A stretch of 64,000 nucleotides of DNA from Macrostomum lignano. Taxonomy: Eukaryota. The translations under genes were made by a program, and so were the position numbers. Location of the stretch: NCBI GenBank assembly GCA_002269645.1, contig NIVC01000514.1, forward strand, positions 493,453 through 557,452, given 5' to 3'. Positions 1-64,000 of this stretch are shown piece by piece (the first letter of the stretch is position 1; the number at the start of each line of letters is the position of its first letter). The notes below the pieces were generated by a model. That model was not told the origin of the DNA, did no database searches, and saw nothing but the letters and a program-made list of their open reading frames with translations.

Positions 1-3000
1 TTTTTAAACTTTGTTCAATTCCAGCTTTGTACTTGAGGATAATATCAATCCTAGTAGTACATTGGCCGAATAGTGCACTTTTATCAGACTTTTCATCCAA
101 TTTGAATGCTTGATCGGATGTAACCTCTTGATCAGCCTGATCCACTTGATCTGTTTGATCGGATGTAACCTCTTGATCAGCCTGATCCACTTGATCTGTT
201 TGATCGGATGTAACCTTTTGATCAGCCTGATCCACTTGATCTGTTTGATCGGATGTAACCTTTTGATCAGCCTGATCCACTTGATCTGTTTGATCGGATG
301 TAACCTTTTGATCAGCCTGATCCACTTGATCTGTTTGATCGGATGTAACCTCTTGATCAGCCTGATCCACTTGATCAGCTTGATCCACTTGATCTGTTTC
401 ATCCGCTTTTAATCTTGCTCCAGAAAAAAACTGAGTCCACAAGGCGTGGGCTAGCCACGTTTCCTTAATTCTTGTTTTGGCTTCCTGCAAGTCGTTTTTG
501 ATATCTTCAATGCCGCTATCACCTTTCATTATCTTCGCATACGCTCTATTGTAGTAGGCTATTGAAGACCAGGCGCAATTCATTGCAATAGCTGTAGTAT
601 ATAAATCAATTGCTTTTTGGAAATCCTCTTGTCGTAAACATTTGTCCGCAAGTTTTAGAGTTTGAAACGGACTCATTAAACAATCTGATTCAATATTTTT
701 TGTGGCGTCCTTGAAAGTTTCCTTGACTTCTCTAATATACTTGTCTGTGTTTGGTTTGCTAAAGTCGGCAGTGTGGCACAAAATTGTCTTTAGATGCATT
801 CCCCAGATTTCTTTCAGACAGTTTAATTTGAGCTTTAGGTCTATATCATCCTTATTTGCCTGGCGGTACTTTGTTAATGAGCGACTGAAGCGACGAAACA
901 GACTTTCCTTGAATTCTACTTCAGGCATAGAAAATTCCGTATGATTTCGCAGCTCTTGTAAACTGGCCTCCCGCCTCACTTGCTTCATCTCCTCTACCGA
1001 GTCGCAGTCAGCAAAGCAAGCGCTAAGACCCTCCTGGCTTAGAATTAATGTCGCAGAACCCCGCTGACCCTTGCGTCCACTGCGACCACACACTTGCTCC
1101 TCGACTCGCTGATTCAAGGGGAGAAATGTGACAAGTACGTGCAGACCTCCAGCTGCCTCTGCTTCATCGTTTACTTTCACGTCCGTGCCTCTGCCTGCCA
1201 AATTCGTGGCCACAATCACATCTCCTGGACCAACAATCAGCTCAGACTTTGTATCTTCGTTCCTGATGTACCTTTTAGGCGTAACCCCGTGACATCGGCG
1301 AGTTACCTCGTTGAGAACGAGATCAGCACTGTTTATGTCCTCACAAACAATCAGAGTTGGCCGGTGCCTTTCCTTCTTTACTAGCTGGCAAAGCTTTGAG
1401 ATGCACTCAGATTTGGTTTCGGTGACAATGCCCGGGTTCTCTACTAGCCGGCGTTCCCTGAACGGAGGAATATAGTTTAGCTGTACTTTGTAGGTTTTGC
1501 GCATGAACTCCTTCTCGTGCTCCTCCCCGAGAGTCCCAGAAACGCCGAACACCGCGGTGCCATACCGACGGAAAAAATATAAATTTGATAAAAAGTTTGT
1601 TTCTAAACCAAGAGGTCTCATTTGTAGACGATGCTTCAGCTGCAGGAACTGCTGCAGTCCATCGCTCCATCTCATGTTTTCTTGAACCACACCTGTGTGC
1701 TTGAAGTCCACAGGCACAGCATCTCCGTCCTGCAAGAGGTAGTCGCGTCCGGGCTGCAGAACTCCTGCGGTGAGAGCACTGTTGATCCAGACGTCAAGCA
1801 TATCGTCGATGAACCCTTTCAGGTGTTTTGGCATCGGCAGTTGCTTTTCCTTGCTAGTTACTTCCGTTTTAGAGTCGTCAGTTGAATCCTTTAAGGATGT
1901 GCTGTAATTAATTTGGGATTGAACATCCTCTCTTTTTTTCGAAATGAAGTCCTCAATATTGGCGAACAGCAATCTGCAGACACCGCCTTGGTTCACGAGA
2001 AGATGCGTGGAACAGTCTTCTGAATGCTCCAGTGGTTCTATTTCCGCATTTCTGTAGATGTAGATGTTGCACCTGGGAAACTGGAGCAAGGAATCTGCGG
2101 CAGTGGTTAGAATTTCTCTTACTCTGCCGATATCGAATTGAGATAAATCAACGGGATCTACAGTCTGATTCAAGAAGTCCTTCTTTTCCTCTGAGTTTAT
2201 CAGTTCTTTCTGAAGTAGCGTTTCAATTAACTCATTGAATTCCTCATCGGACGTTAGTTCTTTAAGGAAGTAGAGAAATGTCATTGCCTGCTCTGCAACC
2301 ATTTCACCTCCATGCACGGTGTTTAGAACCTGACAACCGAATGTGGCTCTGAAAATCGTCGGAAAAACTGGGTCCAGCATTTTCATGTCTCCCACATCCT
2401 GAGAAAGATACGTTAGCTGCACTCCCTGGTCGAGCAGCAGTGAATCGACCTCATCCACAATAACTGCGTCGAAGCTTCTTGTGCCACGAATTTCTTTAAA
2501 CTGGAACTCGTGCCGCAAAACGTCACCTGCAAATGAAGACACCGTGCCATACACTATTTTGGACTCATAACACTCTTTTGGTTTTTTATGATTAATGTTG
2601 CAGCTAACGGTAACTTTGCATTCTTGATAAAAATCGTGCCATTCTTGGCAGTCTCTTTCAGCCAGAACTTCAGAGGGTGCAACGACGTCAACTGACGTCC
2701 TCCCGAGAAGCAGAAGTCCGACGGCGGTCATTGCCACAATGCACGATTTTCCTTCGCCAGTCAGAATCTGCAAAATTTGTCCAAATTTCTTGCTAGCAGA
2801 GCTTTTGAGCAAGGCAGCAGCACTGAGAAGTTGAGTGTTCCGCGGAAGATATCCTTTACATTTTCTCACTGCCTTTGACAGATCAATCAAAATTTTGTGC
2901 AATGGTGGTTCCTTTCCACGCTCCCATAGTTTGATTTTGCTAAGCTTTTCGGTGATAGTTTTTTTTGCTTTGCTAAATCCGGACATATCAAAATATTTCG

Positions 3001-5203
3001 CGGTTTTACTGACGACATCTTCAAGCTCGGAAAGCTGATCGTCTTCAAATCCTCCTGATTCCTTAAGTTCAGCTAGAAGCTCGCCGAGAGTCCTCTGCGC
3101 TGCCTGATCCTTTTCAAGTCGCTCAATGGTGGCCTTTGAAATAGTCTCGCTGGAATCCAGAAGACCTTTCAAATCGCAGCGGCTCAAAATCATCATCTGG
3201 ACGACCTGTCTTACTTGATCAGGTGTCGAGTCACTAGAGTGAATGAGCTCCATTAGCTTGAGCGTGCTTGCCGAATCCCAGTGATGCATTGACAGAATGA
3301 GCTCAACCACACATTCGGTGTCCGATTTGTTATCAAGATAGTCGGCGATGCCAGCAGTTTTCAGCATTGCTATCAAGACGGATCGGAGTCTCTTCAAGTC
3401 GGTGTCTGTATTCTGGGTAGGCCAGAGTCGAGTAATATCTTCAGCCACTAAGAGTAGCTTGAGCAGAATTTTTATGACAGGAGTTGTCTCATTCTGCTTT
3501 TTTGCCATTAGCAGCTTATCCAGATGCTCTATGGCACAATTTGTGTCACGGAACTGACGATAAAGTTCATCCATCTCATCTTCGTTCGAAAGGTCTTCAG
3601 CGGGTTCCTCTTTAAATAAAAGCAAAACCAGCAAGCCATAATACACCATGTCGATTTCTGTTTTCGGAAAGCAAAATTCTATGAGAACCTTGTTTGCAGC
3701 GTCTACCACTTGGCCAGCCGACTCTTCATCTAGCAGCTTCAGAAGCGACAAGTGTGTCGCCATTTGATTCTCTTTATTGGGCTGAGGAATTCGTGACTTC
3801 CAATGACTATAAAAATGATTCAGGAATTGCGATCTTGAAACGGCTTCTACAGTTCTCAAAGCATTTTGACCACTCGCATTCTGACTTGCGTCTTTGAGAC
3901 GGGTAAAAACATCTCCGACAGCATTTTCAATGCTTTTATCTATTTGGCTCCTGATATCTGCAACAGTAGCATCGGAAACTCCAAGGCTTGCATAGTCTTT
4001 TGCACACTTGCCGCGCACATGCTGTATCGAGACTCTCAAGCCTTTGAACAATCTCTGCATTTCTTTTGCTCTATGGTTTTCCCTTGCTGTTGCCACCTGC
4101 CGTCCAAATTTCTCTGTTTTCTGTAGGTTCTCAGACGCTTGCTGATTTCTCCTTATCTTTGCTCGCTGCTCTTCAATTCTTCTTGAGATATCGGCCTCTC
4201 TTTCAGCTAGTTCAGCTTCGAACTCTCTTCTTCCTTTTTCAAGCTCCTCCTGCTGCGACTGCAGTCTCTTCTTCATCTCCAAGCTATGCTCTTCCATCTC
4301 AATCTGCTTCTTCTGCATCTCGCTCTGAAAGCGATCTTTCCTTTCTTTAAACTGCGCTTGCAGACGAGCTCTGTGTTGATCAGCTTCCGCATTGAGGCTG
4401 TTAAACCTTGCACTTGTCTCTGACGTAATCCGCTCCTTTTGGTGCCGAAAGCTTTCCAGTCTTTCCATTCGAATCTTTTCCACCTCTTTTTGTTCCTCCA
4501 GCAAATCCTGTTGGCCTTTATATTTCCAGTCTGTCTTTTGCTTCTGCAGTTGAGAGAAAAGCTTTTCTCGATTCTTATTCTGCTGGGAAGAACTCTCAGC
4601 CTGCCTGCCTAACCTGTCTTTTTGCATCTCCTGGCACCTTCTTTTGAACTCATCTTCTCTGCGGCTGAATGCGTTTAATGCCCTGCTTCTTTCTGAATTC
4701 CACGCCTCCCATTTTTTTCTGTTTTCTTCTCGGATCCTATCCTGCTGATCCTTCTGCTCTTTTATCTTTCTTTCGTCAAAGAGTGTCCGTTCTCTGTCAC
4801 TCTGCTTCAGCTGCTCTCGAGCTGTTTGCATTCTTTGCTCCCGCTCTCTGCGTTTCCTGTCAGCAAACATAGACTTCGTTTCATATTTATATTCTGCCTC
4901 CTGTTTGCCGTCATAGCTCAGATGAATAAATCCCTCTGCCGGTGAATCCAGCTTCCATTCTTTGTTTCTGATCCCATTGCACCAAGACTGCATGTTTGGG
5001 TTTTGAATGGTCTCGTGTTTACCGTGCATTCCGTGTTTGAAGTAAATGTTAACCGGTAGACCTGCGTAGTCATAATGAACTGATCTACCAGATGGCAAAT
5101 TGATGAGCTCGGATCCAGCACCAACTCCTATCACCTTGTACTTCGCTGCCACGCTCCAGTCCTCTTCTGTGTCGTTACAGAGCTTGCTCCCGGTGTTGCC
5201 CAT
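1..5203 (-). CDS. Large SecA-DEAD-like ATPase-domain protein (eukaryotic SecA-like family), >1734 aa, C-terminus beyond the left edge of the window
   Basis: ATG at 5203 (MGNTGSKLCNDTEEDW...). The same frame (codon first base = 1 mod 3) was confirmed by hand at about 4880-4620, 4138-3600, 2455, 1495, 1369, 1213, 478-360 and position 4; not every codon was checked. SecA motifs in order: YLPRNTQLL (~2850), QILTGEGKS (Walker A, ~2765), IVYGT, FDAVIVDEVDSLLLD (~2455), FFRRY..GVSGT, YKVQLNYIPP, RPTLIVCE, VATNLAGRGTD (~1210), GGLHV, EEQVCGRSGRKG (~1080). E/K/R/Q-rich coiled coil at about 4850-4050. The ORF track omits it because no stop falls inside the window. Confidence 0.9.
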   Translation of the reverse strand, partial: MGNTGSKLCNDTEEDWSVAAKYKVIGVGAGSELINLPSGRSVHYDYAGLPVNIYFKHGMHGKHETIQNPNMQSWCNGIRNKEWKLDSPAEGFIHLSYDGKQEAEYKYETKSMFADRKRREREQRMQTAREQLKQSDRERTLFDERKIKEQKDQQDRIREENRKKWEAWNSERSRALNAFSRREDEFKRRCQEMQKDRLGRQAESSSQQNKNREKLFSQLQKQKTDWKYKGQQDLLEEQKEVEKIRMERLESFRHQKERITSETSARFNSLNAEADQHRARLQAQFKERKDRFQSEMQKKQIEMEEHSLEMKKRLQSQQEELEKGRREFEAELAEREADISRRIEEQRAKIRRNQQASENLQKTEKFGRQVATARENHRAKEMQRLFKGLRVSIQHVRGKCAKDYASLGVSDATVADIRSQIDKSIENAVGDVFTRLKDASQNASGQNALRTVEAVSRSQFLNHFYSHWKSRIPQPNKENQMATHLSLLKLLDEESAGQVVDAANKVLIEFCFPKTEIDMVYYGLLVLLLFKEEPAEDLSNEDEMDELYRQFRDTNCAIEHLDKLLMAKKQNETTPVIKILLKLLLVAEDITRLWPTQNTDTDLKRLRSVLIAMLKTAGIADYLDNKSDTECVVELILSMHHWDSASTLKLMELIHSSDSTPDQVRQVVQMMILSRCDLKGLLDSSETISKATIERLEKDQAAQRTLGELLAELKESGGFEDDQLSELEDVVSKTAKYFDMSGFSKAKKTITEKLSKIKLWERGKEPPLHKILIDLSKAVRKCKGYLPRNTQLLSAAALLKSSASKKFGQILQILTGEGKSCIVAMTAVGLLLLGRTSVDVVAPSEVLAERDCQEWHDFYQECKVTVSCNINHKKPKECYESKIVYGTVSSFAGDVLRHEFQFKEIRGTRSFDAVIVDEVDSLLLDQGVQLTYLSQDVGDMKMLDPVFPTIFRATFGCQVLNTVHGGEMVAEQAMTFLYFLKELTSDEEFNELIETLLQKELINSEEKKDFLNQTVDPVDLSQFDIGRVREILTTAADSLLQFPRCNIYIYRNAEIEPLEHSEDCSTHLLVNQGGVCRLLFANIEDFISKKREDVQSQINYSTSLKDSTDDSKTEVTSKEKQLPMPKHLKGFIDDMLDVWINSALTAGVLQPGRDYLLQDGDAVPVDFKHTGVVQENMRWSDGLQQFLQLKHRLQMRPLGLETNFLSNLYFFRRYGTAVFGVSGTLGEEHEKEFMRKTYKVQLNYIPPFRERRLVENPGIVTETKSECISKLCQLVKKERHRPTLIVCEDINSADLVLNEVTRRCHGVTPKRYIRNEDTKSELIVGPGDVIVATNLAGRGTDVKVNDEAEAAGGLHVLVTFLPLNQRVEEQVCGRSGRKGQRGSATLILSQEGLSACFADCDSVEEMKQVRREASLQELRNHTEFSMPEVEFKESLFRRFSRSLTKYRQANKDDIDLKLKLNCLKEIWGMHLKTILCHTADFSKPNTDKYIREVKETFKDATKNIESDCLMSPFQTLKLADKCLRQEDFQKAIDLYTTAIAMNCAWSSIAYYNRAYAKIMKGDSGIEDIKNDLQEAKTRIKETWLAHALWTQFFSGARLKADETDQVDQADQVDQADQEVTSDQTDQVDQADQKVTSDQTDQVDQADQKVTSDQTDQVDQADQKVTSDQTDQVDQADQEVTSDQTDQVDQADQEVTSDQAFKLDEKSDKSALFGQCTTRIDIILKYKAGIEQSLK
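110..400 (-). repeat. In-frame coding tandem repeat, 45 bp / 15 aa unit (DQTDQVDQADQEVTS or ...KVTS), about 6 copies, inside the SecA-like CDS
   Basis: Unit gatcggatgtaacctcttgatcagcctgatccacttgatctgttt repeats directly and stays open in the SecA-like frame. Confidence 0.9.
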
Positions 5204-6288
5204 GCTGCAAAGTTAATGCAGTTGTTATTAAATTGAAGCAAATCAAAAAACGCACGGACACTAAAAGCAGCAAAAAATGGAGAATGTATGTTCCACGTTC
5301 TACGAGCTCGTACCTCGTTAACGAGAAGTTTGCTTCCACACCCTGATTGCTGCCCACATTCGCTACTGGAGAAGGGTAAGCCATCGATAGCAGGCGCTTT
5401 GGTCTGGAGCTGACCTTCGAGCTTCATTCTAGAGCCAGTTCATTCTAGCTTACGAAAATCCTTATTTTATCCTTTTTATCCAATGGGACCCCAAGGAAGG
5501 GACTTTGGTGGGAAGTCTCGACATTAACTGGTTTAATTCTAGTCAACTGGTCTGACAAGTTATCAATTGCAGTAGTTTGTTCAAATCCCCGCATTGAAAC
5601 TTAATGTATCAAAAAATGTAGTTTTTTTGTAAGCAATAAAATCACAGTGACCAACAGCCTATGAGCTATGAGTATGCAGTCAGATTCCATATTGGAGCTT
5701 CAGTTATAAATTCAAATCCCATGCGAGTACATTATATGCTTGCACAAAGCAATAACGTTTCTTTCTTACCTTTGGGCATGTGACGTGTATAGCAACCAGG
5801 ATCAAGATTTTTAAGCAGTGATTAATCGAGAATTTTTTTATTATGTTTTATATTTATAAATGTCTTACTTACCAGTCCACTTTATCTCATATTTGCGATG
5901 GTGCAAGAATTAGTACCTTGTAGAAGGTAACTGCAAGAAACAAACAGCATGGGTTAGAAATTTAGCGCACTGTAAGTACGCAATTATAGTGTAATACACT
6001 GCAAAATGTACGCAGAAATGGCCCGCCTCCTCGGGTCCATGAGCACACAAAACTGAACTTCTCTTTCTGTTGAACAGTACGAGCGTAGACCGACTGCAGG
6101 TACAGATGAAACTTTCTCACCTTTTAAGAAAGGATAATTTTTTCGTATAGTGAATTTGCATGCACTCTGCCTCTTAGCTGAGCCACAATAAGTGAAGTTG
6201 TCTAGATTCCTAGAACCTCCTTCCCTAACAGGTACATGAATCTACTGTCAGATAAGATTTTCTGACATATTTTTCTCAAAAACTTCAA

Positions 6289-9200
6289 ATGAACGACGAC
6301 GGGCACGACTTAAAGCACCATTTTCGCTTTCTAGTCAAAAACAAAAGATCCACAAGGCAGAATGGAAGCCTGGAAAGTGTGCTCGTCTTTGATTTGGAAG
6401 GACCTCCTTCTTTTTCGTCCAGTAGATGGACAGAAGCGAGCAAGAAGCAAAAGACAAACCACGCGGAAGTCGAAAAATGGTTTGTCAAGTTTAGGAGGAG
6501 CCATGAGGAGGTAAGACCACTTTTGAAGAGATTTTGATTTACATCATTTTCAAATTCAAGGTGCCGCCTGTACTTTAGGTCAAAAGCTCACTGTAATCAG
6601 CAAGCTCACTAGATGCAGAACAATAATTGTAGTCAATTATTTTTCTGAAATCTATAGCACACATACATACAGACAACTCATTTTTTGTATATAGGATCCT
6701 GTGATGCCAGTCGGCTTATTCATACTCGTACCTTTCCTTAAAGCTTGAGGCTAGAGGCTAGCTAGCCTAGATGCATAAGGCTTGTATTGTACGAGCGTAC
6801 TTTACTCTCTCGTGTTGCACTGGCGCATTTGGTGGTGGTTGGCGTTGCAAATCGTCCTGAACAAGTGCAAGCAGTGTAAAGCAGGCTCCTAGCTGCAGGC
6901 TGCAGTCCAAGGACAGCGGGGGAGGCAGGAGTCGCTCATTCCTCATCTAATTAATGAAAAAACGAATTATCTTCCATTTTTTCTCCATTAAGGTTCCAAG
7001 TGAATTTTCAAACAAAACTACTGAGGAACAGTTAGGTGCGAATCAAGTGCAATACTGTGGCTAGACATGCTTTTTGGTCTATTGTCTACACACGTCATTC
7101 CTCTCTTCCCGGGAAATAGGAGTTTATGCGCCATTTTTTAGTTCTCGGCTCACGGTGCGCCGTTGCAAATGAAGAGTCCTTAGCTATCCATACTAGAAAT
7201 TATCTGTACCAAGAATATGTTTTCGTTCCCTGCCATCTTCCACCTTCACCAAAATAGACATGAGCTCGCGCTAGATGGCTTGAGTAACCAAATACTGAGA
7301 TGCGATTCTATCATTCTCAAACCGCTGTGAGCGGACAATAAGTTCGGGCTTGGAGGTAAGTTTGGGACTACTTCGAACAGTGAGCAGTTTTCTCTTTGCT
7401 TGCGATTCTCCTGATCGCCCTGTGTGCTGCAATTCCGCCGAGCGTTTCAACTTGCATTGTTTTATGGAACGGGCGCTCTATAGCTCCCAGTTTATGATAA
7501 GATGACGCGGTTGTGTTCAATCAAAATTCGTCAATGCAGACCTCGAGTTCTTTGTGTTTTTTTACTCCCCATACCCACTCGCTCCAGATCAGATCTACAC
7601 GTGGGATGTAGAAGAAGGGTGTTTGATTTGCGTTTTAGTTTGTAAACAGTGAGTTCGTGCTGCATTTAACCGTCTCTCTATACCCTTGTAGATTAATGTG
7701 TAGTGCGTATGCTGTGTCATCTCAATTCAGAATCGTCCTATTTCCTTTGCTACTCCTTTCAGAGGAAGGAACAATGGAGCTGCAATGTCGAAGTAAATAA
7801 AAAAAGAAGAGAAGTGTCTTTGGCAGTATTAGGCATGACAATCTTGGATAATATCAAAATTAGTTCGACAAAGATCACGGTGGCCGACTGCAAGCAGGAA
7901 TTTAACCAATTGGTCTTGGAGTCCACAAAGGGAATTAATATCTCATCTAGATGCATGCAAGGGTCCAAAATAAAACTTCTTTCTTCAGAAGTTGTGTTGG
8001 CAGAAAGCTCAGTTGTTCAGTGCTCGCAGTTGCTATGCGAATCAACGATCCGGGAGGTGTCATCCAGCCTGATTGTGTTTGGCAGCATCTTGCCGCTTCC
8101 CTGTTCAACTGAGGAAGCTGATGGCAGCCTTTCCATTCGAGTTAATGGAAATATTGTAGTAAAAATGGATGCAAAAATCGGATATTCGGACCGGCATAAA
8201 AAGGCCAAAGAAGTAAGTTTGATCAGTACTGATGGCATAACAAATGTTGGAGTCGTATTTGCTGAACACAAGATAGAAATCTCGGCAAAGCAGATTCGCT
8301 CTCCAGTATCGAGCAAGGAGTCTGCAGCTCGTGTGTCAAAATACCTCAGTAACGCTGGCAAGCAAAGCAAGGCTGAAAGGAAAGCGAGAGACGCCGACAA
8401 GCAACTGATCGATTCGTCCACAGGTGATTCTGCAGCAATGAAAAAGCTGCTATTTTCTGGGGCTGATCCTACATTCAGAGACAAAAAAGGTGAAAGCGCC
8501 ATTGCGAAGCTCAGAAAGGCGATTGCTGATCTGGGAACTGCGCCGAATCCACCAGGTGTCGCTGAAAAGAATAAACTCAATAAGAACGCGATACTCCTGA
8601 AGTGGGAGGCAAACAGTAAGGGAAAATACCAGTCACAGAGTATCTGCTGTCTTGTTAGTGAGGATGTTGCCAACCTCAGCCAGTTTCTGGGTGCAAAAGT
8701 TCATCTTGAAATTGGTGGGGATGCGTTTGTCGAAGAAAGGTCTGTATGGAAAAGTGGGTCAATCAGCGGTTGGTGCCGCGGTAGGCTCAATGTCCAAGGA
8801 GAAGTCAAGATAGAAGAGCTGAATAAATTCGAGGTTGGAAAATGCAGAGTCCAAGCAGGGGCAGAATTGTGGTTAGTGAATGGCGGTACATTAAGAGTAG
8901 TACGTAGTCTTGAAAACATTGGATGCATATACAACAGCTTCAAGAAGCTCTCAATGGATGTTGAAAGTTTCTCACAGAGTGTAGTTGCAGCTGCTTATTC
9001 TGAGAAGGAGAACAAAGCTGAGCTTCAAATTATCACAAGGAGACCAAGTGAGTCCGTGTTTGGCAGGCTGGGTGGCTACCGAGTCACCGTCTGCGCATAT
9101 GCTCGGCTTACGCTTCAGGCTGAAGTTGAGGCCATGGAGTCTTTGGTAGGTGTCATTTGTAGTCCAGCTGGTCATATTTCGCTGCAAGGAAATATTAAAA

Positions 9201-12200
9201 TAATCGAAGGACCACTTGTTGTACATTCCTGGCTTCGAACCTGTGGCTTTGGACCTGACGTAGATTTAAACTGCAGCATAGAGTGCGCGGGCATAGTCAT
9301 TCCTGCTGCAACAGTGAACTTTGGTCCTAATAGCCAGTTGCTGTGTCCTCCACAGTGTAGTCCAGAATATTGCGCGAATAGCATCGAAATCGTGTTAAAC
9401 AAAGCTCAAACACAAAGCGGATCAGTATGGGAGTTCTTTACTCGCGAAGTGAGCATCTTCATCGGAACTAAATTCACTCACCAAGGCAGCCTGAAGCTTT
9501 GCAAGAAAGGCGAAACAGGTCTTGAGACAAGAGAAGAGCATGGAGCGTCTGTATACATAAGGGGAAACCGATTTGTTAACAAAGGAATGATAAGTGGCAT
9601 GAAGGCCTTATGCATTGATTTAGACAGTGATTGTGAGCTAGACAGAAACCTTGAAGTACATGACTCCATTTCAGTTTTGACAAGAAAGCATCTTACAATA
9701 TCGTCAAATACTAACTTGAAGTCCGCTAACGGAAGCTTGGCGATCAGTGCAAATTTCATAGCTAATTTTGGTGCTGTTCACAGCCACACGGATTTGATCA
9801 TCGAGTCCGGAGACATTGATAATTCAGCTGGGAGCATTGCATCAGACCATGGAATCGTCTTTATTGCCTGGTTAGGGCCACAGGAAAGCTGCTACCTCGA
9901 GGGCCATGTACAAGCGGGTTCGCAGCTCGTGTGCACAGCAGCAAATTCTAATATGCTGCATATCCACGCCAAATCTCACAGCCAGCCATTGCAACTGCAA
10001 ATTCCAATGAACGGCGCCAGCTTCCAATGCTTGTCAGGATCCGTGCACTTCATTCAAAAGTGTGCTCGCCTGAGCAAACTTTTCTTCATTTAAGAGCTTC
10101 CGAATTAATCGAACTGCAGCGAAGCGTCACTTGCGACACACTCCTCGTTCAGCCGGCCGCGTCTGCTTCGGAGATGAAGCTGACAGTATCGAAACTGGAG
10201 AAAATAGCGGTGGGCTGTTTGTTAATCAGCCACGTGAACGACCGGCAGAACCAAAATGCTAAAGCAATTGTAATTGAAGGCCAGCAAGGGTCAAAATTAA
10301 AATGCAACAAATTTATGGGGTCTGAAATCAGTCTTGAGCTGAAAATAGCCGCTGAAATGGATATGCCAAGCCAGATTATGGCACAGCAGCTGTTTATTTC
10401 ACAGGACTTGACCGTTCAAAGCCAGCAAGGCGTGTGCGGAGAATTTCTAGTCAGCTGCGAAACTGAACTGAAGATTAGTGGCAATGCGGAGTTCGTTGGG
10501 GCAAGCAGCTGTCTTGTGAGAGCTCGCAGACTGTTACTCTGTGATGCGGCCGTACTTCGCCTCTTGCGTCTGACACACGTGACTATTCTGGCAAAGGAAG
10601 TCGTGACTAAAGGTATTTTTTTCGCTTCTTTAAAAGATAAAGACCGTGCCGCGATAGTGATACATGCGGATGAGTTTTATTGTCATGGATTGATTCAGTT
10701 TGGAAGTGAAAGCTCGACAAATCTCATTTTGCATGTCAACGAATGCACAATAAGCGGTCGCATCGTTCACGGCAATCAGCCATCGCTGATGCTGATTGAA
10801 TTCTCCAAAAGTGCCACGGTTCTGCCGGAGAGCGAAATTGATTTAGGGAAACTTCTGCTAATTGGGGGATGCGAAGGTACATGCAATTTTAAGTCTGCAA
10901 CCCTTTCAGTGTCTGAGTTAATGGCTATAAAATCTGTGCGCCGGTTGTCCTGGGAGACCAGCAAAGTCAAGCTGAACCAGGCACGCTTCATTGTAAAAAA
11001 CGTTGAGCAGGTCGCTCTTAAAAAAACTGAAATCATCTGCCCTCAAGGTGTTGTGCTTGACGAGTCACTAGTGGGAAGCTATGAAGTGAGCACAGCTAAA
11101 GTAAAAATCTGTGCTCAAAAGTTCACCCTGGAAACTGGTTCCGAGATTCGCAACATTGATACACTTGAAATTCACGCCTGGAAATGCGCCCGTTTTGAAC
11201 TAGGCAGCAAAGTACAATTTTGCAATAACTTTTATCTAAGAAGCAGATTCATTTACTTTCAGGCGTCCGTACACGATACGGGTGGCATTGATTGTCAAGC
11301 GGAAAGTATCGTAGTGACTGGGAGGGTGGATTGCTTTAGATCGCTGTCCATTGCTGCATCTCAGCTGCTGCACAATCAGGGAACGTTGAGTGCAAAAGAT
11401 GTCAGACTCGATGCTACCGCTAAGCTGCACATGTGCTCGAGCAGCGAGGATCAGTTCTACCCAGCGATAATTTCGGCAAAAAGCTCACTGCAGCTGAATA
11501 GCTACATCATGTTGTCTATATATGCCGAACTACGCAGCCCCACAATAGCAGTCAAGAACATTGCTCACTTTGGCTTTGCTGAGCACGTGTGCACAACAGG
11601 CGAATCTAAAGTTGGGCAACAAAGCGCGAGTCGTGAAGAAGTTGAAAAATTCCTGGGTGCCAACTCTACAGTTGTCCCCAGCCAAACAGCGAGATGCAAA
11701 ATCTATTTGAATTCATGGTGCTTGAATCGGTAAAAATGTTTTTAGAAGATCACAGCGGTGTGCACAGCTCGTCTTCACTGCCACTAAATGGTTGGCAGAG
11801 ACGCTAAAACGAATCCGGACTTCTAGCCCTGAGCAAAATTCAATGGATGAATTCGTTTGTTTAGTCGCGAAGCTCACTAATGCGGTCAGAGAAGGCTCGC
11901 CTGAGCCAGAGAAGAACTAATCGCCTTCTGGGAAGAATTATGCCACAGCGACTGGCTTCCGCTAAAGCTTCAAGGATTTTCGAACGCAGCCACTGCTGTG
12001 TCTGGTGGGGCCAACTCGAATAGAAGCGGCGAAAATAATTCACGAGTGCAAATTCTGGCGTTGCGATGGGTCCATATCCGTAAAGGACGGAGTCCTCATC
12101 AAGGCTGTCCACGTGCAGCTGTGGTCCGAACAGCCAACAACTTGGCTTGTGTGCACTGCAGATGTGCACATTTTAGCGGATGAAAAATTGAGAGTTCGAT

Positions 12201-15200
12201 TCTTGACATCAAGCGAGGGCTCAGTCACTCTGAGGGGTGGGTAATCGAAGCACACGGAATCTGGTCTGCAGAGACCATGTTGATGTCGACTGATCAGAGT
12301 CTGGTGATTGACGAACTCCTTGGTGAGACTGGTGTCTGGATTTCGGCTGTGGATGCCACGGTGACTAACGCAGCTGCCTGGAAAATGCACCTTCTGTCTG
12401 AATCAGGAAGTATAGAAAACAGTATAATTACCAAAGCACTGGAGGTAAGTTGTTCAGAAGAATTTAATGCAAAGCTAATTTTTACAAAGCATGCGCACCT
12501 GCTTGCCTCTGAGAAATCCGGCATGGGAAGGATAAAGTTGGAGTCTTCTAAAATAAAAGTCTGCATTGTTTCGAGCGACTTTTGCCAGACGCTGAAGTGC
12601 TCTTTTGTCGATTGGCATTGTCTGATTACACGCGACCTGTTACTCAGATCATCGAAAGTGCATAATATTTTCGTAGCTAATGTTTGCAATGAGCTTACTA
12701 TTACTGCCGGTTGCCACCTTGAGAAATTACAATGCAGAGTACACCAGACACTGAGCATTGACCAACTCAAAGCACAAGATATATCTGTGGCTTGCTCAGA
12801 TTTCAAGGCTTCCTTTTTATCGGCGAGAACATTAGAGGTTGTTGCTACAGAAACCATTACAATAAGCGACTCCAGTATTATGGACCTGACGGCTCGCTCA
12901 GGCAACAATTTGGAGATTTCAGGCAATACGGCTAAGACAGACCTCGGAACTGCAATCTGCGTGAGCGGAAAATCTCTCGCAATAATAAATGCTTACGCTA
13001 CTGAAAAGCTGGTCGTATGTTCCAATTGCGTTAGCATTAGAGGCACCATGCTTTCGGAGCTCGAGTAATTTGTCCGGGCAAAGGTGAAATCGTCATTGAG
13101 AGCTCGATGGTCGTAATGATTTCGTGGCTCTGTGCCGGAAACTTGCCTCAAAGCAAAGCAAATTTGTTCGGTTGTTCTTCAGGGGCAAGCAGTTAAGCGT
13201 GTTCCAGACAGAGGCAAAGCAGATTTATGCAGATGCTGACGAATGCTTCCGCCTGTCAAAGTCAAGTGTCTCAGAAAATCTCATCGCTTGGTCCGAAGCT
13301 GCGCATTCATTTTTAAGTTACCTGGGCTCAATGAAACTTCGCCACTGCTCAGTGGGATCTACAGTGAGAACGTGCGAAGTGGAGGGGAACATGGAGATTC
13401 TCTGTCGCATGCTCAAAATGTCCGATTCCAGCGCAAATTCTCTCATGATCCTGTCAGGAGGAAATACCAAATTGGAGAGGCTGATGATTACGAATTCCTG
13501 TGATGCTGCCATTGTAGGCTCAACTACCTTGAAAGATTGTCAGCTGGGGCAACTAAATCTGCTGACTGATTCCTCACTGCAAGTCAGTAAACTTATCGTT
13601 AATGGCGGTGCTTGCATTGCTGCCAAAGGCGATGCAGCACTTCGACAAATCATGGTGGGAAGTCTAAATATAGACACGAGGAACTTCCGTCTGTTCGTTT
13701 CTGACCTCAATTCTGCCGGCCTGAGTCATTTGAAGTCGGGGAGATTGTGCGTGTCCGGATGCCAGTGTCTGTCGGATCTGCAGCTGACAGCTGTGTTCTC
13801 AGCCCGAGTTTCTCAGTGCTTCGCCACATGCTCTGTCGTTATTCGGGGCGCGAATGCGGGCTGCTGAGAGTAGGGCTAATGGAACTACAGGCAGAAGAGC
13901 TGACCATTTTGAATTCCCTCTTCGTGGTAGTTAGTTCCATAGAAGTTTTGGAAAATGCCGTCTTTAAAAACATTTTGGGTGATGTACGAATCAAGTCAAA
14001 CTGCAGTGTGCATAATTTACAGGTGCAGACAGAAGGCATTTTGGCAGTCAGTAACTCTGAAGTTGGTCAGATTACATCCCAGTGTCGGCGCTGCTGCATC
14101 TCCACCACGTGCGGACTCCAGAAAAACTTCTTCATTCGAGCTGCGGAAACAGAGCCCGGACCCACTGTTTTACTGGACACAATATCGAGAATCAACTTGA
14201 TAGATGCTGCCGGAAGAGAAATTCGCCTGATGGAATGCGTCTTTAACCTCGGCATCATTCGGACTCACGCACGTGTCCGATTGGAGGGCTGCATGGTCAA
14301 AGCGAATGTCGATATTCAGAGCCCCATCGTGAGCGTGTCCGACACAAGTTCTGATAAAATCCGAATTAGTGACTCAGAATTCTGTGAATTCAAGGAGGTA
14401 AAACACGCGCAGATCTGGACGAAGACTTGGGAACTGAAGCTTTTGGACTGCTGTCTTCAGGAATTGCAAGCGGAAGTCACTGGTACGGCACGAGTTACTG
14501 GTTGCGCGTTCATCGAGAACCTCCTGCTCAAAGCCATCAAGGTGGAAATACGCGGTGTAATGGTTCAAAATCGCTTGCAAGTACAAGCGAGGAGGCTTCA
14601 GCTGGATGGCAGAGATCCAGACAAGAAGAATGAAGGATACTCTAAAGAGCTTATGGTGATCTCTGACTCGAGTACGTGCGGTGAAGCAGCATCGGTTTGT
14701 GTAAGTGATATCCGAATCGTTCGATTGCAAGTGATCAAGAAACCCAAGACCTTAAAACTTGCTCGGGTGACGGTTGAGAAAGCCGTTGTCTTGCCCGCCA
14801 ATGAGATTGAGCTAGATAATTTTGTCGCCCCGGAGCTATTATTGGACGCAGATCCTCTGAACTGTGCGATCAATTCAGGATCCATCCATGTTCTTATTGG
14901 CTCTGTGCGAAATCTGTCCGTGCTGAAATCTTCATTGAATCGAGTCCGAATTTCATGCGACACTCTGGTCCTAGCTGATGGAACAGACGTTCAGCAGGAG
15001 CTGATAGCTGAAGTAAGGGACGTGCGGATCTCAGACTCTAAATTTGGGTCAGTTTTTATTTCGCCAGAAGTCCCATACGAAAACAATTGCACAGCTATCG
15101 CAAAGATTCAAAGTGTCGTAACGGAATCTACCTTTCAAATATTAGACTTTCGGGATATTTTACTCGGCAATTATTGCATATTCAATGGCGAATCAATACT

Positions 15201-16983
15201 AAAGTGCCGTACATTCAAAGCAACGGAGTTCAGCCGATTTGACTTAGATGTGACTATTGACTGTGAGTCTTGCGAATGGAAAGATCCAGTGTTATGTGCA
15301 TCCTTGACACTACGCTGCTGCACCGGATTCATCGAGAAGGCGAAGGTGTCCAAGAGCTGCGATTTATTTGTGTCTGGCTCATTGCGAATTGCCGATTGTC
15401 AGTTCACCGAGTGTCTTCAGTCGTTCGGAAAGCAAGCAACGCTGGAACTCGTGAGCCCAAGGCTTGGCCGGTTCAAGTTGGAGAGCCATCGACTGACGCT
15501 GATGGCGCAGACGTACAGGACGGATCCTCGACATCCTCGATAAGCGCGGCCAGCAATGCGCACCTTAGTCGATGCCAGATTGGCGGAAACCTGCAAATAG
15601 CATCAAGATGCGTCAGAATCGACAGTCATACTTCAGTCAGCGAGTCGCTTCGAATAGAATGCTCTGACGGCCTGCACTTGGAGGACACGACTGTGGGCTC
15701 ACAACTGACAGCCTGTGCCAAAGGCCAAATCTCAGTGAACTCCGGAGTCACAGCTAAAAATTTTCTCATGCGCTCCGAAATCATTCCAACTTTTCAGCGT
15801 GCAAAAAGCTGCAAGTTTGAGCAACTAAAAATAGATTGTTCGAATTTGAATACAAAAAACTTGATTTGCTTTCTCAGTGAATCGAACTTACAGTGCGTAA
15901 GAGAGCTCCTCTGGCTGAGCACTAAACTCGAATTGGATATTCGTAGCACTGAACTTGCTCTGGTGTTCGGCCTAACCCTATCTGCCTCATCAATCAGCAT
16001 CAGCAACAGCCTGACGTCCATCAAGCCGATTTCTTTGATAGCAAACAATGGTACAATTGCGCTACAGGAATACACAAACAATGGTACGTTTTGCAGCGCA
16101 ACGGACAATAAGCTCTGAGATAAATTAACGCAAGCTTTCCAAAACAAAGTTGAGGCCAGAACAATTGTAAGCTCGAGCTCTTGAGTAACTGCAGCATTGA
16201 GTACGAATGGAGCTCAGGTATTCTCGAGTACCGAAAGAACTAGGGCCCTTTGCGAGCCCCAACAACAGTCAGCTGCAATCGATTTCAACTCTGATGCAGC
16301 CACAGCCTGCGAACGAACGGGAGCACCAAAGCCTCCGATCCGGATTGGCAGAAGTTCGATAAAGAATGCCGCTCGGCCGAGGCAGAAATCCGGGGGGCAA
16401 TGGACACAGTGCCCACTCAGCTTAACTGCGACTTTATTTTACCGAGTATTGACAAATCACGACGGGAGTTTGAGAAGTTAATGAAGACAGCAGAGGCTGA
16501 GTTTAACCTCGAGTTCCAAGCATCTGATGATGTCTCGGATAGAAGCCGGAGCTGGCGAGACTTCAGGAATGTCTGCTCAGAATGCGCAGTTCCAGAAGAT
16601 CCAGAAGATTCAGAAGATTGCTTTCAGAAAGCCAGAGAAGCACAGCGGTCTTTTCTGAGCAGCTGCACGAGCATTCCTGCGAGTACCTCGGCCATTTGGA
16701 GAAACTGCCCAGCCATCTGCCGCAGGAGCTGGAGAGCTACATGAGCCGCACTCAGCCACTGGCGCGTCGGTCCGAGCTTCGCGTGACCATCGGGCCCTCC
16801 GGAGTGACCAGCATCGAGGGCGTCATCGCACGGGCCACCTTCTCCAGCGCTGACGTCATGTTGGGCCCCGCCTTTCTGGTGCCGATTTCCCGAGATCCGG
16901 AGGAGCTCTCTGCCAGGAGATTCGACACGAGCAAGCCAGATTTCTTCAAAAACTATTACCAAAGTGACAGCGCTTCAGCTTAA
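6289..16983 (+). pseudogene. Giant (~3,000+ aa reconstructed) beta-helix / filamentous-haemagglutinin-like protein gene broken by many frameshifts (pseudogene or assembly errors)
   Basis: Chain of overlapping same-strand ORFs: 7703-10093, 10027-11733, 11726-11920, 12005-12244, 12277-13068, 13124-13867, 13747-15543, 15270-16118, 16400-16744, 16582-16983. All but the last two share alternating hydrophobic/polar beta-strand periodicity and FHA-like turns (FVNKGMISG, FIANFGAVHS, DIDNSAGSIASD, LLHNQGTLSAKDVRL). Putative first coding exon 6289-6510 (GAG|gtaaga) joins in phase 0 to the acceptor ctcctttcag|7763. The family assignment is pattern recognition only. Confidence 0.6.
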
Positions 16984-19078
16984 CGGCACACTAACGAATT
17001 TCAGTAAGTGCTTGATTATTTTGTGTCGGGGTGCATCTGCACTGCCTAGCCATCTCGGGCTTGCAGTCAGTGCACCAGTCACTGCACTTTTATCCCTTCA
17101 GTTGTTTAGACAGTTGTGTACGCGCCACCCACCCACTGCCTGTCTGGGCCAGCCTGCTTTGGCTGGCTGCGCCCTCTGCGCGCCCTCCCCTCGCTTGCCC
17201 CGCGATTGGCTGGCGGCCCAGCCGATCAATTAGATTGCTATTTTTCTCCAATCACGACCGTCGCGTTCTGCAAGTTGTGAATTTTGTAATTTTGGCTAGC
17301 TGGGCCTGGCGTAGCAATACCCTGGGACTTAACCAGCTAGTGCAAATATATATATATATATATTGGCGTGTGCGGCGGTATGGGAGACCACCCTCCGTGC
17401 CGATCTAGACTCTGCATACTATCGCCAGTAACTGAGCAAAAAATCAGTATGTACTCAAAAGCATTCACTGTCCAAATTGGAGAGTCCGCCCCTACCGCCG
17501 CCACAGTCACTGCTGTGTCAAGTCAAAGAGTGAGTCGCGTCTCTTATTTATTTGCGGGTTTGGCTGGGTTCGAATTGCGCCATAGGGACGGCTGACAAAG
17601 TCTCGTGACGCGATTCCACGCTTGGAGTCCGAAGTCAGTTCGGCCAGTTGACTAACGCCATCTTCTGTGCTCGTTTGCTGAATTAGTTCAGGTTACGATC
17701 CGGCCTTTCACAACAATTATATTCAGTTTGACTTCTGTTTTATTCAAGGACATGCGGCTCCACAAAATTACAGCCATTTAAAAGTTTCCTCTAAGTCCGA
17801 TTTTAAATACTTTACGCACTACCCCCTTTGGTTCATTGATACCCTTTGATATCTTTTCAAGTGTATAAGTGTTACTTTTTTAAGTTCACTGATTGTCTTA
17901 GAAATTTTAAATGTTCAATTTTCAACTTATTAACAATTCCATTATCAATTATTACTTACATTATGCAATTATTCATTTTTCATTTACTATTGACCAAACA
18001 ACAAGGCAGAAGTAGGCATGTAGAAGTGACAAAAACCCAATAGAAACCAGCAATATTTCGTGTGCGCAGTGCAACTGATTGAAGTAAAACAAAAATGAGC
18101 ATCATAGTTCTGAAATATTTCTCAGAAGAAAATTAATTCATCAAGTTACCTTCAGTACATGATTAGGGCACTCGTACGACAAATCTTAAAGAATTTCGGT
18201 TAGGCTTCGTTTTTTACTTGCTGCATCTCCGTCCTGTTTTTTCTGTTGCAGTTCGGTCTTTTTAGATCAAATTTCTTCTTTCACTCCGGACTCTTATTTA
18301 GATTCTCTTTCTTTCCTGGCTTCCGGTTTTTCCTTGTTCGGCCTTCATCGTTTGATATTTTTTCGGATTTGGTTCCCCATTCTGCTTTGGATCCCCTTTC
18401 TTCTTTGAATCCTCTTTCTTATTTATATCACCATTCTTCTTTGGATCCTTTTTCTTCTTTGGATCCACATTCTGCTTTGGGTCCCATTTCTGCTTTGGTT
18501 TCTCTTTCCTCTTTGGTTTCTCTTTCTTCTTTATATCACTTTTCTTCTTTGGATCCTCTTTCCTCTTTGGTTCTTCTTTCTTCTTTTGATGCTCTTTCTG
18601 CTTCTTCCGCACGTTCCACACGGGTAAAGGATCTTTTTATTGGGTAAAAAAGAAAGTTCTCGCGGTTTTTGAAGCCTTCTATGAAGTGAAGTACTTGAAG
18701 TACGAGTATATGTAATGGTACTTTAGCACTGTAGCTGAAACTTGAATTCGGGTTGCTCTACATCAGTCAATGGCCTTTTTATACCTCTGCACACGTGGCT
18801 TCCAGAAATTCTGTAGTCTTATCTTCACAAACCGTGAGAACTTTCTGTTTTACCCAATACTTATGGGAAGCCGTTTGTCCGGAACAGTCCGAGTTCTTCT
18901 CAGCGAAATCACGGAAATTCCGAGGATAGAGGCGTGAGGGGCGCCAAACCACACCTTTGGAATGGCGCCGATTCTCTCAGATATGCCAATAAATCCTTCC
19001 GCTGTAGCGTAGCAAAGACGCACAGCCGATGGCGGCTTCTTCTGGGACAGCAGCGTCGAAAACTCGTCACAGGTAGAC

Positions 19079-19268
19079 TTGACTTACTTGATTAAGCTGC
19101 AGGGCTGTCCGGGGGACACAGTGGGAAGGCGCGAACGCCCATTCCGCTAATCCTTGAACGGCCGACGCGTCGCTATGAACGAAGGGTTGGCACCGCCCAG
19201 GGAAGTCCCCCAGTGTCGCCAGCAGCTATAGTGCTCTCTGGAAAGGAAAGTTAGGGCCCGGAGGTAGC
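19079..19268 (-). mobile_element. 5'-truncated, diverged 3' fragment of the same LINE family as 19737-25627
   Basis: 19092-19250 aligns by eye to 19743-19902 (agctgcagggctgtcc...gaacggccgacgcgtcgcta...ctctctggaaagga) with several substitutions. It ends in an AAGT(C)-type tail at about 19077-19092. Confidence 0.9.
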
Positions 19269-19824
19269 CTACCGGCCTCGACGCTATGGCAGTTGTGTGT
19301 GAAGCGTGACCTCTCGATAATCATACATTGTTATATAGGAGACTTTCGTAATTCCGTGCATAAGCACTGCATTTTACAACGTTTTTAGCATAGACAACCA
19401 AGAAATCTTCAGCAGCCAATCGGTGCGAACGGGGGCTTCGCGAGGCAAAATTGCACCCCTAAATTTAAGGCAGACGAGCAATCCATGGTTTTATTCATCC
19501 ATGGCAAAACTCAGAACTATTTAATGTATCTAACTATTTAAATTACATTTAATCTAACTATTTAATGTATGTAATGTATCTGTTGCTCCTATCCATGCTG
19601 CCTCTGATGCAACCTCTCACAGTCCCGAATCTGCCGTCAGCCATCCGAGCTGAGGAAAACTTAAATAATTTACACCAGCAATTCACACTGACTATTGGTT
19701 AAATGTCCGAGTAGTCAATATCTTGACGTTGCGCTCTTGACTTAGCTGCAGGGCTGTCCCGGAGGGGACACAGCGGGAAGGCGCGGGCGCCCATTCCGCT
19801 AGTCCCTGAACGGCCGACGCGTCG

Positions 19825-22800
19825 CTATGGACGGAGGGTTGGCGCCGCCCAGGGAGGTCCCCCAGTGTCGCCAGCAGCTATGGTGCTCTCTGGAAAGGAG
19901 AGTTCAGCCCTGCGGGTGGCCCGAAGGTAGCGCATGAGCTGATTAAAGTTTTCGGGTTTGCACGCTTCAGTAATAGATGTGTGTGGCCCGAGGTAAGTGA
20001 GTCTGGCCCGCGTGAAGGCGGGACAGATGCTGACGAAATGCTCAGCGGTTTCGTCACCTGAGTTGCAGAAACTACAGGTGGCGTTGGTGGCGTTGCCCTG
20101 CAGGTACTGGTGCCTGGAGAAGCAGCCGTGACCAGAGAGGGTCATGGTGGCAGCCCGGATGTCTCTGCGCGAGAGGCGCAAGAGGAGCTTCCGGAGCTGG
20201 TGAGAGGGCTGAGGGACAGCGCCTCTGGATTGCCTGCAGTTCGTGCGGTTCGCCCAAGTCGAGCGGTGCTGAGTCCTGATCCACGCTTTGATGCGCGAGT
20301 CGATGACACAGCCAGGAATCGGGACAAGAGGTTCGGGGCCGAGAGAGGAGCCGGAGGCACCAACTTTTGCAAGGGTGTCAGCCAACTCATTTCCTCGGAT
20401 CCCCACATGCCCCGGAACCCACTTAAGGGTAATTTTGTTGGCGGAACCCAACACATTGAGGAGTTTGATACAGTCAAGGACTGTAGCAGAGTTGGTGCTG
20501 CAGCCACTGATGGCGTGCAAGGCAGCTTGGCTGTCCGAATGGAAAATGATGTTCTTACCAGTAACGCCAGTGGCGAGAAGCTCTGCAGTGCAGGAGCTGA
20601 TGGCCAGAACTTCATTTTGGAAAACACTGGAGTTGACCCCAGTGTATTGAGCGTGGGTAGCGATGACCCTCCCGTTCAGAAAGATTCCAACACCAAAGCC
20701 GGTGTTGGCTGACTGCTTAGAACCGTCGGTGTAGCAATGAAGCTCACCAGGGTTCCAATGGTCATTGATGTTATCGCGCGAGTCGATAGCTACGGAGTAG
20801 CGCTGTCTCAGGTTGAGCGTTGAGGCAATGCCATCGGTGAAGACGCGATTGGCCTGACACTCGTTGAGAAAGTTGAGGCACAGATCGCTATGCGGGACAA
20901 GGTTCCGCTTAGCAGGTGCTCTCATGTAAATGAATTTGACGCCGGCATCAATTAGACGCCGCGTCGTTCTAGCCGCCTCACCCCTGATGAAGAGGTCAAG
21001 AGGCGGAAGATTAAGAAAGGCCCCCATGCCAGCAAAGGGCGTGGACCTGGTGGCGTTGCAGATGAGCCTACACGCTCTGCCTTGGATCGTGTTGAGCAGG
21101 TCTGCATGGCTTTTGACCTGGGTAGCGCTAACCCAGACAACAGAGGCGTACGTAATGGCAGGTCTAACTACGGAAGTATAGATCCACCAAAGCCGCTTTG
21201 GGGATAGACCCCAAGAAGTGCCAAGTGCTCGTCGGAGCTGGGCCAGGATGGCTGAGGCACGCTTAGCTTTTGCTTTCACGTGGAAGGACCAGTTGAGCCG
21301 GTGGTCAAGTGTGACCCCGAGACATCTGGTCTGGTGCGCGAAGGCAATATCTCTGCCGTAGAGCTGCAGAGGACGTATGTTCCAGCGTAGTCTGCTGGTA
21401 AACATAATGGCAACGGTTTTGGGCTCAGAGAGTTCCAAACCATTGTCATTGGCCCAGGATTCTGCTTTGCGGATAAAGCTCTGCATCAGATCCCTGAGCG
21501 TGCTGGGAGACGGTCCTGCCACAATGGCCGTGACGTCATCAGCATACCCGACTTTGAAGACGGGGTCAGGTCGGGAGTCACTCAGAAGAGCGTCCATGAC
21601 CAGGTTCCAGAGCGTCGGGGTGAGGACTCCGCCTTGGGGTCCACCCTTACAGACTCTGGTGGAGGCAGTTTGCCCAAGAAGTTGGGCAGTGACCGTACGG
21701 TTGGAGATCATGTACATGATCCACCGTATGAGGGTAGCATGAGCTTTGCGATTTTGAAGGGCCCTCTGAAACGCTTCAAAGATAACGTTGTCGAAGGCGC
21801 CAACAATGTCAAGAAAGAGAGCCAGGGCGTAACCGTCACCCAGTACCGCCCGTTCAATCTTTTCGACAATCGCATGCAGGGCGCTGTCAGTCGACCTCCC
21901 GGTACGGAAGGCGTGCTGATTATTGCTGAGGGGCATCGCTGTCAGCTCGCAGGAGAGCAGCCGCCAGAGAATAAGCCTCTCAGTGAGCTTAAGCATTGCT
22001 GACGTTAAGCTAATTGGCCGGAAGGCCTTGACGCTTTGGTAGTCACCCTTCCCAGGTTTGGGAATAAAGACTACTCGAGCTTCAGTCCAGCTTTTGGGAA
22101 CGTATCCCAGCTGGATAGAGGCCCGCATAAGATTGCGGGTGAGTCTCAGGAACGAGGGTATCTTGGCTGCTTCACGAAGGAGAACAGGGTAGATACCATC
22201 AGGTCCAGGAGATTTGAAGGGTTTGAAGGTTCTGACCGCACGAGCGATTAGGTCTTCAGTGACAATGCCCGCCGCTAGGGTGGCTCCATCCATCGAATGG
22301 TTGGGCTCCGGTCTAGCAGTAGGTACCCTCGGGAAGAATGTGCTAAGCATATGCTGAAGCACTTCTTCAGGGTCTTTAGTAAGAGAGCCATCATCTTTTT
22401 TGATCATGGCTAATTTGGACATTTTGTCCATTGTAAGGGCCTTGACAAGCCTAGAAGTAGGTCTGTCTTGATCCAATTCATTGCAGAATTGGCGCCACTT
22501 ACATTCCTTGGCCTTGCGCACTTCAGATTTGAAATTGCGGGAGGCTTGCCGGAAAAGCTCCATGTCCTCCGGGTTTCCGGTCTTCATGGCACGGCGATGA
22601 AGGCTTTTGGCCTTCCGCCTGAGTTTCCCCAGCTCCGGGTTCCACCACGGCGCCGAGGTCTTGCCTCTGTAGGCGCGAGCAGGACAAGCCGCTTCGTAGG
22701 CTGCAATAATGCAACCTGTCAGCGTCTCAGCCATATGATCCACATCCTCGCAGGTCTCAATCGGACGTAAGTCCGTGAGTTCCTGCAGGTGCAGATCAAG

Positions 22801-23565
22801 GGCAGCCTTGTAGGCCGCCCAATCAGTGTTGCGGATATTGCGTCTCCAAGTGATCGGAGACTGGGTTTTAGTGTCCGCGATATTAAAGGCGATAAAGCAG
22901 TGGTCAGACAGGGAGGGCTCCTCAGACCAGACTCTCCACTCCTTGACTCTGTCAAAGAGTCTTGGGGTAACGAGTGTGGCGTCGAGGACCTCGGTCCATC
23001 TGCCATTATTAAAGGTAGGAGTGCAGCCGCGGTTGCAGAGCATGAGGTTTGTGTTAGAGATGAGGGCCAGAAGCTCCTCTCCTCTAGTGTTGGTATCTTT
23101 GCTGCCCCAGTGCTTGTGGTGCGCGTTGAGGTCGCCCCCTAAGCACAGCTCAGCGTTCTGGGACTCGCAGTACTGCGCAAGGCGCAGTAAACTCTCGGGA
23201 GCAGGGTCTCTGTCGCCTGGGATATAAACCGAGGCAACAAGACACGTACGCGGAGAGAAATGATTAGATTGGATGACGCAAAGGTCTCCATCAGAGAGAT
23301 CAGTCCTCAGCCAAGCCTGGAGATGGCTAGCAGCGAGGATAGCCGCTCTAGGGCGGCTGTTCCCCGGGCCACACACATAAAAATCAGAGTAGCCAGAGGG
23401 AATGTTGGGCAACGTACCGTTGCGCATCCAGGGTTCCTGGATCAGGATGAGGCCTGGCCTGTACAGCTCAGCAATCTTCATCAGATTTACTGACGCAGAT
23501 ACGCAATGCTGTAAATTTATTTGCAGACAGAATGTCGCTCCTTTGGCAGCGTGGAGCTTAGTCAT
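19825..23565 (-). CDS. LINE ORF2: apurinic-like endonuclease, reverse transcriptase, RNase H and C-terminal CCHC finger (1246 aa, uninterrupted)
   Basis: EN motifs QINLQH, IQEPW, GGDLNAHH, SDH. RT motifs KSPGPDG, FRPISL, QHAFR, FLDIVGAFD, GPQGGVLTP, YADD, LGVTLD. RNase H motifs YTDGSK, QNEVLAI, HSDSQAAL, WVPGH, NELADTLAK. Zinc finger CSFC...ETAEHFVSIC. Confidence 0.97.
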   Translation of the reverse strand: MTKLHAAKGATFCLQINLQHCVSASVNLMKIAELYRPGLILIQEPWMRNGTLPNIPSGYSDFYVCGPGNSRPRAAILAASHLQAWLRTDLSDGDLCVIQSNHFSPRTCLVASVYIPGDRDPAPESLLRLAQYCESQNAELCLGGDLNAHHKHWGSKDTNTRGEELLALISNTNLMLCNRGCTPTFNNGRWTEVLDATLVTPRLFDRVKEWRVWSEEPSLSDHCFIAFNIADTKTQSPITWRRNIRNTDWAAYKAALDLHLQELTDLRPIETCEDVDHMAETLTGCIIAAYEAACPARAYRGKTSAPWWNPELGKLRRKAKSLHRRAMKTGNPEDMELFRQASRNFKSEVRKAKECKWRQFCNELDQDRPTSRLVKALTMDKMSKLAMIKKDDGSLTKDPEEVLQHMLSTFFPRVPTARPEPNHSMDGATLAAGIVTEDLIARAVRTFKPFKSPGPDGIYPVLLREAAKIPSFLRLTRNLMRASIQLGYVPKSWTEARVVFIPKPGKGDYQSVKAFRPISLTSAMLKLTERLILWRLLSCELTAMPLSNNQHAFRTGRSTDSALHAIVEKIERAVLGDGYALALFLDIVGAFDNVIFEAFQRALQNRKAHATLIRWIMYMISNRTVTAQLLGQTASTRVCKGGPQGGVLTPTLWNLVMDALLSDSRPDPVFKVGYADDVTAIVAGPSPSTLRDLMQSFIRKAESWANDNGLELSEPKTVAIMFTSRLRWNIRPLQLYGRDIAFAHQTRCLGVTLDHRLNWSFHVKAKAKRASAILAQLRRALGTSWGLSPKRLWWIYTSVVRPAITYASVVWVSATQVKSHADLLNTIQGRACRLICNATRSTPFAGMGAFLNLPPLDLFIRGEAARTTRRLIDAGVKFIYMRAPAKRNLVPHSDLCLNFLNECQANRVFTDGIASTLNLRQRYSVAIDSRDNINDHWNPGELHCYTDGSKQSANTGFGVGIFLNGRVIATHAQYTGVNSSVFQNEVLAISSCTAELLATGVTGKNIIFHSDSQAALHAISGCSTNSATVLDCIKLLNVLGSANKITLKWVPGHVGIRGNELADTLAKVGASGSSLGPEPLVPIPGCVIDSRIKAWIRTQHRSTWANRTNCRQSRGAVPQPSHQLRKLLLRLSRRDIRAATMTLSGHGCFSRHQYLQGNATNATCSFCNSGDETAEHFVSICPAFTRARLTYLGPHTSITEACKPENFNQLMRYLRATRRAELSFPESTIAAGDTGGPPWAAPTLRP

Positions 23566-23829
23566 ACTGTATTAAATGCAATATCTGGCTAGAGCCCAGG
23601 GCCATCAAGGAGACTTGGACAACAGATCGTCCTCGTCCCAGGCCGCTGGGGCTTGACTGGGAGATGGGAGTTGGTCGACGTCCATGGCCTCCTCACCCCC
23701 ACCGGCCCCCCAGCAGAGTCCTCAGGCTCCGATGACAGGATGGAGGAAGCTTCCTCACCTGCATCTTTACCTTCAGACCCCACCAAGGTGGCCGAGGAGA
23801 GCTCGGATTCCGAAGACCCGGCCTCGTCC

Positions 23830-25164
23830 TCAACTCCTTCTCCGACTGGCAGGTTTGGTTCCCGGGGCTCGGCCGGAGCCGTTACCGCGGTCCGAACTGC
23901 TGCTAGCAGAGGGGCGAGATGCAGCTTTGGCTTTGGGATCGGCTTGCGCCTTTCCTTGGGCCTTAGACTGCGCCCCGCTCTTGCCGGAGATGCCGGGGTT
24001 GGCAGTAGCCTTCCCTTTGGCAGACTTTCCTCGGCGCAACTTGAGCTTGAGGGCACCCAGCTGGAAAGAGGATCCATTAGGGTACCGACTCGCCCAAGTG
24101 CTGGAAAGGCCGAGGACAATTGAGTTGCCCGTCTCCCCCCTGCGGACTTTGCGGTGATACACCAGTCCACTAGCAGGGAGGTCGGGGTTCAGACGCAGTA
24201 GGACCCGGCGAATAACGTCTGGTCCAGCTGCGGTGCTCTTAGCAGGGACGAAAACCACATAGGGTATCGTCTTTGGACGCTGGCCCTCGCGAAGAAAAAG
24301 AGCTCCACCAAGGTCAGCATCCAAGGAGACCGTCGGTAGCCGCTGGAGCAGCCGCCGAGCGTCCTCCTCGCTGCTAGGAGCAATAAGAACGAATGTGCTT
24401 CGCAGCACCATCCGCTCAACGCCGATGGAGATTCCCTCCTCGACAGTCAGCTCAATCAGATAGGAGTCAACAGCACTCCACACTTTTTGAAGCTGATCAG
24501 TGGTCCAGTCCTGGTCGCGACCTTGGATGATCACTCCCGGGATTTTGGCCTTGGCCTTCGCCGCAAAGGTAGCTCCCGAAGGAACCTCCTTGTTGGCAGT
24601 GGCCATTTGTTGCGCCGTGGTTTCGGCCTCAGCAGCCGCGGCAGCAGCTCCAGGGAGCGCCGCCGCTGAACTACTGGAGCTTCCACCGGCCGGCCCGCCT
24701 GGTTGCCTTGGGACTCCAGTCGCTTCAGCATCCATGGTGGACGCCGCCGCTTTGGCCCCCGCAGCTCCCTTCTTGGCCTGCCTTTTGGCGCGTTGTTTAG
24801 CGCGTTTGCGCTCAAGCCGAGCCCGCTGAGCTTCATCAGATCTGCCAGATTTGGCCGGTCCTTTAGGCTCAGAGCTCGCGGTTCCCTTAGATCCACCAGC
24901 GGAGCTGGCAGGTCTTAGGGTATTTTGAGTTTGGTAGCTCTGGTCGGATCTGCCAGCAGAGCCAGCCGGTCCTTCCTTTGCCACAGTTGAATCAGTCGGT
25001 TGGGATCTGCCAGCAGGGCCGGCCGGTCCTTCGGACTGAGGTTGGGGTTTAGAAGGGTCCCCGTCCCTAGAAATAGCTTGTTTATCCATAGTCGGCTCGA
25101 AGGCCATGATAAAAGGTTGGTGGGCTACCCTCAAAGGGGCGCGGTACCCACCCGGCCGCTCCAC
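23830..25164 (-). CDS. LINE ORF1 (Gag-like nucleic-acid-binding protein; first ATG at about 25109)
   Basis: 444 aa open frame upstream of ORF2 on the same strand. Basic/low-complexity N- and C-termini surround a folded core (VVFVP...VLLRLNPDLPASG...) reminiscent of LOA-clade ORF1 (DUF4780-like; not verified). No CCHC knuckle seen. Confidence 0.8.
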   Translation of the reverse strand: MERPGGYRAPLRVAHQPFIMAFEPTMDKQAISRDGDPSKPQPQSEGPAGPAGRSQPTDSTVAKEGPAGSAGRSDQSYQTQNTLRPASSAGGSKGTASSEPKGPAKSGRSDEAQRARLERKRAKQRAKRQAKKGAAGAKAAASTMDAEATGVPRQPGGPAGGSSSSSAAALPGAAAAAAEAETTAQQMATANKEVPSGATFAAKAKAKIPGVIIQGRDQDWTTDQLQKVWSAVDSYLIELTVEEGISIGVERMVLRSTFVLIAPSSEEDARRLLQRLPTVSLDADLGGALFLREGQRPKTIPYVVFVPAKSTAAGPDVIRRVLLRLNPDLPASGLVYHRKVRRGETGNSIVLGLSSTWASRYPNGSSFQLGALKLKLRRGKSAKGKATANPGISGKSGAQSKAQGKAQADPKAKAASRPSASSSSDRGNGSGRAPGTKPASRRRS

Positions 25165-25867
25165 CTGACCGGGCAGTAGGCCAATAGCACCCTCAAGGCT
25201 GGCCCGACACCAGGAGGGGGACCGCTTGCGACCGGACTACTCCCCGGCCTTCCAGCCCATCGGCACGGTCAACACCTTAGGCATTAGAGAGTACGTTGAG
25301 CAGTACCACGGCCTGCAGGTTGGCGAGCCAGACCCGCATACCCAAATTCGGCCGAAGCCACTGGATAGGGTCGCCAGCGCCGGAGCCCAGTCTGTCCAGC
25401 AGCCCTAGGGACTGCCTTGAACACACGCGGGGACGAGTACCCTGGGTCGACTTGCGAGACAGCGTGGGGGGGGGGGTCTGCGGCTGCCAGAGGCAAATAG
25501 AGGGTGCAGACCTCCCACCAGCCTTGACCTGCTGAAGATAGGGGCAGGCGTGAAGCATCGCAGACCTTAGCCCATGGGCCTAGTCTGTCTCATACTTCAC
25601 TGGCATGCTGAATACGCCTTCGCGTGCGACGTTGCGCTCGGGTTCTGTAAGAATTTTTAAAAAAATTGAAGATATGCTGAAAAATAAATCCTCATTAATG
25701 GCTTTTTCAAACTCCTGCCATTTGCCTGCCCATCAATAATCGGGTTCTCCCAGCAGCCGATGCCCCTTCCTCTTCTGATGCCAGATGAACACCTCCTGCT
25801 TTGTTAGGGCACTGCACCTTCTTGTGAGGTCCTCGGCAGTTGAAGCAGCTGATCTTCGACTTTAGAC

Positions 25868-26030
25868 TGTTGTCTCCTGGTCACGGCACCAACGTGTGTC
25901 CTGGTCACGGCACCAACAGTGTGTCCTGGTCACGGCACCAACATTGTGTGCTGGTCACGGCACCAACGTGTGTCCTGGTCACGGCACCAACATTGTGTCC
26001 TGGTCACGGCACCAACGTGTGTCCTGGTCA
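25868..26030. repeat. Minisatellite, 22-25 bp unit (tgtgtcctggtcacggcaccaac)
   Basis: About 7 direct copies visible. Confidence 0.9.
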
Positions 26031-26408
26031 GCGTGCGTGATAACTGTTTTGTCCAGGGTAGAAAATTAATTATTTCATCTCACTTGTTCGCTAGACCATA
26101 TGAAAATGAGGCACTGAAGCACGTCTGGGAGCACAGATTCTATACATGGACTACCTAACAACACAGGATGTTACACTTGCAAATACTGGCAGAATTCTAA
26201 AAGGCCGCTTTGAATGTGTGTCTATGGTTTTAGTGGCCTTTTTTCTTCTGAAGCAATCTGGATAATACATGAATAGAAATTAAAGTCTAGTGAATACAGC
26301 CTTTTATGTACGTGTTCATAATAATTATTTTTATTTTCACCAAAAGATGAACAAGGTGTGAAAGTTTAACAAGGAACGAAGAAATACCCAGAAATTACGG
26401 GATTCCTA

Positions 26409-27493
26409 TGTGATGACTCGCTTGAAGCAATTACATGCGGTGAGGCCAGGAACGAGCCCAGAATTCAGATTTATTTCAATAAAGCCAAAAAGTTGTCTCA
26501 ACTTTTCAAGTGTTTCAATAAAACCAATAGCATAGCCGATCTATGTCATGCCCCCCTCCGGAGAAAGCCTTCTTAGATTATACATGTAACAACGATTATA
26601 AACTGGGGAAAGCGTCTGGGAGCCTGAACACGTGGCTCTAATCTGAGCTTAGAGTAGTCTGTGATACAACATAGTGAGTTATTAAACTGGTTCGTTGGGA
26701 CGTGTCCGATTCTATGGCATGTAGCGGTCGGGTTCCCAATATCCGAGATTGGCAGTTCCTTCGTTTGCCTTTGTCCTTCTCCGCCAGACACGCCAGTCGA
26801 GGTCTGAATTGCACCCAGCACGCGCCTCTGAACTTCTGGATCGCTGATTCCCGCGATGAGCGCCAATCTCACCATCTCGTCCTCCGGGCTTGTGTAAGTC
26901 TTCAGGTTGTCAAAGGCGCATCGAGAGGCTGCCTTGCGCAGGAGGGATAGAAAATCCGTGATGAACTCACCAGCTGCCTGGCGAAGGCCAAAAACATCGT
27001 GCGCTCAGCTATTATAAAAGACTTCTTGGGCTTTAAATAGTTGATGATCGCAGTTTCAATCTCTTGGAATAGCAGCGTCTCGATTTCCTTCGGCGCAACA
27101 ATATGAGTTAGCTTCTCAAGTGTGTCCAGTCCACACAAGGCCAGAAAGTTGTCGGCAATCGTTTTAGACGATTCTGAATCTTCCCACTTCTTCGAGCGAG
27201 CAAGAGCTTTGAAAGCTTTCAGCCAGGTTAAGGCGCGGTCTGCCTCCGCGAGGTTTAAGGTGTCGAGCCGCGACGCCATTGTGATGACTCGCTTGAAGCA
27301 ATTACATGCGGTGAGGCCAGGAACGAGCCCAGAATTCAGATTTATTTCAATAAAGCCAAAAAGTTGTCTCACACTCCTGTCTACTAACTTGGGTACTTTC
27401 AATCGCTGCAATACTTTAGCACATAGACAGAATTACGAAAACATACGATTGTAGCAACGCAAACAGAAACAATAGCATAGCCGATCTATGTCT
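26409..27493 (-). mobile_element. Internally deleted Ty3/gypsy (Mag-like) LTR element, ~1.1 kb, non-autonomous
   Basis: LTR-like direct repeats 26409-26548 (TG...CA) and 27280-27493 share both ends (tgtgatgactcgc...gttgtctca and caatagcatagccgatctatgtc) but differ in the middle. PBS-like TGGCGTCGCGG follows the 5' LTR, overlapping the gag ATG at 27279. PPT GGAGGGGGG lies next to the 3' LTR (~26551-26559). No pol sequence. Confidence 0.85.
26800..27279 (-). pseudogene. Truncated, frameshifted gypsy gag N-terminus
   Basis: MASRLD...FLALCGLDTLEKLTHIVAPKE...NYLKPKKSFIIAERTMF, then in another frame MVRLALIAGISDPEVQRRVL. Both match the typical Mag-clade gag signatures (..AP....IAER.KF and L..G..D..IQ.RLL). 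Confidence 0.8.
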
Positions 27494-29672
27494 AATTTTT
27501 TTTCACCAAAAGATGAACAAGGTGTTAAAGTTTAACAAGGAACGAAGAAATACCCAGAAATTACGGGATTCCTATGCGTTTCTAAAGTGTGGAAGCAACG
27601 AGGAAGTAGCAAGGATAGCAACAACAAGAATAATAATGTCATGAATGTGTTATTGTGACTTGAGTGCACTATTCTCGCTCTCGCTATTCTTTTTTTTACA
27701 TTTTTTAATGGTCGGCTGTTCCTAATCTTTAAGAAGTCCGTTCCAGGAATCGTTCCTTGGATTATTGTACGAAATGAAATTAAACAATTTTACAATTTCA
27801 GTCTTAGCGCTCGTAGCGAAGACAACTACGCACTCAAAACTGAATATCTATTCTTGTGTCTTTCCGTCAATTGCTTTCATTTGCCATGGAAATTTACTAT
27901 TAATTCTTCTCTCTCATGCATGTCTCTCTACCTTCTCGCTGCCACTCTTAGGTCACAAAAAGCCCCACTGCATTCTCCGAACCCCGTTAAACTGCAGTCT
28001 ATAAAGGGTTTCTATTTTTATGGAAGAGACTCAAAGGTTGCAGTTGCAACACTCCTACTCCAAACTGTGCATACGCTTAACAATAGGAGCCAAGGAGCCC
28101 CAGCACCACAGGCGGTCTTAAGGCAAAGCATACTGACCCTGCATGCGCTCAGCTCAGAGTCGAATTTTTTAAAGACTCTTTCAAACGTGTTTTCAGGAGC
28201 AGCCGGCTTTTCTGTATCGTCTCTCTGATACTTGAGTATTTGTTAAACGGTTTCTTTGAAAAGCCTTTTTTGACGCAGCACTTTCCTGCCAGTTCACTTC
28301 ATCAGAGTCCCGATCAGATCCCTTGCCAATCTCATTTTTGCTCTTGATCAACATCTGAAGATTTTATGTGTTTGAGAATAAACGGATTGTTAAGCATCTT
28401 ATTACGCTCGTATTAATGGGTAATGCAATTTTACCCACATTGAGGTCCTGAAAGCCTTTTATTACTAATAAACCGAATAAAACTGATAAAACTGTTCGCT
28501 TACAAACTGGATGAAGTTTTTAATACACTCGTACACCTTTCCGTTCATAATTTCAACAAAACTCTCATTCTATTTCGGCAATTAGATATTCTACTAGTAT
28601 GGCCGCGTTTTGTTAGCTACAAGGAAGGCCTTTCATTACACCGATTCAAAAACCAAAATCGGTTCGGAACTTTTCATTTCGACGGTTCCGTTTCTAGAAT
28701 CAGTTCCAGAACCGTGACCAAAATCAATACAGAGATGTCCACTTAGCTTCGGACTTCACCAGTTCCGTATGAGTCTAAAATAGTCACAATTTGTCGCAAA
28801 TACTCGTAGATTCGCCGAATAATCTAGCACCAGAAGTCGATTATGCAAGCGTCGCAGAAAAAAAAGAGTTCCTTAGAGAGAGTTCTTAGATCACTCCAGA
28901 ATCTGATTAATTTGCTTGTAATTTCACTTGTATTTATATACTGCTAAGAACACGGTCTGATCGATTGGAAAGTTTTTACCACTTTCTCATTTTTTGCGAA
29001 CAATAGACCTAAGATTGTATGAGAAATCCAATACAATAAATGTCCCACTCACTTAGACACGCTTGAATTAGATGTCATGCAGTTTAAATCACCCACAAAC
29101 TAAAATAGGTAACGGTGTTTTGAATTAATATTTTTGAGGCACACAAGAGCGTAGCCAAACATAACCCAAAATCTATCCAATTATCCCTCACCAGTTGAGA
29201 GCCAAACTTAAACTCGACGTGTAACTTGTCACCTCCGGGCTGAATACTTGCATAGAGACTTGGCCGGATTGGCGTCTGCTGAGTCGAGTTGGCAAGGTCT
29301 GTTGTCTCTATCTGTGAGACTGAAGCAACTTCGAAGTTAGTGCCCAGTAGTTTGGCTTCTCGCACACAATTGTCCAGCTGGGTTGCCTCATACTCTTGCA
29401 GCTTCTGTACTCGAGCATGAGTACAATCAACTTCTCACGGAAGTTGAGCTAACTTGTCGCCAAACACACTGACCCGAAAAGCACTAGCAATACTCTGGAG
29501 AACCCAGAGCGCTAAATGGGGGTTCGCCAAAAACAAATTCCGCCGAAAATCTAAGAAATTGTCTGTGGCCAAAAATCCTTATTGTACCATGACCTTTGTG
29601 CCCGCTGGGCACTTATCCTTGCCTTTTAATGACATAGACTACATTTAAGCCCGCTTGCAGGAAAGAAATATC

Positions 29673-29897
29673 GAAATTAGCGGGCAGTTAATGACATTCA
29701 ACGCCCGATTGTCTATGTCAAACTTACTTTAATGCAAATTAGCGGGCAGTTAATGACATTCAACGCCCGATTGTCTATGTCAAACTTACTTTAATGCAAA
29801 TTAGCGGGCAGTTAATGACATTCAACGCCCGATTGTCTATGTCAAACTTACTTTAATGCAAATTAGCGGGCAGTTAATGACATTTAACGCCCGATTA
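29673..29897. repeat. Tandem repeat, 62 bp unit, about 3.6 copies
   Basis: aaattagcgggcagttaatgacattcaacgcccgattgtctatgtcaaacttactttaatgc is repeated directly. Confidence 0.9.
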
Positions 29898-30986
29898 TTC
29901 TGTCCCACTTTGTCAAGGACACAAATGTCTATGGCACAATAATAGTAATACCCATGCTTTAAGGGCGTTAATGGGAAAATCAGAGGGCGCCGATGCTTAT
30001 ATTTGTTTGGTATTTTTGCATCAATTAAAGCGTACATTACCAAGAAAATTGATTGCAGGCCCAGTACGTCAAGCCAAATTTCATTGGTTCAGAGCTTTGT
30101 CTATGGCCAAAGCTGACAGATCTGACATGTCATTGCGCTCGTAAAAATACTAGAATAAAAAGAATTGCATTGAATAATGGCCCTACTACTGTTTTATTCA
30201 CCTTTCGATATCGAAATTAAAATCGTATATCTAGTGAATGAATTCTCCTTTCCTCCCCTTTCCAGGACGGTGAGGCTAAAAAATGAAACCAATCTCTTAC
30301 GAAACTTGCAACGCCAATCTTCCTTTGCTGCTTATTTTTTAACTTTTCATGCAATTCGCTTTAACGCTTTAAATATAAAAGTACTTTAAAAACTGTGCTA
30401 AATTATATCGTAGCTTCTACTGATATATGTACTGTACACGCACATACACCACATGTATTAAGTTCAAAAGCATTCAACTCAAATTTATTTAAACTGAATC
30501 AGGACCAGCTCACTAAGCAAGATACCTGTCTGCGTGCGTATCCGTATGCTCAGGGGCAGCGGGATGGGCCTGACTGTTTGTCTTCTTCAATCTGATTTGC
30601 GACACAACCAAAAATGCCCCCGCCGCAACAAACCGAGTGAGCTGCCAGATTCCCCAGCTGCAGGCAGGAAGAAAATCGAACTCGAACTCCCACTAAATTT
30701 CAAATTAGAAGCATACATTCGGTAGTAGAATTTATTGATTTTTCTACAGACTGACTGGTCTGCAAAGACTGAGCAGACTCGATTTGCAGTTTAGAGTGCC
30801 TGATGTACTTTATATTCAAAATTCTGACTGGGTGTTTCAGAGCAGCAAAGTTCAGAAAAAAATTATCCACAACATCGGCGCTTCTTCTGAAAAGGGGGCA
30901 AAAGCGCCGGAATGAGTGGCGGAAGGCACGCGGTGACAGACAGAAACACGTCTAGAAGAAACATGAACTGGCTACTCATAGTAAGC

Positions 30987-31589
30987 AGGATCAGGGATCA
31001 GGATCAGGGATCAGGATCAGGGATCAGGATCAGGGATCAGGATCAGGGATCAGGATCAGGGATCAGGGATCAGGATCAGGGATCAGGATCAGGGATCAGG
31101 ATCAGGGATCAGGATCAGGGATCAGGATCAGGGATCAGGATCAGGGATCAGGATCAGGGATCAGGATCAGGGATCAGGATCAGGGATCAGGATCAGGGAT
31201 CAGGATCAGGGATCAGGATCAGGGATCAGGATCAGGGATCAGGATCAGGGATCAGGATCAGGGATCAGGATCAGGGATCAGGATCAGGGATCAGGATCAG
31301 GGATCAGGATCAGGGATCAGGATCAGGGATCAGGATCAGGGATCAGGATCAGGGATCAGGATCAGGGATCAGGATCAGGGATCAGGATCAGGGATCAGGA
31401 TCAGGGATCAGGATCAGGGATCAGGATCAGGGATCAGGATCAGGGATCAGGATCAGGGATCAGGATCAGGGATCAGGATCAGGGATCAGGATCAGGGATC
31501 AGGATCAGGGATCAGGATCAGGGATCAGGATCAGGGATCAGGATCAGGGATCAGGATCAGGGATCAGGATCAGGGATCAGGATCAGGGA
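30987..31589. repeat. Minisatellite, 13 bp unit GGATCAGGATCAG, near-perfect
   Basis: Continuous array; it generates the spurious 30912-31592 ORF. Confidence 0.97.
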
Positions 31590-32013
31590 TGAGTTTAGCA
31601 GTCCAAAGTGATGAATAAAATATAAAATCACGAATCAGCTCTAAGGCACTGGCAAAGTACAGCGTGACTAAAAGATCAGCAAATGATTGATAAGATCGAT
31701 TGATAATCTGCGGTCCACACCCGGACCTGAGCCGTCATTCGCAGTCGAACGGGACTGCTGCGTCATCGTTACCTTGGTTACAAAGGCAATTAAAAGAGCG
31801 CGAGAAAAGAACACAGTGACAGGAACACAGCTGGCATGATGCGCATCTCGAGAAACGATGCATCTCTGAAAAATCTCAGGTAAAAAAGCAAGGAATGTAC
31901 AAAAATAAAAACGATCAATCAGGACGGAATGTTTCTCTGCAGCCGACTAACAAAGGATACGGTAGAAATTCGCTGACTTGGTTCGCTTGGTCTGCGGCAG
32001 AGGCACTGAAGCA

Positions 32014-32830
32014 CTGGATGGTCCACTGGATGTCCCACTGGATGTCCCACTGGATGTCCCACTGGATGTCCCACTGGATGTCCCACTGGATGTCCCACTG
32101 GATGTCCCACTGGATGTCCCACTAAATGGTCCACTGGATGTCCCACTGGATGTCCCACTGGATGTCCCACTGGATGTCCCACTGGATGTCCCACTAAATG
32201 GTCCACTGGATGTCCCACCGGATGTCCCACTGGATGTCCCACTGGATGGTCCACTGGATGTCCCACTGGATGTCCCACTGGATGGTCCACTGGATGTCCC
32301 ACTGGATGTCCCACTGGATGTCCCACTGGATGGTCCACTGGATGTCCCACTGGATGTCCCACTGGATGGTCCACTGGATGTCCCACTGGATGTCCCACTG
32401 GATGTCCCACTGGATGGTCCACTGGATGTCCCACTGGATGTCCCACTGGATGGTCCACTGGATGTCCCACTGGATGTCCCACTAAATGGTCCACTGGATG
32501 TCCCACCGGATGTCCCACTGGATGTCCCACTAAATGGTCCACTGGATGTCCCACTGGATGTCCCACTGGATGGTCCACTGGATGTCCCACTGGATGTCCC
32601 ACTGGATGTCCCACTGGATGGTCCACTGGATGTCCCACTGGATGGTCCACTGGATGTCCCACTGGATGTCCCACTGGATGTCCCACTGGATGGTCCACTG
32701 GATGTCCCACTGGATGTCCCACTGGATGGTCCACTGGATGGTCCACTGGATGTCCCACTGGATGGTCCACTGGATGGTCCACTGGATGTCCCACTGGATG
32801 TCCCACTGGATGTCCCACTGGATGTCCTAC
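32014..32830. repeat. Minisatellite, 12 bp unit with variants GGATGTCCCACT / GGATGGTCCACT
   Basis: Two interspersed variants plus occasional AAATGG and CCACCG variants. Confidence 0.97.
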
Positions 32831-32972
32831 TGGAAAGTAGGCTGTGAAATTTGGTCTTCGCAGTGCATGGATACTGAGCGGCCTCTCCAGTGCTTCAATA
32901 CCGGTGCTTCATAAGGAAATCGATTTTTCGATGAGTTTTGTCGAGACGAACCACAGAGCTCGCCTCCAGGTT

Positions 32973-36857
<3,885 letters not shown>

Positions 36858-39784
36858 GCGGGGCTGAGCGGCTGTTCGAAGGGAAGTTTTTGACTTAGCA
36901 ACTCGATGGAGCCTCAGGTGTCTTGCTGATGCTGCGGCAGAAGATCCGGAAGTCGGAGACCCACAATCAGTTTAAGTATTTAAAATTTTAATTAATGACT
37001 GGGTGACTGAGTTTAGAATTAATAATTAACTAGTTAATATTTTATTCTAATATTTATTTCATAATATTCTATTTTCTATATTTCTTATTCATAGGAAATG
37101 GCCATGGAATGAGATAAGAGCAATAATTTTTTAACGATATCTATTAAATATCAACCAAATTTTCCAAAACCTTCTTTCCACATACCATAAAACAAACCAA
37201 TATTATTGCACAAAATTACTCTCTCTATTTTTCAGTGCAACAGATATCAAGAGATCCACTAGCTTTAATTTTTAAGCTAGTGGATCTACCATTAAAAAGA
37301 ACTTCATTGGTTAATATGTGAAAAAAATATATATTTGAAAAAACAGTTCTTAAGGTTTTTGTGCTATTCAAAATTTTATTCATAGAAAAATTATAAAAGG
37401 AAAACTTAAAGCCTTTTAAATTTAAGAGTGACTGATTAGTGCATTATATTTATATGAGAGTTGAGATCAGCAACAATACATTTATACATTTTTATTTAGT
37501 AATATGTATGTAAATGGTTAAGCTGTCAGTGCAATCGAATTGACTACTTATTAAAATTTTATAAATCTACTTCAATCTAAAATCTGAAGAATCAAATTTG
37601 ATTATAATTAAATTGATATGAACGAAGGCCTATTTTTGTTGGACGGAAACCTATTTTAGTACTATATTATGGAATTTTAATGCCTAAGTTAAAGTAGATT
37701 CTCTATGACTATAGTCGTATAGAGATATTTTTAATGGACCAAGTCATAAAAATATGTTACGATCGAATAAATACAAGACGAAAAAGCAACAAACAGATAA
37801 TCCTAATAGTAGCATTAGCATTATTATAATATTTTCTGTATGACCTAAATTAGAATCATTTAATTTATAATTTCAAAATAGATACAAATCTTCAATGTAA
37901 AAAATTAGTTTTCAGAAACTAAATTAAACGAACAATTGACTGTAGCAATCAAGTATTTTTAGTTCATAAAATTCCGTTAGATTTTGTTGTAGAAGTGCAG
38001 TTTTAAAATGGTATTTTCTTTTTTAAAGATTCTACTTTGTCTAGTATTATACAGTTAAAAATATTTTGTTTTACTAAAAAGATTTCCGGAGATCACAACA
38101 CGTTTCCCATTCGAAAAAACTACCCAATGTTACTCTTTAAATCTAACTTGCTGTGCTTTTTAGTGTAGTTAATTCATGATTTAGACGATTCGTAAATTAG
38201 GGTTTCTAAAAGAATTTCCAGTACTTCGTTACCAACACACCAAAAATCTTCGTAATTTGCAAACGTAATAATTGTATTTAAATAAGTCCAATGCAAGTCG
38301 TGATGAGGGACAATTAGGGACAATTATGTAAACTTAAGCTCATAAGGTGGAGTCCCTAATTATCCCTTGCTTGTTCTCTCCTATCCCAGGTCTAATTTTT
38401 GTCACTTTGCCAAATCCAGCTTCCTTGTTTCACTGTTAGCGGAATGGCGTACATCTATCATTGTGTACAATAGGTTACTCGGGCTCCACTTTATGAGCTG
38501 AAGTTGACAGGCCCTTCTGCTGAGAAGATTCATTTGAGTTAAAAATATGTTTCTAGCTGCTATGTATTGTGTGTATTTTGTGTACATGATTTAAGTGGTT
38601 TGAATTTATTTGAGTTGGCTCGCAACATGAAAATTTACATGTATGATTACCTTGAAGCCATTGAGACAATGAGCTTAGCTTTTATTAAAATTCGAGAATG
38701 AAAATGAATAACACAATATATTCAGCACATTTCCCATCGAATTATTGCACAAAAATTCACAGAACCAAAACAAAACGAACCCCTCTCAGAAAGGTTCGGC
38801 AGTGTATTATAATTTATTAGAACATCTTAGCTCGTAATTCAGCTGGTTAGACTCAGTGGTCGTGGCGGTGGCGCGAATTCGCGCCGACGCGAAAATGGCG
38901 CGAATACGCGAATTTTTCGAGGCTGGCGCGAAAAATTCGGATGGCTAATGGCGCGAAAATTTAGGGAAAAGATCCCCCTTTTTCGCCAGTTTTTTTTGTT
39001 TAGAACATTTAAACTCCAGGCACCCATTGGAATAGTTATGCTTCGTGGTGTTCTGTACCTCCATAACTATTTTTACCTTCATAGTCGCATGTGAATGTCT
39101 GAATTTATTGTTACTGAATAGGTTTTAAAAATACATTTAATGCTAAAGATTTCCGTTCCATTGAACTTTGCATGGTTGTGATTTTAAACTTATTTCCTGC
39201 CCACGAATTACTGTACATGCATGAGACAACGCAGCACTGGCTAGACTCTGGAGCTTCTTTTGTATTAGCTAGTAAACTAGCATAGAAGCCCATTAGCCTG
39301 TAAGACCACCCAAGAATAGAAGCTGTAGTTTAAAAAAAATAGCTTTTTGTTTTGAATGTTTGCGCCTTGTAGGAGATGACGAAAGAAGGCGTGAGTTCCC
39401 TGGGGAATTACCGGTAGCGTAGCATTACAGTTCCATTTCCCCATGAAACTACCAGTAGCATTAAAATTAGCGTTATCAATAGCATTAGCATTATCACTTT
39501 AAGCATTAGCTTTGGCATTCTAAGCATTAGCGTTAGCATTATTTGGCTTGGTTTGTCAAGAGGCCCATATGTTGATATCATTATCATGTATCTCTAGTTA
39601 TTGCTAGTTATGTCGTAGATGTAATCATTAATCCTGTGCTGGTGGTCATAGCTATGGAATGGAATCCTGTTATTATTGCACTCTCTATTTTCTACCACAG
39701 GCTATACAGCTACATCACAATACTATTTCTTCTCACTTTTCCAGCGACAGCGACATCAGCTGCACCTGCACTTTTATCCCTGAC

Positions 39785-42151
39785 ATGAGCAAGAGAGTTC
39801 CGTGGAATGATGATTGGCTTCAACACGCCGATAAAAATGGCGACAAAATCGGCATGTGGGCAAAAGTTCTTGAGGCTGGTAGCAACAAAGTGAACTGCAC
39901 ATGGTGCAACAAAGACTTTGTAGTTCACAGTGGCCTGACTAACCTAAAAAGCCACGGAGACTCCACCAAGCATAAGAAAATATCCTCTGCTTGGAGGAAT
40001 TGCGCTCCTCTGCTGGTCGTGAGCAAGGAGCAGGTCGAAGAAGCCAACTCGACTTCGAACATCGCGGCAAGCAGCGCTGTGAGGGTGGCCGAGATACGGT
40101 GCGTCACTAGAGTCGTGCTCAAGGCACGGAGCTTTGAGTCGGAATCCGACCTGGCTGAGGACCTCGCCGCAATTTGTCCGGACTCTAAGATCCCAGCCAA
40201 GATGCAGCTGCACGGCAGCAAGATCCGTTACATGCTGACGGACGCGCTGTTTCCCTATGTCCGAGAAACAGTGCTCCAAGAGCTTCGTACTTCCGACTGG
40301 TACTCGCTTCAAATCGACGAGGCTAACAAGGGAGCAAAGTATCTAGGCATTGTCGCTCGCTTTTTGCCAAGATCGTCACTGGGAGTAAAGATCGTTTGCA
40401 TTGACCTCCCCGAGCTGACTTCAACGACTGCTGAGCACATGGCATCTGCCGTCTGCCAGACAACTTCGGAGTGTGGACTTGAGAAGAGCAAATGCATCGC
40501 TGTCATGTCCGACAGCTGCAATGCAATGCGAGGTGCCAAGAGTGGCACCATTGTTCGGCTGTGCAACGACGGCTTTCCAAACTTGGTCGATTTGGGTGGC
40601 TGCTCCCTGCATCACGTGGCGAATGTGGCGAAGTACGCCTGTGGAGCCTCTGACCTTGGAGTGACTGCTGAACGGTTGGTCCGGGATGTCTACAGCCACT
40701 TCAAGTCGTGCCATTCTGAGCAAGCTCGGTTTGACTCCCTTGCTGAGAGCTTCACCCAGATCAAGAAGCTGGCATTTGTCCGACCCGTGGACACTCGCTG
40801 GCTCCAGGTGCTTCCCGTCGTGGAGCGGTTGCTTCATTTGTACCAGCCACTTGTGTCGTACTTCTCGGAGGTCAACGTGAAGACAGCCGGAAGCCATGCT
40901 GCGGAGATCAAGAAGATTCTGCGCGACCCCCAAGACGGAGTTTTTTCTGAACTTTCTGGCCGAAGTTTTGCAGCCTCTCCAGCGGTTTGAGCTCCTCTTT
41001 CAGCAGGAAGGAACTCAGATTCATTGCCTTCATTCCCAGCTGATGGACCTAGTTGAAGCGCTGGCTGCTCCGCTTCGTGCAGCCAACGAAGCTGCCTCAC
41101 CGACCATGGAAGGTAGATTTGAGAGCACAGACGCCACTGTTTGGCTCGCGCCCTTCAGCATTGGCATGGGTGAGCCAGCGAAAGCGAGTTTCGTGACCTC
41201 TCCGCTGAGGACCAGCAAGTGTGCCTTGCTGGCATGAAGGCCTTCTGCAAGTTGGCACTCAGAAGCTTAAGGAATATCTTCCGCTCGGCAACAAGGTTCT
41301 CGCTGCGTGCCAGATGCTGGACCCCAAGCAGCAGGGTCACAGCTCCTACGTGACCTGGGTAGGAACTCTGGCCGACGTCTGCCTCGCGTTTTCGCCGACT
41401 CCGAGATCGCAGCCTGGAGGTGGAGGCGCGTCTTCACCAGGAGGATGTGTCTACCTCTGCCCGTCGCGCGACGTCGTCGGCTTCTGGGAGTCCGTTTTGA
41501 ACGCTGAAATCGTCTCTGCTGATGAGACTAGTACGAGCACTCCTTGTTTTGCCATGGGAACGCTGAAGTTGAGCGGGTGTTCAGCCAACTGAGAGACACC
41601 ATCACGAAAGAAGCGGCAGAGCTTAAGCGCCGTTCACGGTCAAAGCTCTTACTGTCACCGATCGTGCCTGGATGTTCAGCAGTGGACTGCTGCGACGTTG
41701 CCCGTCACTCCGGCGCTTCAGAACATGTGTGCCAGCGCACATGCGGCATACCGTCAGCGGCTAAGGGACGAGTTGGCTGCCGAGGAACGGGAGCGGTCCC
41801 AGAAGCTGTCGGGATGGTGTTTTCCGAAGTCGCAGCCGAGAAGAAGGCAAGCAAGGAGCTGAGCACCTGCAGAACGAGACAGACGTCAAGGAGAAGGAGA
41901 TTGAACAAAAAATCAAGGAGAAGGCTGCAGCGCTCCAACTGCTTGACGAGGTTAGGCGGAAGACTGAAGAGAGGGACAGAGAGCTCGAAGTCCTTCGCAA
42001 GGAGCAGGAGCGCATTCGCAAGCGAAGGGAGCAAGAGGCGGAGCGAATCACTGAGGCGGTGATCAAGCGAAAGGCTGCGGAGATGGCCATTGTCAACCGA
42101 CTTCCTGAAGACATTGCGAAGAAGAAGTTCCGACGTGACGGGCCAGTCTAG
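39785..42151 (+). mobile_element. Decayed hAT-superfamily DNA transposase (multiple frameshifts)
   Basis: Zinc finger CTWC...LKSH...KH; catalytic and signature motifs SLQIDE, VMSDSCNAMRG, GCSLH (CxxH), VDTRWL and CHGNAEVERVFSQL (hAT C-terminal/dimerisation region). The frame changes near 40930 and several times through 41100-41870. A final coiled-coil frame ends at TAG 42149-42151. TIRs and TSD were not identified. Confidence 0.88.
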
Positions 42152-43567
42152 CTCTGGCATTACTACCAATCCGGTGTCCACTATTGAACTGTGACACTTA
42201 TTGACAGTCTGAATAGACTCAACTATATTTTCCCCTGCCTATCTTGTTCTCTTCTTAACACGTTTGTTCAGGCGCCAATCGCCATCATTTTTTGTCGGCT
42301 GATAGTGATAGGGTAAGCCCTAGACTTCACTATATATTACTAAGGCAGAGGTCGGCACCCTTTTTGCCTGAAGAGTGAAGATCCGAGTAAGAGATAGAAG
42401 ATCTGCATGTACTAAACAAAATTAAAGAAATAGTAGGATAGTAGGATACTTTAGTAGTCCTTAATATGCATGTTACTTTTACTTACTTTTACTTAATGAC
42501 GACTTTAGTCGTCACTTTTCTTGTCTTGCAGCTATGTACAAAATTTGTACCTATGTATAATCTACTTATACCTACTTATATCTACTTATACCTATGTACA
42601 AATACCATTTTGTTTAATATCACTACATACCAGTCATTAAATACACGAAACGTTTCCCTAACGTGAAGTTGGTTCAATATGTTTGAATTCAAATTGTAGG
42701 AGCAAAACAAAATTCATTATTGCACTTTGACTATGACTTACACAGTTACACTGTCTGTTTAATTTTACAATCAAAACAATATTTGTGTTGCAAACTTATC
42801 TGTACCGCAGTTAGCATAAATTCTTATAATCAAAGTTGGGTATTCTTAGCTGGCATATACATGTAGATACCTATGGCGCGAAAGTCAGCCTGTCACCAGC
42901 GGCAATTGTAAAAACATCAGCAAAAGTGCAATAGGCAGTACAAGACAAATAGAGCTAGAGGCTTCGGAGCAGGCCAACTCAAACTGTTAATCGTTGACTG
43001 TGCGGCATGTGGGCTGCGGACTCACTGCGATTGAATTCGAGTACAGGGCAATCGGCTGCATCAAGAATCCTCACATCTGATATGCATCGGATTTAACGGA
43101 CATGAGCAGTGAGAACAGCCGACACAGCGAAACTGATAACGGAATAAAATTTGCGGAACTCGAGACAAAATGATAAATGTGCGCAGTCCATACAGAACCA
43201 GTAATACAATTATTTATCAGCATGAAGGCAGTTCAGCAAAGTCTTCTGGAGCCTCAGTGATAAGCAGGCAGTGCCTGGGACCAGACTAGAGCGGAGTGAG
43301 TAAACAGTAAAACACAATGAGAAAGAGATTCAGTTCAAAATGCAGACACGTTAAAATATTTGACCAGTAGATTAATATTCAGCATGTTACATGTAATGTA
43401 AAACTTCTGGCTACCAATAAAAAGCAGGAATTGAACGAACGGCGCCCGTGTGGGATTTTTATCCCCAGCCTGGTTTTGCTGCCCGCTGATTTTTAAAATA
43501 CGTTTCCTGTCTTGCTCTGGCCAGTAGCGAACTGATAGGGCTAAATTGCTCTGTGCATAAGCCCTAG

Positions 43568-44378
43568 CTGAACATTGCTCAGTGTACACAGGTGCTGACT
43601 GAACATTGCTCAGTGTACACAGGTGCTGAACATTGCTCAGTGTACACAGGTGCTGACTGAACATTGCTCAGTGTACACTGGTGCTGACTGAACATTGCTC
43701 AGTGTACACAGGTGCTGACTGAACATTGCTCAGTGTACACAGGTGCTGAACATTGCTCAGTGTACACAGGTGCTGACTGAACATTGCTCAGTGTACACAA
43801 GTGCTGACTGAACATTGCTCAGTGTACACAGGTGCTGACTGAACATTGCTCAGTGTACACAGGTGCTGACTGAACATTGCTCAGTGTACACAGGTGCTGA
43901 CTGAACATTGCTCAGTGTACACAGGTGCTGACTGAACATTGCTCAGTGTACACAGGTGCTGACTGAACATTTCTCAGTGTACACAAGTGCTGACTGAACA
44001 TTGCTCAGTGTACACAGGTGCTGACTGAACATTGCTCAGTGTACACAGGTGCTGACTGAACATTGCTCAGTGTACACAGGTGCTGACTGAACATTGCTCA
44101 GTGTACACAAGTGCTGACTGAACATTGCTCAGTGTACACAGGTGCTGACTGAACATTGCTCAGTGTACACAGGTGCTGACTGAACATTGCTCAGTGTACA
44201 CAGGTGCTGACTGAACATTGCTCAGTGTACACAGGTGCTGACTGAACATTGCTCAGTGTACACAGGTGCTGACTGAACATTGCTCAGTGTACACAGGTGC
44301 TGACTGAACATTGCTCAGTGTACACAGGTGCTGACTGAACATTGCTCAGTGTACACAAGTGCTGACTGAACATTGCTC
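43568..44378. repeat. Minisatellite, 31 bp unit gtgctgactgaacattgctcagtgtacacag
   Basis: About 26 near-identical copies, two with a 4 bp deletion. Confidence 0.97.
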
Positions 44379-44954
44379 AGACCCGTCACTCAGCAAAACC
44401 AGGACGGGCGGACCCTGCAGAGAGGAGAAACTGAGGAGCCAGAACGAATCGAGAAGCGCAACTCAAATAATTGGTCACACAGATGCAAATGAAAAGGGCA
44501 CTGCTTCACAGAAGAAGCAAGTATTTTCAATGCGCTCAATAAATGACCAGAGAGCAGGCAAAGGTTGAATGAGAGCAGAGGCCCAGAGAGCAACCACAGC
44601 AAGCCTAGTTGGACTTTACACAACATCATTATAAACATTTTAGCATTGCCAATTTCTATAAAGATACAAAAACGCACGGCGGCAAGATCAAAGAAAGAGT
44701 CGTCGGCGCGGTGACTAGCGGGGATAAGGGGTGGGGAATAAAGCGGGGCAATTGACAGCACAAGCGACAGGACTAGACTCACTACAAGCAGGAGCATTAA
44801 AAAAAGATGAAGCGAGCAGAAGCGATCCAGATTTTATCAGCGAAAAACTAAAAACAAGAAAAACAAAAATAAAATAATAAAAACTTCAAGTTTGACTAGA
44901 ACAGCTGGACAGGCGGGGCGGGGACTCGAGTCCGGGACCATGTCGCACCAGCCG

Positions 44955-47900
44955 TCACTTCAGCGCCAGGGCGGTGGTGGAGCGGCTGTGCTGGTGCTGC
45001 TGGGCAGCCGCTGACTGGCCGGCAGGCAGCCGCTGCCGCTGGGCGCCCTCGGGCAGCATGCGGACGCCGGGCACGGAGAAGATGGAGAGGGCTGCGGGCG
45101 GGAGTGGCCAGGATGGGGATGAGCTTCTCAAAGCTGAGCCTCAGAGAGTATTACTGTTATTAACATCAATACATATTGGCAAAGAGAGGCGCTAAATCTG
45201 CGGGAAACTCACTGGGCGGCAGGTCCTTCAGCGGCGCTGGCAGGCCATCGAAGTACGGATGCGCCAGGGCCTCGGCGGCTGTCAGCCGCTCCTCCGGGAA
45301 CAGCCGCAGGCAGGCCAGCACGAGGTCCTCGGCGTGCAGGATGGCCAGCAGGCGGGGCAGCAGCTTGTGCAGCCGGCAGCCGCGGTAGCGGGGCAGCGCC
45401 GGCGAGAAATTCGGCAGCTTCGACACGCCGGGCCACACAGACTCGCCAGGGGTGCCCATGATCTGCGGGCGGGCGGGGCGGCTGTGCTGGGACTGGCTGA
45501 CAGACTATGGGACTGGCTGACAGACTATGGGACTGGCTGACAGACTATGGGACTGGCTGACAGACTATGGGACTGGCTGACAGACTATGGGACTGGCTGA
45601 CAGACTATGGGACTGACTGACAGACTATGGGACTGGCTGACAGACTATGGGACTGGCTGAGCAAGCACAGACTTACCCTGAAGATGCGGTCCAGTTGATC
45701 CTCGGCATCGCGGACTCCGGGAAACAGCGGCGTCCCGCTGATCATCTCGGCGTGGATGCAGCCCACAGCCCACACGTCCAGAGTCGAGGAGTACTTGGTG
45801 CTGCCGAGCAGGACTTCCGGCGGCCGGTACCACAGCGTGACGATCTCGGAGCTGTAGGTCTTGCTGGGCACGGTCTGGGCGCGGGCCAGGCCGAAGTCTG
45901 CCAGCTTGAGCTCGCCGATGGCCGAGATCAGCAGGTTCTGCGGCTTCAGGTCTCGGTGAAGGATTTTCTGCTTATGACAGAACTCCAGGCCTCGGAGCAG
46001 TTGGAATAGAAACAGCTGTGGGGGAATGAGGAGTAATATGAGCCAGTGAGCTTGGGTCGGTGGCATCGAAGGAATCCGATTGGCTGGGAAGGCTGGGGTT
46101 GGTAGCAGCGAAATAATCCGATTGGTTGGGGAGGCTGGGGTAGGTGGCAGTGAAGGAATCCGATTGGCTGGGAAGGCTGGGGTGGTAGCAGTGAAGGAAT
46201 CCGATTGGCTGGGGAGGCTGTGGCAGTAAAGGAATCCGATTGGCTGGGGAGGCTGGGGTTGGTAGCAGTGAAGGAATCCGATTGGCTGGGAAGGCTGGGG
46301 TTGGTAGCAGTGAAGGAATCCGATTGGCTGGGGAGACTGTGGGAGTAAAGGAATCCGATTGGCTGGGAAGGCTGGGGTTGGTAGCAGTGAAGGAATCCGA
46401 TTGGCTGGGGAGACTGTGGGAGTAAAGGAATCCGATTGGCTGGGGAGGCTGGGGTTGGTAGCAGTGAAGGAATCCGATTGGCTGGGGAGGCTGTGGTACG
46501 AGTAGTAAAGGAATCCAATTGGCTGGGGAGGCTGTGGGAGTAAAGGAATCCGATTGGCTGGGGAGGCTGGGGTTGGTAGCAGTGAAGGAATCCGATTGGC
46601 TGGGAAGGCTGGGGTTGGTAGCAGTGAAGGAATCCGATTGGCTGGGGAGGCTGTGGGAGTAAAGGAATCCGATTGGCTGGGGAGGCTGGGATTGGTAGCA
46701 GTGAAGGAATCCGATTGGCTGGGGAGGCTGTCTGAATTTAGTTACGTAAATAAAATAATCAAACCAATCTACCAGCAGCCCTACCTTGACATTGTGAGAA
46801 CGCAGGCCTCCCGGATGCTTCTCCAAGTACTTGCTCAAATCCAGAGGCTGTAACCATAGTTGGAAGGCAATACAAAAAACTACAAGCAAGTCATAAAAAA
46901 CTCTGAGTTCTATAGAGTCCTATCAGGTAGCTTGTACTCACCACATATTCAAAGACAAAGGTAAGGCTGTTCTCGGTGTGAATAATATCGTGCAGGGTCA
47001 CAATGTTGGCATGCTTCAGGCCCTTGAGAAGCGAGGCTGCAGAGGCAGGGTTTGGAATGGCATCGCATACAGTTGCTAACAGTAAAGCTACAATGAAGGC
47101 TGCAGCGCTCACCCTCTCTGATTGCGGTGAACGGCGTGCCCTCCTCGTGCTGCAGCCGAATGTCCTTCAGCGCCACAATGGAGTTGGTGACGCTGCGCGG
47201 TGGAGGGGGTTTGAAATTCGTTAGCAGAGGGAGCTGCATGGCAGGCTGGAAGCCAGCTTTTATGAGCCTATCAAGTTAGATTTTAGGCTTAGAGAATGGC
47301 CAGCAAATATGAAGCCTGATAAGCTGCAAAGAGTCGTGCCGCTGACCTCTGAGCACCTTTCTCATTCTCAGTCAGTCAAGTGCACACTGCGCCTGGGGGT
47401 TGTCAATCATATCGGGTGTGCTGCTAGGAAAAGCTGCGCTCCCAAGACTTGAGAAGCCACCAGGCCCCACAAACTCATTGTGAGAAGCCACCAGGCCCCA
47501 CAAACTCACTGTGAGAAGCCACTTGGCCCAAGCACTCACTGTGAGAAGCCATCAGGCCCCACAAACTCACTGTGAGAAGCCACCAGGCCCTACAAACTCA
47601 CTGTGAGAAAACACCAAGCCCCACAAACTTATTGTGAGAAGCCACCAGGCCCCACAAACTCACTGTGAGAAGCCACCAGGCCCCACAAACTCACTGTGAG
47701 AAGCCCTTGTACACCGTAGCGTAGCTGCCCTCGCCCAGCGCCTCCAGCTTTTGGTAGGAGGCCGACCTGCCAAACGACAGGCCCTGCCGCATGGCCTGGC
47801 CGACACCGCCGATGCTGCTGCCGGCGCCGCCACCGGCGCCATAGTCCACGCCGTCAAAGAAGCCTTCAGATTTTGGCCTGTTGGCTTTCTTCTGCTTTTT

Positions 47901-50900
47901 AGTCAGCTGCTGTTGCTGCTGCTTCAGGCCGCGCATTGAGCTGGACGGCTGCAGGCCAGCGGCTGGCACTGCAGCGGCGGCTTCTGGCTGCTGTTGCGGC
48001 TGCTGCTGCGGCTGTTGCTGCTTGCTGGTCACATTGCCAGTGGAATGGTGACGCCGCATCAGACCGTTGCGTATGGAGAATGCTGGGAGTTGCAGCGGGG
48101 AGTGACAGCTTTCAGATCCCACAACCATTACAACCTGCCTGCCCAACCGGGATTGCAGCTGTTAAAAACGCAGGCAATACTACTCAAATCAGTAGGCCAA
48201 CTCACTCTTGAAGAACCGTTTCTGCTTCTCAATGTACTGGTCGCGCATTTCCTGCGTCAGCACTTTCTCCTGGCCGCCGCCCGCCGCCGCTGCTGACCCG
48301 GCCGCCCTGCCACCGCCCGGCGGATCGCCGCTGCCGCCGTTCGCCTGCGACACCTGCGGCGGAAAAGTGGGAGAAACATTCCAATTGGGAAATGGACTAT
48401 GGGAAAGGACTACGGAATTCCTTTTGAATACGGAATTTTATTCTAAAAAATCTCTCAACTAAGGAAAAGGTTTGAAAACTCCTAAATTGAAAATCGGGTT
48501 GTATATGGAGATCTAAAGAGCAGGGAAATCTCCCTAAATTGGGAAATGGATTATTCGAAATCTCCCAAATTGGACAATGGATTAACGAAATCTCCCTAAA
48601 TTGGGAAATGGATTATTTGAAATCTCCCAAATTGGACAATGGATTAACGAAATCTCCCTAAATTGGGAAATGGATTATTCGAAATCTCCCAAATTGGACA
48701 ATGGATTAACGAAATCTCCCTAAATTGGGAAATGGATTATTTGAAATCTCCCAAATTGGACAATGGATTAACGAAATCTCCCTAAATTGGGAAATGGATT
48801 CTTGGAAATCTCCTAAATTGGAAAATGGATTAATGAAATCTCCCAAATTGGACAATGGATTAACGAAATCTCCCTAAATTGGGAAATGGATTCTTGGAAA
48901 TCTCCTAAATTGGGAAATGGATTAATGAAATCTCCCAAATTGGACAATGGATTAACGAAATCTCCCTAAATTGGGAAATGGATTCTTTGAAATCTCCCAA
49001 ATTGGACAATGGATTAACGAAATCTCCCTAAATTGGGAAATGGATTCTTGGAAATCTCCTAAATTGGAAAATGGATTAATGAAATCTCCCAAATTGGACA
49101 ATGGATTAACGAAATCTCCCTAAATTGGGAAATGGATTCTTGGAAATCTCCTAAATTGGAAAATGGATTAATGAAATCTCCCAAATTGGACAATGGATTA
49201 ACGAAATCTCCCTAAATTGGGAAATGGATTCTTGGAAATCTCCTAAATTGGAAAATGGATTAATGAAATCTCCCAAATTGGACAATGGATTAATGAGTCT
49301 TCCCAAATTGGGAAATGGATTAATGAAATCTCCTAAATTAAGAAATGGATTAATGAAATCTCCTAAATTAAGAAATGGATTAATTGAAATCTCCTAAATT
49401 GGAAAATGGATTAATGAAATCTCCTAAATTGGGAAATGGATTATTGGAAATCTCCCAAATTGGACAATGGATTAATGAATCTTTCCAAATTGGGAAATGG
49501 ATTAATGAAATCTCCCCATATTAGGAAATGGATTCTTGGAAATCTCACAAATTGGACAATGGATTAATGAAATCTCCTAAATTGGGAAATGGATTATTGG
49601 AAATCTCCCAAATTGGACAATGGATTAACGAAATCTCCCTAAATTGGGAAATGGATTCTTGGAAATCTCTTAAATTGGAAAATGGATTAATGAAATCTCC
49701 CAAATTGGACAATGGATTAATGAGTCTTCCCAAATTGGGAAATGGATTAATGAGTCTTCCCAAATTGGGAAATGGATTAATGAAATCTCCCAAATTGGAC
49801 AATGGATTAATGAGTCTTCCCAAATTGGGAAATGGATTAATGAAATCTCCTAAATTAAGAAATGGATTAATGAAATCTCCTAAATTAAGAAATGGATTAA
49901 TTGAAATCTCCTAAATTGGAAAATGGATTAATGAAATCTCCTAAATTGGGAAATGGATTATTGGAAATCTCACAAATTGGACAATGGATTAATGAATCTT
50001 TCCAAATTGGGAAATGGATTAATGAAATCTCCCCATATTAGGAAATGGATTCTTGGAAATCTCACAAATTGGACAATGGATTAATGAATCTTTCCAAATT
50101 GGGAAATGGATTAATGAAATCTCCCCATATTAGGAAATGGATTCTTGGAAATCTCACAAATTGGACAATGGATTAATGAATCTTTCCAAATTGGGAAATG
50201 GATTAATGAAATCTCCCCATATTAGGAAATGGATTCTTGGAAATCTCACAAATTGGACAATGGATTAATGAATCTTTCCAAATTGGGAAATGGATTAATG
50301 AAATCTCCCCATATTAGGAAAGGATTCTTGGAAATCTCACAAATTGGACAATGGATTAATGAATCTTTCCAAATTGGGAAATGGATTAATGAAATCTCCC
50401 CATATTAGGAAATGGATTCTTGGAAATCTCCCAAATTGGACAATGGATTAATGAATCTTTCCAAATTGGGAAATGGATTAATGAAATCTCCCCATATTAG
50501 GAAATGGATTCTTGGAAATCTCACAAATTGGAAAATGGATTAATGAAATCTTCTAAATTGGGAAATGGATTAATGAAATCTCCTAAATTAAGAAATGGAT
50601 TCTTGGAAATCTCCTAAATTGGGAAATGGATTAATGAAATCTCCTAAATTGGGAAATGGATTCTTGGAAATCTCCTAAATTGGAAAATGGATTAATGAAA
50701 TCTCCCAAATTGGACAATGGATTAATGAGTCTTCCCAAATTGGGAAATGGATTAATGAAATCTCCTAAATTAAGAAATGGATTAATGAAATCTCCTAAAT
50801 TAAGAAATGGATTAATTGAAATCTCCTAAATTGGAAAATGGATTAATGAAATCTCCTAAATTGGGAAATGGATTATTGGAAATCTCACAAATTGGACAAT

Positions 50901-53900
50901 GGATTAATGAATCTTTCCAAATTGGGAAATGGATTAATGAAATCTCCCCATATTAGGAAATGGATTCTTGGAAATCTCACAAATTGGACAATGGATTAAT
51001 GAATCTTTCCAAATTGGGAAATGGATTAATGAAATCTCCCCATATTGGGAAATGGATTATTGGAAATCTCCCAAATTGGACAATGGATTAATGAATCTTT
51101 CCAAATTGGGAAATGGATTAATGAAATCTCCCCATATTAGGAAATGGATTCTTGGAAATCTCACAAATTGGGAAATGGATTAATGAAATTCTCCAAATTA
51201 GGAAATGGATTAATTAAAATCGCCCAAACTAAATGGATTATGGAAATTAGCAGTTGGACAGAAATGAAAAGAAAGCCGGGCTCGCTACAGATTCAGAGAT
51301 TCGGTTCAGAAGCAGCTGGCGCGCACTGCAGCTCAGCCCGCATGCCCCGAAGGCTCCCCCGGCAAAGAACTCAGTCAGTCTCTGTAGAATTTGAAAGGAA
51401 AATCAAGTGAGGCCGGCTGAATGCTGGCGGATCGGCCTGCGGGCTCTCAGCTGCAAGAAGCTGAGCACATCCGGCTTGCACTACCAGCTTCATCCGGATC
51501 GTCAGCCCCCCGATAAGAGGCAGTCAAAGCGGGACCGTCCCTACTGCCAGCGGGGATCAGGGAGGGCAATTGAGAGGGAATGAGGAAAATGCCAGCGCCA
51601 AGTGTCTCGCTGACAGCTCGCTAAAGCAGTGCACTTGAAAGAACGAACAAAGTCCTCAAAACGGTCACCCATCATCAATTAGGCGCAGGTGAAGGCGCTG
51701 GCTGAGCAGCGCCCCGAATCCCCTGACCGCATAAAAGGACAAACGAAGGCCGAGCGAGATGCACTTCAAGACAGTTGATTAAAGCAAAGCGAGCCAAAGC
51801 TGATAGATTGCTGGCAACGGTGGCGAGAGCCGCCACAAAGGCGGAGACAATGCGGGCCGGCCAACTGCTACAATTGGCAGAGCGGAACGAGGCCGACAGG
51901 ATCATCTTTCAATGCAACAAGGCTGGCCGGGGCGCTCGTATCAGTTCATCTCTCTGCCCGGATGCCCCGCAAGCACTGCCAGCATGCGGGCCGTCACTCA
52001 GCCTTGTTCGCCCAAGCCAGCCACCCCCGCCCTGCGCTGCCGCCCGGGCGCGAACAAGCCGCCGCCGCCACCTGGAGATTGCGCACTCGCTGCTGCCGCA
52101 GCGGCCAAGCCCCGCTGGGACTGGGAGGTCGCAGCCCCCCAGCCCGCAGCGTTTTCACGTCCGCGCCCAGAGGCAGCGCGGGTCAAGCTCGCAAAGATGG
52201 GGCACAGGCGGGCACTGCTGCCTCCAGCCGAACCTTCCCAAGCCCCAATTGCCCAGCGTAGCCGCGAACTGCTGCGACTTTATTTATAGCAGATCGGCAT
52301 TTGCACCGGGCGCGGCCGGGGGGGTAGCAGCGGAACGAATTCGAACCGAATTCCAAGGCTCTGCCCGGCCCACTGCACAGTCCAAAATAGAGAATGCTTG
52401 TTGCCAACAAGGAATAACTCAGCCAGGGAAGATCGATGTGAAACTCTTCGTGTGGGAGAATCCGGCCGGCCTAAAAGCGATTTCGCCACCGCTGGCTGTC
52501 AGGTGTCCCACCCTGATCGCGGGATTCCTGCAGCATCCGGCAGGCAAGCAGGGGAGGTGGAACGCGGCGGCATGGAGGGGGGACAGAAGCTCAGCCTCGG
52601 CTTGGTTGTAATTAGTGAAAGCCATAAGCAAAAATTCCTAATGAATTCGGCAGCCACCGGGAAGCCGGACTTATGAATATAAAATGGGACCTGGGAGAAG
52701 GCGGGGACCAGGGCGGCCTCACAGAAGCAGCAAAACAGCAAGAAAACTTATTAGATTTTTCCAACAGGCACGCGAGAAAGCAGAAAATAAACGCCGCCTC
52801 AGAAGCCGCAGCCCGGAACGCGGCAGAGACCGGGGCGAATGAAATTATTCTGAGCAGGGGAGGAAGGGGAGAAAGTAGTGCCGGCCAGAGCTGATCAAGT
52901 TCTGCAGCAGGCGGACCAGATGCTGGGAATTCAAGGGCGCCAGGCCGCTTCCAGACCCCCGTGTTGCTGGAGAAATTGTATCTGGGCCCCGCGGGATTTT
53001 TGAGGAGATCGGAGGGAACAAAAAGCTGCAGTTTGCGGCCATTCATCATGAGAGAGGAGACAGGAAGGAGGCGAGACTGCGCATATGAATGGCAGCGGGG
53101 CGCATATGAATAATAGCAGCGGCAGTTAAATAGAGCCGCAATCGCACGCATTAGCCCATCTGCCAGATCGCTGCACCGTGTCCCCCTGTCCGTCCGAAAC
53201 TGGATTAGCCCGGCGCCCCATGGAGCGGACCTGATTAGCGCTTGGCTTCCCACCGAGACGGGCGGAGCAGCTATGGAGAATAAACTCCCCACGCCTTCCC
53301 CAAGGCGGATTAATGCGGGGCGTATCAGAAGAGACAAGAGCGATATGAGTGACAAAAGTGCGCGCTAATCCCCTAGTGATACAGTTCTAATCCCAGCTCG
53401 AGCTCGGCTGAGTGCTTTGAGAGCTCAGGATCGAGCTGGGGACACTTTGAGCTGCCCCGGCGATTTCAGGCGGAATTAAAAGAAGCAGAGCAAGCAGAGA
53501 GAACAGGACAGCTCATAGAGTTCGTGCTGAGAATTAGTTTTGATTATTACTGATCGGCTACCGATGTGTTGATCGGCTACCGATGTGCACTGATACGCTT
53601 CCGATATGCACTGATCGGCTACCGATATGCACTGATCGGCTACCGATATGTGCTGATCGGCTACCGATATTTGCTGATCGGCTACCGATATGTGCTGATC
53701 GGCTACCGATATTTGCTGATCGGCTACCGATATGTGCTGATCGGCTACCGATATTTGCTGATCGGCTACCGATATGTGCTGATCGGCTACCGATATATAC
53801 TGATCGGCTACCGATATATACTGATCAGCTACCGATATATACTGATCGGCTACCGATATGTGCCGATCGGCTACTGGCCGAAGTTCCGTCAGGCCAGTGG

Positions 53901-56435
53901 CTGAGCCAGTCCAGATATCCACCGGGGTTAATGCGGACACAGAGAAGTCCTGATAGGGCATGTTAATAGCCTGAAGAGGCTGACAAGGTGCAGCTCGGAT
54001 GCTGAACGAAAAAAAATGCCTTCTTCTCAAGGAAATCCAAAGAATAAAAAACGGTGCAGACTAAAATGGAATAATAATAAACCCAGTGAATACCGCTAAT
54101 TTAAGAAAAGTACACTGAAATAATTTACAACAGTTGAAAGCAATGGACTGCAAACATTAAAGTACACGGTGCAGACGAAACTCGCATAAACTGCAGATCG
54201 GACAGAATTGGCTTCATGGACTGCTTGCGAATGCAGGACGGGCAGGGGGACTGGCCGAGCAAGCGGGGCCGGTGAAGCCCGATAAACAAACAGCCGTGTA
54301 AACAGAGCCACCTTCGCGACCTCCCCACCCTGCCGGACAGTCAGTGAGGGGCAGGCGGTGTCGCGCCGCTCGCACACAAGAAATCCCAAAGCGATCGGGG
54401 ATTAAGCTGCTGGGCGAGGCGCTGAGACCGGCGGACAGGGAGGAGGAAGAAATGAGAGAATTTTGCCTTCGAGCCGAGGCCGAGCTCCGCGAGCCCCACC
54501 TCCCCCCCCCCCGCCAGCCTAAGCCGGGCCCAAAGGCAGTAAAAACCGGCACGCAGAGGAAAACTGAGATGGGGGAGGGCGGATTTGAAACAAGCAGAAG
54601 GCGGATGCGCTTCTCGCCCAGCTGTGCCGAGGGCAGAAGAAGTCGCTTATGACGGGACGCCCCTGAGCGGCAATTTCCTAGCATGCCACGGGCTGCCGCA
54701 GCTGGTCCGCCTGCTGATTACTGGCTGCGTCTGCCGCTTTGAGAATGACGCAAATTGGGAAACTCTTGCGAGTTGAGTGGGCATGGGGACTGGTCAGCTG
54801 ACATGGGGACTGGTCAGCTGACATGGGGACTGGTCAGCTGACATGGGGACTGGTCAGCTGACATGGGGACTGGTCAGCTGACATGGGGACTGGTCAGCTG
54901 ACATGGGGACTGGTCAGCTGACATGGGGACTGGTCAGCTGACATGGGGACTGGTCAGCTGACATGGGGACTGGTCAGCTGACATGGGGACAGGTCTCGCA
55001 TGCTGGCACAAGGCAACTCACCCCGAACATGGAGCCGTGCAGGGCAGACGTGGATCCATTGGCCTGCAGCTGTTGTGACGGCGGGTCATTTTGCAGCAGT
55101 GCTGGCGGTGATGAGGAGGAGTTTGATATAGTTGATGCACGAATAACTGTTTAACTGCTTTACAGAGGGTTAACGGTTCAATCAGAGCTACATGAATTTT
55201 TACATTGGGTACACAATCTCCTTCAGTAAGAATTACAATTCCGAATCCCATTTATAAACTCTAATCCACTCACACAGCTTGGAGAAGGACAGGGAGATGC
55301 GGGAGCGCAGACTCCTCAGCCGGTCCCGGCTCGAAGCGGTCCTGGCCACGGAGGCGGCGGCCTGCTGCTGCTGCTCGTGACAGCCTGAGTGGCGAGCGGG
55401 GAGCAATTCGGGATGTGAATCTCAATGGGATTTTAACAAAGTTAAACAAGTTTTTCAAGAGTTACCTATCGTGTGGAGTTAAGAGACTGCAATTTCAATT
55501 TTTTTATAACGAAACTGCAGTGTAGCAAGCCAACAGCCCCCATGGCGCTCATATCCAATATCGCAGTGGTGAGCACTGAGCACACACAGAGCACTCCAAT
55601 ATCGCAGTGGTGAGCACTGAGCACACACAGAGCACTCCAATATCGCAGTGGTAAGCACTGAGCACACAGAGCACTCCAATATCGCAGTGGGAGCACTGAG
55701 CACACAGAGCACTCCAATATCGCAGTGGTAAGCACTGAGCACACAGAGCACTCCAATATCGCAGTGGTAAGCACTGAGCACACACAGAGCACTCCAATAT
55801 CGCAGTGGTGAGCACTGAGCACACAGAGCACTCCAATATCGTAGTGGTGAGCACTGAGCGCACAGAGCACTCCAATATCGCAGTGGTGAGCACTGAGCAC
55901 ACAGAGCACTCCAATATTTCAGTGGTAAGCACTGAGCACACAGAAAGCACTCACCCATCTCAGGCACAGCCAGCGGAGCAGCTCCTGTTGCCATGGAAAC
56001 GGCGCCAACGCCGAGCTGCGCCTCGTTCATCGACTGAACCATGAGGTCGTCGCCGGGCCGCTGCGGGCAGCACCGATGGTGGCCGCCTTCGCCACCGCCG
56101 ACAGCCGCACCTGCAGCCAGGTAGGCGGCGTAGCCGGGCGGCAGGTTCAGCACCTCGCTGCGTGGCCGCGGCGGCTTGCCCAGGCGGAGCAGCGAGAAGC
56201 GGCTCTTCGCCGTCACCTGAGGCTGCTGGTGATGGAGAGGCTGCTGATGAAGCTGCAGGCCGCCGCTGGTCCCGGCTACGGCGGCCTCGCTGGTGGCGGT
56301 GGCGAGAGCGGTGCTGGCGGAGCGGGCGATGCCGTTGGCACCTGAGAAGCCGGGATAGCGCTGGTCGGAGGGCAGCTGCGCTTCGGCCTCGTAACCATAG
56401 TAACCGCTGAGATGCTTGGCGCCGTGATGAGTCAT
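44955..56435 (-). CDS. CDK14: PFTAIRE-type cyclin-dependent kinase (CDK14/CDK15/Eip63E class), 11 coding exons, 738 aa
   Basis: Exons (minus): 56435-55955, 55384-55274, 55146-55022, 48353-48206, 48082-47695, 47192-47113, 47036-46942, 46847-46785, 46015-45677, 45462-45213, 45091-44955. All introns are GT-AG, phases are consistent, and the total is 2217 nt. Motifs [67 protein letters not shown]. The link of the three 5' exons across a 6.7 kb intron is inferred from phase and from similarity to the Eip63E N-terminal motif. Confidence 0.93.
45490..45660. repeat. Intronic minisatellite, 20 bp unit cagactatgggactggctga
   Basis: About 8.5 copies filling most of CDK intron 45463-45676. Confidence 0.95.
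46065..46732. repeat. Intronic minisatellite with alternating ~33 and ~42 bp units around aaggaatccgattggctggggaggctg
   Basis: About 17 copies in CDK intron 46016-46784. Confidence 0.93.
47452..47705. repeat. Minisatellite, 31 bp unit spanning a CDK exon/intron junction
   Basis: gccaccaggccccacaaactcactgtgagaa x8; the rightmost copy overlaps the exon end at 47695. Confidence 0.93.
48525..51205. repeat. AT-rich satellite, ~30-33 bp unit (aaatctcccaaattgggaaatggattaatg), 2.7 kb, intronic
   Basis: Continuous array of variants with two-unit (~63-65 bp) and larger higher-order blocks. Confidence 0.96.
53548..53875. repeat. Minisatellite, 21 bp unit tgatcggctaccgatatgtgc
   Basis: About 15 copies. 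Confidence 0.95.
54781..54990. repeat. Minisatellite, 20 bp unit catggggactggtcagctga
   Basis: About 10 perfect copies, starting ~30 nt into the intron after the exon ending at 55022. Confidence 0.96.
55545..55948. repeat. Intronic minisatellite, 39-41 bp unit gagcactccaatatcgcagtggtgagcactgagcacacaca
   Basis: About 10 copies starting right at the donor of the exon ending at 55955. Confidence 0.95.
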
Positions 56436-57607
56436 GCCGAACTAGGCGGGCAGAGGTGCGATAGTGGGATAGCTGGGCTCGGATGGCAGCTCAGCCGCTC
56501 TTAGATGCCCAGTGTGCGAGTGGCTTGCATTTCCTCTGCTGTCTGCTTTGGGGAGCTGCAGTTAATAACCATGCAATGTTGCGCGGTTCAATGTAGCAAA
56601 TGCTAGTTATGCACAGTAGTTATGCAACATAGTTATGCTGCAGTTATGCACAGGAAATCAGAAAGAACAAAAAAGACACCATGGGAACGCGAACTTGTTT
56701 TTATGATAAACAATGAAAAAATGTGCTCAAGTTTTGCTTTAAAGGCTCTTTTAGTTAGAATTGGCTCAAGTTTTTGTTATAAAAATATTTAAATATAACT
56801 AACTGCCAAGGCTTGAATAACTCAATAAAACTCAATACAAACCTATACTAAAAGAATGCTATTATACCTATACTTAGAGAGCTAAGAGAACTACAGCTAA
56901 GGAATAAATCTAAAACAATAATTAATGGGTTCTGTTTAAAGTACAGTACCTAGAAAGTGCACTTTTATCTAGCATTGCTAATCATATTGTTTCTTCTTAT
57001 GTTGTATTAAGTTACAGGGGCATGTAGTTACAGCATAGGTCTATATTCTACATGTTGCATAAAGTTATAGAGGACATAGTTATAGGTACAATCACTGATT
57101 TGTTCATAATTATTAGTTATTATAAATTCTTATACTTGCTTTTTATTCCAACTAGACTCTATTTGATGCAGCTACAATTAGTAGTGATCAGCCTCTAATG
57201 CAGCTACAATATCCATTAAACCAGCCTCTAATCTAGCTGGGATTTCAATTGACTCAGCTTCTGCAACTTAGAATTCTGTTGAACCAGTCTCTAATCTAGC
57301 TAAAACCAGCTACGAATTAGCTAACTAGTGCTAAAGCTCAATGTAGCAAGCTTTAGCTATTAGGTGATGTGAAACACATGATCAAAAAGCAAAATTATTC
57401 TGACTTGCAATCTAACATGCTTGCTAAGGATTTATTGAATGTTGAAAATGTTAAGCTTGGCAATGATATATTGCAACTATATTGTGCTTCTGCAATTATA
57501 AATTGCAATCTGGACTGGATCTAGACTGCTTGGCTAGAGCAGTATCAATTGCATCATGGCTAGAAGACTCATGTCAATTAGCAAAGAATGCCAGATAGAC
57601 AAGTTGA

Positions 57608-57768
57608 GTGATTTCTTGTCACAGGATCACTGAGATCGGATCAATTTGAGATTTCTTGTCACAGGATCACTGAGATCAGATCAATTTGAGATTTCTTGTC
57701 ATAGGATCACTGAGATCGGATCAATTTGAGATTTCTTGTCACAGGATCACTGAAATCGGATCAATTTG
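57608..57768. repeat. Tandem repeat, 40 bp unit, 4 copies
   Basis: gatttcttgtcacaggatcactgagatcggatcaatttga repeated. Confidence 0.92.
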
Positions 57769-60006
57769 ATTGTTGAGCAAAACAAGAGGGTCTCTGCATA
57801 AAGATCAAAGAAAGATATTATCTTGACACAATGATGCACTTGGCATTCTTTTTTGGGCTTGACACTTTTCTTGAGCTCTGCTCTACAGAATTGAATTTTT
57901 ATTTCTTTGAATTTGAGAACCAAATCAAAAGGCTTATAAAAACATATTGCAAGGTAGCCAAGAAGCCATACAATGTTGAGCTGCATGACAAATTAGACAC
58001 TGAGCCATTGAAGAGAAGTCAAAGAGCTGTACAAGTTCATCAAAAACACTTCTTGAAAGGCAGCAGAACTAATTGCCATGGATCCAGATAGTCTATCAAT
58101 CCCATTGGCTCTCAAAGCAGCATTTTTATCTAAGCCAAATAGAAATGCTAGCCAACCAGATGTTGTAAACAATGCAACAATTGCTAAAGCTAAATCAGAA
58201 ACTATACCCCATAAAAAATGGATAGACCACCATAGTGTAGAAGGATAGGTATAAAATAGAAATCATATACCAAGGCTAGGTATAGTATATATTGTATATC
58301 ATTCATTTTTACTACAGGGCCTTTTATCATACATATTATAACATTATATATGTTGGCCACACTATTGTACATTATATGCATAGTGCATTCACAGGTTCAC
58401 AATAAGACTATGAATTTATAAATGGCTACATTACTACTATTTATATTACTTGAAGTTGTAGTCAATATAATAGTATGTTATATGATATTTAATTACATTA
58501 TTAGAATGCTCATTAAAAACAAAATTTACAATATGTTTTTAATGTGTTTTTTTACAGTTTAAGTATAAAAACTGTACAATACAATAGTTTTTAAAACCTT
58601 GCTGCAATAAAACATAAAATTTATATTTTTAGGCCAAGCAAATATATAATATAGATTTACCTTTTATTTTAGTCTTTACTTTATATAATGATTTTTTAAT
58701 TTAATCAACACTTAATTTATTTGTATACCAACTTCTATGCTTTTTCTTGGAATGTCTATAGAATTGAGCATTGTTATACAGCTAAAGTAAAATTATTTGA
58801 CTATTATTATATTTATACCGTTATATATACAAAAGACTAAAACTGAAATTTACTTTTACTTTTTGTCATACATGGAAATCCTTCTGCACTATGGATAGAC
58901 CACTCTGTAAACTTCAAAATTGTGTTATTTTTCTTGGGTATAGTTTCTAAATGCTAACTTTTGTTTTGGTAGGAATATACTTTGCTACAAAATTTTCTAT
59001 TTCAAAAAAATTGAAAGAGAATATAGGTAAATTTTATCTTATTTAAACAATCCTGCTGTCCACAGTAAACATCTAACAACTTTTGCAACAATCCTATAAT
59101 GTAGGAATAAAAAAGAAAAAGAAAAAATAGCTAATTATATTGGCATTGCAGTTTATAGTGACTTTTTGCCAAAACTAACTAGGGGGCATAAACATTTTTG
59201 TTCAATTTAAAAAATATATGCTATGCAGAACTTCAAAAGCACCCTTTTTAATGTACTTTGCAAATATTTTTTAAAGCTCTAACATTAACTCTAAGTAGGC
59301 CTTAATATTATACTAAAGCAAAAATTAATATAGCCTAATAATAGGCCTAGATATAAAATATAAAAATCTAAGATTCTTGATTTAAAGATTGAAATCAAGA
59401 GAACTAGGCCTAGTTCATTAATAATTGTATCAATAATCATATCAAAATTTTAAGTAGAATATACTCATGAGTCATAAATGCCTCGAACCTGTCAACCTGA
59501 TCCAGCCAACCAACCAGGTGATGCTACAATATTACAGTATTATTCATATTTAGATCGGGTCCAGGGGCAAGGCTGGAGCTCTAAACCAACTAAGTAATTT
59601 TATCAAAGCTGTCACTTACGCCACTTACCACTAGATCCGCGTACTGTACTAAACTACGCCTACTACTAACAACAAATGGTACAACAACACGATTATTTCT
59701 CAACAATTTATAACGGATATTTCGGTAATTTCGTTTATTCTAACGGTAACTTTCCTTCAGTCGTACATCTCTGCATTTATGTTTTCTTTTTTAATGCGCT
59801 TTGAAAATTTACATTATTCTTTTTGAGTGACCTATCTTTTGTTTTTCAACCAAACGATTTGCGAACATAGCATACAGCTTTGTTTTAACCAGTTATATTT
59901 TTCACCGGCTTGTAGCATTAGAGCTATATACAGTGGTATATAGTGGTCCTTGGCCTCTGCTAAAACGCAGCTAAAGTTTAACTTTAACTCGATTATGGCA
60001 TATGCT

Positions 60007-60034
60007 GGACTGACTGACTGATGGACTGACTGTT

Positions 60035-60066
<32 letters not shown>

Positions 60067-60797
60067 TGACTGACTGACTGACTGACTGACTGACTGACTG
60101 ACTGACTGACTGACTGACTGACTGACTGACTGACTGACTGACTGACTGACTGACTGACTGACTGACTGACTGACTGACTGACTGACTGACTGACTGACTG
60201 ACTGACTGACTGACTGACTGACTGACTGACTGACTGACTGACTGACTGACTGACTGACTGACTGACTGACTGACTGACTGACTGACTGACTGACTGACTG
60301 ACTGACTGACTGACTGACTGACTGACTGACTGACTGACTGACTGACTGACTGACTGACTGACTGACTGACTGACTGACTGACTGACTGACTGACTGACTG
60401 ACTGACTGACTGACTGACTGACTGACTGACTGACTGACTGACTGACTGACTGACTGACTGACTGACTGACTGACTGACTGACTGACTGACTGACTGACTG
60501 ACTGACTGACTGACTGACTGACTGACTGACTGACTGACTGACTGACTGACTGACTGACTGACTGACTGACTGACTGACTGACTGACTGACTGACTGACTG
60601 ACTGACTGACTGACTGACTGACTGACTGACTGACTGACTGACTGACTGACTGACTGACTGACTGACTGACTGACTGACTGACTGACTGACTGACTGACTG
60701 ACTGACTGACTGACTGACTGACTGACTGACTGACTGACTGACTGACTGACTGACTGACTGACTGACTGACTGACTGACTGACTGACTGACTGACTGA
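60007..60797. repeat. (ACTG)n tetranucleotide microsatellite, ~790 bp
   Basis: Almost perfect run. Confidence 0.99.
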
Positions 60798-60944
60798 AAT
60801 GATTAAGACATCACAACAAAGCTTTTTTGGATGCTAGCATTGCCCAAAGAGCTGGTAATAAGCTGCAATGCTATATCACATTTATTCAGAGTCAAAGAAG
60901 CTTATTGACTCTATAGTTCATTTGAAAGCGAGGCTGCCGCTCGA

Positions 60945-61115
60945 TCATAGCATGCAGCCGCCCTGACCAACGCAGAAGCCGAGATTGCACACGTTTTCAG
61001 GCTCTCCAACACAGCTGCCATCGTCACTCTCAGCGTCGCAGCTGCAGTCGCCAGCCGCCAGTTGCGCGGCGCCTACCAGAACCAGAGCAACGAGAAGCAT
61101 CAGAAGTCTCAGCAT
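60945..61115 (-). CDS. Small secreted cysteine-rich peptide, 56 aa (signal peptide plus 34 aa mature part with 6 Cys)
   Basis: Hand translation: MLRLLMLLVALVLVGAAQLAAG-DCSCDAESDDGSCVGEPENVCNLGFCVGQGGCML*. Kozak-like GAGCCATG, a hydrophobic h-region ending in an A-A-G cleavage site, AATAAA at 60886-60881 (~60 nt after the stop), and a pyrimidine tract plus AG 34 nt upstream. It is below the 60 aa ORF-track cutoff. Confidence 0.75.
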   Translation of the reverse strand: MLRLLMLLVALVLVGAAQLAAGDCSCDAESDDGSCVGEPENVCNLGFCVGQGGCML

Positions 61116-61971
61116 GGCTCGGCTTGTACGAGTAGGAGTTTGATCGAATCTTTAAATGAAAGTATTGAAAATCGCGAGTTGCAGAAAGCTCGGAGGTGTG
61201 AATCGAACTCAATAAATGTAAAAGAGAGTCCGGAAGCCTTCATAGGGGCGGGGGCGGGCGGCGAGGACTTTTATGGCTCTGTGTTTTTGGTAGCTGTCGA
61301 AATGATCGTCAGGCTTCTGCATACTCCCCGGCGAATCGACGTTGTCAGCCAGGAGCGGCTTTCTTTTGAAGCGGAAATTTTCATTGCTGTGCCGCCGAGT
61401 TGACTTCGCCACTTTTATTTCGCCTGTCTGCTGGGATTGTTTTGCACCCGTCACTAATTGTTGACTTCATTTTTCCACACACAAGTTGCCTCAAACGGCA
61501 CAAGATTGCGTCCGCCCCAATTTTTCCTAACTTTCCTTAAGTTTCTTTCAGTTTTCTCAAAGAAAACTTCTGATTTGCTGTGTTCGAGTCGCATTTTGTC
61601 AGAGCACGTTTATTGCAAAAGCAAACTCTCAGACTCGAAGTCTACATAGCGTTTAGGGAGATCCTTTGCCATGACTAAAGCCTAGCTGCTTTAGAGGTTT
61701 CGAAACCGCTCGTATTTAGGATTTGTCAACATATTGCTCCATCAAATTGAAAGTCTGTGACACGAGAAGCCCAATTGGCCCTCGCCGGCGGCTGAATGGC
61801 CCACTAGCAAGCACAGCTGGATGTCTTGGGCCTGCACCGCCACCCCCTTTTATAGACACTATGATGACGAAAAGCTCTTAACTGTCGTCTTCAGTGGCTT
61901 GGGAAGTGATAAGCTGGAAGGCGAGAAAGGGCAATTTTTTTTGCTCAAACAAATATTAAATGGAGCGCGAT

Positions 61972-62783
61972 AGAGGCATGGGGGTGCGGACAGTGACAGT
62001 CACAGAGGCATGGGAGGTGCGTGCGTACAGTGACAGTCACAGAGGCATGGGAGGTGCGTACAGTGACAGTCACAGTGGCATGGGGGATGCGTACAGTGAC
62101 AGTCACAGAGGCATGGGAGTGCGTACAGTGACAGTCACAGAGGCATGGGGGATGCGTACAGTGACAGTCACAGAGGCATGGGGGATGCGTACAGTGACAG
62201 TCACAGAGGCATGGGGGATGCGTACAGTGACAGTCACAGAGGCATGGGAGTGCGTACAGTGACAGTCACAGTGGCATGGGGGATGCGTACAGTGACAGTC
62301 ACAGAGGCATGGGGGTGCGTACAGTGACAGTCACAGAGGCATGGGGGTGCGTACAGTGACAGTCACAGAGGCATGGGGGATGCGTACAGTGACAGTCACA
62401 GAGGCATGGGGGTGCGTACAGTGACAGTCACAGAGGCATGGGGGTGCGGACAGTGACAGTCACAGAGGCATGGGGGTGCGTACAGTGACAGTCACAGAGG
62501 CATGGGGGTGCGGACAGTGACAGTCACAGAGGCATGGGGGTGCGTACAGTGACAGTCACAGTGGCATGGGGGATGCGTACAGTGACAGTCACAGAGGCAT
62601 GGGGGTGCGTACAGTGACAGTCACAGAGGCATGGGGGATGCGTACAGTGACAGTCACAGAGGCATGGGAGGTGCGTACAGTGACAGTCACAGAGGCATGG
62701 GGGTGCGTACAGTGACAGTCACAGAGGCATGGGGGATGCGTACAGTGACAGTCACAGAGGCATAGGGGATGCGTACAGTGACA
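61972..62783. repeat. Minisatellite, 32-33 bp unit gtacagtgacagtcacagaggcatgggggtgc
   Basis: About 25 copies. Confidence 0.96.
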
Positions 62784-64000
62784 GTCACAGAGGCATGGGA
62801 GGTTCAAGCGTTGAATAATGAGCGTACAGCGTGAGACAATGCACGTTTAGTCAACATCTCCTGGGAAAATTCGGTAACAAAGTAATCCAATTAAAAGCAG
62901 CTCAATTTGACCTTGATTTTGGGATGTACAAGTATTGAAAAAAATATTTCTCCATCCTTTTGCACACATAGACTAAAACAGCCTGACTAGTTGGACAGCA
63001 AAGTCCGATTCCATTTTGACAGCTGCTTCAAAACTGACACTCTGGTTTGTGTACCCAAAAGGTCCGCTTCAGTTTTGACAACTCCTAATCAAAATTAAAC
63101 AGTCACTGCATCCTTAATAAGTCCGTTACTCTGGATTAAGTCAACTGCCCCTAAGCTGAACTGCAAAGAGCAATATTCTGTTTCCCCAGCGCAGCTCCGA
63201 AAAAGTTGAATCTGAAAGATGGCCGCATTTGAGTCTGAGGATTTTTAGTTCGCATTCCAGAAACTCACGTAAGTACATCTACATCTACCAGCAGCTGGTA
63301 AAAGTGGTCTTTATGGTCAAGAAAAACTCGATTTGTCACGGCTGCTAAGGGCGAGATCAATTTGTGTGTCTACAAAGAATTTTAAAGCTGCTTAGCCCGC
63401 TTACTATTAGTAGAGCCTTGCAGTATAGACTCCTAATGTTATACTGAAGTAACTTATAAAAAATACCAACTAATAAACGTGTTCAAGTGTTTTTGCATGC
63501 TAAATTGTTGAAACAGAACACAAACGATGGTTGCAAAGTGAGGGGCACGGGGTCGCATTGAGAATTGCTTGTATTTATTTAGACTTTCACAAGCCTCGCC
63601 AGGGTCTGCAAGCATCTGCATCATTTTGAGTTCATCGAGCTGGCATGATTGAGCAGCCAATCGCGTGCGGGGGGAAAAGCAGAGCTGCGGCAGATCGCCA
63701 GCTTTTGCAGGTTTTGTTTGCTCATCGGACGGGAATGCGCTCACGGAGAAAGGCAATGCTCCCCTTGTCTCTGCCACCGAGGTTCGACTCTTGACTGTTG
63801 CTGGAAGGCGATTGACGGTGAAATTTCTGCCAAAGTGGACCAAAAGGTGGCGGAAAATTTTGGGTTGCTCACGAGTCACTTCCAGGGAGATTTGAAGCTG
63901 CGGAGATTTTGGAGGGGACCCTCAAGGGAAACCTCGGCGGGAATCTCTGGATAATTTTCAGGGAGACTTCATATGCAGATTCTCGGCGTACATTCCCAGT

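Follow-up and report, generated by a model that had tools for sequence, protein, structure and literature searches.

At the start of the 64,000-nt stretch of DNA analysed here (hereafter, the window), two genes lie head to head: a SecA-like giant ATPase gene on the minus strand and, on the plus strand, a series of long frames related to haemagglutinin-like beta-helix proteins (Table 1). The animal context assumed by the first-pass annotation is real. The window also contains a kinase exon and a LINE with endonuclease, RT, and RNase H domains, and its best match is Macrostomum lignano. That annotation described two very large, nearly intron-free genes, which holds for the minus-strand gene, a single frame, but not for the plus-strand gene, which is not one frame.

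Table 1. Features of the SecA-like gene, the beta-helix gene, and the spacer between them (window coordinates).
Feature	Position	Strand	Basis and remarks
SecA-like giant ATPase gene	2..5203	-	Intronless; 1734 codons from ATG; 3' end beyond window start
N-terminus MGNTGSK	5183..5203	-	First seven residues same in M. lignano P0001
SecA DEAD-like motor domain (NBD1)	1505..2914	-	SecA_DEAD (PF07517), E 1.7e-25; Walker A GEGKS 2741-2764; DEVDSLLLD 2429-2455
Second motor domain (NBD2, SecA P-loop/helicase C-terminal)	1031..1402	-	PF21090, E 2.6e-9; PF00271; B. subtilis SecA alignment; TNLAGRGTD 1178-1210; GRSGRKGQRG 1058-1090
TPR-like helical region after motor	500..640	-	Profile matches to TPR proteins; motif positions
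45-nt tandem repeat, 6.1 copies	110..385	-	TRF; encodes acidic 15-residue DQ-rich repeat
Spacer between genes	5204..7696		No Pfam or family-profile match; many stops in all frames
Beta-helix segment 1	7697..10090	+	Conserved N-terminal module; profile positions 151-790, E 1.4e-42
Beta-helix segment 2	9952..11730	+	Different frame; profile positions 894-1282, E 4.9e-7
Third-frame segment	11726..12230	+	Two in-frame TAA; 2 stops in 168 codons vs ~9 expected
Beta-helix segment 3	12184..13065	+	Stop-free, 294 codons; profile positions 1478-1568, collinear but weak
Beta-helix segment 4	13100..13864	+	Stop-free frame; family profile
Beta-helix segment 5	13705..15540	+	Collinear weak phmmer matches to P0126/P0138
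Beta-helix segment 6	15267..16115	+	Family support ends here; profile positions 1604-1750, E 1.5e-4
Tail frames	16295..16980	+	Included in the first-pass annotation; no Pfam or family-profile match

An intact and constrained SecA-like gene

The minus-strand start proposed at 5203 is confirmed: this ATG (5203-5201) lies in a frame of 1737 codons without a stop (2..5212) that is preceded by a stop at 5213-5215 and leaves the window at its start. The identification of the product as a SecA-type ATPase giant also stands, as Pfam, solved SecA structures, and the motor motifs agree. The protein matches solved SecA structures at E 1e-36 (7e-36 for the motor domain), with the motifs aligned, and the profile of its family matches SecA in the PDB at E 3e-61. 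As in bacterial SecA (B. subtilis, PDB 1M6N/3DL8), both motor lobes and all catalytic motifs are present; motifs V and VI in NBD2 (TNLAGRGTD and GRSGRKGQRG) align to the B. subtilis protein. NBD1 carries an insert of ~200 residues, sited where SecA has its preprotein cross-linking domain. The C-terminal part of this insert aligns to SecA residues 234-331, and PF01043, the preprotein cross-linking domain itself, has no match in the window protein and weak matches in fish relatives.

Unlike bacterial SecA, the window protein begins with ~760 additional residues, made up of a small domain, a coiled coil, and a helical region, and a scaffold, wing, and zinc-binding tail were not detected in it: Pfam gave no match to PF07516 (helical scaffold/wing) or PF02810 (zinc-binding tail). 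The alignment of the family profile to SecA weakens where the scaffold begins; the TPR-like region comes next, in the place where canonical SecA carries its helical scaffold and wing domains. Profile positions 1018-1070 match consensus TPR proteins, and P0001 has a TPR_BSK1_C match. The window gene further differs from bacterial SecA in being an animal nuclear gene without SecYEG context.

The M. lignano relative P0001 (BOX15_Mlig033771g1, 2019 aa) is 60% identical to the window protein over 1659 residues, the full length of the comparison. With dS saturated, dN/dS between the two genes is ~0.07-0.2; the window gene is under purifying selection and is both intact and constrained. The window gene and the M. 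lignano locus may be paralogues instead of orthologues. P0001 runs ~300 residues further, including a hydrophobic, glycine-rich C-terminal module that is common to P0001, P0002, and the genes at L008 and L009 (a giant subtype), and it is missing the acidic tandem repeat of the window gene.

The SecA-like ATPase core has >630 homologues at E < 1e-5, and among the 120 matches listed all species-named homologues are animal (teleost fish and one hemichordate). NCBI already labels many of them "protein translocase subunit SecA-like". SecA-like genes are thus nothing unusual in animals, and the premise that the presence of one here is anomalous is not supported. The motor and the following helical/TPR region are homologous across this animal family (31-42% identity of the window protein to fish and to the hemichordate Ptychodera flava), whose alignment has 70 invariant columns. 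Fish members, at ~1000-1200 aa, have neither the long coiled coil at the N-terminus nor the hydrophobic module at the C-terminus, and the acidic tandem repeat sets the window gene apart from its animal relatives as a lineage-specific feature. Our literature searches found no paper on the animal SecA-like family.

Frames and relatives of the beta-helix gene

The plus-strand gene had been called a giant haemagglutinin-like beta-helix gene, which is essentially right. Its long stop-free frames, such as 7697-10090 (798 codons), 9952-11730 (593), and 13705-15540 (612), are far beyond chance at ~5% stops, and the frames match one protein family collinearly, although only over profile positions 151-1750 of 3379. 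A phmmer search with segment 1 against 1.84 billion representatives returned eight matches (best E 5.5e-21). The relatives are rare animal giants of 3000-4200 aa, including P0126 (3952 aa), P0128 (3040 aa), P0140 (4193 aa), and proteins from one bivalve (Tegillarca granosa, KAJ8305344.1) and one octocoral (Paramuricea clavata, CAB4033201.1). Intact members have a probable N-terminal beta-helix with an ankyrin-like insert, haemagglutinin-type repeats, and variable C-terminal regions in a single ORF of 3000-4200 codons, as found at L002, L003, and L006. The window copy is homologous to them in the N-terminal module (20-27% identity), where it has the ankyrin-like helical insert at ~8417-8524, and is collinear with them in the middle part.

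The AlphaFold model of the 8099-10027 product is confident (pLDDT 80.5) and nearly all beta strand, a regular array with strands ~20 residues apart, and hydrophobicity shows a period of 2. The long Foldseek matches are all beta-helix proteins, including the TPS domain of EtpA, and are not significant (E at least 0.44, TM at most 0.29). The family resembles the FHA/CdiA two-partner-secretion exoproteins, which are likewise giant and beta-strand-rich and whose solenoid-like fold it may share, and Fil_haemagg_2 occurs weakly in five of nine family members (best E 1.5e-5). Unlike FHA/CdiA, family members have an ankyrin-like insert, and Pfam found no TPS secretion domain in either the window pieces or the family. 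Signal peptides appear to be missing as well: a hydrophobic segment is absent from P0128 and P0140 altogether, and from the first 76 residues of P0126. The window pieces themselves gave no Fil_haemagg_2 match at E up to 0.1 in Pfam.

Unlike the intact animal giants, the window copy is frameshifted, has in-frame stops, and ends at about half the family length. Its frame changes lie at about 10050-10090, 11725, 12200, 13066-13100, 13780, and 15400. Most of these junctions have no plausible GT-AG intron, and at least five frame changes are without intron signals; those between segments 1 and 2 (~10050-10090, where no intron is plausible) and between segments 4 and 5 (13705-13864) fall within the overlap of the two frames. 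A 118-nt GT-AG intron is possible at 13065-13182, where the alternative is a stop and a frameshift, and a GT-AG intron at 11730-12194 is a plausible alternative reading of that junction. The third-frame segment contains TAA stops at 11918 and 11963, and by a rough estimate its scarcity of stops has P ~0.007 per frame, or ~0.02 after three frames.

Homology support ends at 16067/16115, near profile position 1750 and before the Fil_haemagg_2 region of the family. Searching the whole 64 kb in six frames recovered no family positions past 1750, the C-terminal half, and the first 150 profile positions were not found in the window copy either. The copy keeps most of the conserved residues of the N-terminal module. 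Because only the N-terminal half is left, and is broken by frameshifts and stops, the plus-strand copy is most likely a pseudogene. Frameshifts account for every disruption except the two TAA codons, and the remaining frames are very long, a pattern that a young pseudogene, or indel errors in an assembly of long reads, would produce as well.

Linkage of the two genes and competing readings

The plus-strand start had been placed at the ATG at 6289, which proves to open an 82-codon ORF (6289-6537) with no Pfam or family-profile match, and 1.16 kb rich in stops lies between it and the first long frame. The open frame begins at 7697 and coding with homology support at 8138; barring a further 5' exon, the two genes therefore diverge across ~2.5-2.9 kb and not across the ~1.1 kb first given. 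We surveyed nine related loci (four SecA-like and five beta-helix, one from M. lignano and eight from distant taxa) with 10 kb on each side, and in none of them does the other family occur; recurrent linkage among paralogues or orthologues is thus not found, although a linkage particular to the Macrostomum lineage may exist. There is also no sequence similarity between the SecA-like and the beta-helix families.

The explanation that we consider probable is that these are independent genes of two poorly studied animal families, placed head to head incidentally, of which the first is functional and the second is decayed and 3'-truncated.

It is unlikely, though worth weighing, that the beta-helix gene is intact and functional and that its frame changes are assembly indels or unrecognised very short or non-canonical introns; on this reading the two genes would share a bidirectional promoter but need not interact. 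The very long frames, the retained conserved N-terminal residues, the two junctions with plausible introns, and the character of the breaks (most are pure frameshifts in 140-270-nt overlaps, some beside short homopolymers) all speak for it, as does L007, a related contig likewise split into three ORFs. The neighbouring 5.2-kb SecA-like ORF and the 3.7-kb LINE ORF are, however, free of frameshifts, and errors are therefore not widespread in this assembly. These 9 kb of undisturbed sequence, the two in-frame TAA codons in the best frame of 11726-12230, the missing C-terminal half and first 150 profile positions, and the lack of support for the ATG at 6289 all count against an intact gene.

The first-pass annotation had raised the possibility of a co-regulated module of a membrane-anchored ATPase and a filamentous beta-helix partner for secretion, adhesion, or immunity; in it the SecA-like ATPase would export or handle the beta-helix giant. 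The head-to-head orientation suggests such a module, and both families have relatives in bacterial toxin systems; intact beta-helix members without an obvious signal peptide would need another export route, and the two families occur in the neighbouring sample accessions ERZ25069865 and ERZ25069870, with contig names alike in style. Yet the pairing recurs at none of the nine related loci, the beta-helix partner in the window is broken and cut short, none of the eight beta-helix matches comes from a fish even though SecA-like genes are numerous in fish, and the SecA-like protein is without the scaffold, wing, and finger regions that engage the channel. We regard a functional module as very improbable.

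We give scant credence to a bolder version, a self-contained eukaryotic export pair in which a membrane-tethered SecA-like motor would thread signal-peptide-less, haemagglutinin-like beta-helix giants across a membrane and of which the window would hold the remnant of an ancestral linked cassette from a bacterial toxin system. That the pair is a bacterial cassette transferred recently as a unit, or that bacterial DNA contaminates the assembly, is the least credible reading and is largely refuted: SecA motors and haemagglutinin repeats are typically bacterial domains and both genes are intronless, but the window is eukaryotic (LINE, kinase exon), the GC of both genes (0.43-0.48) is inside the range for the rest of the window (0.29 to 0.61), the species-named closest relatives among the matches listed are all animal, with relatives on chromosome-scale contigs, the saturated dS against the M. 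lignano copy indicates long residence, no locus pairs the families again, and the eight beta-helix matches include no recognisable bacterial protein and two animal-named ones, the loci examined being gene-poor.

Under the favoured reading of two independent genes, the SecA-like product starts with a probably N-myristoylated domain and a long coiled coil. A helical region comes next, then a complete two-lobe SecA-type ATPase with its insert placed where the polypeptide clamp of SecA lies, and then a TPR-like region. Myristoylation is suggested by the N-terminus: MGxxxS/T is the N-myristoylation motif, MGNTGSK fits this consensus, and the N-terminal domain is probably N-myristoylated. If the M. 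lignano relative is a guide, a hydrophobic, glycine-rich membrane module would follow beyond the window edge. The product may be a giant cytoplasmic, ATP-driven, polypeptide-handling motor that is tethered to a membrane, and would not be a SecYEG-dependent export motor. This reading takes up a proposal made for giant bacterial toxins, that their embedded SecA-like modules help them to cross membranes; these modules are predicted to aid secretion (PMC8195603; PMC3482391). The bacterial toxins and the endosymbiont effectors with SecA-like ATPase modules (Zhang et al. 2012, PMC3482391; Kaur et al. 2021, PMC8195603) are giant proteins too, in which the motor is joined to hydrophobic segments and to C-terminal domains that vary; P0003, with a C-terminal WHH/colicin-DNase domain, is an example. 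Unlike these toxins, the window protein has no toxin domain in its in-window part, its C-terminus lying beyond the window.

Implications for the two families

A module of SecA and beta-helix proteins in an animal is unsupported, so the locus opens no new secretion pathway. What it does bring into view is that SecA-like motors form a large, conserved animal family, multigene in fish and with giant forms bearing coiled-coil and membrane modules in invertebrates, and that rare intronless animal giants, in a bivalve, an octocoral, and this flatworm, combine haemagglutinin repeats of bacterial type with a probable beta-helix that bears an ankyrin-like insert. The two families have the look of early gains from bacterial machinery for toxins or secretion, and either would be a sensible choice for studies of immunity or cell-cell conflict in invertebrates and fish.

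SecA-like proteins in animals

The identification of the minus-strand gene as a SecA-type ATPase in the first-pass annotation was borne out: Pfam detects SecA_DEAD (1.7e-25), P-loop_SecA, DEAD, and Helicase_C, all top matches in a search of solved structures are bacterial SecA (~1e-36), and the Walker A, DEVD, and motifs V and VI align with these structures. A profile of 20 family members matches SecA (3e-61) over the two motor lobes and over the C-terminal portion of the cross-linking-domain insert, past which the similarity fades and the next region matches consensus TPR proteins. Neither a helical scaffold/wing domain (PF07516) nor a zinc tail was detectable in the protein with Pfam. Compared with canonical SecA, it shares the motor but is without the channel-engaging domains, and because these are missing it falls outside canonical SecA.

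The closest relative is Macrostomum lignano BOX15_Mlig033771g1 (2019 aa, 60% identity over 1659 residues), which shares the MGNTGSK start and is likewise encoded by an intronless gene. A dN/dS of 0.07-0.2 between the two, with saturated dS, indicates long purifying selection. Judged from its sequence, the gene is most likely a conserved, working gene and an intact member of the animal SecA-like family. Its coding sequence contains a 45-nt tandem repeat (6.1 copies, 98% identity), in translation an acidic, DQ-rich unit of 15 residues; it is missing from the M. lignano relative.

A word-indexed search with the full protein was swamped by coiled coil and returned five matches; with the motor core alone it returned >630 proteins. 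Among the 120 listed, all species-named matches are animal, including many teleost paralogues and Ptychodera flava, and many already carry the name "protein translocase subunit SecA-like" from NCBI. SecA-like proteins are therefore a widespread animal family, which answers the earlier surprise at finding SecA in an animal. The helical/TPR region that follows the motor is common to the fish proteins too, and invertebrate giants (P0001, which is BOX15_Mlig033771g1, P0002, and those at L008 and L009) carry in addition a C-terminal module that is hydrophobic and rich in glycine. By analogy, this module of the window gene would lie beyond base 1. At L008 and L009 the gene occupies two consecutive ORFs, the first encoding the motor and the second the TPR region, hydrophobic module, and C-terminal region, a layout that suggests an intron or frameshift between them; the C-terminal parts vary between the two loci.

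A further giant, P0003, has a C-terminal WHH/colicin-DNase toxin domain, in agreement with the SecA-like modules published in giant bacterial toxins and Amoebophilus effectors (PMC8195603, PMC3482391). From domain content and the published predictions for bacterial relatives, the animal protein may act as a membrane-tethered, ATP-driven polypeptide handler.

A truncated copy of an animal beta-helix-like gene

No single giant ORF exists on the plus strand; there is instead a chain of long frames in differing phases (Table), with shorter ones past 16115 up to ~17400. Frames of 600-800 codons are impossible by chance at ~5% stop codons, and this DNA must therefore code for protein now or have done so recently. 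The family profile, 3379 positions long, matches the window in collinear order (Table); positions 1-150 were not found, and positions 1750-3379 match nowhere in the 64 kb.

The frame changes lie in overlaps at ~10050-10090, 11725, 12200, 13780, and 15400, and an exhaustive search for GT/GC-AG introns at every frame junction found no credible splice sites there. The only intron-like stretches are 13065-13182 and possibly 11730-12194. The latter is doubtful because its sequence looks coding in another frame: 11726-12230 is best read in a third frame, with two stops in 168 codons (TAA 11918 and TAA 11963) versus ~9 expected. The main alternative is that the assembly contains indels or that the gene is built in an unusual way. 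Since the adjoining 5.2-kb SecA-like and 3.7-kb LINE ORFs are unbroken, we favor the reading that the window copy is most likely a truncated, decaying pseudogene.

Coordinates of features in the window and at the loci of relatives
Sequence	Position	Strand	Feature	Detail
Window	5212 down to 2	minus	SecA-like frame, stop-free	1737 codons; ATG at 5203; runs off window
Window	110-385	minus	45-nt tandem repeat
Window	7697-10090, 9952-11730, 12184-13065, 13100-13864, 13705-15540, 15267-16115	plus	Beta-helix stop-free frames	differing phases
Window	8138-10048	plus	Profile positions 151-790	E 1.4e-42
Window	8417-8524	plus	Ankyrin-like repeat	single
Window	10255-11607	plus	Profile positions 894-1282	E 4.9e-7
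Window	12739-13023	plus	Profile positions 1478-1568	weak
Window	13412-13681	plus	Profile positions 1553-1640	weak
Window	15552-16067	plus	Profile positions 1604-1750	E 1.5e-4
Window	18326-18631		18-nt tandem repeat array	~13 copies
Window	19828-23571	minus	LINE-type retrotransposon ORF, apparently intact	1248 codons; endonuclease, reverse transcriptase, RNase H domains
Window	23833-25236	minus	ORF upstream of LINE ORF	468 codons; no Pfam match
Window	32830-34095	minus	Protein-kinase domain fragment
Window	45608-46741	minus	Protein-kinase domain fragment	Pkinase 1.4e-35
Window	59974-60810	minus	ORF open in three frames	multiple weak Pfam repeat matches (Gp5_C, DUF445)
L001 (M. lignano)			SecA-like locus
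L004 (TARA scaffold)			SecA-like locus
L008 (ENA assembly)	1713-9655		SecA-like gene	two consecutive ORFs
L009 (ENA assembly)	10001-17416		SecA-like gene	two consecutive ORFs
L002 (ENA assembly)	10001-21859		Intact FHA-like ORF	uninterrupted; 3040-3952 codons across L002, L003, L006
L003 (ENA assembly)	10001-19123		Intact FHA-like ORF	uninterrupted
L006 (ENA assembly)	10001-21757		Intact FHA-like ORF	uninterrupted
L005 (Tegillarca)			Beta-helix locus
L007 (Logan contig)	185-11168		FHA-like giant	three consecutive ORFs

The proposed start at ATG 6289 did not hold. Neither the family profile nor Pfam supports the ORF at 6289-6537 as a first exon, so the spacer between the genes is 2.5-2.9 kb rather than ~1.1 kb. 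A mariner-type transposase reading of this ORF was dropped, Pfam giving no match, and Rfam and a repeat scan of 5200-19800 returned nothing relevant.

Relatives of the beta-helix gene were detectable by index-free HMMER search only. Pfam matched no piece of it, a word-indexed search with the plus-strand pieces joined into 2601 aa found nothing, and a scan of JGI metagenome contigs with the N-terminal piece found no relatives; HMMER with 7820-10090 returned eight representatives (best 5.5e-21). These include P0126 (3952 aa) and P0128 (3040 aa; cluster-mate P0140, 4193 aa), on megabase contigs, Tegillarca granosa KAJ8305344.1, Paramuricea clavata CAB4033201.1, and the OTU-bearing P0129. Each intact member is a single ORF within AT-rich eukaryotic DNA that holds few genes, and the clam (Tegillarca) copy is on a 51-Mb chromosome-scale contig. 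The giant at L007, which has an N-terminal OTU-like protease domain, is split over three ORFs (1233, 1346, and 1063 aa), and a ~23-residue glycine-rich repeat (KSGDQEIGMAGGTGKEGKHASF…) forms long arrays at the ends of P0128 and P0140.

Weak Fil_haemagg_2 matches occur at ~residues 2000-2300 in five of nine family members (best 1.5e-5; that of P0128 is above the Pfam cut-off), but haemagglutinin repeats are absent from the copy in the window. There is neither a TPS secretion domain nor a signal peptide. The family's N-terminal module holds a single inserted ankyrin-like repeat (…LLFSGADPTFRDKKGESA… in the window), conserved across the animal family and unusual among haemagglutinin-like proteins, which suggests an intracellular setting.

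An AlphaFold model of 8099-10027 from a nine-sequence alignment (pLDDT 80.5, pTM 0.74) is a regular beta-strand array with one helical insert; a single-sequence model of 13783-15399 was useless (pLDDT 29). Foldseek found no significant match to the former (best E 0.44), and its long matches are all beta-helices or solenoids (RsaA, antigen 43, PL6 lyase, HK620 tailspike, the EtpA TPS domain, and IgA1 protease), the short ones ankyrins. Hydrophobicity autocorrelation shows a period of 2, which is typical of beta strands. The name "haemagglutinin-like beta-helix" therefore suits the family; that part of the first-pass annotation stands, and the frame changes and stops argue against an intact gene.

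Adjacency of the two families

The pair had been proposed as a functional module or co-transferred cassette, which the relatives do not support. With up to 10 kb of flank per side searched by tblastn at each of nine loci (Table), the other family was found at none. Direct comparison detected no sequence similarity between the families. Both occur in the neighboring sample accessions ERZ25069865 and ERZ25069870, with contig names in matching style, which may reflect co-occurrence, not linkage. Fish have many SecA-like genes, yet none of the eight beta-helix matches comes from fish. Most likely, chance has placed an intact SecA-like gene next to a decaying gene copy from a rare family of animal FHA-like giants. 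Bacterial contamination as the source of the pair is excluded, and the remainder of the window, with its LINE and protein-kinase exon, is eukaryotic.

Shortly downstream of the beta-helix gene, the LINE occupies a block of high GC content (0.55-0.59), with the 18-nt array between it and the beta-helix tail; the 468-codon ORF may be its ORF1. The kinase fragments are probably exons of at least one kinase gene. A strong GC mosaic (20-26, 32-34, 40-42, 44-48, 52-56, and 58-60 kb) alternates blocks of 0.55-0.61 with blocks of 0.38-0.43 and one of 0.29. In several of the GC-rich blocks many frames are open on both strands, suggesting low-complexity or repeat DNA, and the ORF at 59974-60810 is probably a low-complexity repeat, not a real domain.

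A literature search for animal SecA-like or FHA-like proteins returned bacterial work and two Aravind-group papers only. The two under-described families are a more useful outcome than the pairing as posed.

Follow-up and report, generated by a model that had tools for sequence, protein, structure and literature searches.

Why the plus strand of a flatworm contig carries a chain of long open reading frames in shifting phases is the question raised by this locus. The window, by which we mean the whole stretch of 64,000 nucleotides that was analyzed, comes from Macrostomum lignano contig NIVC01000514.1. A preliminary description had read the chain as one cryptic, bacterial-style filamentous protein of roughly 3,100 to 3,300 aa in a metazoan. 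The host is metazoan, as the LINE that flanks the chain best matches Macrostomum lignano, with parts 77 to 97% identical to M. lignano models. Satellites also occur on the contig.

Results

From 7.7 to 16.1 kb of the window, the plus strand is open in frames of all three phases that overlap or abut, as had been described and as a stop-to-stop ORF scan confirmed. Frame 2 is open at 7697-10090, 11966-12241, 13100-13864, and 16295-16741; frame 1 is open at 9952-11730, 12184-13065, 13705-15540, and 16543-16980; and frame 3 is open at 15267-16115 and 16185-16478. The longest open frame, 798 codons, cannot be due to chance at 46% GC, for which the expectation is (61/64)^798, and a codon-usage track took the same frame path as the chain of ORF fragments. 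The β-strand periodicity attributed to the fragments was recovered as an enriched hydrophobicity period of ~2, both overall (z=5.1) and in fragments A (4.3), B (2.5), E (2.6), and F (2.6). Moreover, the helical period was depleted in the fragments of this giant gene, and a control, ORF2 of the LINE, differed in periodicity. The N-x-G turns reported earlier were in real but modest excess (15 observed versus 6.9±2.4 expected).

Four of the fragments matched a single family profile HMM in collinear order, with best scores of 220, 26, 19, and 18 bits for A, B, C, and F, respectively, and 100 shuffles used as a control all scored at or below 0 bits. Fragment A (7709 to 10075, frame 2) carries the conserved N-terminal module of the family. 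It has an in-frame ATG at 7709, shows homology from ~7800, scored 215 to 221 bits (E of about 1e-66 to 1e-68), is 22 to 26% identical by tblastn over 8100-9960 to P0001, P0003, P0011, and others, and retains the invariant Gly, Gln, and Asn columns of the family alignment. Fragment B (10078 to 11730, frame 1) is homologous to the central region of the family at ~11077-11610 and scored 22 to 26 bits against the profile (i-E 3e-8 to 4e-10; hmm 1293-1476, collinear) versus 8 to 12 bits against P0003 alone. Fragment C (12241 to 13065, frame 1) is homologous at ~12586-12942 (13.7 to 18.8 bits; i-E 7e-8; hmm 1694-1828), and fragment F (15523 to 16115, frame 3) is homologous at ~15537-16070 (11.7 to 17.9 bits; i-E about 1e-7; hmm 1811-1991) and ends at a TGA at 16116. 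Because A, B, C, and F lie in three different frames and are collinear on one profile, the homology supports assigning the ORF fragments to a single gene. Between C and F, fragment D (13183 to 13860, frame 2), delimited by its open frame and codon score, matched the profile marginally (2.5 to 2.7 bits), and fragment E (13861 to 15522, frame 1; 554 to 612 codons), with its β-type periodicity, matched neither the profile nor Pfam, PDB, or NCBIfam. We note that D and E together make up ~800 aa without detectable homology, that of D being marginal.

How long the protein was is a separate matter. The gene is giant, at about 2,800 to 3,100 codons. Support extends over 2,784 codons (7763 to 16115), which read as one only after at least eight corrections. 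Homology does not back the extension from 16115 to 16983, which would bring the protein to ~3,100 aa. Three trailing ORFs (G, H, and I; 16116 to 16983) lie there in three frames, interrupted by stops at 16116 and 16182 and by additional shifts. The ORF at 16295-16741 has helical periodicity (z=3.4), the trailing ORFs had no Pfam match, and 16116-17405 did not match the C-terminal repeat regions of relatives. The trailing ORFs may be what is left of a C-terminal helical region, or else 3' UTR.

The fold of the N-terminal part was modeled with AF2 on an alignment of eight sequences (pLDDT 79.9, pTM 0.75). Within the β region, the model places a helical insert of two ankyrin-like repeats (8369 to 8614; model residues 143-224), which precedes an all-β repeat (8624 to 9922; model residues 228-660, window residues 288-720). 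The latter comprises 433 residues with pLDDT mostly above 90, in which strands of ~11 and ~4 residues alternate and recur about every 20 residues. The insert contains LLFSGADP at 8447, and the β repeat opens with the most conserved motif of the family, GDIxDCSQLxG, which reads DVANLSQFLG at 8663 in the window. By Foldseek, the insert matched the cpSRP43 ankyrin domain and DARPins (probability up to 1.0, 68 to 76 columns, rmsd 1.4 to 2.3 Å, E about 0.6 to 2), and by sequence, it matched a DARPin weakly (E=0.25) and Pfam not at all. The sole β-type matches of the β part in the PDB were the TpsA adhesins EtpA, HxuA, and HMW1 (weak, E 0.9 to 2.3), and the best structural neighbors of the N-terminal model were giant-virus β-helix fibers (E 8.4e-4 to 4e-2, TM 0.2 to 0.34). 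Single-sequence AF2 of fragment E and the distal 1,200 aa was uninformative (pLDDT 31). We conclude that the N-terminal third of the window protein is confidently predicted to be a β-repeat structure, but the β-helix proposed for the whole was not confirmed in the distal 1,200 aa, and the TpsA matches were not significant.

Relatives of the window gene are few: only 7 were found among 1.84 billion proteins searched, none with a bacterial name. They include proteins of the clam Tegillarca granosa (KAJ8305344.1) and the octocoral Paramuricea clavata (CAB4033201.1), both truncated gene models, and uninterrupted single ORFs of 3,040 to 4,193 aa are also among them. The intact single-ORF members (P0001, P0003, P0010, and P0011) have no introns, and ORFs in the family range from 9 to 12.6 kb. 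P0011 is an uninterrupted ORF of 11.8 kb and P0003 one of 9.1 kb; the two lie on contigs of 0.26 to 1.9 Mb and are flanked only by short ORFs that have no Pfam match. Intact members are single-exon genes with a predicted product of 3,000 to 4,200 aa. By homology, the family occurs in Cnidaria, Mollusca, and Platyhelminthes, which contradicts the suggestion that it was lineage specific. Gene predictors do fragment or miss it, as had been anticipated: no database protein matches the window copy, and the Tegillarca homolog, carried on a 51 Mb chromosome, is annotated as 715 of ~3,900 aa (18%).

All relatives keep the ankyrin-like insert with its LLxSGADP motif, and the conserved N-terminal module of ~650 aa, which the window copy also has, joins this insert to a GDIxDCSQLxG...VEExSxWxSG block. 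One relative bears an OTU-like N-terminal extension, and the C-terminal repeats differ by lineage, being helical and ~75 aa long in P0011 and Gly-rich and 24 aa long in P0003. The Pfam model Fil_haemagg_2 (cutoff 22) is passed by whole P0003 (25.6 bits), P0011 (23.8), and P0014 (22.2), and the isolated region reaches 34.4 bits (E 3e-8); three of four members match, with a best E of 1.5e-11. The relatives possess a very long β-strand-rich stalk, the distal part of which consists of bacterial-type Fil_haemagg_2 repeats. The window copy stops, or loses homology, ahead of the equivalent region, and its fragments do not match Fil_haemagg_2 in Pfam at E≤1. Of the bacterial-style filamentous protein in a metazoan that had been proposed, the repeats (in relatives) and the metazoan host are upheld, but the window copy itself has no Pfam FHA match. 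Bacterial ancestry would be suggested by profile-level similarity only, and the searches found no direct bacterial homolog. Three alleles of a relative differ by 58 to 168 substitutions with no stop or frameshift, and their dN/dS of 0.57 to 0.68, about 0.6, indicates that constraint is only weak. Broken copies occur elsewhere, in Tegillarca (four disruptions) and in a Logan contig (two shifts and two stops).

How the window copy came to be split is best seen at its breaks. On a minimum-cost frame path, 8 shifts or stops have to be crossed by 16115 and 15 by 17420, and most disruptions are shifts of 1 to 2 nt. The A-B break (frame 2 to frame 1, net -1) is pinned to 10052-10090 by frame 2 homology to the family until about 10051; frame 2 stops at 10091, and frame 1 is open from 9952. 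A degenerate zone (11731 to 12240) follows a +1 shift at ~11730, contains frame 2 TAA codons at 11918 and 11963, and returns from frame 2 to frame 1 at ~12239. The C-D break (13066 to 13182) has stops in all three frames and would be crossed by two shifts or by a 118-nt intron. The frame then changes from 2 to 1 at about 13860 (D-E) and from 1 to 3 at about 15520 (E-F).

Introns near the 5' end had been proposed, one or two of them, and one strong candidate was found. The 1,252-nt interval 6511 to 7762 (gag/GTAAGA ... ctcctttcag/AG) has a donor/acceptor pair that scored 9.8, above the 99th percentile of the null (8.3), and mean intron lengths in M. lignano are 1.1 to 1.4 kb (PMC5730564). It would follow a candidate 5' coding exon (6289 to 6510; an ATG plus 74 codons, ending GAG/GTAAGA) whose phase agrees with that of frame 2 at 7763. 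The candidate exon has a weak codon score and no Pfam match, and since the family profile already begins at residue 13 of the exon after the intron, homology does not require it. Alternatively, the acceptor could be a trans-splice acceptor. The internal junctions gave no signal above chance.

Could the gene instead be intact and functional, with every frame change a microintron of 30 to 240 nt and an mRNA encoding about 2,800 to 3,100 aa? A class of microintrons, shorter than 75 nt and weak in their polypyrimidine tracts, is reported in flatworms, M. lignano included (PMC6530080), the strong upstream intron is canonical and directly adjacent, and the fragments, at 0.6 to 2.3 kb, are near the mean exon lengths of Macrostomum (0.7 to 0.9 kb). 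Frame-restoring GT-AG pairs are indeed present at every junction, yet more than 100 per junction are expected by chance. The best scores at internal junctions ranged from -0.7 to 5.3, inside a null (mean 4.1, sd 1.7) drawn from uninterrupted coding sequence and scored with a generic model from which flatworm splice sites may differ. Coding signal does fall across 11730-11965 and 13000-13150, and passable candidates exist in two gaps where every frame is stopped: 12237-12271 (score 3.1) and the 118-nt C-D intron at 13065-13182 (cga/GTAATT ... gttgttcttcag/G), which, with a score of 3.9 at about the 90th percentile of the short-candidate null, is borderline. A 238-nt GT-AG pair (11730-11967) bridges part of the degenerate zone with a poor acceptor and falls below the top candidates (best, -0.7). 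Within the pinned A-B break, however, candidates scored 0 to 1, no higher than the median of the short-candidate null (1.7), and the top-scoring A-B candidate would remove frame 2 sequence homologous to the family. Moreover, PMC6530080 reports that splice sites of microintrons lie closer to consensus, a feature that these candidates lack, and the intact relatives are free of introns. Because splice scores lie inside the chance distribution, introns do not explain the internal frame changes, and we consider an intact spliced gene a live but less likely alternative. The copy is instead probably a pseudogene, given internal breaks without above-chance splice signal, and any decay would be recent, as ORFs of 550 to 800 codons survive. 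We conclude that the window copy is most likely a recently inactivated or decaying pseudogene.

Errors of long-read assembly might also have broken a gene that is intact in the animal. Published Macrostomum assemblies are PacBio based with Pilon or Arrow polishing, and the predominance of 1- to 2-nt shifts fits indel errors. The adjacent LINE, 3 to 9 kb from the giant gene, retains unbroken ORFs of 1,246 and 444 codons, however, and with this neighbor intact, a general assembly error is unlikely: at ~1 disruption per kb, ~5.3 kb of coding sequence would stay clean in roughly 0.5% of cases. Furthermore, at least two disruptions are in-frame TAA substitutions, and the break at 11726-11730 lies outside any long homopolymer. 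We regard misassembly as improbable, although local indel errors may occur.

Discussion

The closest known proteins come from bacteria, giant viruses, and animals. TpsA proteins (FHA/FhaB, CdiA/BcpA, HMW1, EtpA, and HxuA) likewise carry thousands of residues of β-strand repeats, and relatives of the window gene pass Fil_haemagg_2, while the window copy itself reaches no FHA model. As is generally known of CdiA-type proteins, and as holds for the family, a conserved N-terminal part leads into a long stalk and a lineage-variable C-terminal region. A published account of CdiA-type proteins gives the same general layout (PMC3482391). Unlike TpsA, the gene sits on an animal chromosome, has an ankyrin-like insert in its N-terminal module, and shows no recognizable toxin domain and no TpsB partner; no TpsB (FhaC/CdiB) gene occurred among the scanned window ORFs or the Pfam-annotated genes that flank relatives. 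The absence of secretion signals reported earlier was upheld and extended. By hydropathy, neither the candidate starts of the window gene nor the N termini of P0011 and P0003 show a Sec-type hydrophobic stretch. Pfam and NCBIfam found no TPS domain in the window fragments or in relatives, no NPN[GLI] motif was present in any of the sequences, and there is no TM segment.

Perhaps the unit is mobile-element cargo or a fragment of an endogenous giant virus, which would explain its single exon, patchy spread, and frequent decay. OTU-like domains and ankyrin repeats, both found in the family, are common in large DNA viruses, the window, Tegillarca, and Logan copies are all disrupted, and giant-virus fibers, one of them a "hemagglutinin repeat protein," give the best of the significant fold matches. 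Such proteins of prasinoviruses, mimivirus-like viruses, and Gaeavirus are likewise single-exon, very long solenoids, but identity is only 9 to 12%, the conserved module is not shared, and the fold matches (TM at most 0.34) are as weak as expected for any two long solenoids. The window unit, moreover, has no terminal repeats, intact copies have no viral or transposase ORFs beside them and no viral context at the loci examined, and the ORF stays open among alleles of one species. We give this origin only a slight chance. Contamination by bacteria or bacterial DNA inserted very recently, to which the otherwise bacterial FHA-type repeats (PF13332) and a literature search that returned bacterial work only might point, is effectively refuted by a GC content matching the surrounding flatworm DNA, the metazoan LINE and satellites on the same contig, the Tegillarca copy within its chromosome, the lack of a TPS domain or signal peptide, and the lack of a bacterial relative by exhaustive HMMER, plasmid tblastn, or GTDB pattern scan.

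Thus, the plus strand from 7.7 to 16.1 kb is, we think probably, one decayed copy of an unrecognized metazoan family of FHA-like giant β-repeat proteins, most likely a pseudogene. Judged from its architecture, the intact protein would probably be a long rigid fiber or scaffold, cytoplasmic or unconventionally exported, with the ankyrin module displayed close to one of its ends and the lineage-specific repeat region at the other. Its mechanics may be those of an FHA/CdiA stalk without two-partner secretion. The strong upstream intron suggests that the window copy once was, or still is, in a spliced transcription unit; with at least 8 shifts or premature stops in 8.4 kb, it would be untranslatable as one protein. 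Genome duplication is known in M. lignano, and the inactivated copy was perhaps made redundant by it.

Animals encode other β-helix proteins, among them fibrocystin/PKHD1, CEMIP/TMEM2, and SHCBP1, whose genes have several exons and whose products are for the most part secreted or membrane bound. These PbH1 proteins have β-helix repeats in common with the family, but no window fragment or relative matches a Pfam β-helix or PbH1 model. A precedent is offered by the teneurins, animal proteins derived from the polymorphic Rhs/YD toxins of bacteria, in which a filamentous toxin scaffold became established in animals (PMC3482391). They form a YD shell, span the membrane, are conserved across bilaterians, and serve known functions in neurons, whereas the window family is of the β-helix type, patchy in distribution, uncharacterized, and devoid of a TM segment. 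We tentatively entertain a wider reading, somewhat less probable than not: a single-exon family of 3,000 to 4,200 aa proteins that lack signal peptides and join an FHA/CdiA-type β-helix stalk to an ankyrin module and lineage-variable C-terminal repeats, present in at least three phyla, came from bacteria or giant viruses, was kept open by selection in some species, and decayed repeatedly in others, as in the window. If true, animals would have domesticated a bacterial filamentous toxin/adhesin scaffold for a second time, in the manner of the teneurins, and standard annotation would be missing it.

If the family is as it appears, a giant FHA-like β-helix protein joins the animal repertoire. It would then offer a new test case for interdomain transfer of filamentous adhesin/toxin scaffolds and a test of how 10-kb intronless ORFs persist or decay in animal genomes. 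The window locus itself, most likely dead, has a more modest use: it marks the family in flatworms and warns those who annotate a hidden-polyploid genome.

A single ancestral reading frame in the window

Between 7697 and about 17000 on the plus strand, the window carries successive stop-to-stop frames of 92 to 798 codons that change phase at every junction, with neighbors either overlapping or lying about 35 to 240 nt apart. The main frames are 7697-10090 (frame 2), 9952-11730 (frame 1), 11966-12241 (frame 2), 12184-13065 (frame 1), 13100-13864 (frame 2), 13705-15540 (frame 1), and 15267-16115 (frame 3), followed by three shorter ones. Codon usage, scored after training on three of the window frames, traced the same path and was at background level before 7750 and after about 17000. 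The pooled translation is high in Ser, Leu, Ile, Val, and Cys (Cys 4.1%), contains 15 N-x-G triplets versus 6.9±2.4 expected, and has surplus hydrophobicity power at period 2.0 to 2.3 (z=5.1) with a shortfall at the helical period. The beta-type periodicity was seen individually in fragments A, B, E, and F of the successive open frames and not in ORF2 of a nearby LINE, which served as a control. Neither an NPNG/NPNL motif, a signal-peptide-like start, nor a membrane segment was found in the translation. On all these points, namely the frames, the period near 2, the N-x-G surplus, and the lack of NPNG or a signal peptide, the preliminary description was therefore accurate.

To score the fragments, a family profile was built from database relatives P0011, P0003, and P0005 and from translations of a Tegillarca locus and a Logan contig. 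Fragment A (frame 2) scored 220 bits at profile positions 140-844, fragment B (frame 1) 26 bits at 1293-1476, fragment C (frame 1) 18.8 bits at 1694-1828, and fragment F (frame 3) 17.9 bits at 1811-1991. Fragment D (frame 2) was marginal at 2.7 bits with no profile positions assigned, and fragment E (frame 1) gave no score and no positions. The stitched protein, when shuffled (n=100), always scored about 0 bits or less. The same pattern had emerged with a thinner profile made earlier, which aligned its position 5 with residue 13 after 7763, such that the N terminus of the family falls where fragment A begins. Because A, B, C, and F match one profile in three frames, rather than unrelated families, we conclude from the sequence matches that these ORFs represent one ancestral reading frame, and the earlier one-gene proposal is upheld.

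The trailing ORFs after 16116 did not match either type of C-terminal region found in the relatives. Directly after the beta-rich part, 16295-16741 (+) has amphipathic-helix periodicity (z=3.4) and recalls how the beta stalk of P0011 gives way to helical repeats, with no sequence similarity detected. Opposite fragments A and C, the minus strand carries ORFs of 218 codons (8017-8673) and 210 codons (12294-12926), which are most likely by-products of sense-strand codon bias. The window protein had no significant internal repeats by blastp and no hydrophobic autocorrelation at coil-length lags, and a recent tandem array was thus excluded as the origin of the solenoid. Finally, no terminal direct or inverted repeats surround the unit, and the window gave no match in Rfam or tRNA scans.

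Relatives of the window gene

Pfam, NCBIfam, and PDB sequence searches with every window fragment found nothing except a weak DARPin match. A word-indexed protein search with fragment A or with A1, an eight-sequence alignment of the conserved N-terminal module, returned no matches and also missed the known relatives. Looked up by exact sequence, the window ORFs were absent from the recorded contigs. The first 1,199 stitched residues, used as the query of an exhaustive HMMER search against 1.84 billion representative proteins, gave seven matches in total (E of 1e-20 to 1e-3). Two were giant proteins of 3,952 and 3,040 aa, with cluster mates of the same size class (P0011, 3,918 aa; P0014, 4,193 aa). 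The two named matches came from the blood clam Tegillarca granosa (715 aa, a "hypothetical protein") and from the octocoral Paramuricea clavata (a partial protein). P0011, P0001, P0010, and P0003 are each encoded by one unbroken ORF of 9.1 to 11.9 kb on contigs of 0.23 to 1.9 Mb, where the flanks carry only short ORFs lacking Pfam matches and have the look of eukaryotic DNA. Three P0011-type alleles or paralogues are separated by 58 to 168 nucleotide substitutions plus in-frame length changes, with no stops or frameshifts in 11.8 kb and a dN/dS of 0.57 to 0.68. We estimate that some 4 to 5% of random coding substitutions create stops; about seven would therefore be expected in the most divergent pair, and their absence indicates that the P0011-type ORF is maintained, albeit under weak constraint.

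The Tegillarca homologue (locus L003 21377-33287; CM056598.1, ~31.61 Mb on a 51-Mb chromosome) spans at least 11.9 kb, is complete and collinear with P0011 residues 1 to 3,900, and contains one in-frame stop, at L003 23285, and three frame changes. Its last frame, of 1,844 codons, is still open at the end of the locus. GenBank annotates just 715 aa of it (KUTeg_015889), ending at the first lesion, the stop at 23285, which bears out the expectation that gene predictors fragment or miss such genes. In Logan SRR30826389, contig 745 (12.4 kb) carries a family member (locus L004 179-12266) as three consecutive ORFs of 1,235, 1,397, and 1,080 codons, with a -1 shift and 55 to 94 nt of overlap at each junction. 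Coding sequence fills nearly the whole contig, which may represent a transcript. Before the conserved module, the Logan copy has an N-terminal extension with a Cys-rich PHD-like stretch and a subthreshold match to OTU cysteine proteases (22.4 bits versus a threshold of 23.3 bits). C-terminal regions of the family are wholly different from lineage to lineage: P0011 ends in helical repeats of about 75 aa each, P0003 (residues 2432-3040) ends in about 25 tandem copies of a 24-aa Gly-rich unit, KSGDQEIAMAGGTGKEGKHASFRA, and P0014 (residues ~2950-4193) ends in more copies of the same unit. P0003 and P0014 are 93% identical and differ in copy number of the unit and in length (3,040 versus 4,193 aa).

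Disruption of the window copy

The window copy is disrupted. Starting at 7763, the path of minimum cost takes 8 shifts or stops as far as 16115 and 15 as far as 17420, and in-frame TAA codons at 11918 and 11963 mean that at least two lesions are stop codons rather than indels. Thus, the continuous protein proposed earlier holds as one ancestral ORF but not as a present one, given the 8 shifts or stops between 7763 and 16115. The make-up of the lesions (about 6 to 7 shifts to 2 to 3 stops) and the lengths of the surviving ORFs fit neutral decay at an estimated divergence of about 1%. The copy is likely nonfunctional, and the window is probably the source of a dead family member. In M. lignano, a hidden polyploid of recent origin (PMC10468722), polyploidy may have been a ready source of redundant copies such as this one.

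Alternatively, the internal frame changes might be microintrons, which flatworms including M. lignano possess (PMC6530080). Frame-restoring GT-AG pairs are present at all junctions, but more than 100 such pairs per junction arise by chance. Under a generic donor/acceptor model, the top-scoring pair at each internal junction reached -0.7 to 5.3, whereas 400 random points in unbroken coding sequence had a best-of-window score of 4.1±1.7 (99th percentile, 8.3). Moreover, at the A/B junction, frame 2 homology runs to about 10051 with the frame 2 stop at 10091, and just weak candidates of 35 to 170 nt fit. One or two real introns are nevertheless possible at 11730-12240 and at 13066-13182, where all frames contain stops, because borderline candidates there coincide with low coding signal. 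Upstream, a candidate intron at 6511-7762 scored 9.8 on the same model, above the 99th percentile of the null, in agreement with the intron anticipated near the 5' end. A 16-nt mini-intron, "gtaaaaatgtttttag" (11730-11745), was rejected because introns so tiny are characteristic of ciliates and the window DNA is clearly metazoan, with kilobase-sized intron signals. General assembly error is an unlikely cause of the frame breaks, given the 5.3 kb of undamaged LINE coding sequence nearby.

The decayed copy lies in a eukaryotic, repeat-rich window with one non-LTR retrotransposon and dozens of satellite arrays. The retrotransposon (19825-25164, minus strand) is apparently intact, with a 1,246-codon ORF2 encoding endonuclease, reverse transcriptase, and RNase H and an upstream 444-codon ORF with no Pfam match. 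Among named entries, only M. lignano gene models match the LINE protein closely (77% identical across 29% of the query), and the closest of these have swallowed LINE pieces; other related entries have 96 to 97% identity over 12 to 13% of the query. On the evidence of this transposon, rather than of a host gene, the window would come from M. lignano or a close relative. At 18246-18647, long ORFs on both strands, Lys/Glu/Pro rich on the minus and Ser/Leu/Phe rich on the plus, derive from an 18/54-bp tandem array (18368-18603) and are probably an artefact of the repeat and not a gene. Satellite density is very high at 25871-62799, where GC content ranges from 29% to 61% between 2-kb windows. The arrays there include a 13-mer repeated 47 times (30986-31590), a 12-mer 69 times (32012-32834), a 31-mer 26 times (43568-44380), a 2.7-kb array of 30/61/92-bp units (48525-51228), (GACT)n 197 times (60008-60797), and a 33-mer 25 times (61972-62799). 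A 443-codon ORF without a Pfam match is found at 39659-40990 (+).

Predicted fold

AlphaFold2, given window residues 61-771 and alignment A1, modeled the N-terminal module with a mean pLDDT of 79.9 and a pTM of 0.75. Four helices precede a beta repeat (residues 228-660, pLDDT nearly all above 90) in which strands of about 11 residues alternate with strands of about 4, at a period of about 20 residues. The helices align structurally with ankyrin repeats (those of cpSRP43 and DARPins) with probability up to 1.0 over 68 to 76 columns. The beta part had no significant match among PDB structures, and the only beta-type entries among the PDB matches listed were the TpsA adhesins EtpA, HxuA, and HMW1 (E of ~1 to 2). 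The best matches among predicted viral structures were giant-virus beta-helix fibres (E of 8.4e-4, TM of 0.34), including one "hemagglutinin repeat protein." A single-sequence model of the distal 1,200 stitched residues (pLDDT 31) carries no weight for or against a solenoid. The beta-helix that had been proposed is backed by an all-beta repeat at residues 228-660 but not by a significant PDB match. We read the N-terminal module as a predicted fibre-type beta-solenoid, and the model indicates a conserved beta repeat with an ankyrin-like insert.

Relationship to filamentous haemagglutinin

Whether the protein is bacterial in style rests on the filamentous haemagglutinin (FHA) profile Fil_haemagg_2. 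The window copy did not match this Pfam family, whereas three relatives did as whole proteins (25.6, 23.8, and 22.2 bits; cutoff, 22 bits), and the matching region lies past the last profile position that the window copy reaches. The region homologous to P0011 1700-2450 scored 34.4 bits alone (E of 3e-8), and regions of this type were positive in three of four lineages (best E, 1.5e-11). A PDB profile search with the FHA-like region of the relatives found no match.

To our knowledge, Fil_haemagg_2 is otherwise a bacterial family, and a literature search on it agrees. Exhaustive HMMER search, plasmid tblastn with the FHA-like region, and a GTDB pattern scan found no bacterial relative; the pattern scan, with alignment A2 on GTDB genomes and JGI metagenomes, produced only false matches. 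No bacterial protein was matched directly, and bacterial ancestry thus rests on profile similarity to Fil_haemagg_2; the proposed bacterial-style protein finds support to that extent. NCBIfam search and motif and hydropathy checks found all TpsA secretion features missing from the family. By sequence, the relatives combine FHA-type repeats with variable C termini and lack secretion signals. The family resembles FHA/CdiA in its stalk but, by the same criteria, is not a two-partner-secretion protein.

No description of an animal FHA-like family was found in the literature. A comprehensive survey of how components of polymorphic toxins occur in eukaryotes covers toxin, immunity, and processing domains, and its accessible part does not mention FHA-repeat stalks in animals. 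New here, on the basis of the relatives' sequences, are putative FHA-like beta-helix proteins in animals that lack a secretion apparatus. An intact member of the family would be a long rigid fibre or scaffold, either intracellular or unconventionally exported, and might bind through its ankyrin-like element at one end while presenting a lineage-specific repeat region at the other.

Follow-up and report, generated by a model that had tools for sequence, protein, structure and literature searches.

Introduction

Does a 56-codon open reading frame (ORF) in the genome of the flatworm Macrostomum lignano encode a genuine secreted peptide, and if it does, to what family does the peptide belong and what might it do? 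The ORF is contained in a stretch of 64,000 nucleotides of M. lignano DNA, which was analysed as a whole and is called the window here, and it is flanked by two large tandem-repeat arrays. A sequence-only reading had described it as the gene of an unannotated, anionic, disulfide-rich peptide with six cysteines. Small secreted cysteine-rich peptides rank among the main sources of antimicrobials, toxins, pheromones and seminal-fluid effectors, and they are routinely missed by gene finders. M. lignano is a model species in which transgenesis, RNAi and in situ hybridisation are available, which makes a family of such peptides tractable.

Results

A predicted signal peptide and six cysteines in a 56-codon frame

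The 56-aa ORF with a signal-type start was present on the minus strand at 60945..61115, as had been claimed. It started with ATG and encoded the precursor MLRLLMLLVALVLVGAAQLAAGDCSCDAESDDGSCVGEPENVCNLGFCVGQGGCML. The frame was composed of 22 codons for the signal peptide (61050..61115, minus strand; MLRLLMLLVALVLVGAAQLAAG), 34 codons for the mature peptide (60948..61049, minus strand; DCSCDAESDDGSCVGEPENVCNLGFCVGQGGCML) and the stop codon TGA (60945..60947, minus strand), which was found at the equivalent place in the two paralogues described below. The signal peptide and its cleavage site were called by the n/h/c-region layout and the -3/-1 rule. An n-region of MLR was followed by an unbroken hydrophobic core of 12 residues and then by AQLAAG, in which small residues occupy positions -3 and -1, and cleavage was predicted between AAG and D. 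In the predicted mature peptide of 34 aa, the six cysteines had a spacing of 1/8/7/4/5, and there were seven acidic residues and no basic residue, with a charge of approximately -7. The spacing and the residue counts were recomputed, and the values were the same as those of the sequence-only reading. The precursor carried no dibasic site, pro-region or amidation signal.

The context of the ATG was gagccATGc, which agreed with the Kozak context that had been proposed, and the purine at -3 was common to the window copy and both paralogues. A second ATG was located upstream at 61243 and opened an out-of-frame ORF of 44 codons overlapping the peptide start, whereas the paralogues had no such ATG. 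It could dampen translation, provided that the transcript includes this position.

The six reading frames of the window were also compared for ATG-initiated ORFs with lengths of 40-120 aa. Only this ORF, one among 189, had a signal-peptide-like N-terminus. When the window was simulated 200 times with a second-order Markov model, none of the simulations (0/200) contained an ORF that combined a signal-like start with at least six cysteines, by heuristic criteria that were set after the ORF had been seen.

Two paralogues in M. lignano

An exhaustive HMMER search (phmmer) of 1.84 billion representative proteins gave two relatives, both from M. lignano. The matches covered residues 1-54 (E = 5.6e-5) and residues 1-56 (E = 2.7e-4) of the window peptide, and tblastn of the peptide against the two paralogous loci (L001 and L002) gave E = 1.5e-11 and 5e-5. 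One relative was BOX15_Mlig013770g1 (PAA93506.1, 56 aa). The other was BOX15_Mlig020725g1-g3 (PAA58764.1 for g1, PAA49576.1 and PAA47085.1), and its peptide was identical across the three neopolyploid copies. All of them were annotated as M. lignano hypothetical proteins, and the gene models of the paralogues were complete single-exon ORFs ending at the equivalent stop. The window peptide showed 50-57% protein identity to the paralogues.

In the alignment of the three peptides, 23 columns were invariant, some of them in the signal peptide and others at the cysteines and at QGGC. The signal MLR(F/L)LMLL.AL.LV.A.Q was common to the three. The mature peptides shared a D(x)CSC start, six ordered cysteines, G(F/I)C, and QGGC followed by two C-terminal residues. 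The invariant positions of the mature region were all six cysteines, the N-terminal D, the S of CSC, the G before Cys5 and QGGC, and the loops varied in sequence and length. The cysteine spacing was 1/6/7/2/5 and 1/6/5/4/7 in the paralogues, compared to 1/8/7/4/5 in the window copy, and no member of the family had an extra or missing cysteine. The sequence-only reading had made its claim depend on whether homologous DNA elsewhere preserves the frame and the cysteines. At two M. lignano loci it did preserve both, and the six cysteines were kept in the same order. The anionic character, which had been presented as a defining trait, belonged to the window copy alone. The net charge was approximately -7 in the window copy, and approximately -3 and 0 in the paralogues. 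Since the charges differed in this way within the family, it is unlikely that the function of the peptide depends chiefly on charge.

These relatives marked the extent of the family in the collections searched. A profile search of a 5.8-billion-sequence collection recovered only the two paralogues and no further member; the profile was built from the two paralogues and the window peptide, and its E = 1.4e-25 says no more than that the search turned up no other member. With the peptide alone as the query, a k-mer-indexed homologue search gave no match, and a metagenome scan with the signal-peptide DNA gave 0 matches. The remainder of the window contained no further paralogue, and L001 and L002 contained no tandem copies. 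The family is uncharacterised and lineage-specific, with the window copy as its third member, and it was otherwise seen only in M. lignano. A third phmmer match, P0001 (639 aa), was dismissed as spurious. It aligned only to GSCVGEPENVCNLG of the window copy through five summed repeats, the GSCVGEPENVCNLG motif was not present in the paralogues, and the internal repeats, judged from the sequence, looked like bacterial surface-protein repeats.

The comparison bore directly on whether the frame arose by chance in intergenic DNA and only resembles a signal peptide followed by cysteines. Such an origin would be in keeping with a length of only 56 aa and with a position between two large tandem-repeat arrays. 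The GC3 of the ORF was 0.62, which was not clearly above that of the other frames (0.71 and 0.46) and was below that of a kinase exon in the window (0.83). However, two independent M. lignano loci shared the frame, start, stop, signal and six cysteines and were annotated from transcripts, and no simulated window had given a comparable ORF. A chance origin is extremely improbable, and for practical purposes the paralogue comparison refutes it.

A compact unit from a CATAAA box to a microsatellite

The window was aligned with L001 and L002 at the DNA level. In the three loci, homology started about a dozen bases upstream of a CATAAA box, and the shared unit had the same order, which was CATAAA, 5' leader, signal codons, mature region, AATAAA, palindrome and (CAGT)n. 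The CATAAAA box (61269..61275, minus strand) was located 160 nt upstream of the ATG. It is TATA-like and may serve as a core promoter, and CATAAA was invariant in the window, L001 and L002. The 5' leader contained the block GGCTTCCGGAC (61228..61238, minus strand), in which GGCTTCCGGA was invariant in the three loci. The terminal C of GGCTTCCGGAC was also invariant, across a 2-base gap present in both paralogues. The block includes CTTCCGG, the reverse complement of an ETS-type core, CCGGAAG, and a putative factor site. The AATAAA polyadenylation signal (60881..60886, minus strand) was located 59 nt past the stop and was invariant in the three loci. Both the CATAAAA (61275-61269) and the AATAAA (60886-60881) had been pointed out in the sequence-only reading, and the conservation of CATAAA and AATAAA across the three paralogous loci gave weight to them.

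The palindrome TAGCATTGC...GCAATGCTA (60835..60873, minus strand) was positioned directly after the polyadenylation signal. Its arms, GCATTGC and GCAATGC, were invariant in the three loci, and it occurred once in the window. It was considered as a stable RNA hairpin and rejected, since its folding energy was ordinary compared to that of shuffled controls (z = -0.31). The arms never vary, so evidence from covariation is absent. An Rfam search of 56-64 kb gave no match.

The (CAGT)n microsatellite (60008..60797, minus strand), which reads (GACT)197 on the plus strand, formed the 3' boundary of the conserved unit. At the equal relative position, there were 197 copies in the window, 28 in L001, 88 in L002 and 52 in L003, and the length was 790 bp in the window compared to 112-351 bp at the other loci. 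The lengths of the coding sequence in the three loci were 171, 171 and 162 nt, and all length differences were multiples of 3. The identity of the 5' leader was 56-59% between the window and the paralogues and 75% between the two paralogues.

Outside the unit, no homology was found between the window and L001 or L002, either upstream or beyond the microsatellite, and L001 and L002 showed only patchy upstream similarity to each other. No synteny was found between the window and the paralogous loci at the DNA or the translated level, and the neighbouring genes differed. Homology limited to the compact unit, with the flanks lost, is evidence from the alignments of selection on the unit as a functional whole, from the box to the 3' flank. 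A retroposed or transposon-borne origin was not supported, because the CATAAA box had been copied too, a poly(A) tract was absent, and L001 and L002 had the patchy upstream similarity. An origin by ordinary DNA duplication, after which the unconstrained flanks decayed, fits better.

A kinase gene was found 2.4-2.7 kb downstream on the same strand in L002, L003 and L004. Kinase exons were also located downstream on the same strand in the window, and the nearest was approximately 13 kb from the peptide ORF. The kinases at the different loci were different genes, without DNA or translated similarity between loci.

It was also considered that the ORF might be an exon of a larger gene, in which the signal peptide forms the first exon, or a part of a polycistronic trans-spliced unit with the downstream kinase. 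Multi-gene precursor transcripts occur in M. lignano (PMC5730564). GGTAGG, a possible splice donor, is present within the signal-peptide codons, and the kinases on the same strand would be in line with a common unit. However, these kinases are unrelated between loci, and that of the window is distant. In addition, the paralogues were complete single-exon ORFs with the equivalent stop followed by the invariant AATAAA, and conservation extended through the entire ORF as far as the C-terminal QGGC and the stop. We regard a larger gene or a polycistronic unit as very improbable.

Constraint on the signal peptide and the cysteines

Rates of substitution were calculated by the Nei-Gojobori method on a manual alignment of the three family sequences. 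In the case of the signal region, the nucleotide identity to the paralogues was 83-87%. The pN was 0.12-0.15 and the pS was 0.20-0.25, both of which were below the divergence of the non-coding flanks, and the corresponding dN and dS were 0.13-0.17 and 0.24-0.30. In the case of the mature region, the nucleotide identity was 42-64%, with a dN of 0.41-0.61 and a dS of 0.68-0.95; in the DNA alignment of the window with L001 and L002, the identity was 42-56%, so low that the region could barely be aligned. The JC distance of the aligned non-coding flanks was 0.35-0.55. The dN of the mature region was thus similar to the divergence of the flanks, and it was significantly above the flank in one of the three pairs (P = 0.02). 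The invariant columns included all six cysteines (6/6) but only 6 of the 22 ungapped non-cysteine columns of the mature region (hypergeometric P ~0.002, from a hand count).

These results read as strong constraint on the signal peptide and the disulfide scaffold, with the loops probably changing at a roughly neutral rate or faster. Since the dN of the mature region was close to the flank divergence, positive selection on the loops, and hence an arms-race reading, was not demonstrated from these three sequences. Diversifying selection on the loops is possible.

Transcription and annotation of the family

The NIVC GenBank annotation, which holds the paralogues, consists of genome-guided transcriptome models from RNA-seq (PMC5730564). 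Since the paralogue models were derived from RNA-seq, the peptide family is probably transcribed. The gene identifiers Mlig013770 and Mlig020725 were not found with expression information in the full-text literature or the supplementary data searched. The supplementary data searched contained none of the sequence strings of the family, and no link of the family to any organ was found there.

The exact product of the window copy was absent from the gene collection searched, and altogether four ORFs of the window had no exact match there. A homologue search with the ORF 55479-56435 gave no match, and a spliced-leader sequence was looked for and was absent. In this sense the peptide was unannotated, as had been stated, but two paralogues were already annotated as hypothetical proteins. 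The same applied to the statement that the peptide is invisible to a 60 aa cutoff. The ORF of 56 aa does fall below such a cutoff, whereas its two paralogues had entered the M. lignano annotation. With at least one member absent from that collection, there may be more family members than the two annotated loci indicate.

The missing product could mean that the window copy is a silent or decaying duplicate, that is, a recent copy of the family with an intact frame that is no longer expressed or translated. Both paralogues were annotated from transcripts while the window copy was not, its 5' leader was the most diverged of the three, the upstream out-of-frame ATG at 61243 was found in the window only, and its microsatellite had grown to 790 bp compared to 112-351 bp elsewhere. 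However, there was no frameshift or stop, and the six cysteines, the CATAAA, the purine at -3, the AATAAA and the 3' palindrome were all kept, although the divergence of the flanks (JC distance 0.44-0.55) was large enough to wreck an unconstrained 171-nt frame and its motifs. The published annotation left out transcripts overlapping repeat annotations (PMC5730564), which could explain why the window copy, next to the 790-bp microsatellite, is missing from it. A silent copy is quite unlikely in view of these results.

The core of the sequence-only reading, a genuine gene for a small secreted disulfide-rich peptide, was borne out, since the frame, the signal-type start and the six cysteines were conserved at three dispersed loci. 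It is highly probable from this conservation that the ORF represents a functional gene with one exon, which encodes a secreted disulfide-rich pre-peptide of 56 aa and forms a small Macrostomum family with Mlig013770 and Mlig020725. A 56-codon ORF spotted by eye would then be a conserved gene of a family without curated relatives.

Comparison with known cysteine-rich peptides

AlphaFold was run with the alignment of the three sequences. The best mean pLDDT reached 71 with the precursor as input and 75 with the mature peptide. Short beta-strands and one helical turn were seen in the best models. The five models scattered, with a pLDDT of 50-75 (50-67 for those other than the best), and were mutually inconsistent. 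When the precursor and mature models were compared with the PDB using Foldseek, 0 matches were obtained, by a method that has little power on models of 34 residues and moderate confidence. Searches of Pfam (E <= 10), NCBIfam and PDB sequences, including profile searches, gave no relevant relative of the window peptide. In the case of the paralogues, the sole weak Pfam matches were to Defensin_propep (E = 0.04-0.14, below the cutoff), and, at residues 3-20 and 3-28, they covered the signal peptide and little or nothing beyond it. The framework had not been recognised in the sequence-only reading, and the lack of any match in Pfam, NCBIfam, PDB sequences or Foldseek was in accord with this. The proposed fold check against knottins, EGF and defensins by AlphaFold and Foldseek likewise gave no PDB match for either model.

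Knottins, other three-disulfide mini-proteins and defensins resembled the family peptides in having about 30-35 residues, six cysteines, predicted short beta-strands and secretion, which is predicted here. However, loop 1 of the family peptides was a single residue, forming C-x-C at the N-terminus, and they had no CC pair, no CxxxC and no C-terminal CxC defensin signature. In knottins, the cysteines are joined as Cys1-4, Cys2-5 and Cys3-6, and the third disulfide passes through the ring. Membership in the knottins was not supported, with no Pfam match at E <= 10, no relevant PDB sequence and no Foldseek match. Membership in the defensins (CS-alpha/beta, beta-defensin and big defensin) was not supported either, as none of the three peptides was matched by a defensin-domain model. 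The EGF-like domain also has six cysteines, one C-x-C and, preceding the last cysteine, a G-F/Y...G motif. Its spacing is C-x7-C-x4-5-C-x10-13-C-x-C-x8-C, and that of the family peptides does not fit. The C-x-C was at Cys1-Cys2 and not at Cys4-Cys5, and no EGF model matched at E <= 10, so membership was not supported here as well.

In the case of cone-snail conotoxins, the likeness concerned organisation only and not homology. Conotoxin superfamilies have a conserved signal, a pro-region and a hypervariable mature toxin, encoded by several exons. The family studied here has a conserved signal, a fixed cysteine framework and divergent loops in the same way, and both dN and dS were higher in the mature region than in the signal region. 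However, the family peptides had no pro-region, and their gene was single-exon. The C-x-C-...-C-C-C-C spacing matched no Pfam toxin model, and the family lacks the demonstration of positive selection. The source animal is a flatworm that feeds on diatoms and is not known to have a venom apparatus. Euplotes Er pheromones are helical bundles of ciliates, and they are small, acidic secreted peptides with three disulfides. The window peptide was similar to them in its length (about 35-40 residues in this comparison), strong acidity, three predicted disulfides, secretion and N-terminal Asp. In contrast, there was no sequence similarity, and the acidity was not conserved across the flatworm family.

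Possible maturation and role of the peptide

The features of the precursor suggest how the peptide would be produced. The N-terminal 22 residues would target the nascent chain to the ER and would be cut off after AAG. Since the precursor has no dibasic site, pro-region or amidation signal, the 34-residue peptide starting at Asp would be the final product. The six cysteines would form three disulfides and give a compact, protease-resistant scaffold. The peptide would be released from a secretory cell and might act extracellularly, with its variable loops binding a target.

It is conceivable, if somewhat doubtful, that the undescribed framework C-x-C-x(6-8)-C-x(5-7)-C-x(2-4)-C-x(5-8)-C is specific to macrostomids and represents bioactive secreted effectors with a toxin- or AMP-like evolution, possibly in a new mini-protein fold. 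If this were true, a frozen signal and scaffold with free loops would have produced effectors that are antimicrobial, directed against predators or prey, or mate-manipulating, and they would come from free-living flatworms, for which hardly any such peptides are on record. The value of the family lies mainly in providing an entry point to the secretory peptides of flatworms and possibly to a new mini-protein scaffold. It raises the questions of what role such peptides have in free-living flatworms, whether this arrangement of cysteines adopts a new fold, and how compact gene units, from the promoter to the poly(A) signal with a microsatellite, spread in a neopolyploid genome.

The results did not discriminate between the roles proposed in the sequence-only reading (toxin, protease inhibitor, pheromone, and reproductive or mucus peptide). 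As a tentative first candidate, the peptide might take part in host-defence interactions of a gland or the epidermis, as an antimicrobial or toxin-like peptide. A reproductive, seminal-fluid or pheromone peptide would be a rather doubtful second candidate. Another secretory role, for example in mucus, eggshell or adhesion, would be a third and is somewhat unlikely. Reproduction-related genes of Macrostomum are described as fast-evolving (PMC7336406), and many prostate transcripts in Macrostomum are reported to encode secreted proteins (PMC5977470).

The 3' flank of the family

The same (CAGT/GACT)n microsatellite was found immediately 3' of each member of the six-cysteine peptide family, and its copy number varied widely. 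It comprised 197 copies in the window (60008-60797), 28 copies at the Mlig013770 locus (L001, 10301-10412), and 88 and 52 copies at two of the Mlig020725 loci (L002, 10383-10733; L003, 3385-3591). This microsatellite was also the 3' limit of the homology between loci. It may have a role in 3'-end formation, recombination or duplication, or it may be a mere passenger. Directly beyond it in the window, a block of 29% GC was observed (58000-60000), which was well below the 38-61% of the remaining 2-kb stretches. This block may be an AT-rich insertion or a satellite-like spacer.

A palindrome, TAGCATTGC...GCAATGCTA, was located on the (-) strand 8-50 nt past the AATAAA (window 60835-60873). The 7-bp core arms were unchanged across three diverged loci, and no covariation was seen across these loci. 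The folding energy was unexceptional (z = -0.31). The palindrome may serve in protein binding or in 3' processing.

Upstream of the main gene

An upstream ATG on the (-) strand (61241-61243) was present only in the window copy. It opened a 44-codon ORF (61109..61243) in a different frame that overlapped the main start codon. Its inclusion in the transcript would hinge on where transcription starts. A 33-bp minisatellite (61972-62799, ~25 copies, 94% matches) was present farther upstream, some 700 bp from the CATAAA box. Between it and the main gene, TATAAAAGG was found on the (-) strand (61854-61846), with no obvious ORF attached.

Kinase genes

A kinase gene of ~771 aa with two kinase domains was found 2.4-2.7 kb downstream of all three neopolyploid Mlig020725 copies, on the same strand (L002, 12807-20249; L003, 5616-6249; L004, the third copy, 5634-5975). 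This arrangement raised the possibility that the copies and the kinase gene share a transcription unit there. The window has no equivalent of this arrangement.

The window carried protein-kinase exons of its own at 45605-48146 and 32973-34124, both on the (-) strand. By its motifs, one of these kinases is CDK14-18-like, and the second looks DYRK-like from a similar reading; in Pfam, the latter gave only a sub-threshold Pkinase match across its final ~30 residues. Long, coding-looking minisatellites (HSPA, GHPV and PQPIGFL repeats) interleaved the exons of both kinases and are presumably intronic. A 318-aa ORF (55479-56435, (-)) was initially read as the first exon of the kinase gene. No homologue of it was found at E <= 0.001 in a collection of 5.8 billion proteins.

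Other features of the window

At 7703-16118, the (+) strand carried long ORFs in succession (796, 568, 263, 247, 598 and 282 aa), and the three longest, which were scanned against Pfam, showed no domain. These ORFs may represent exons of a single gene that is very large, repetitive and lineage-specific. A non-LTR retrotransposon that appeared intact was located at 19825-25164 (-). Its ORF2 (1246 aa) contained AP-endonuclease, reverse transcriptase and RNase H domains and was preceded by a 444-aa ORF1-like frame with no Pfam match. A distant relative of this element (33-60% aa identity) was found at L001, 1.5 kb upstream of Mlig013770.
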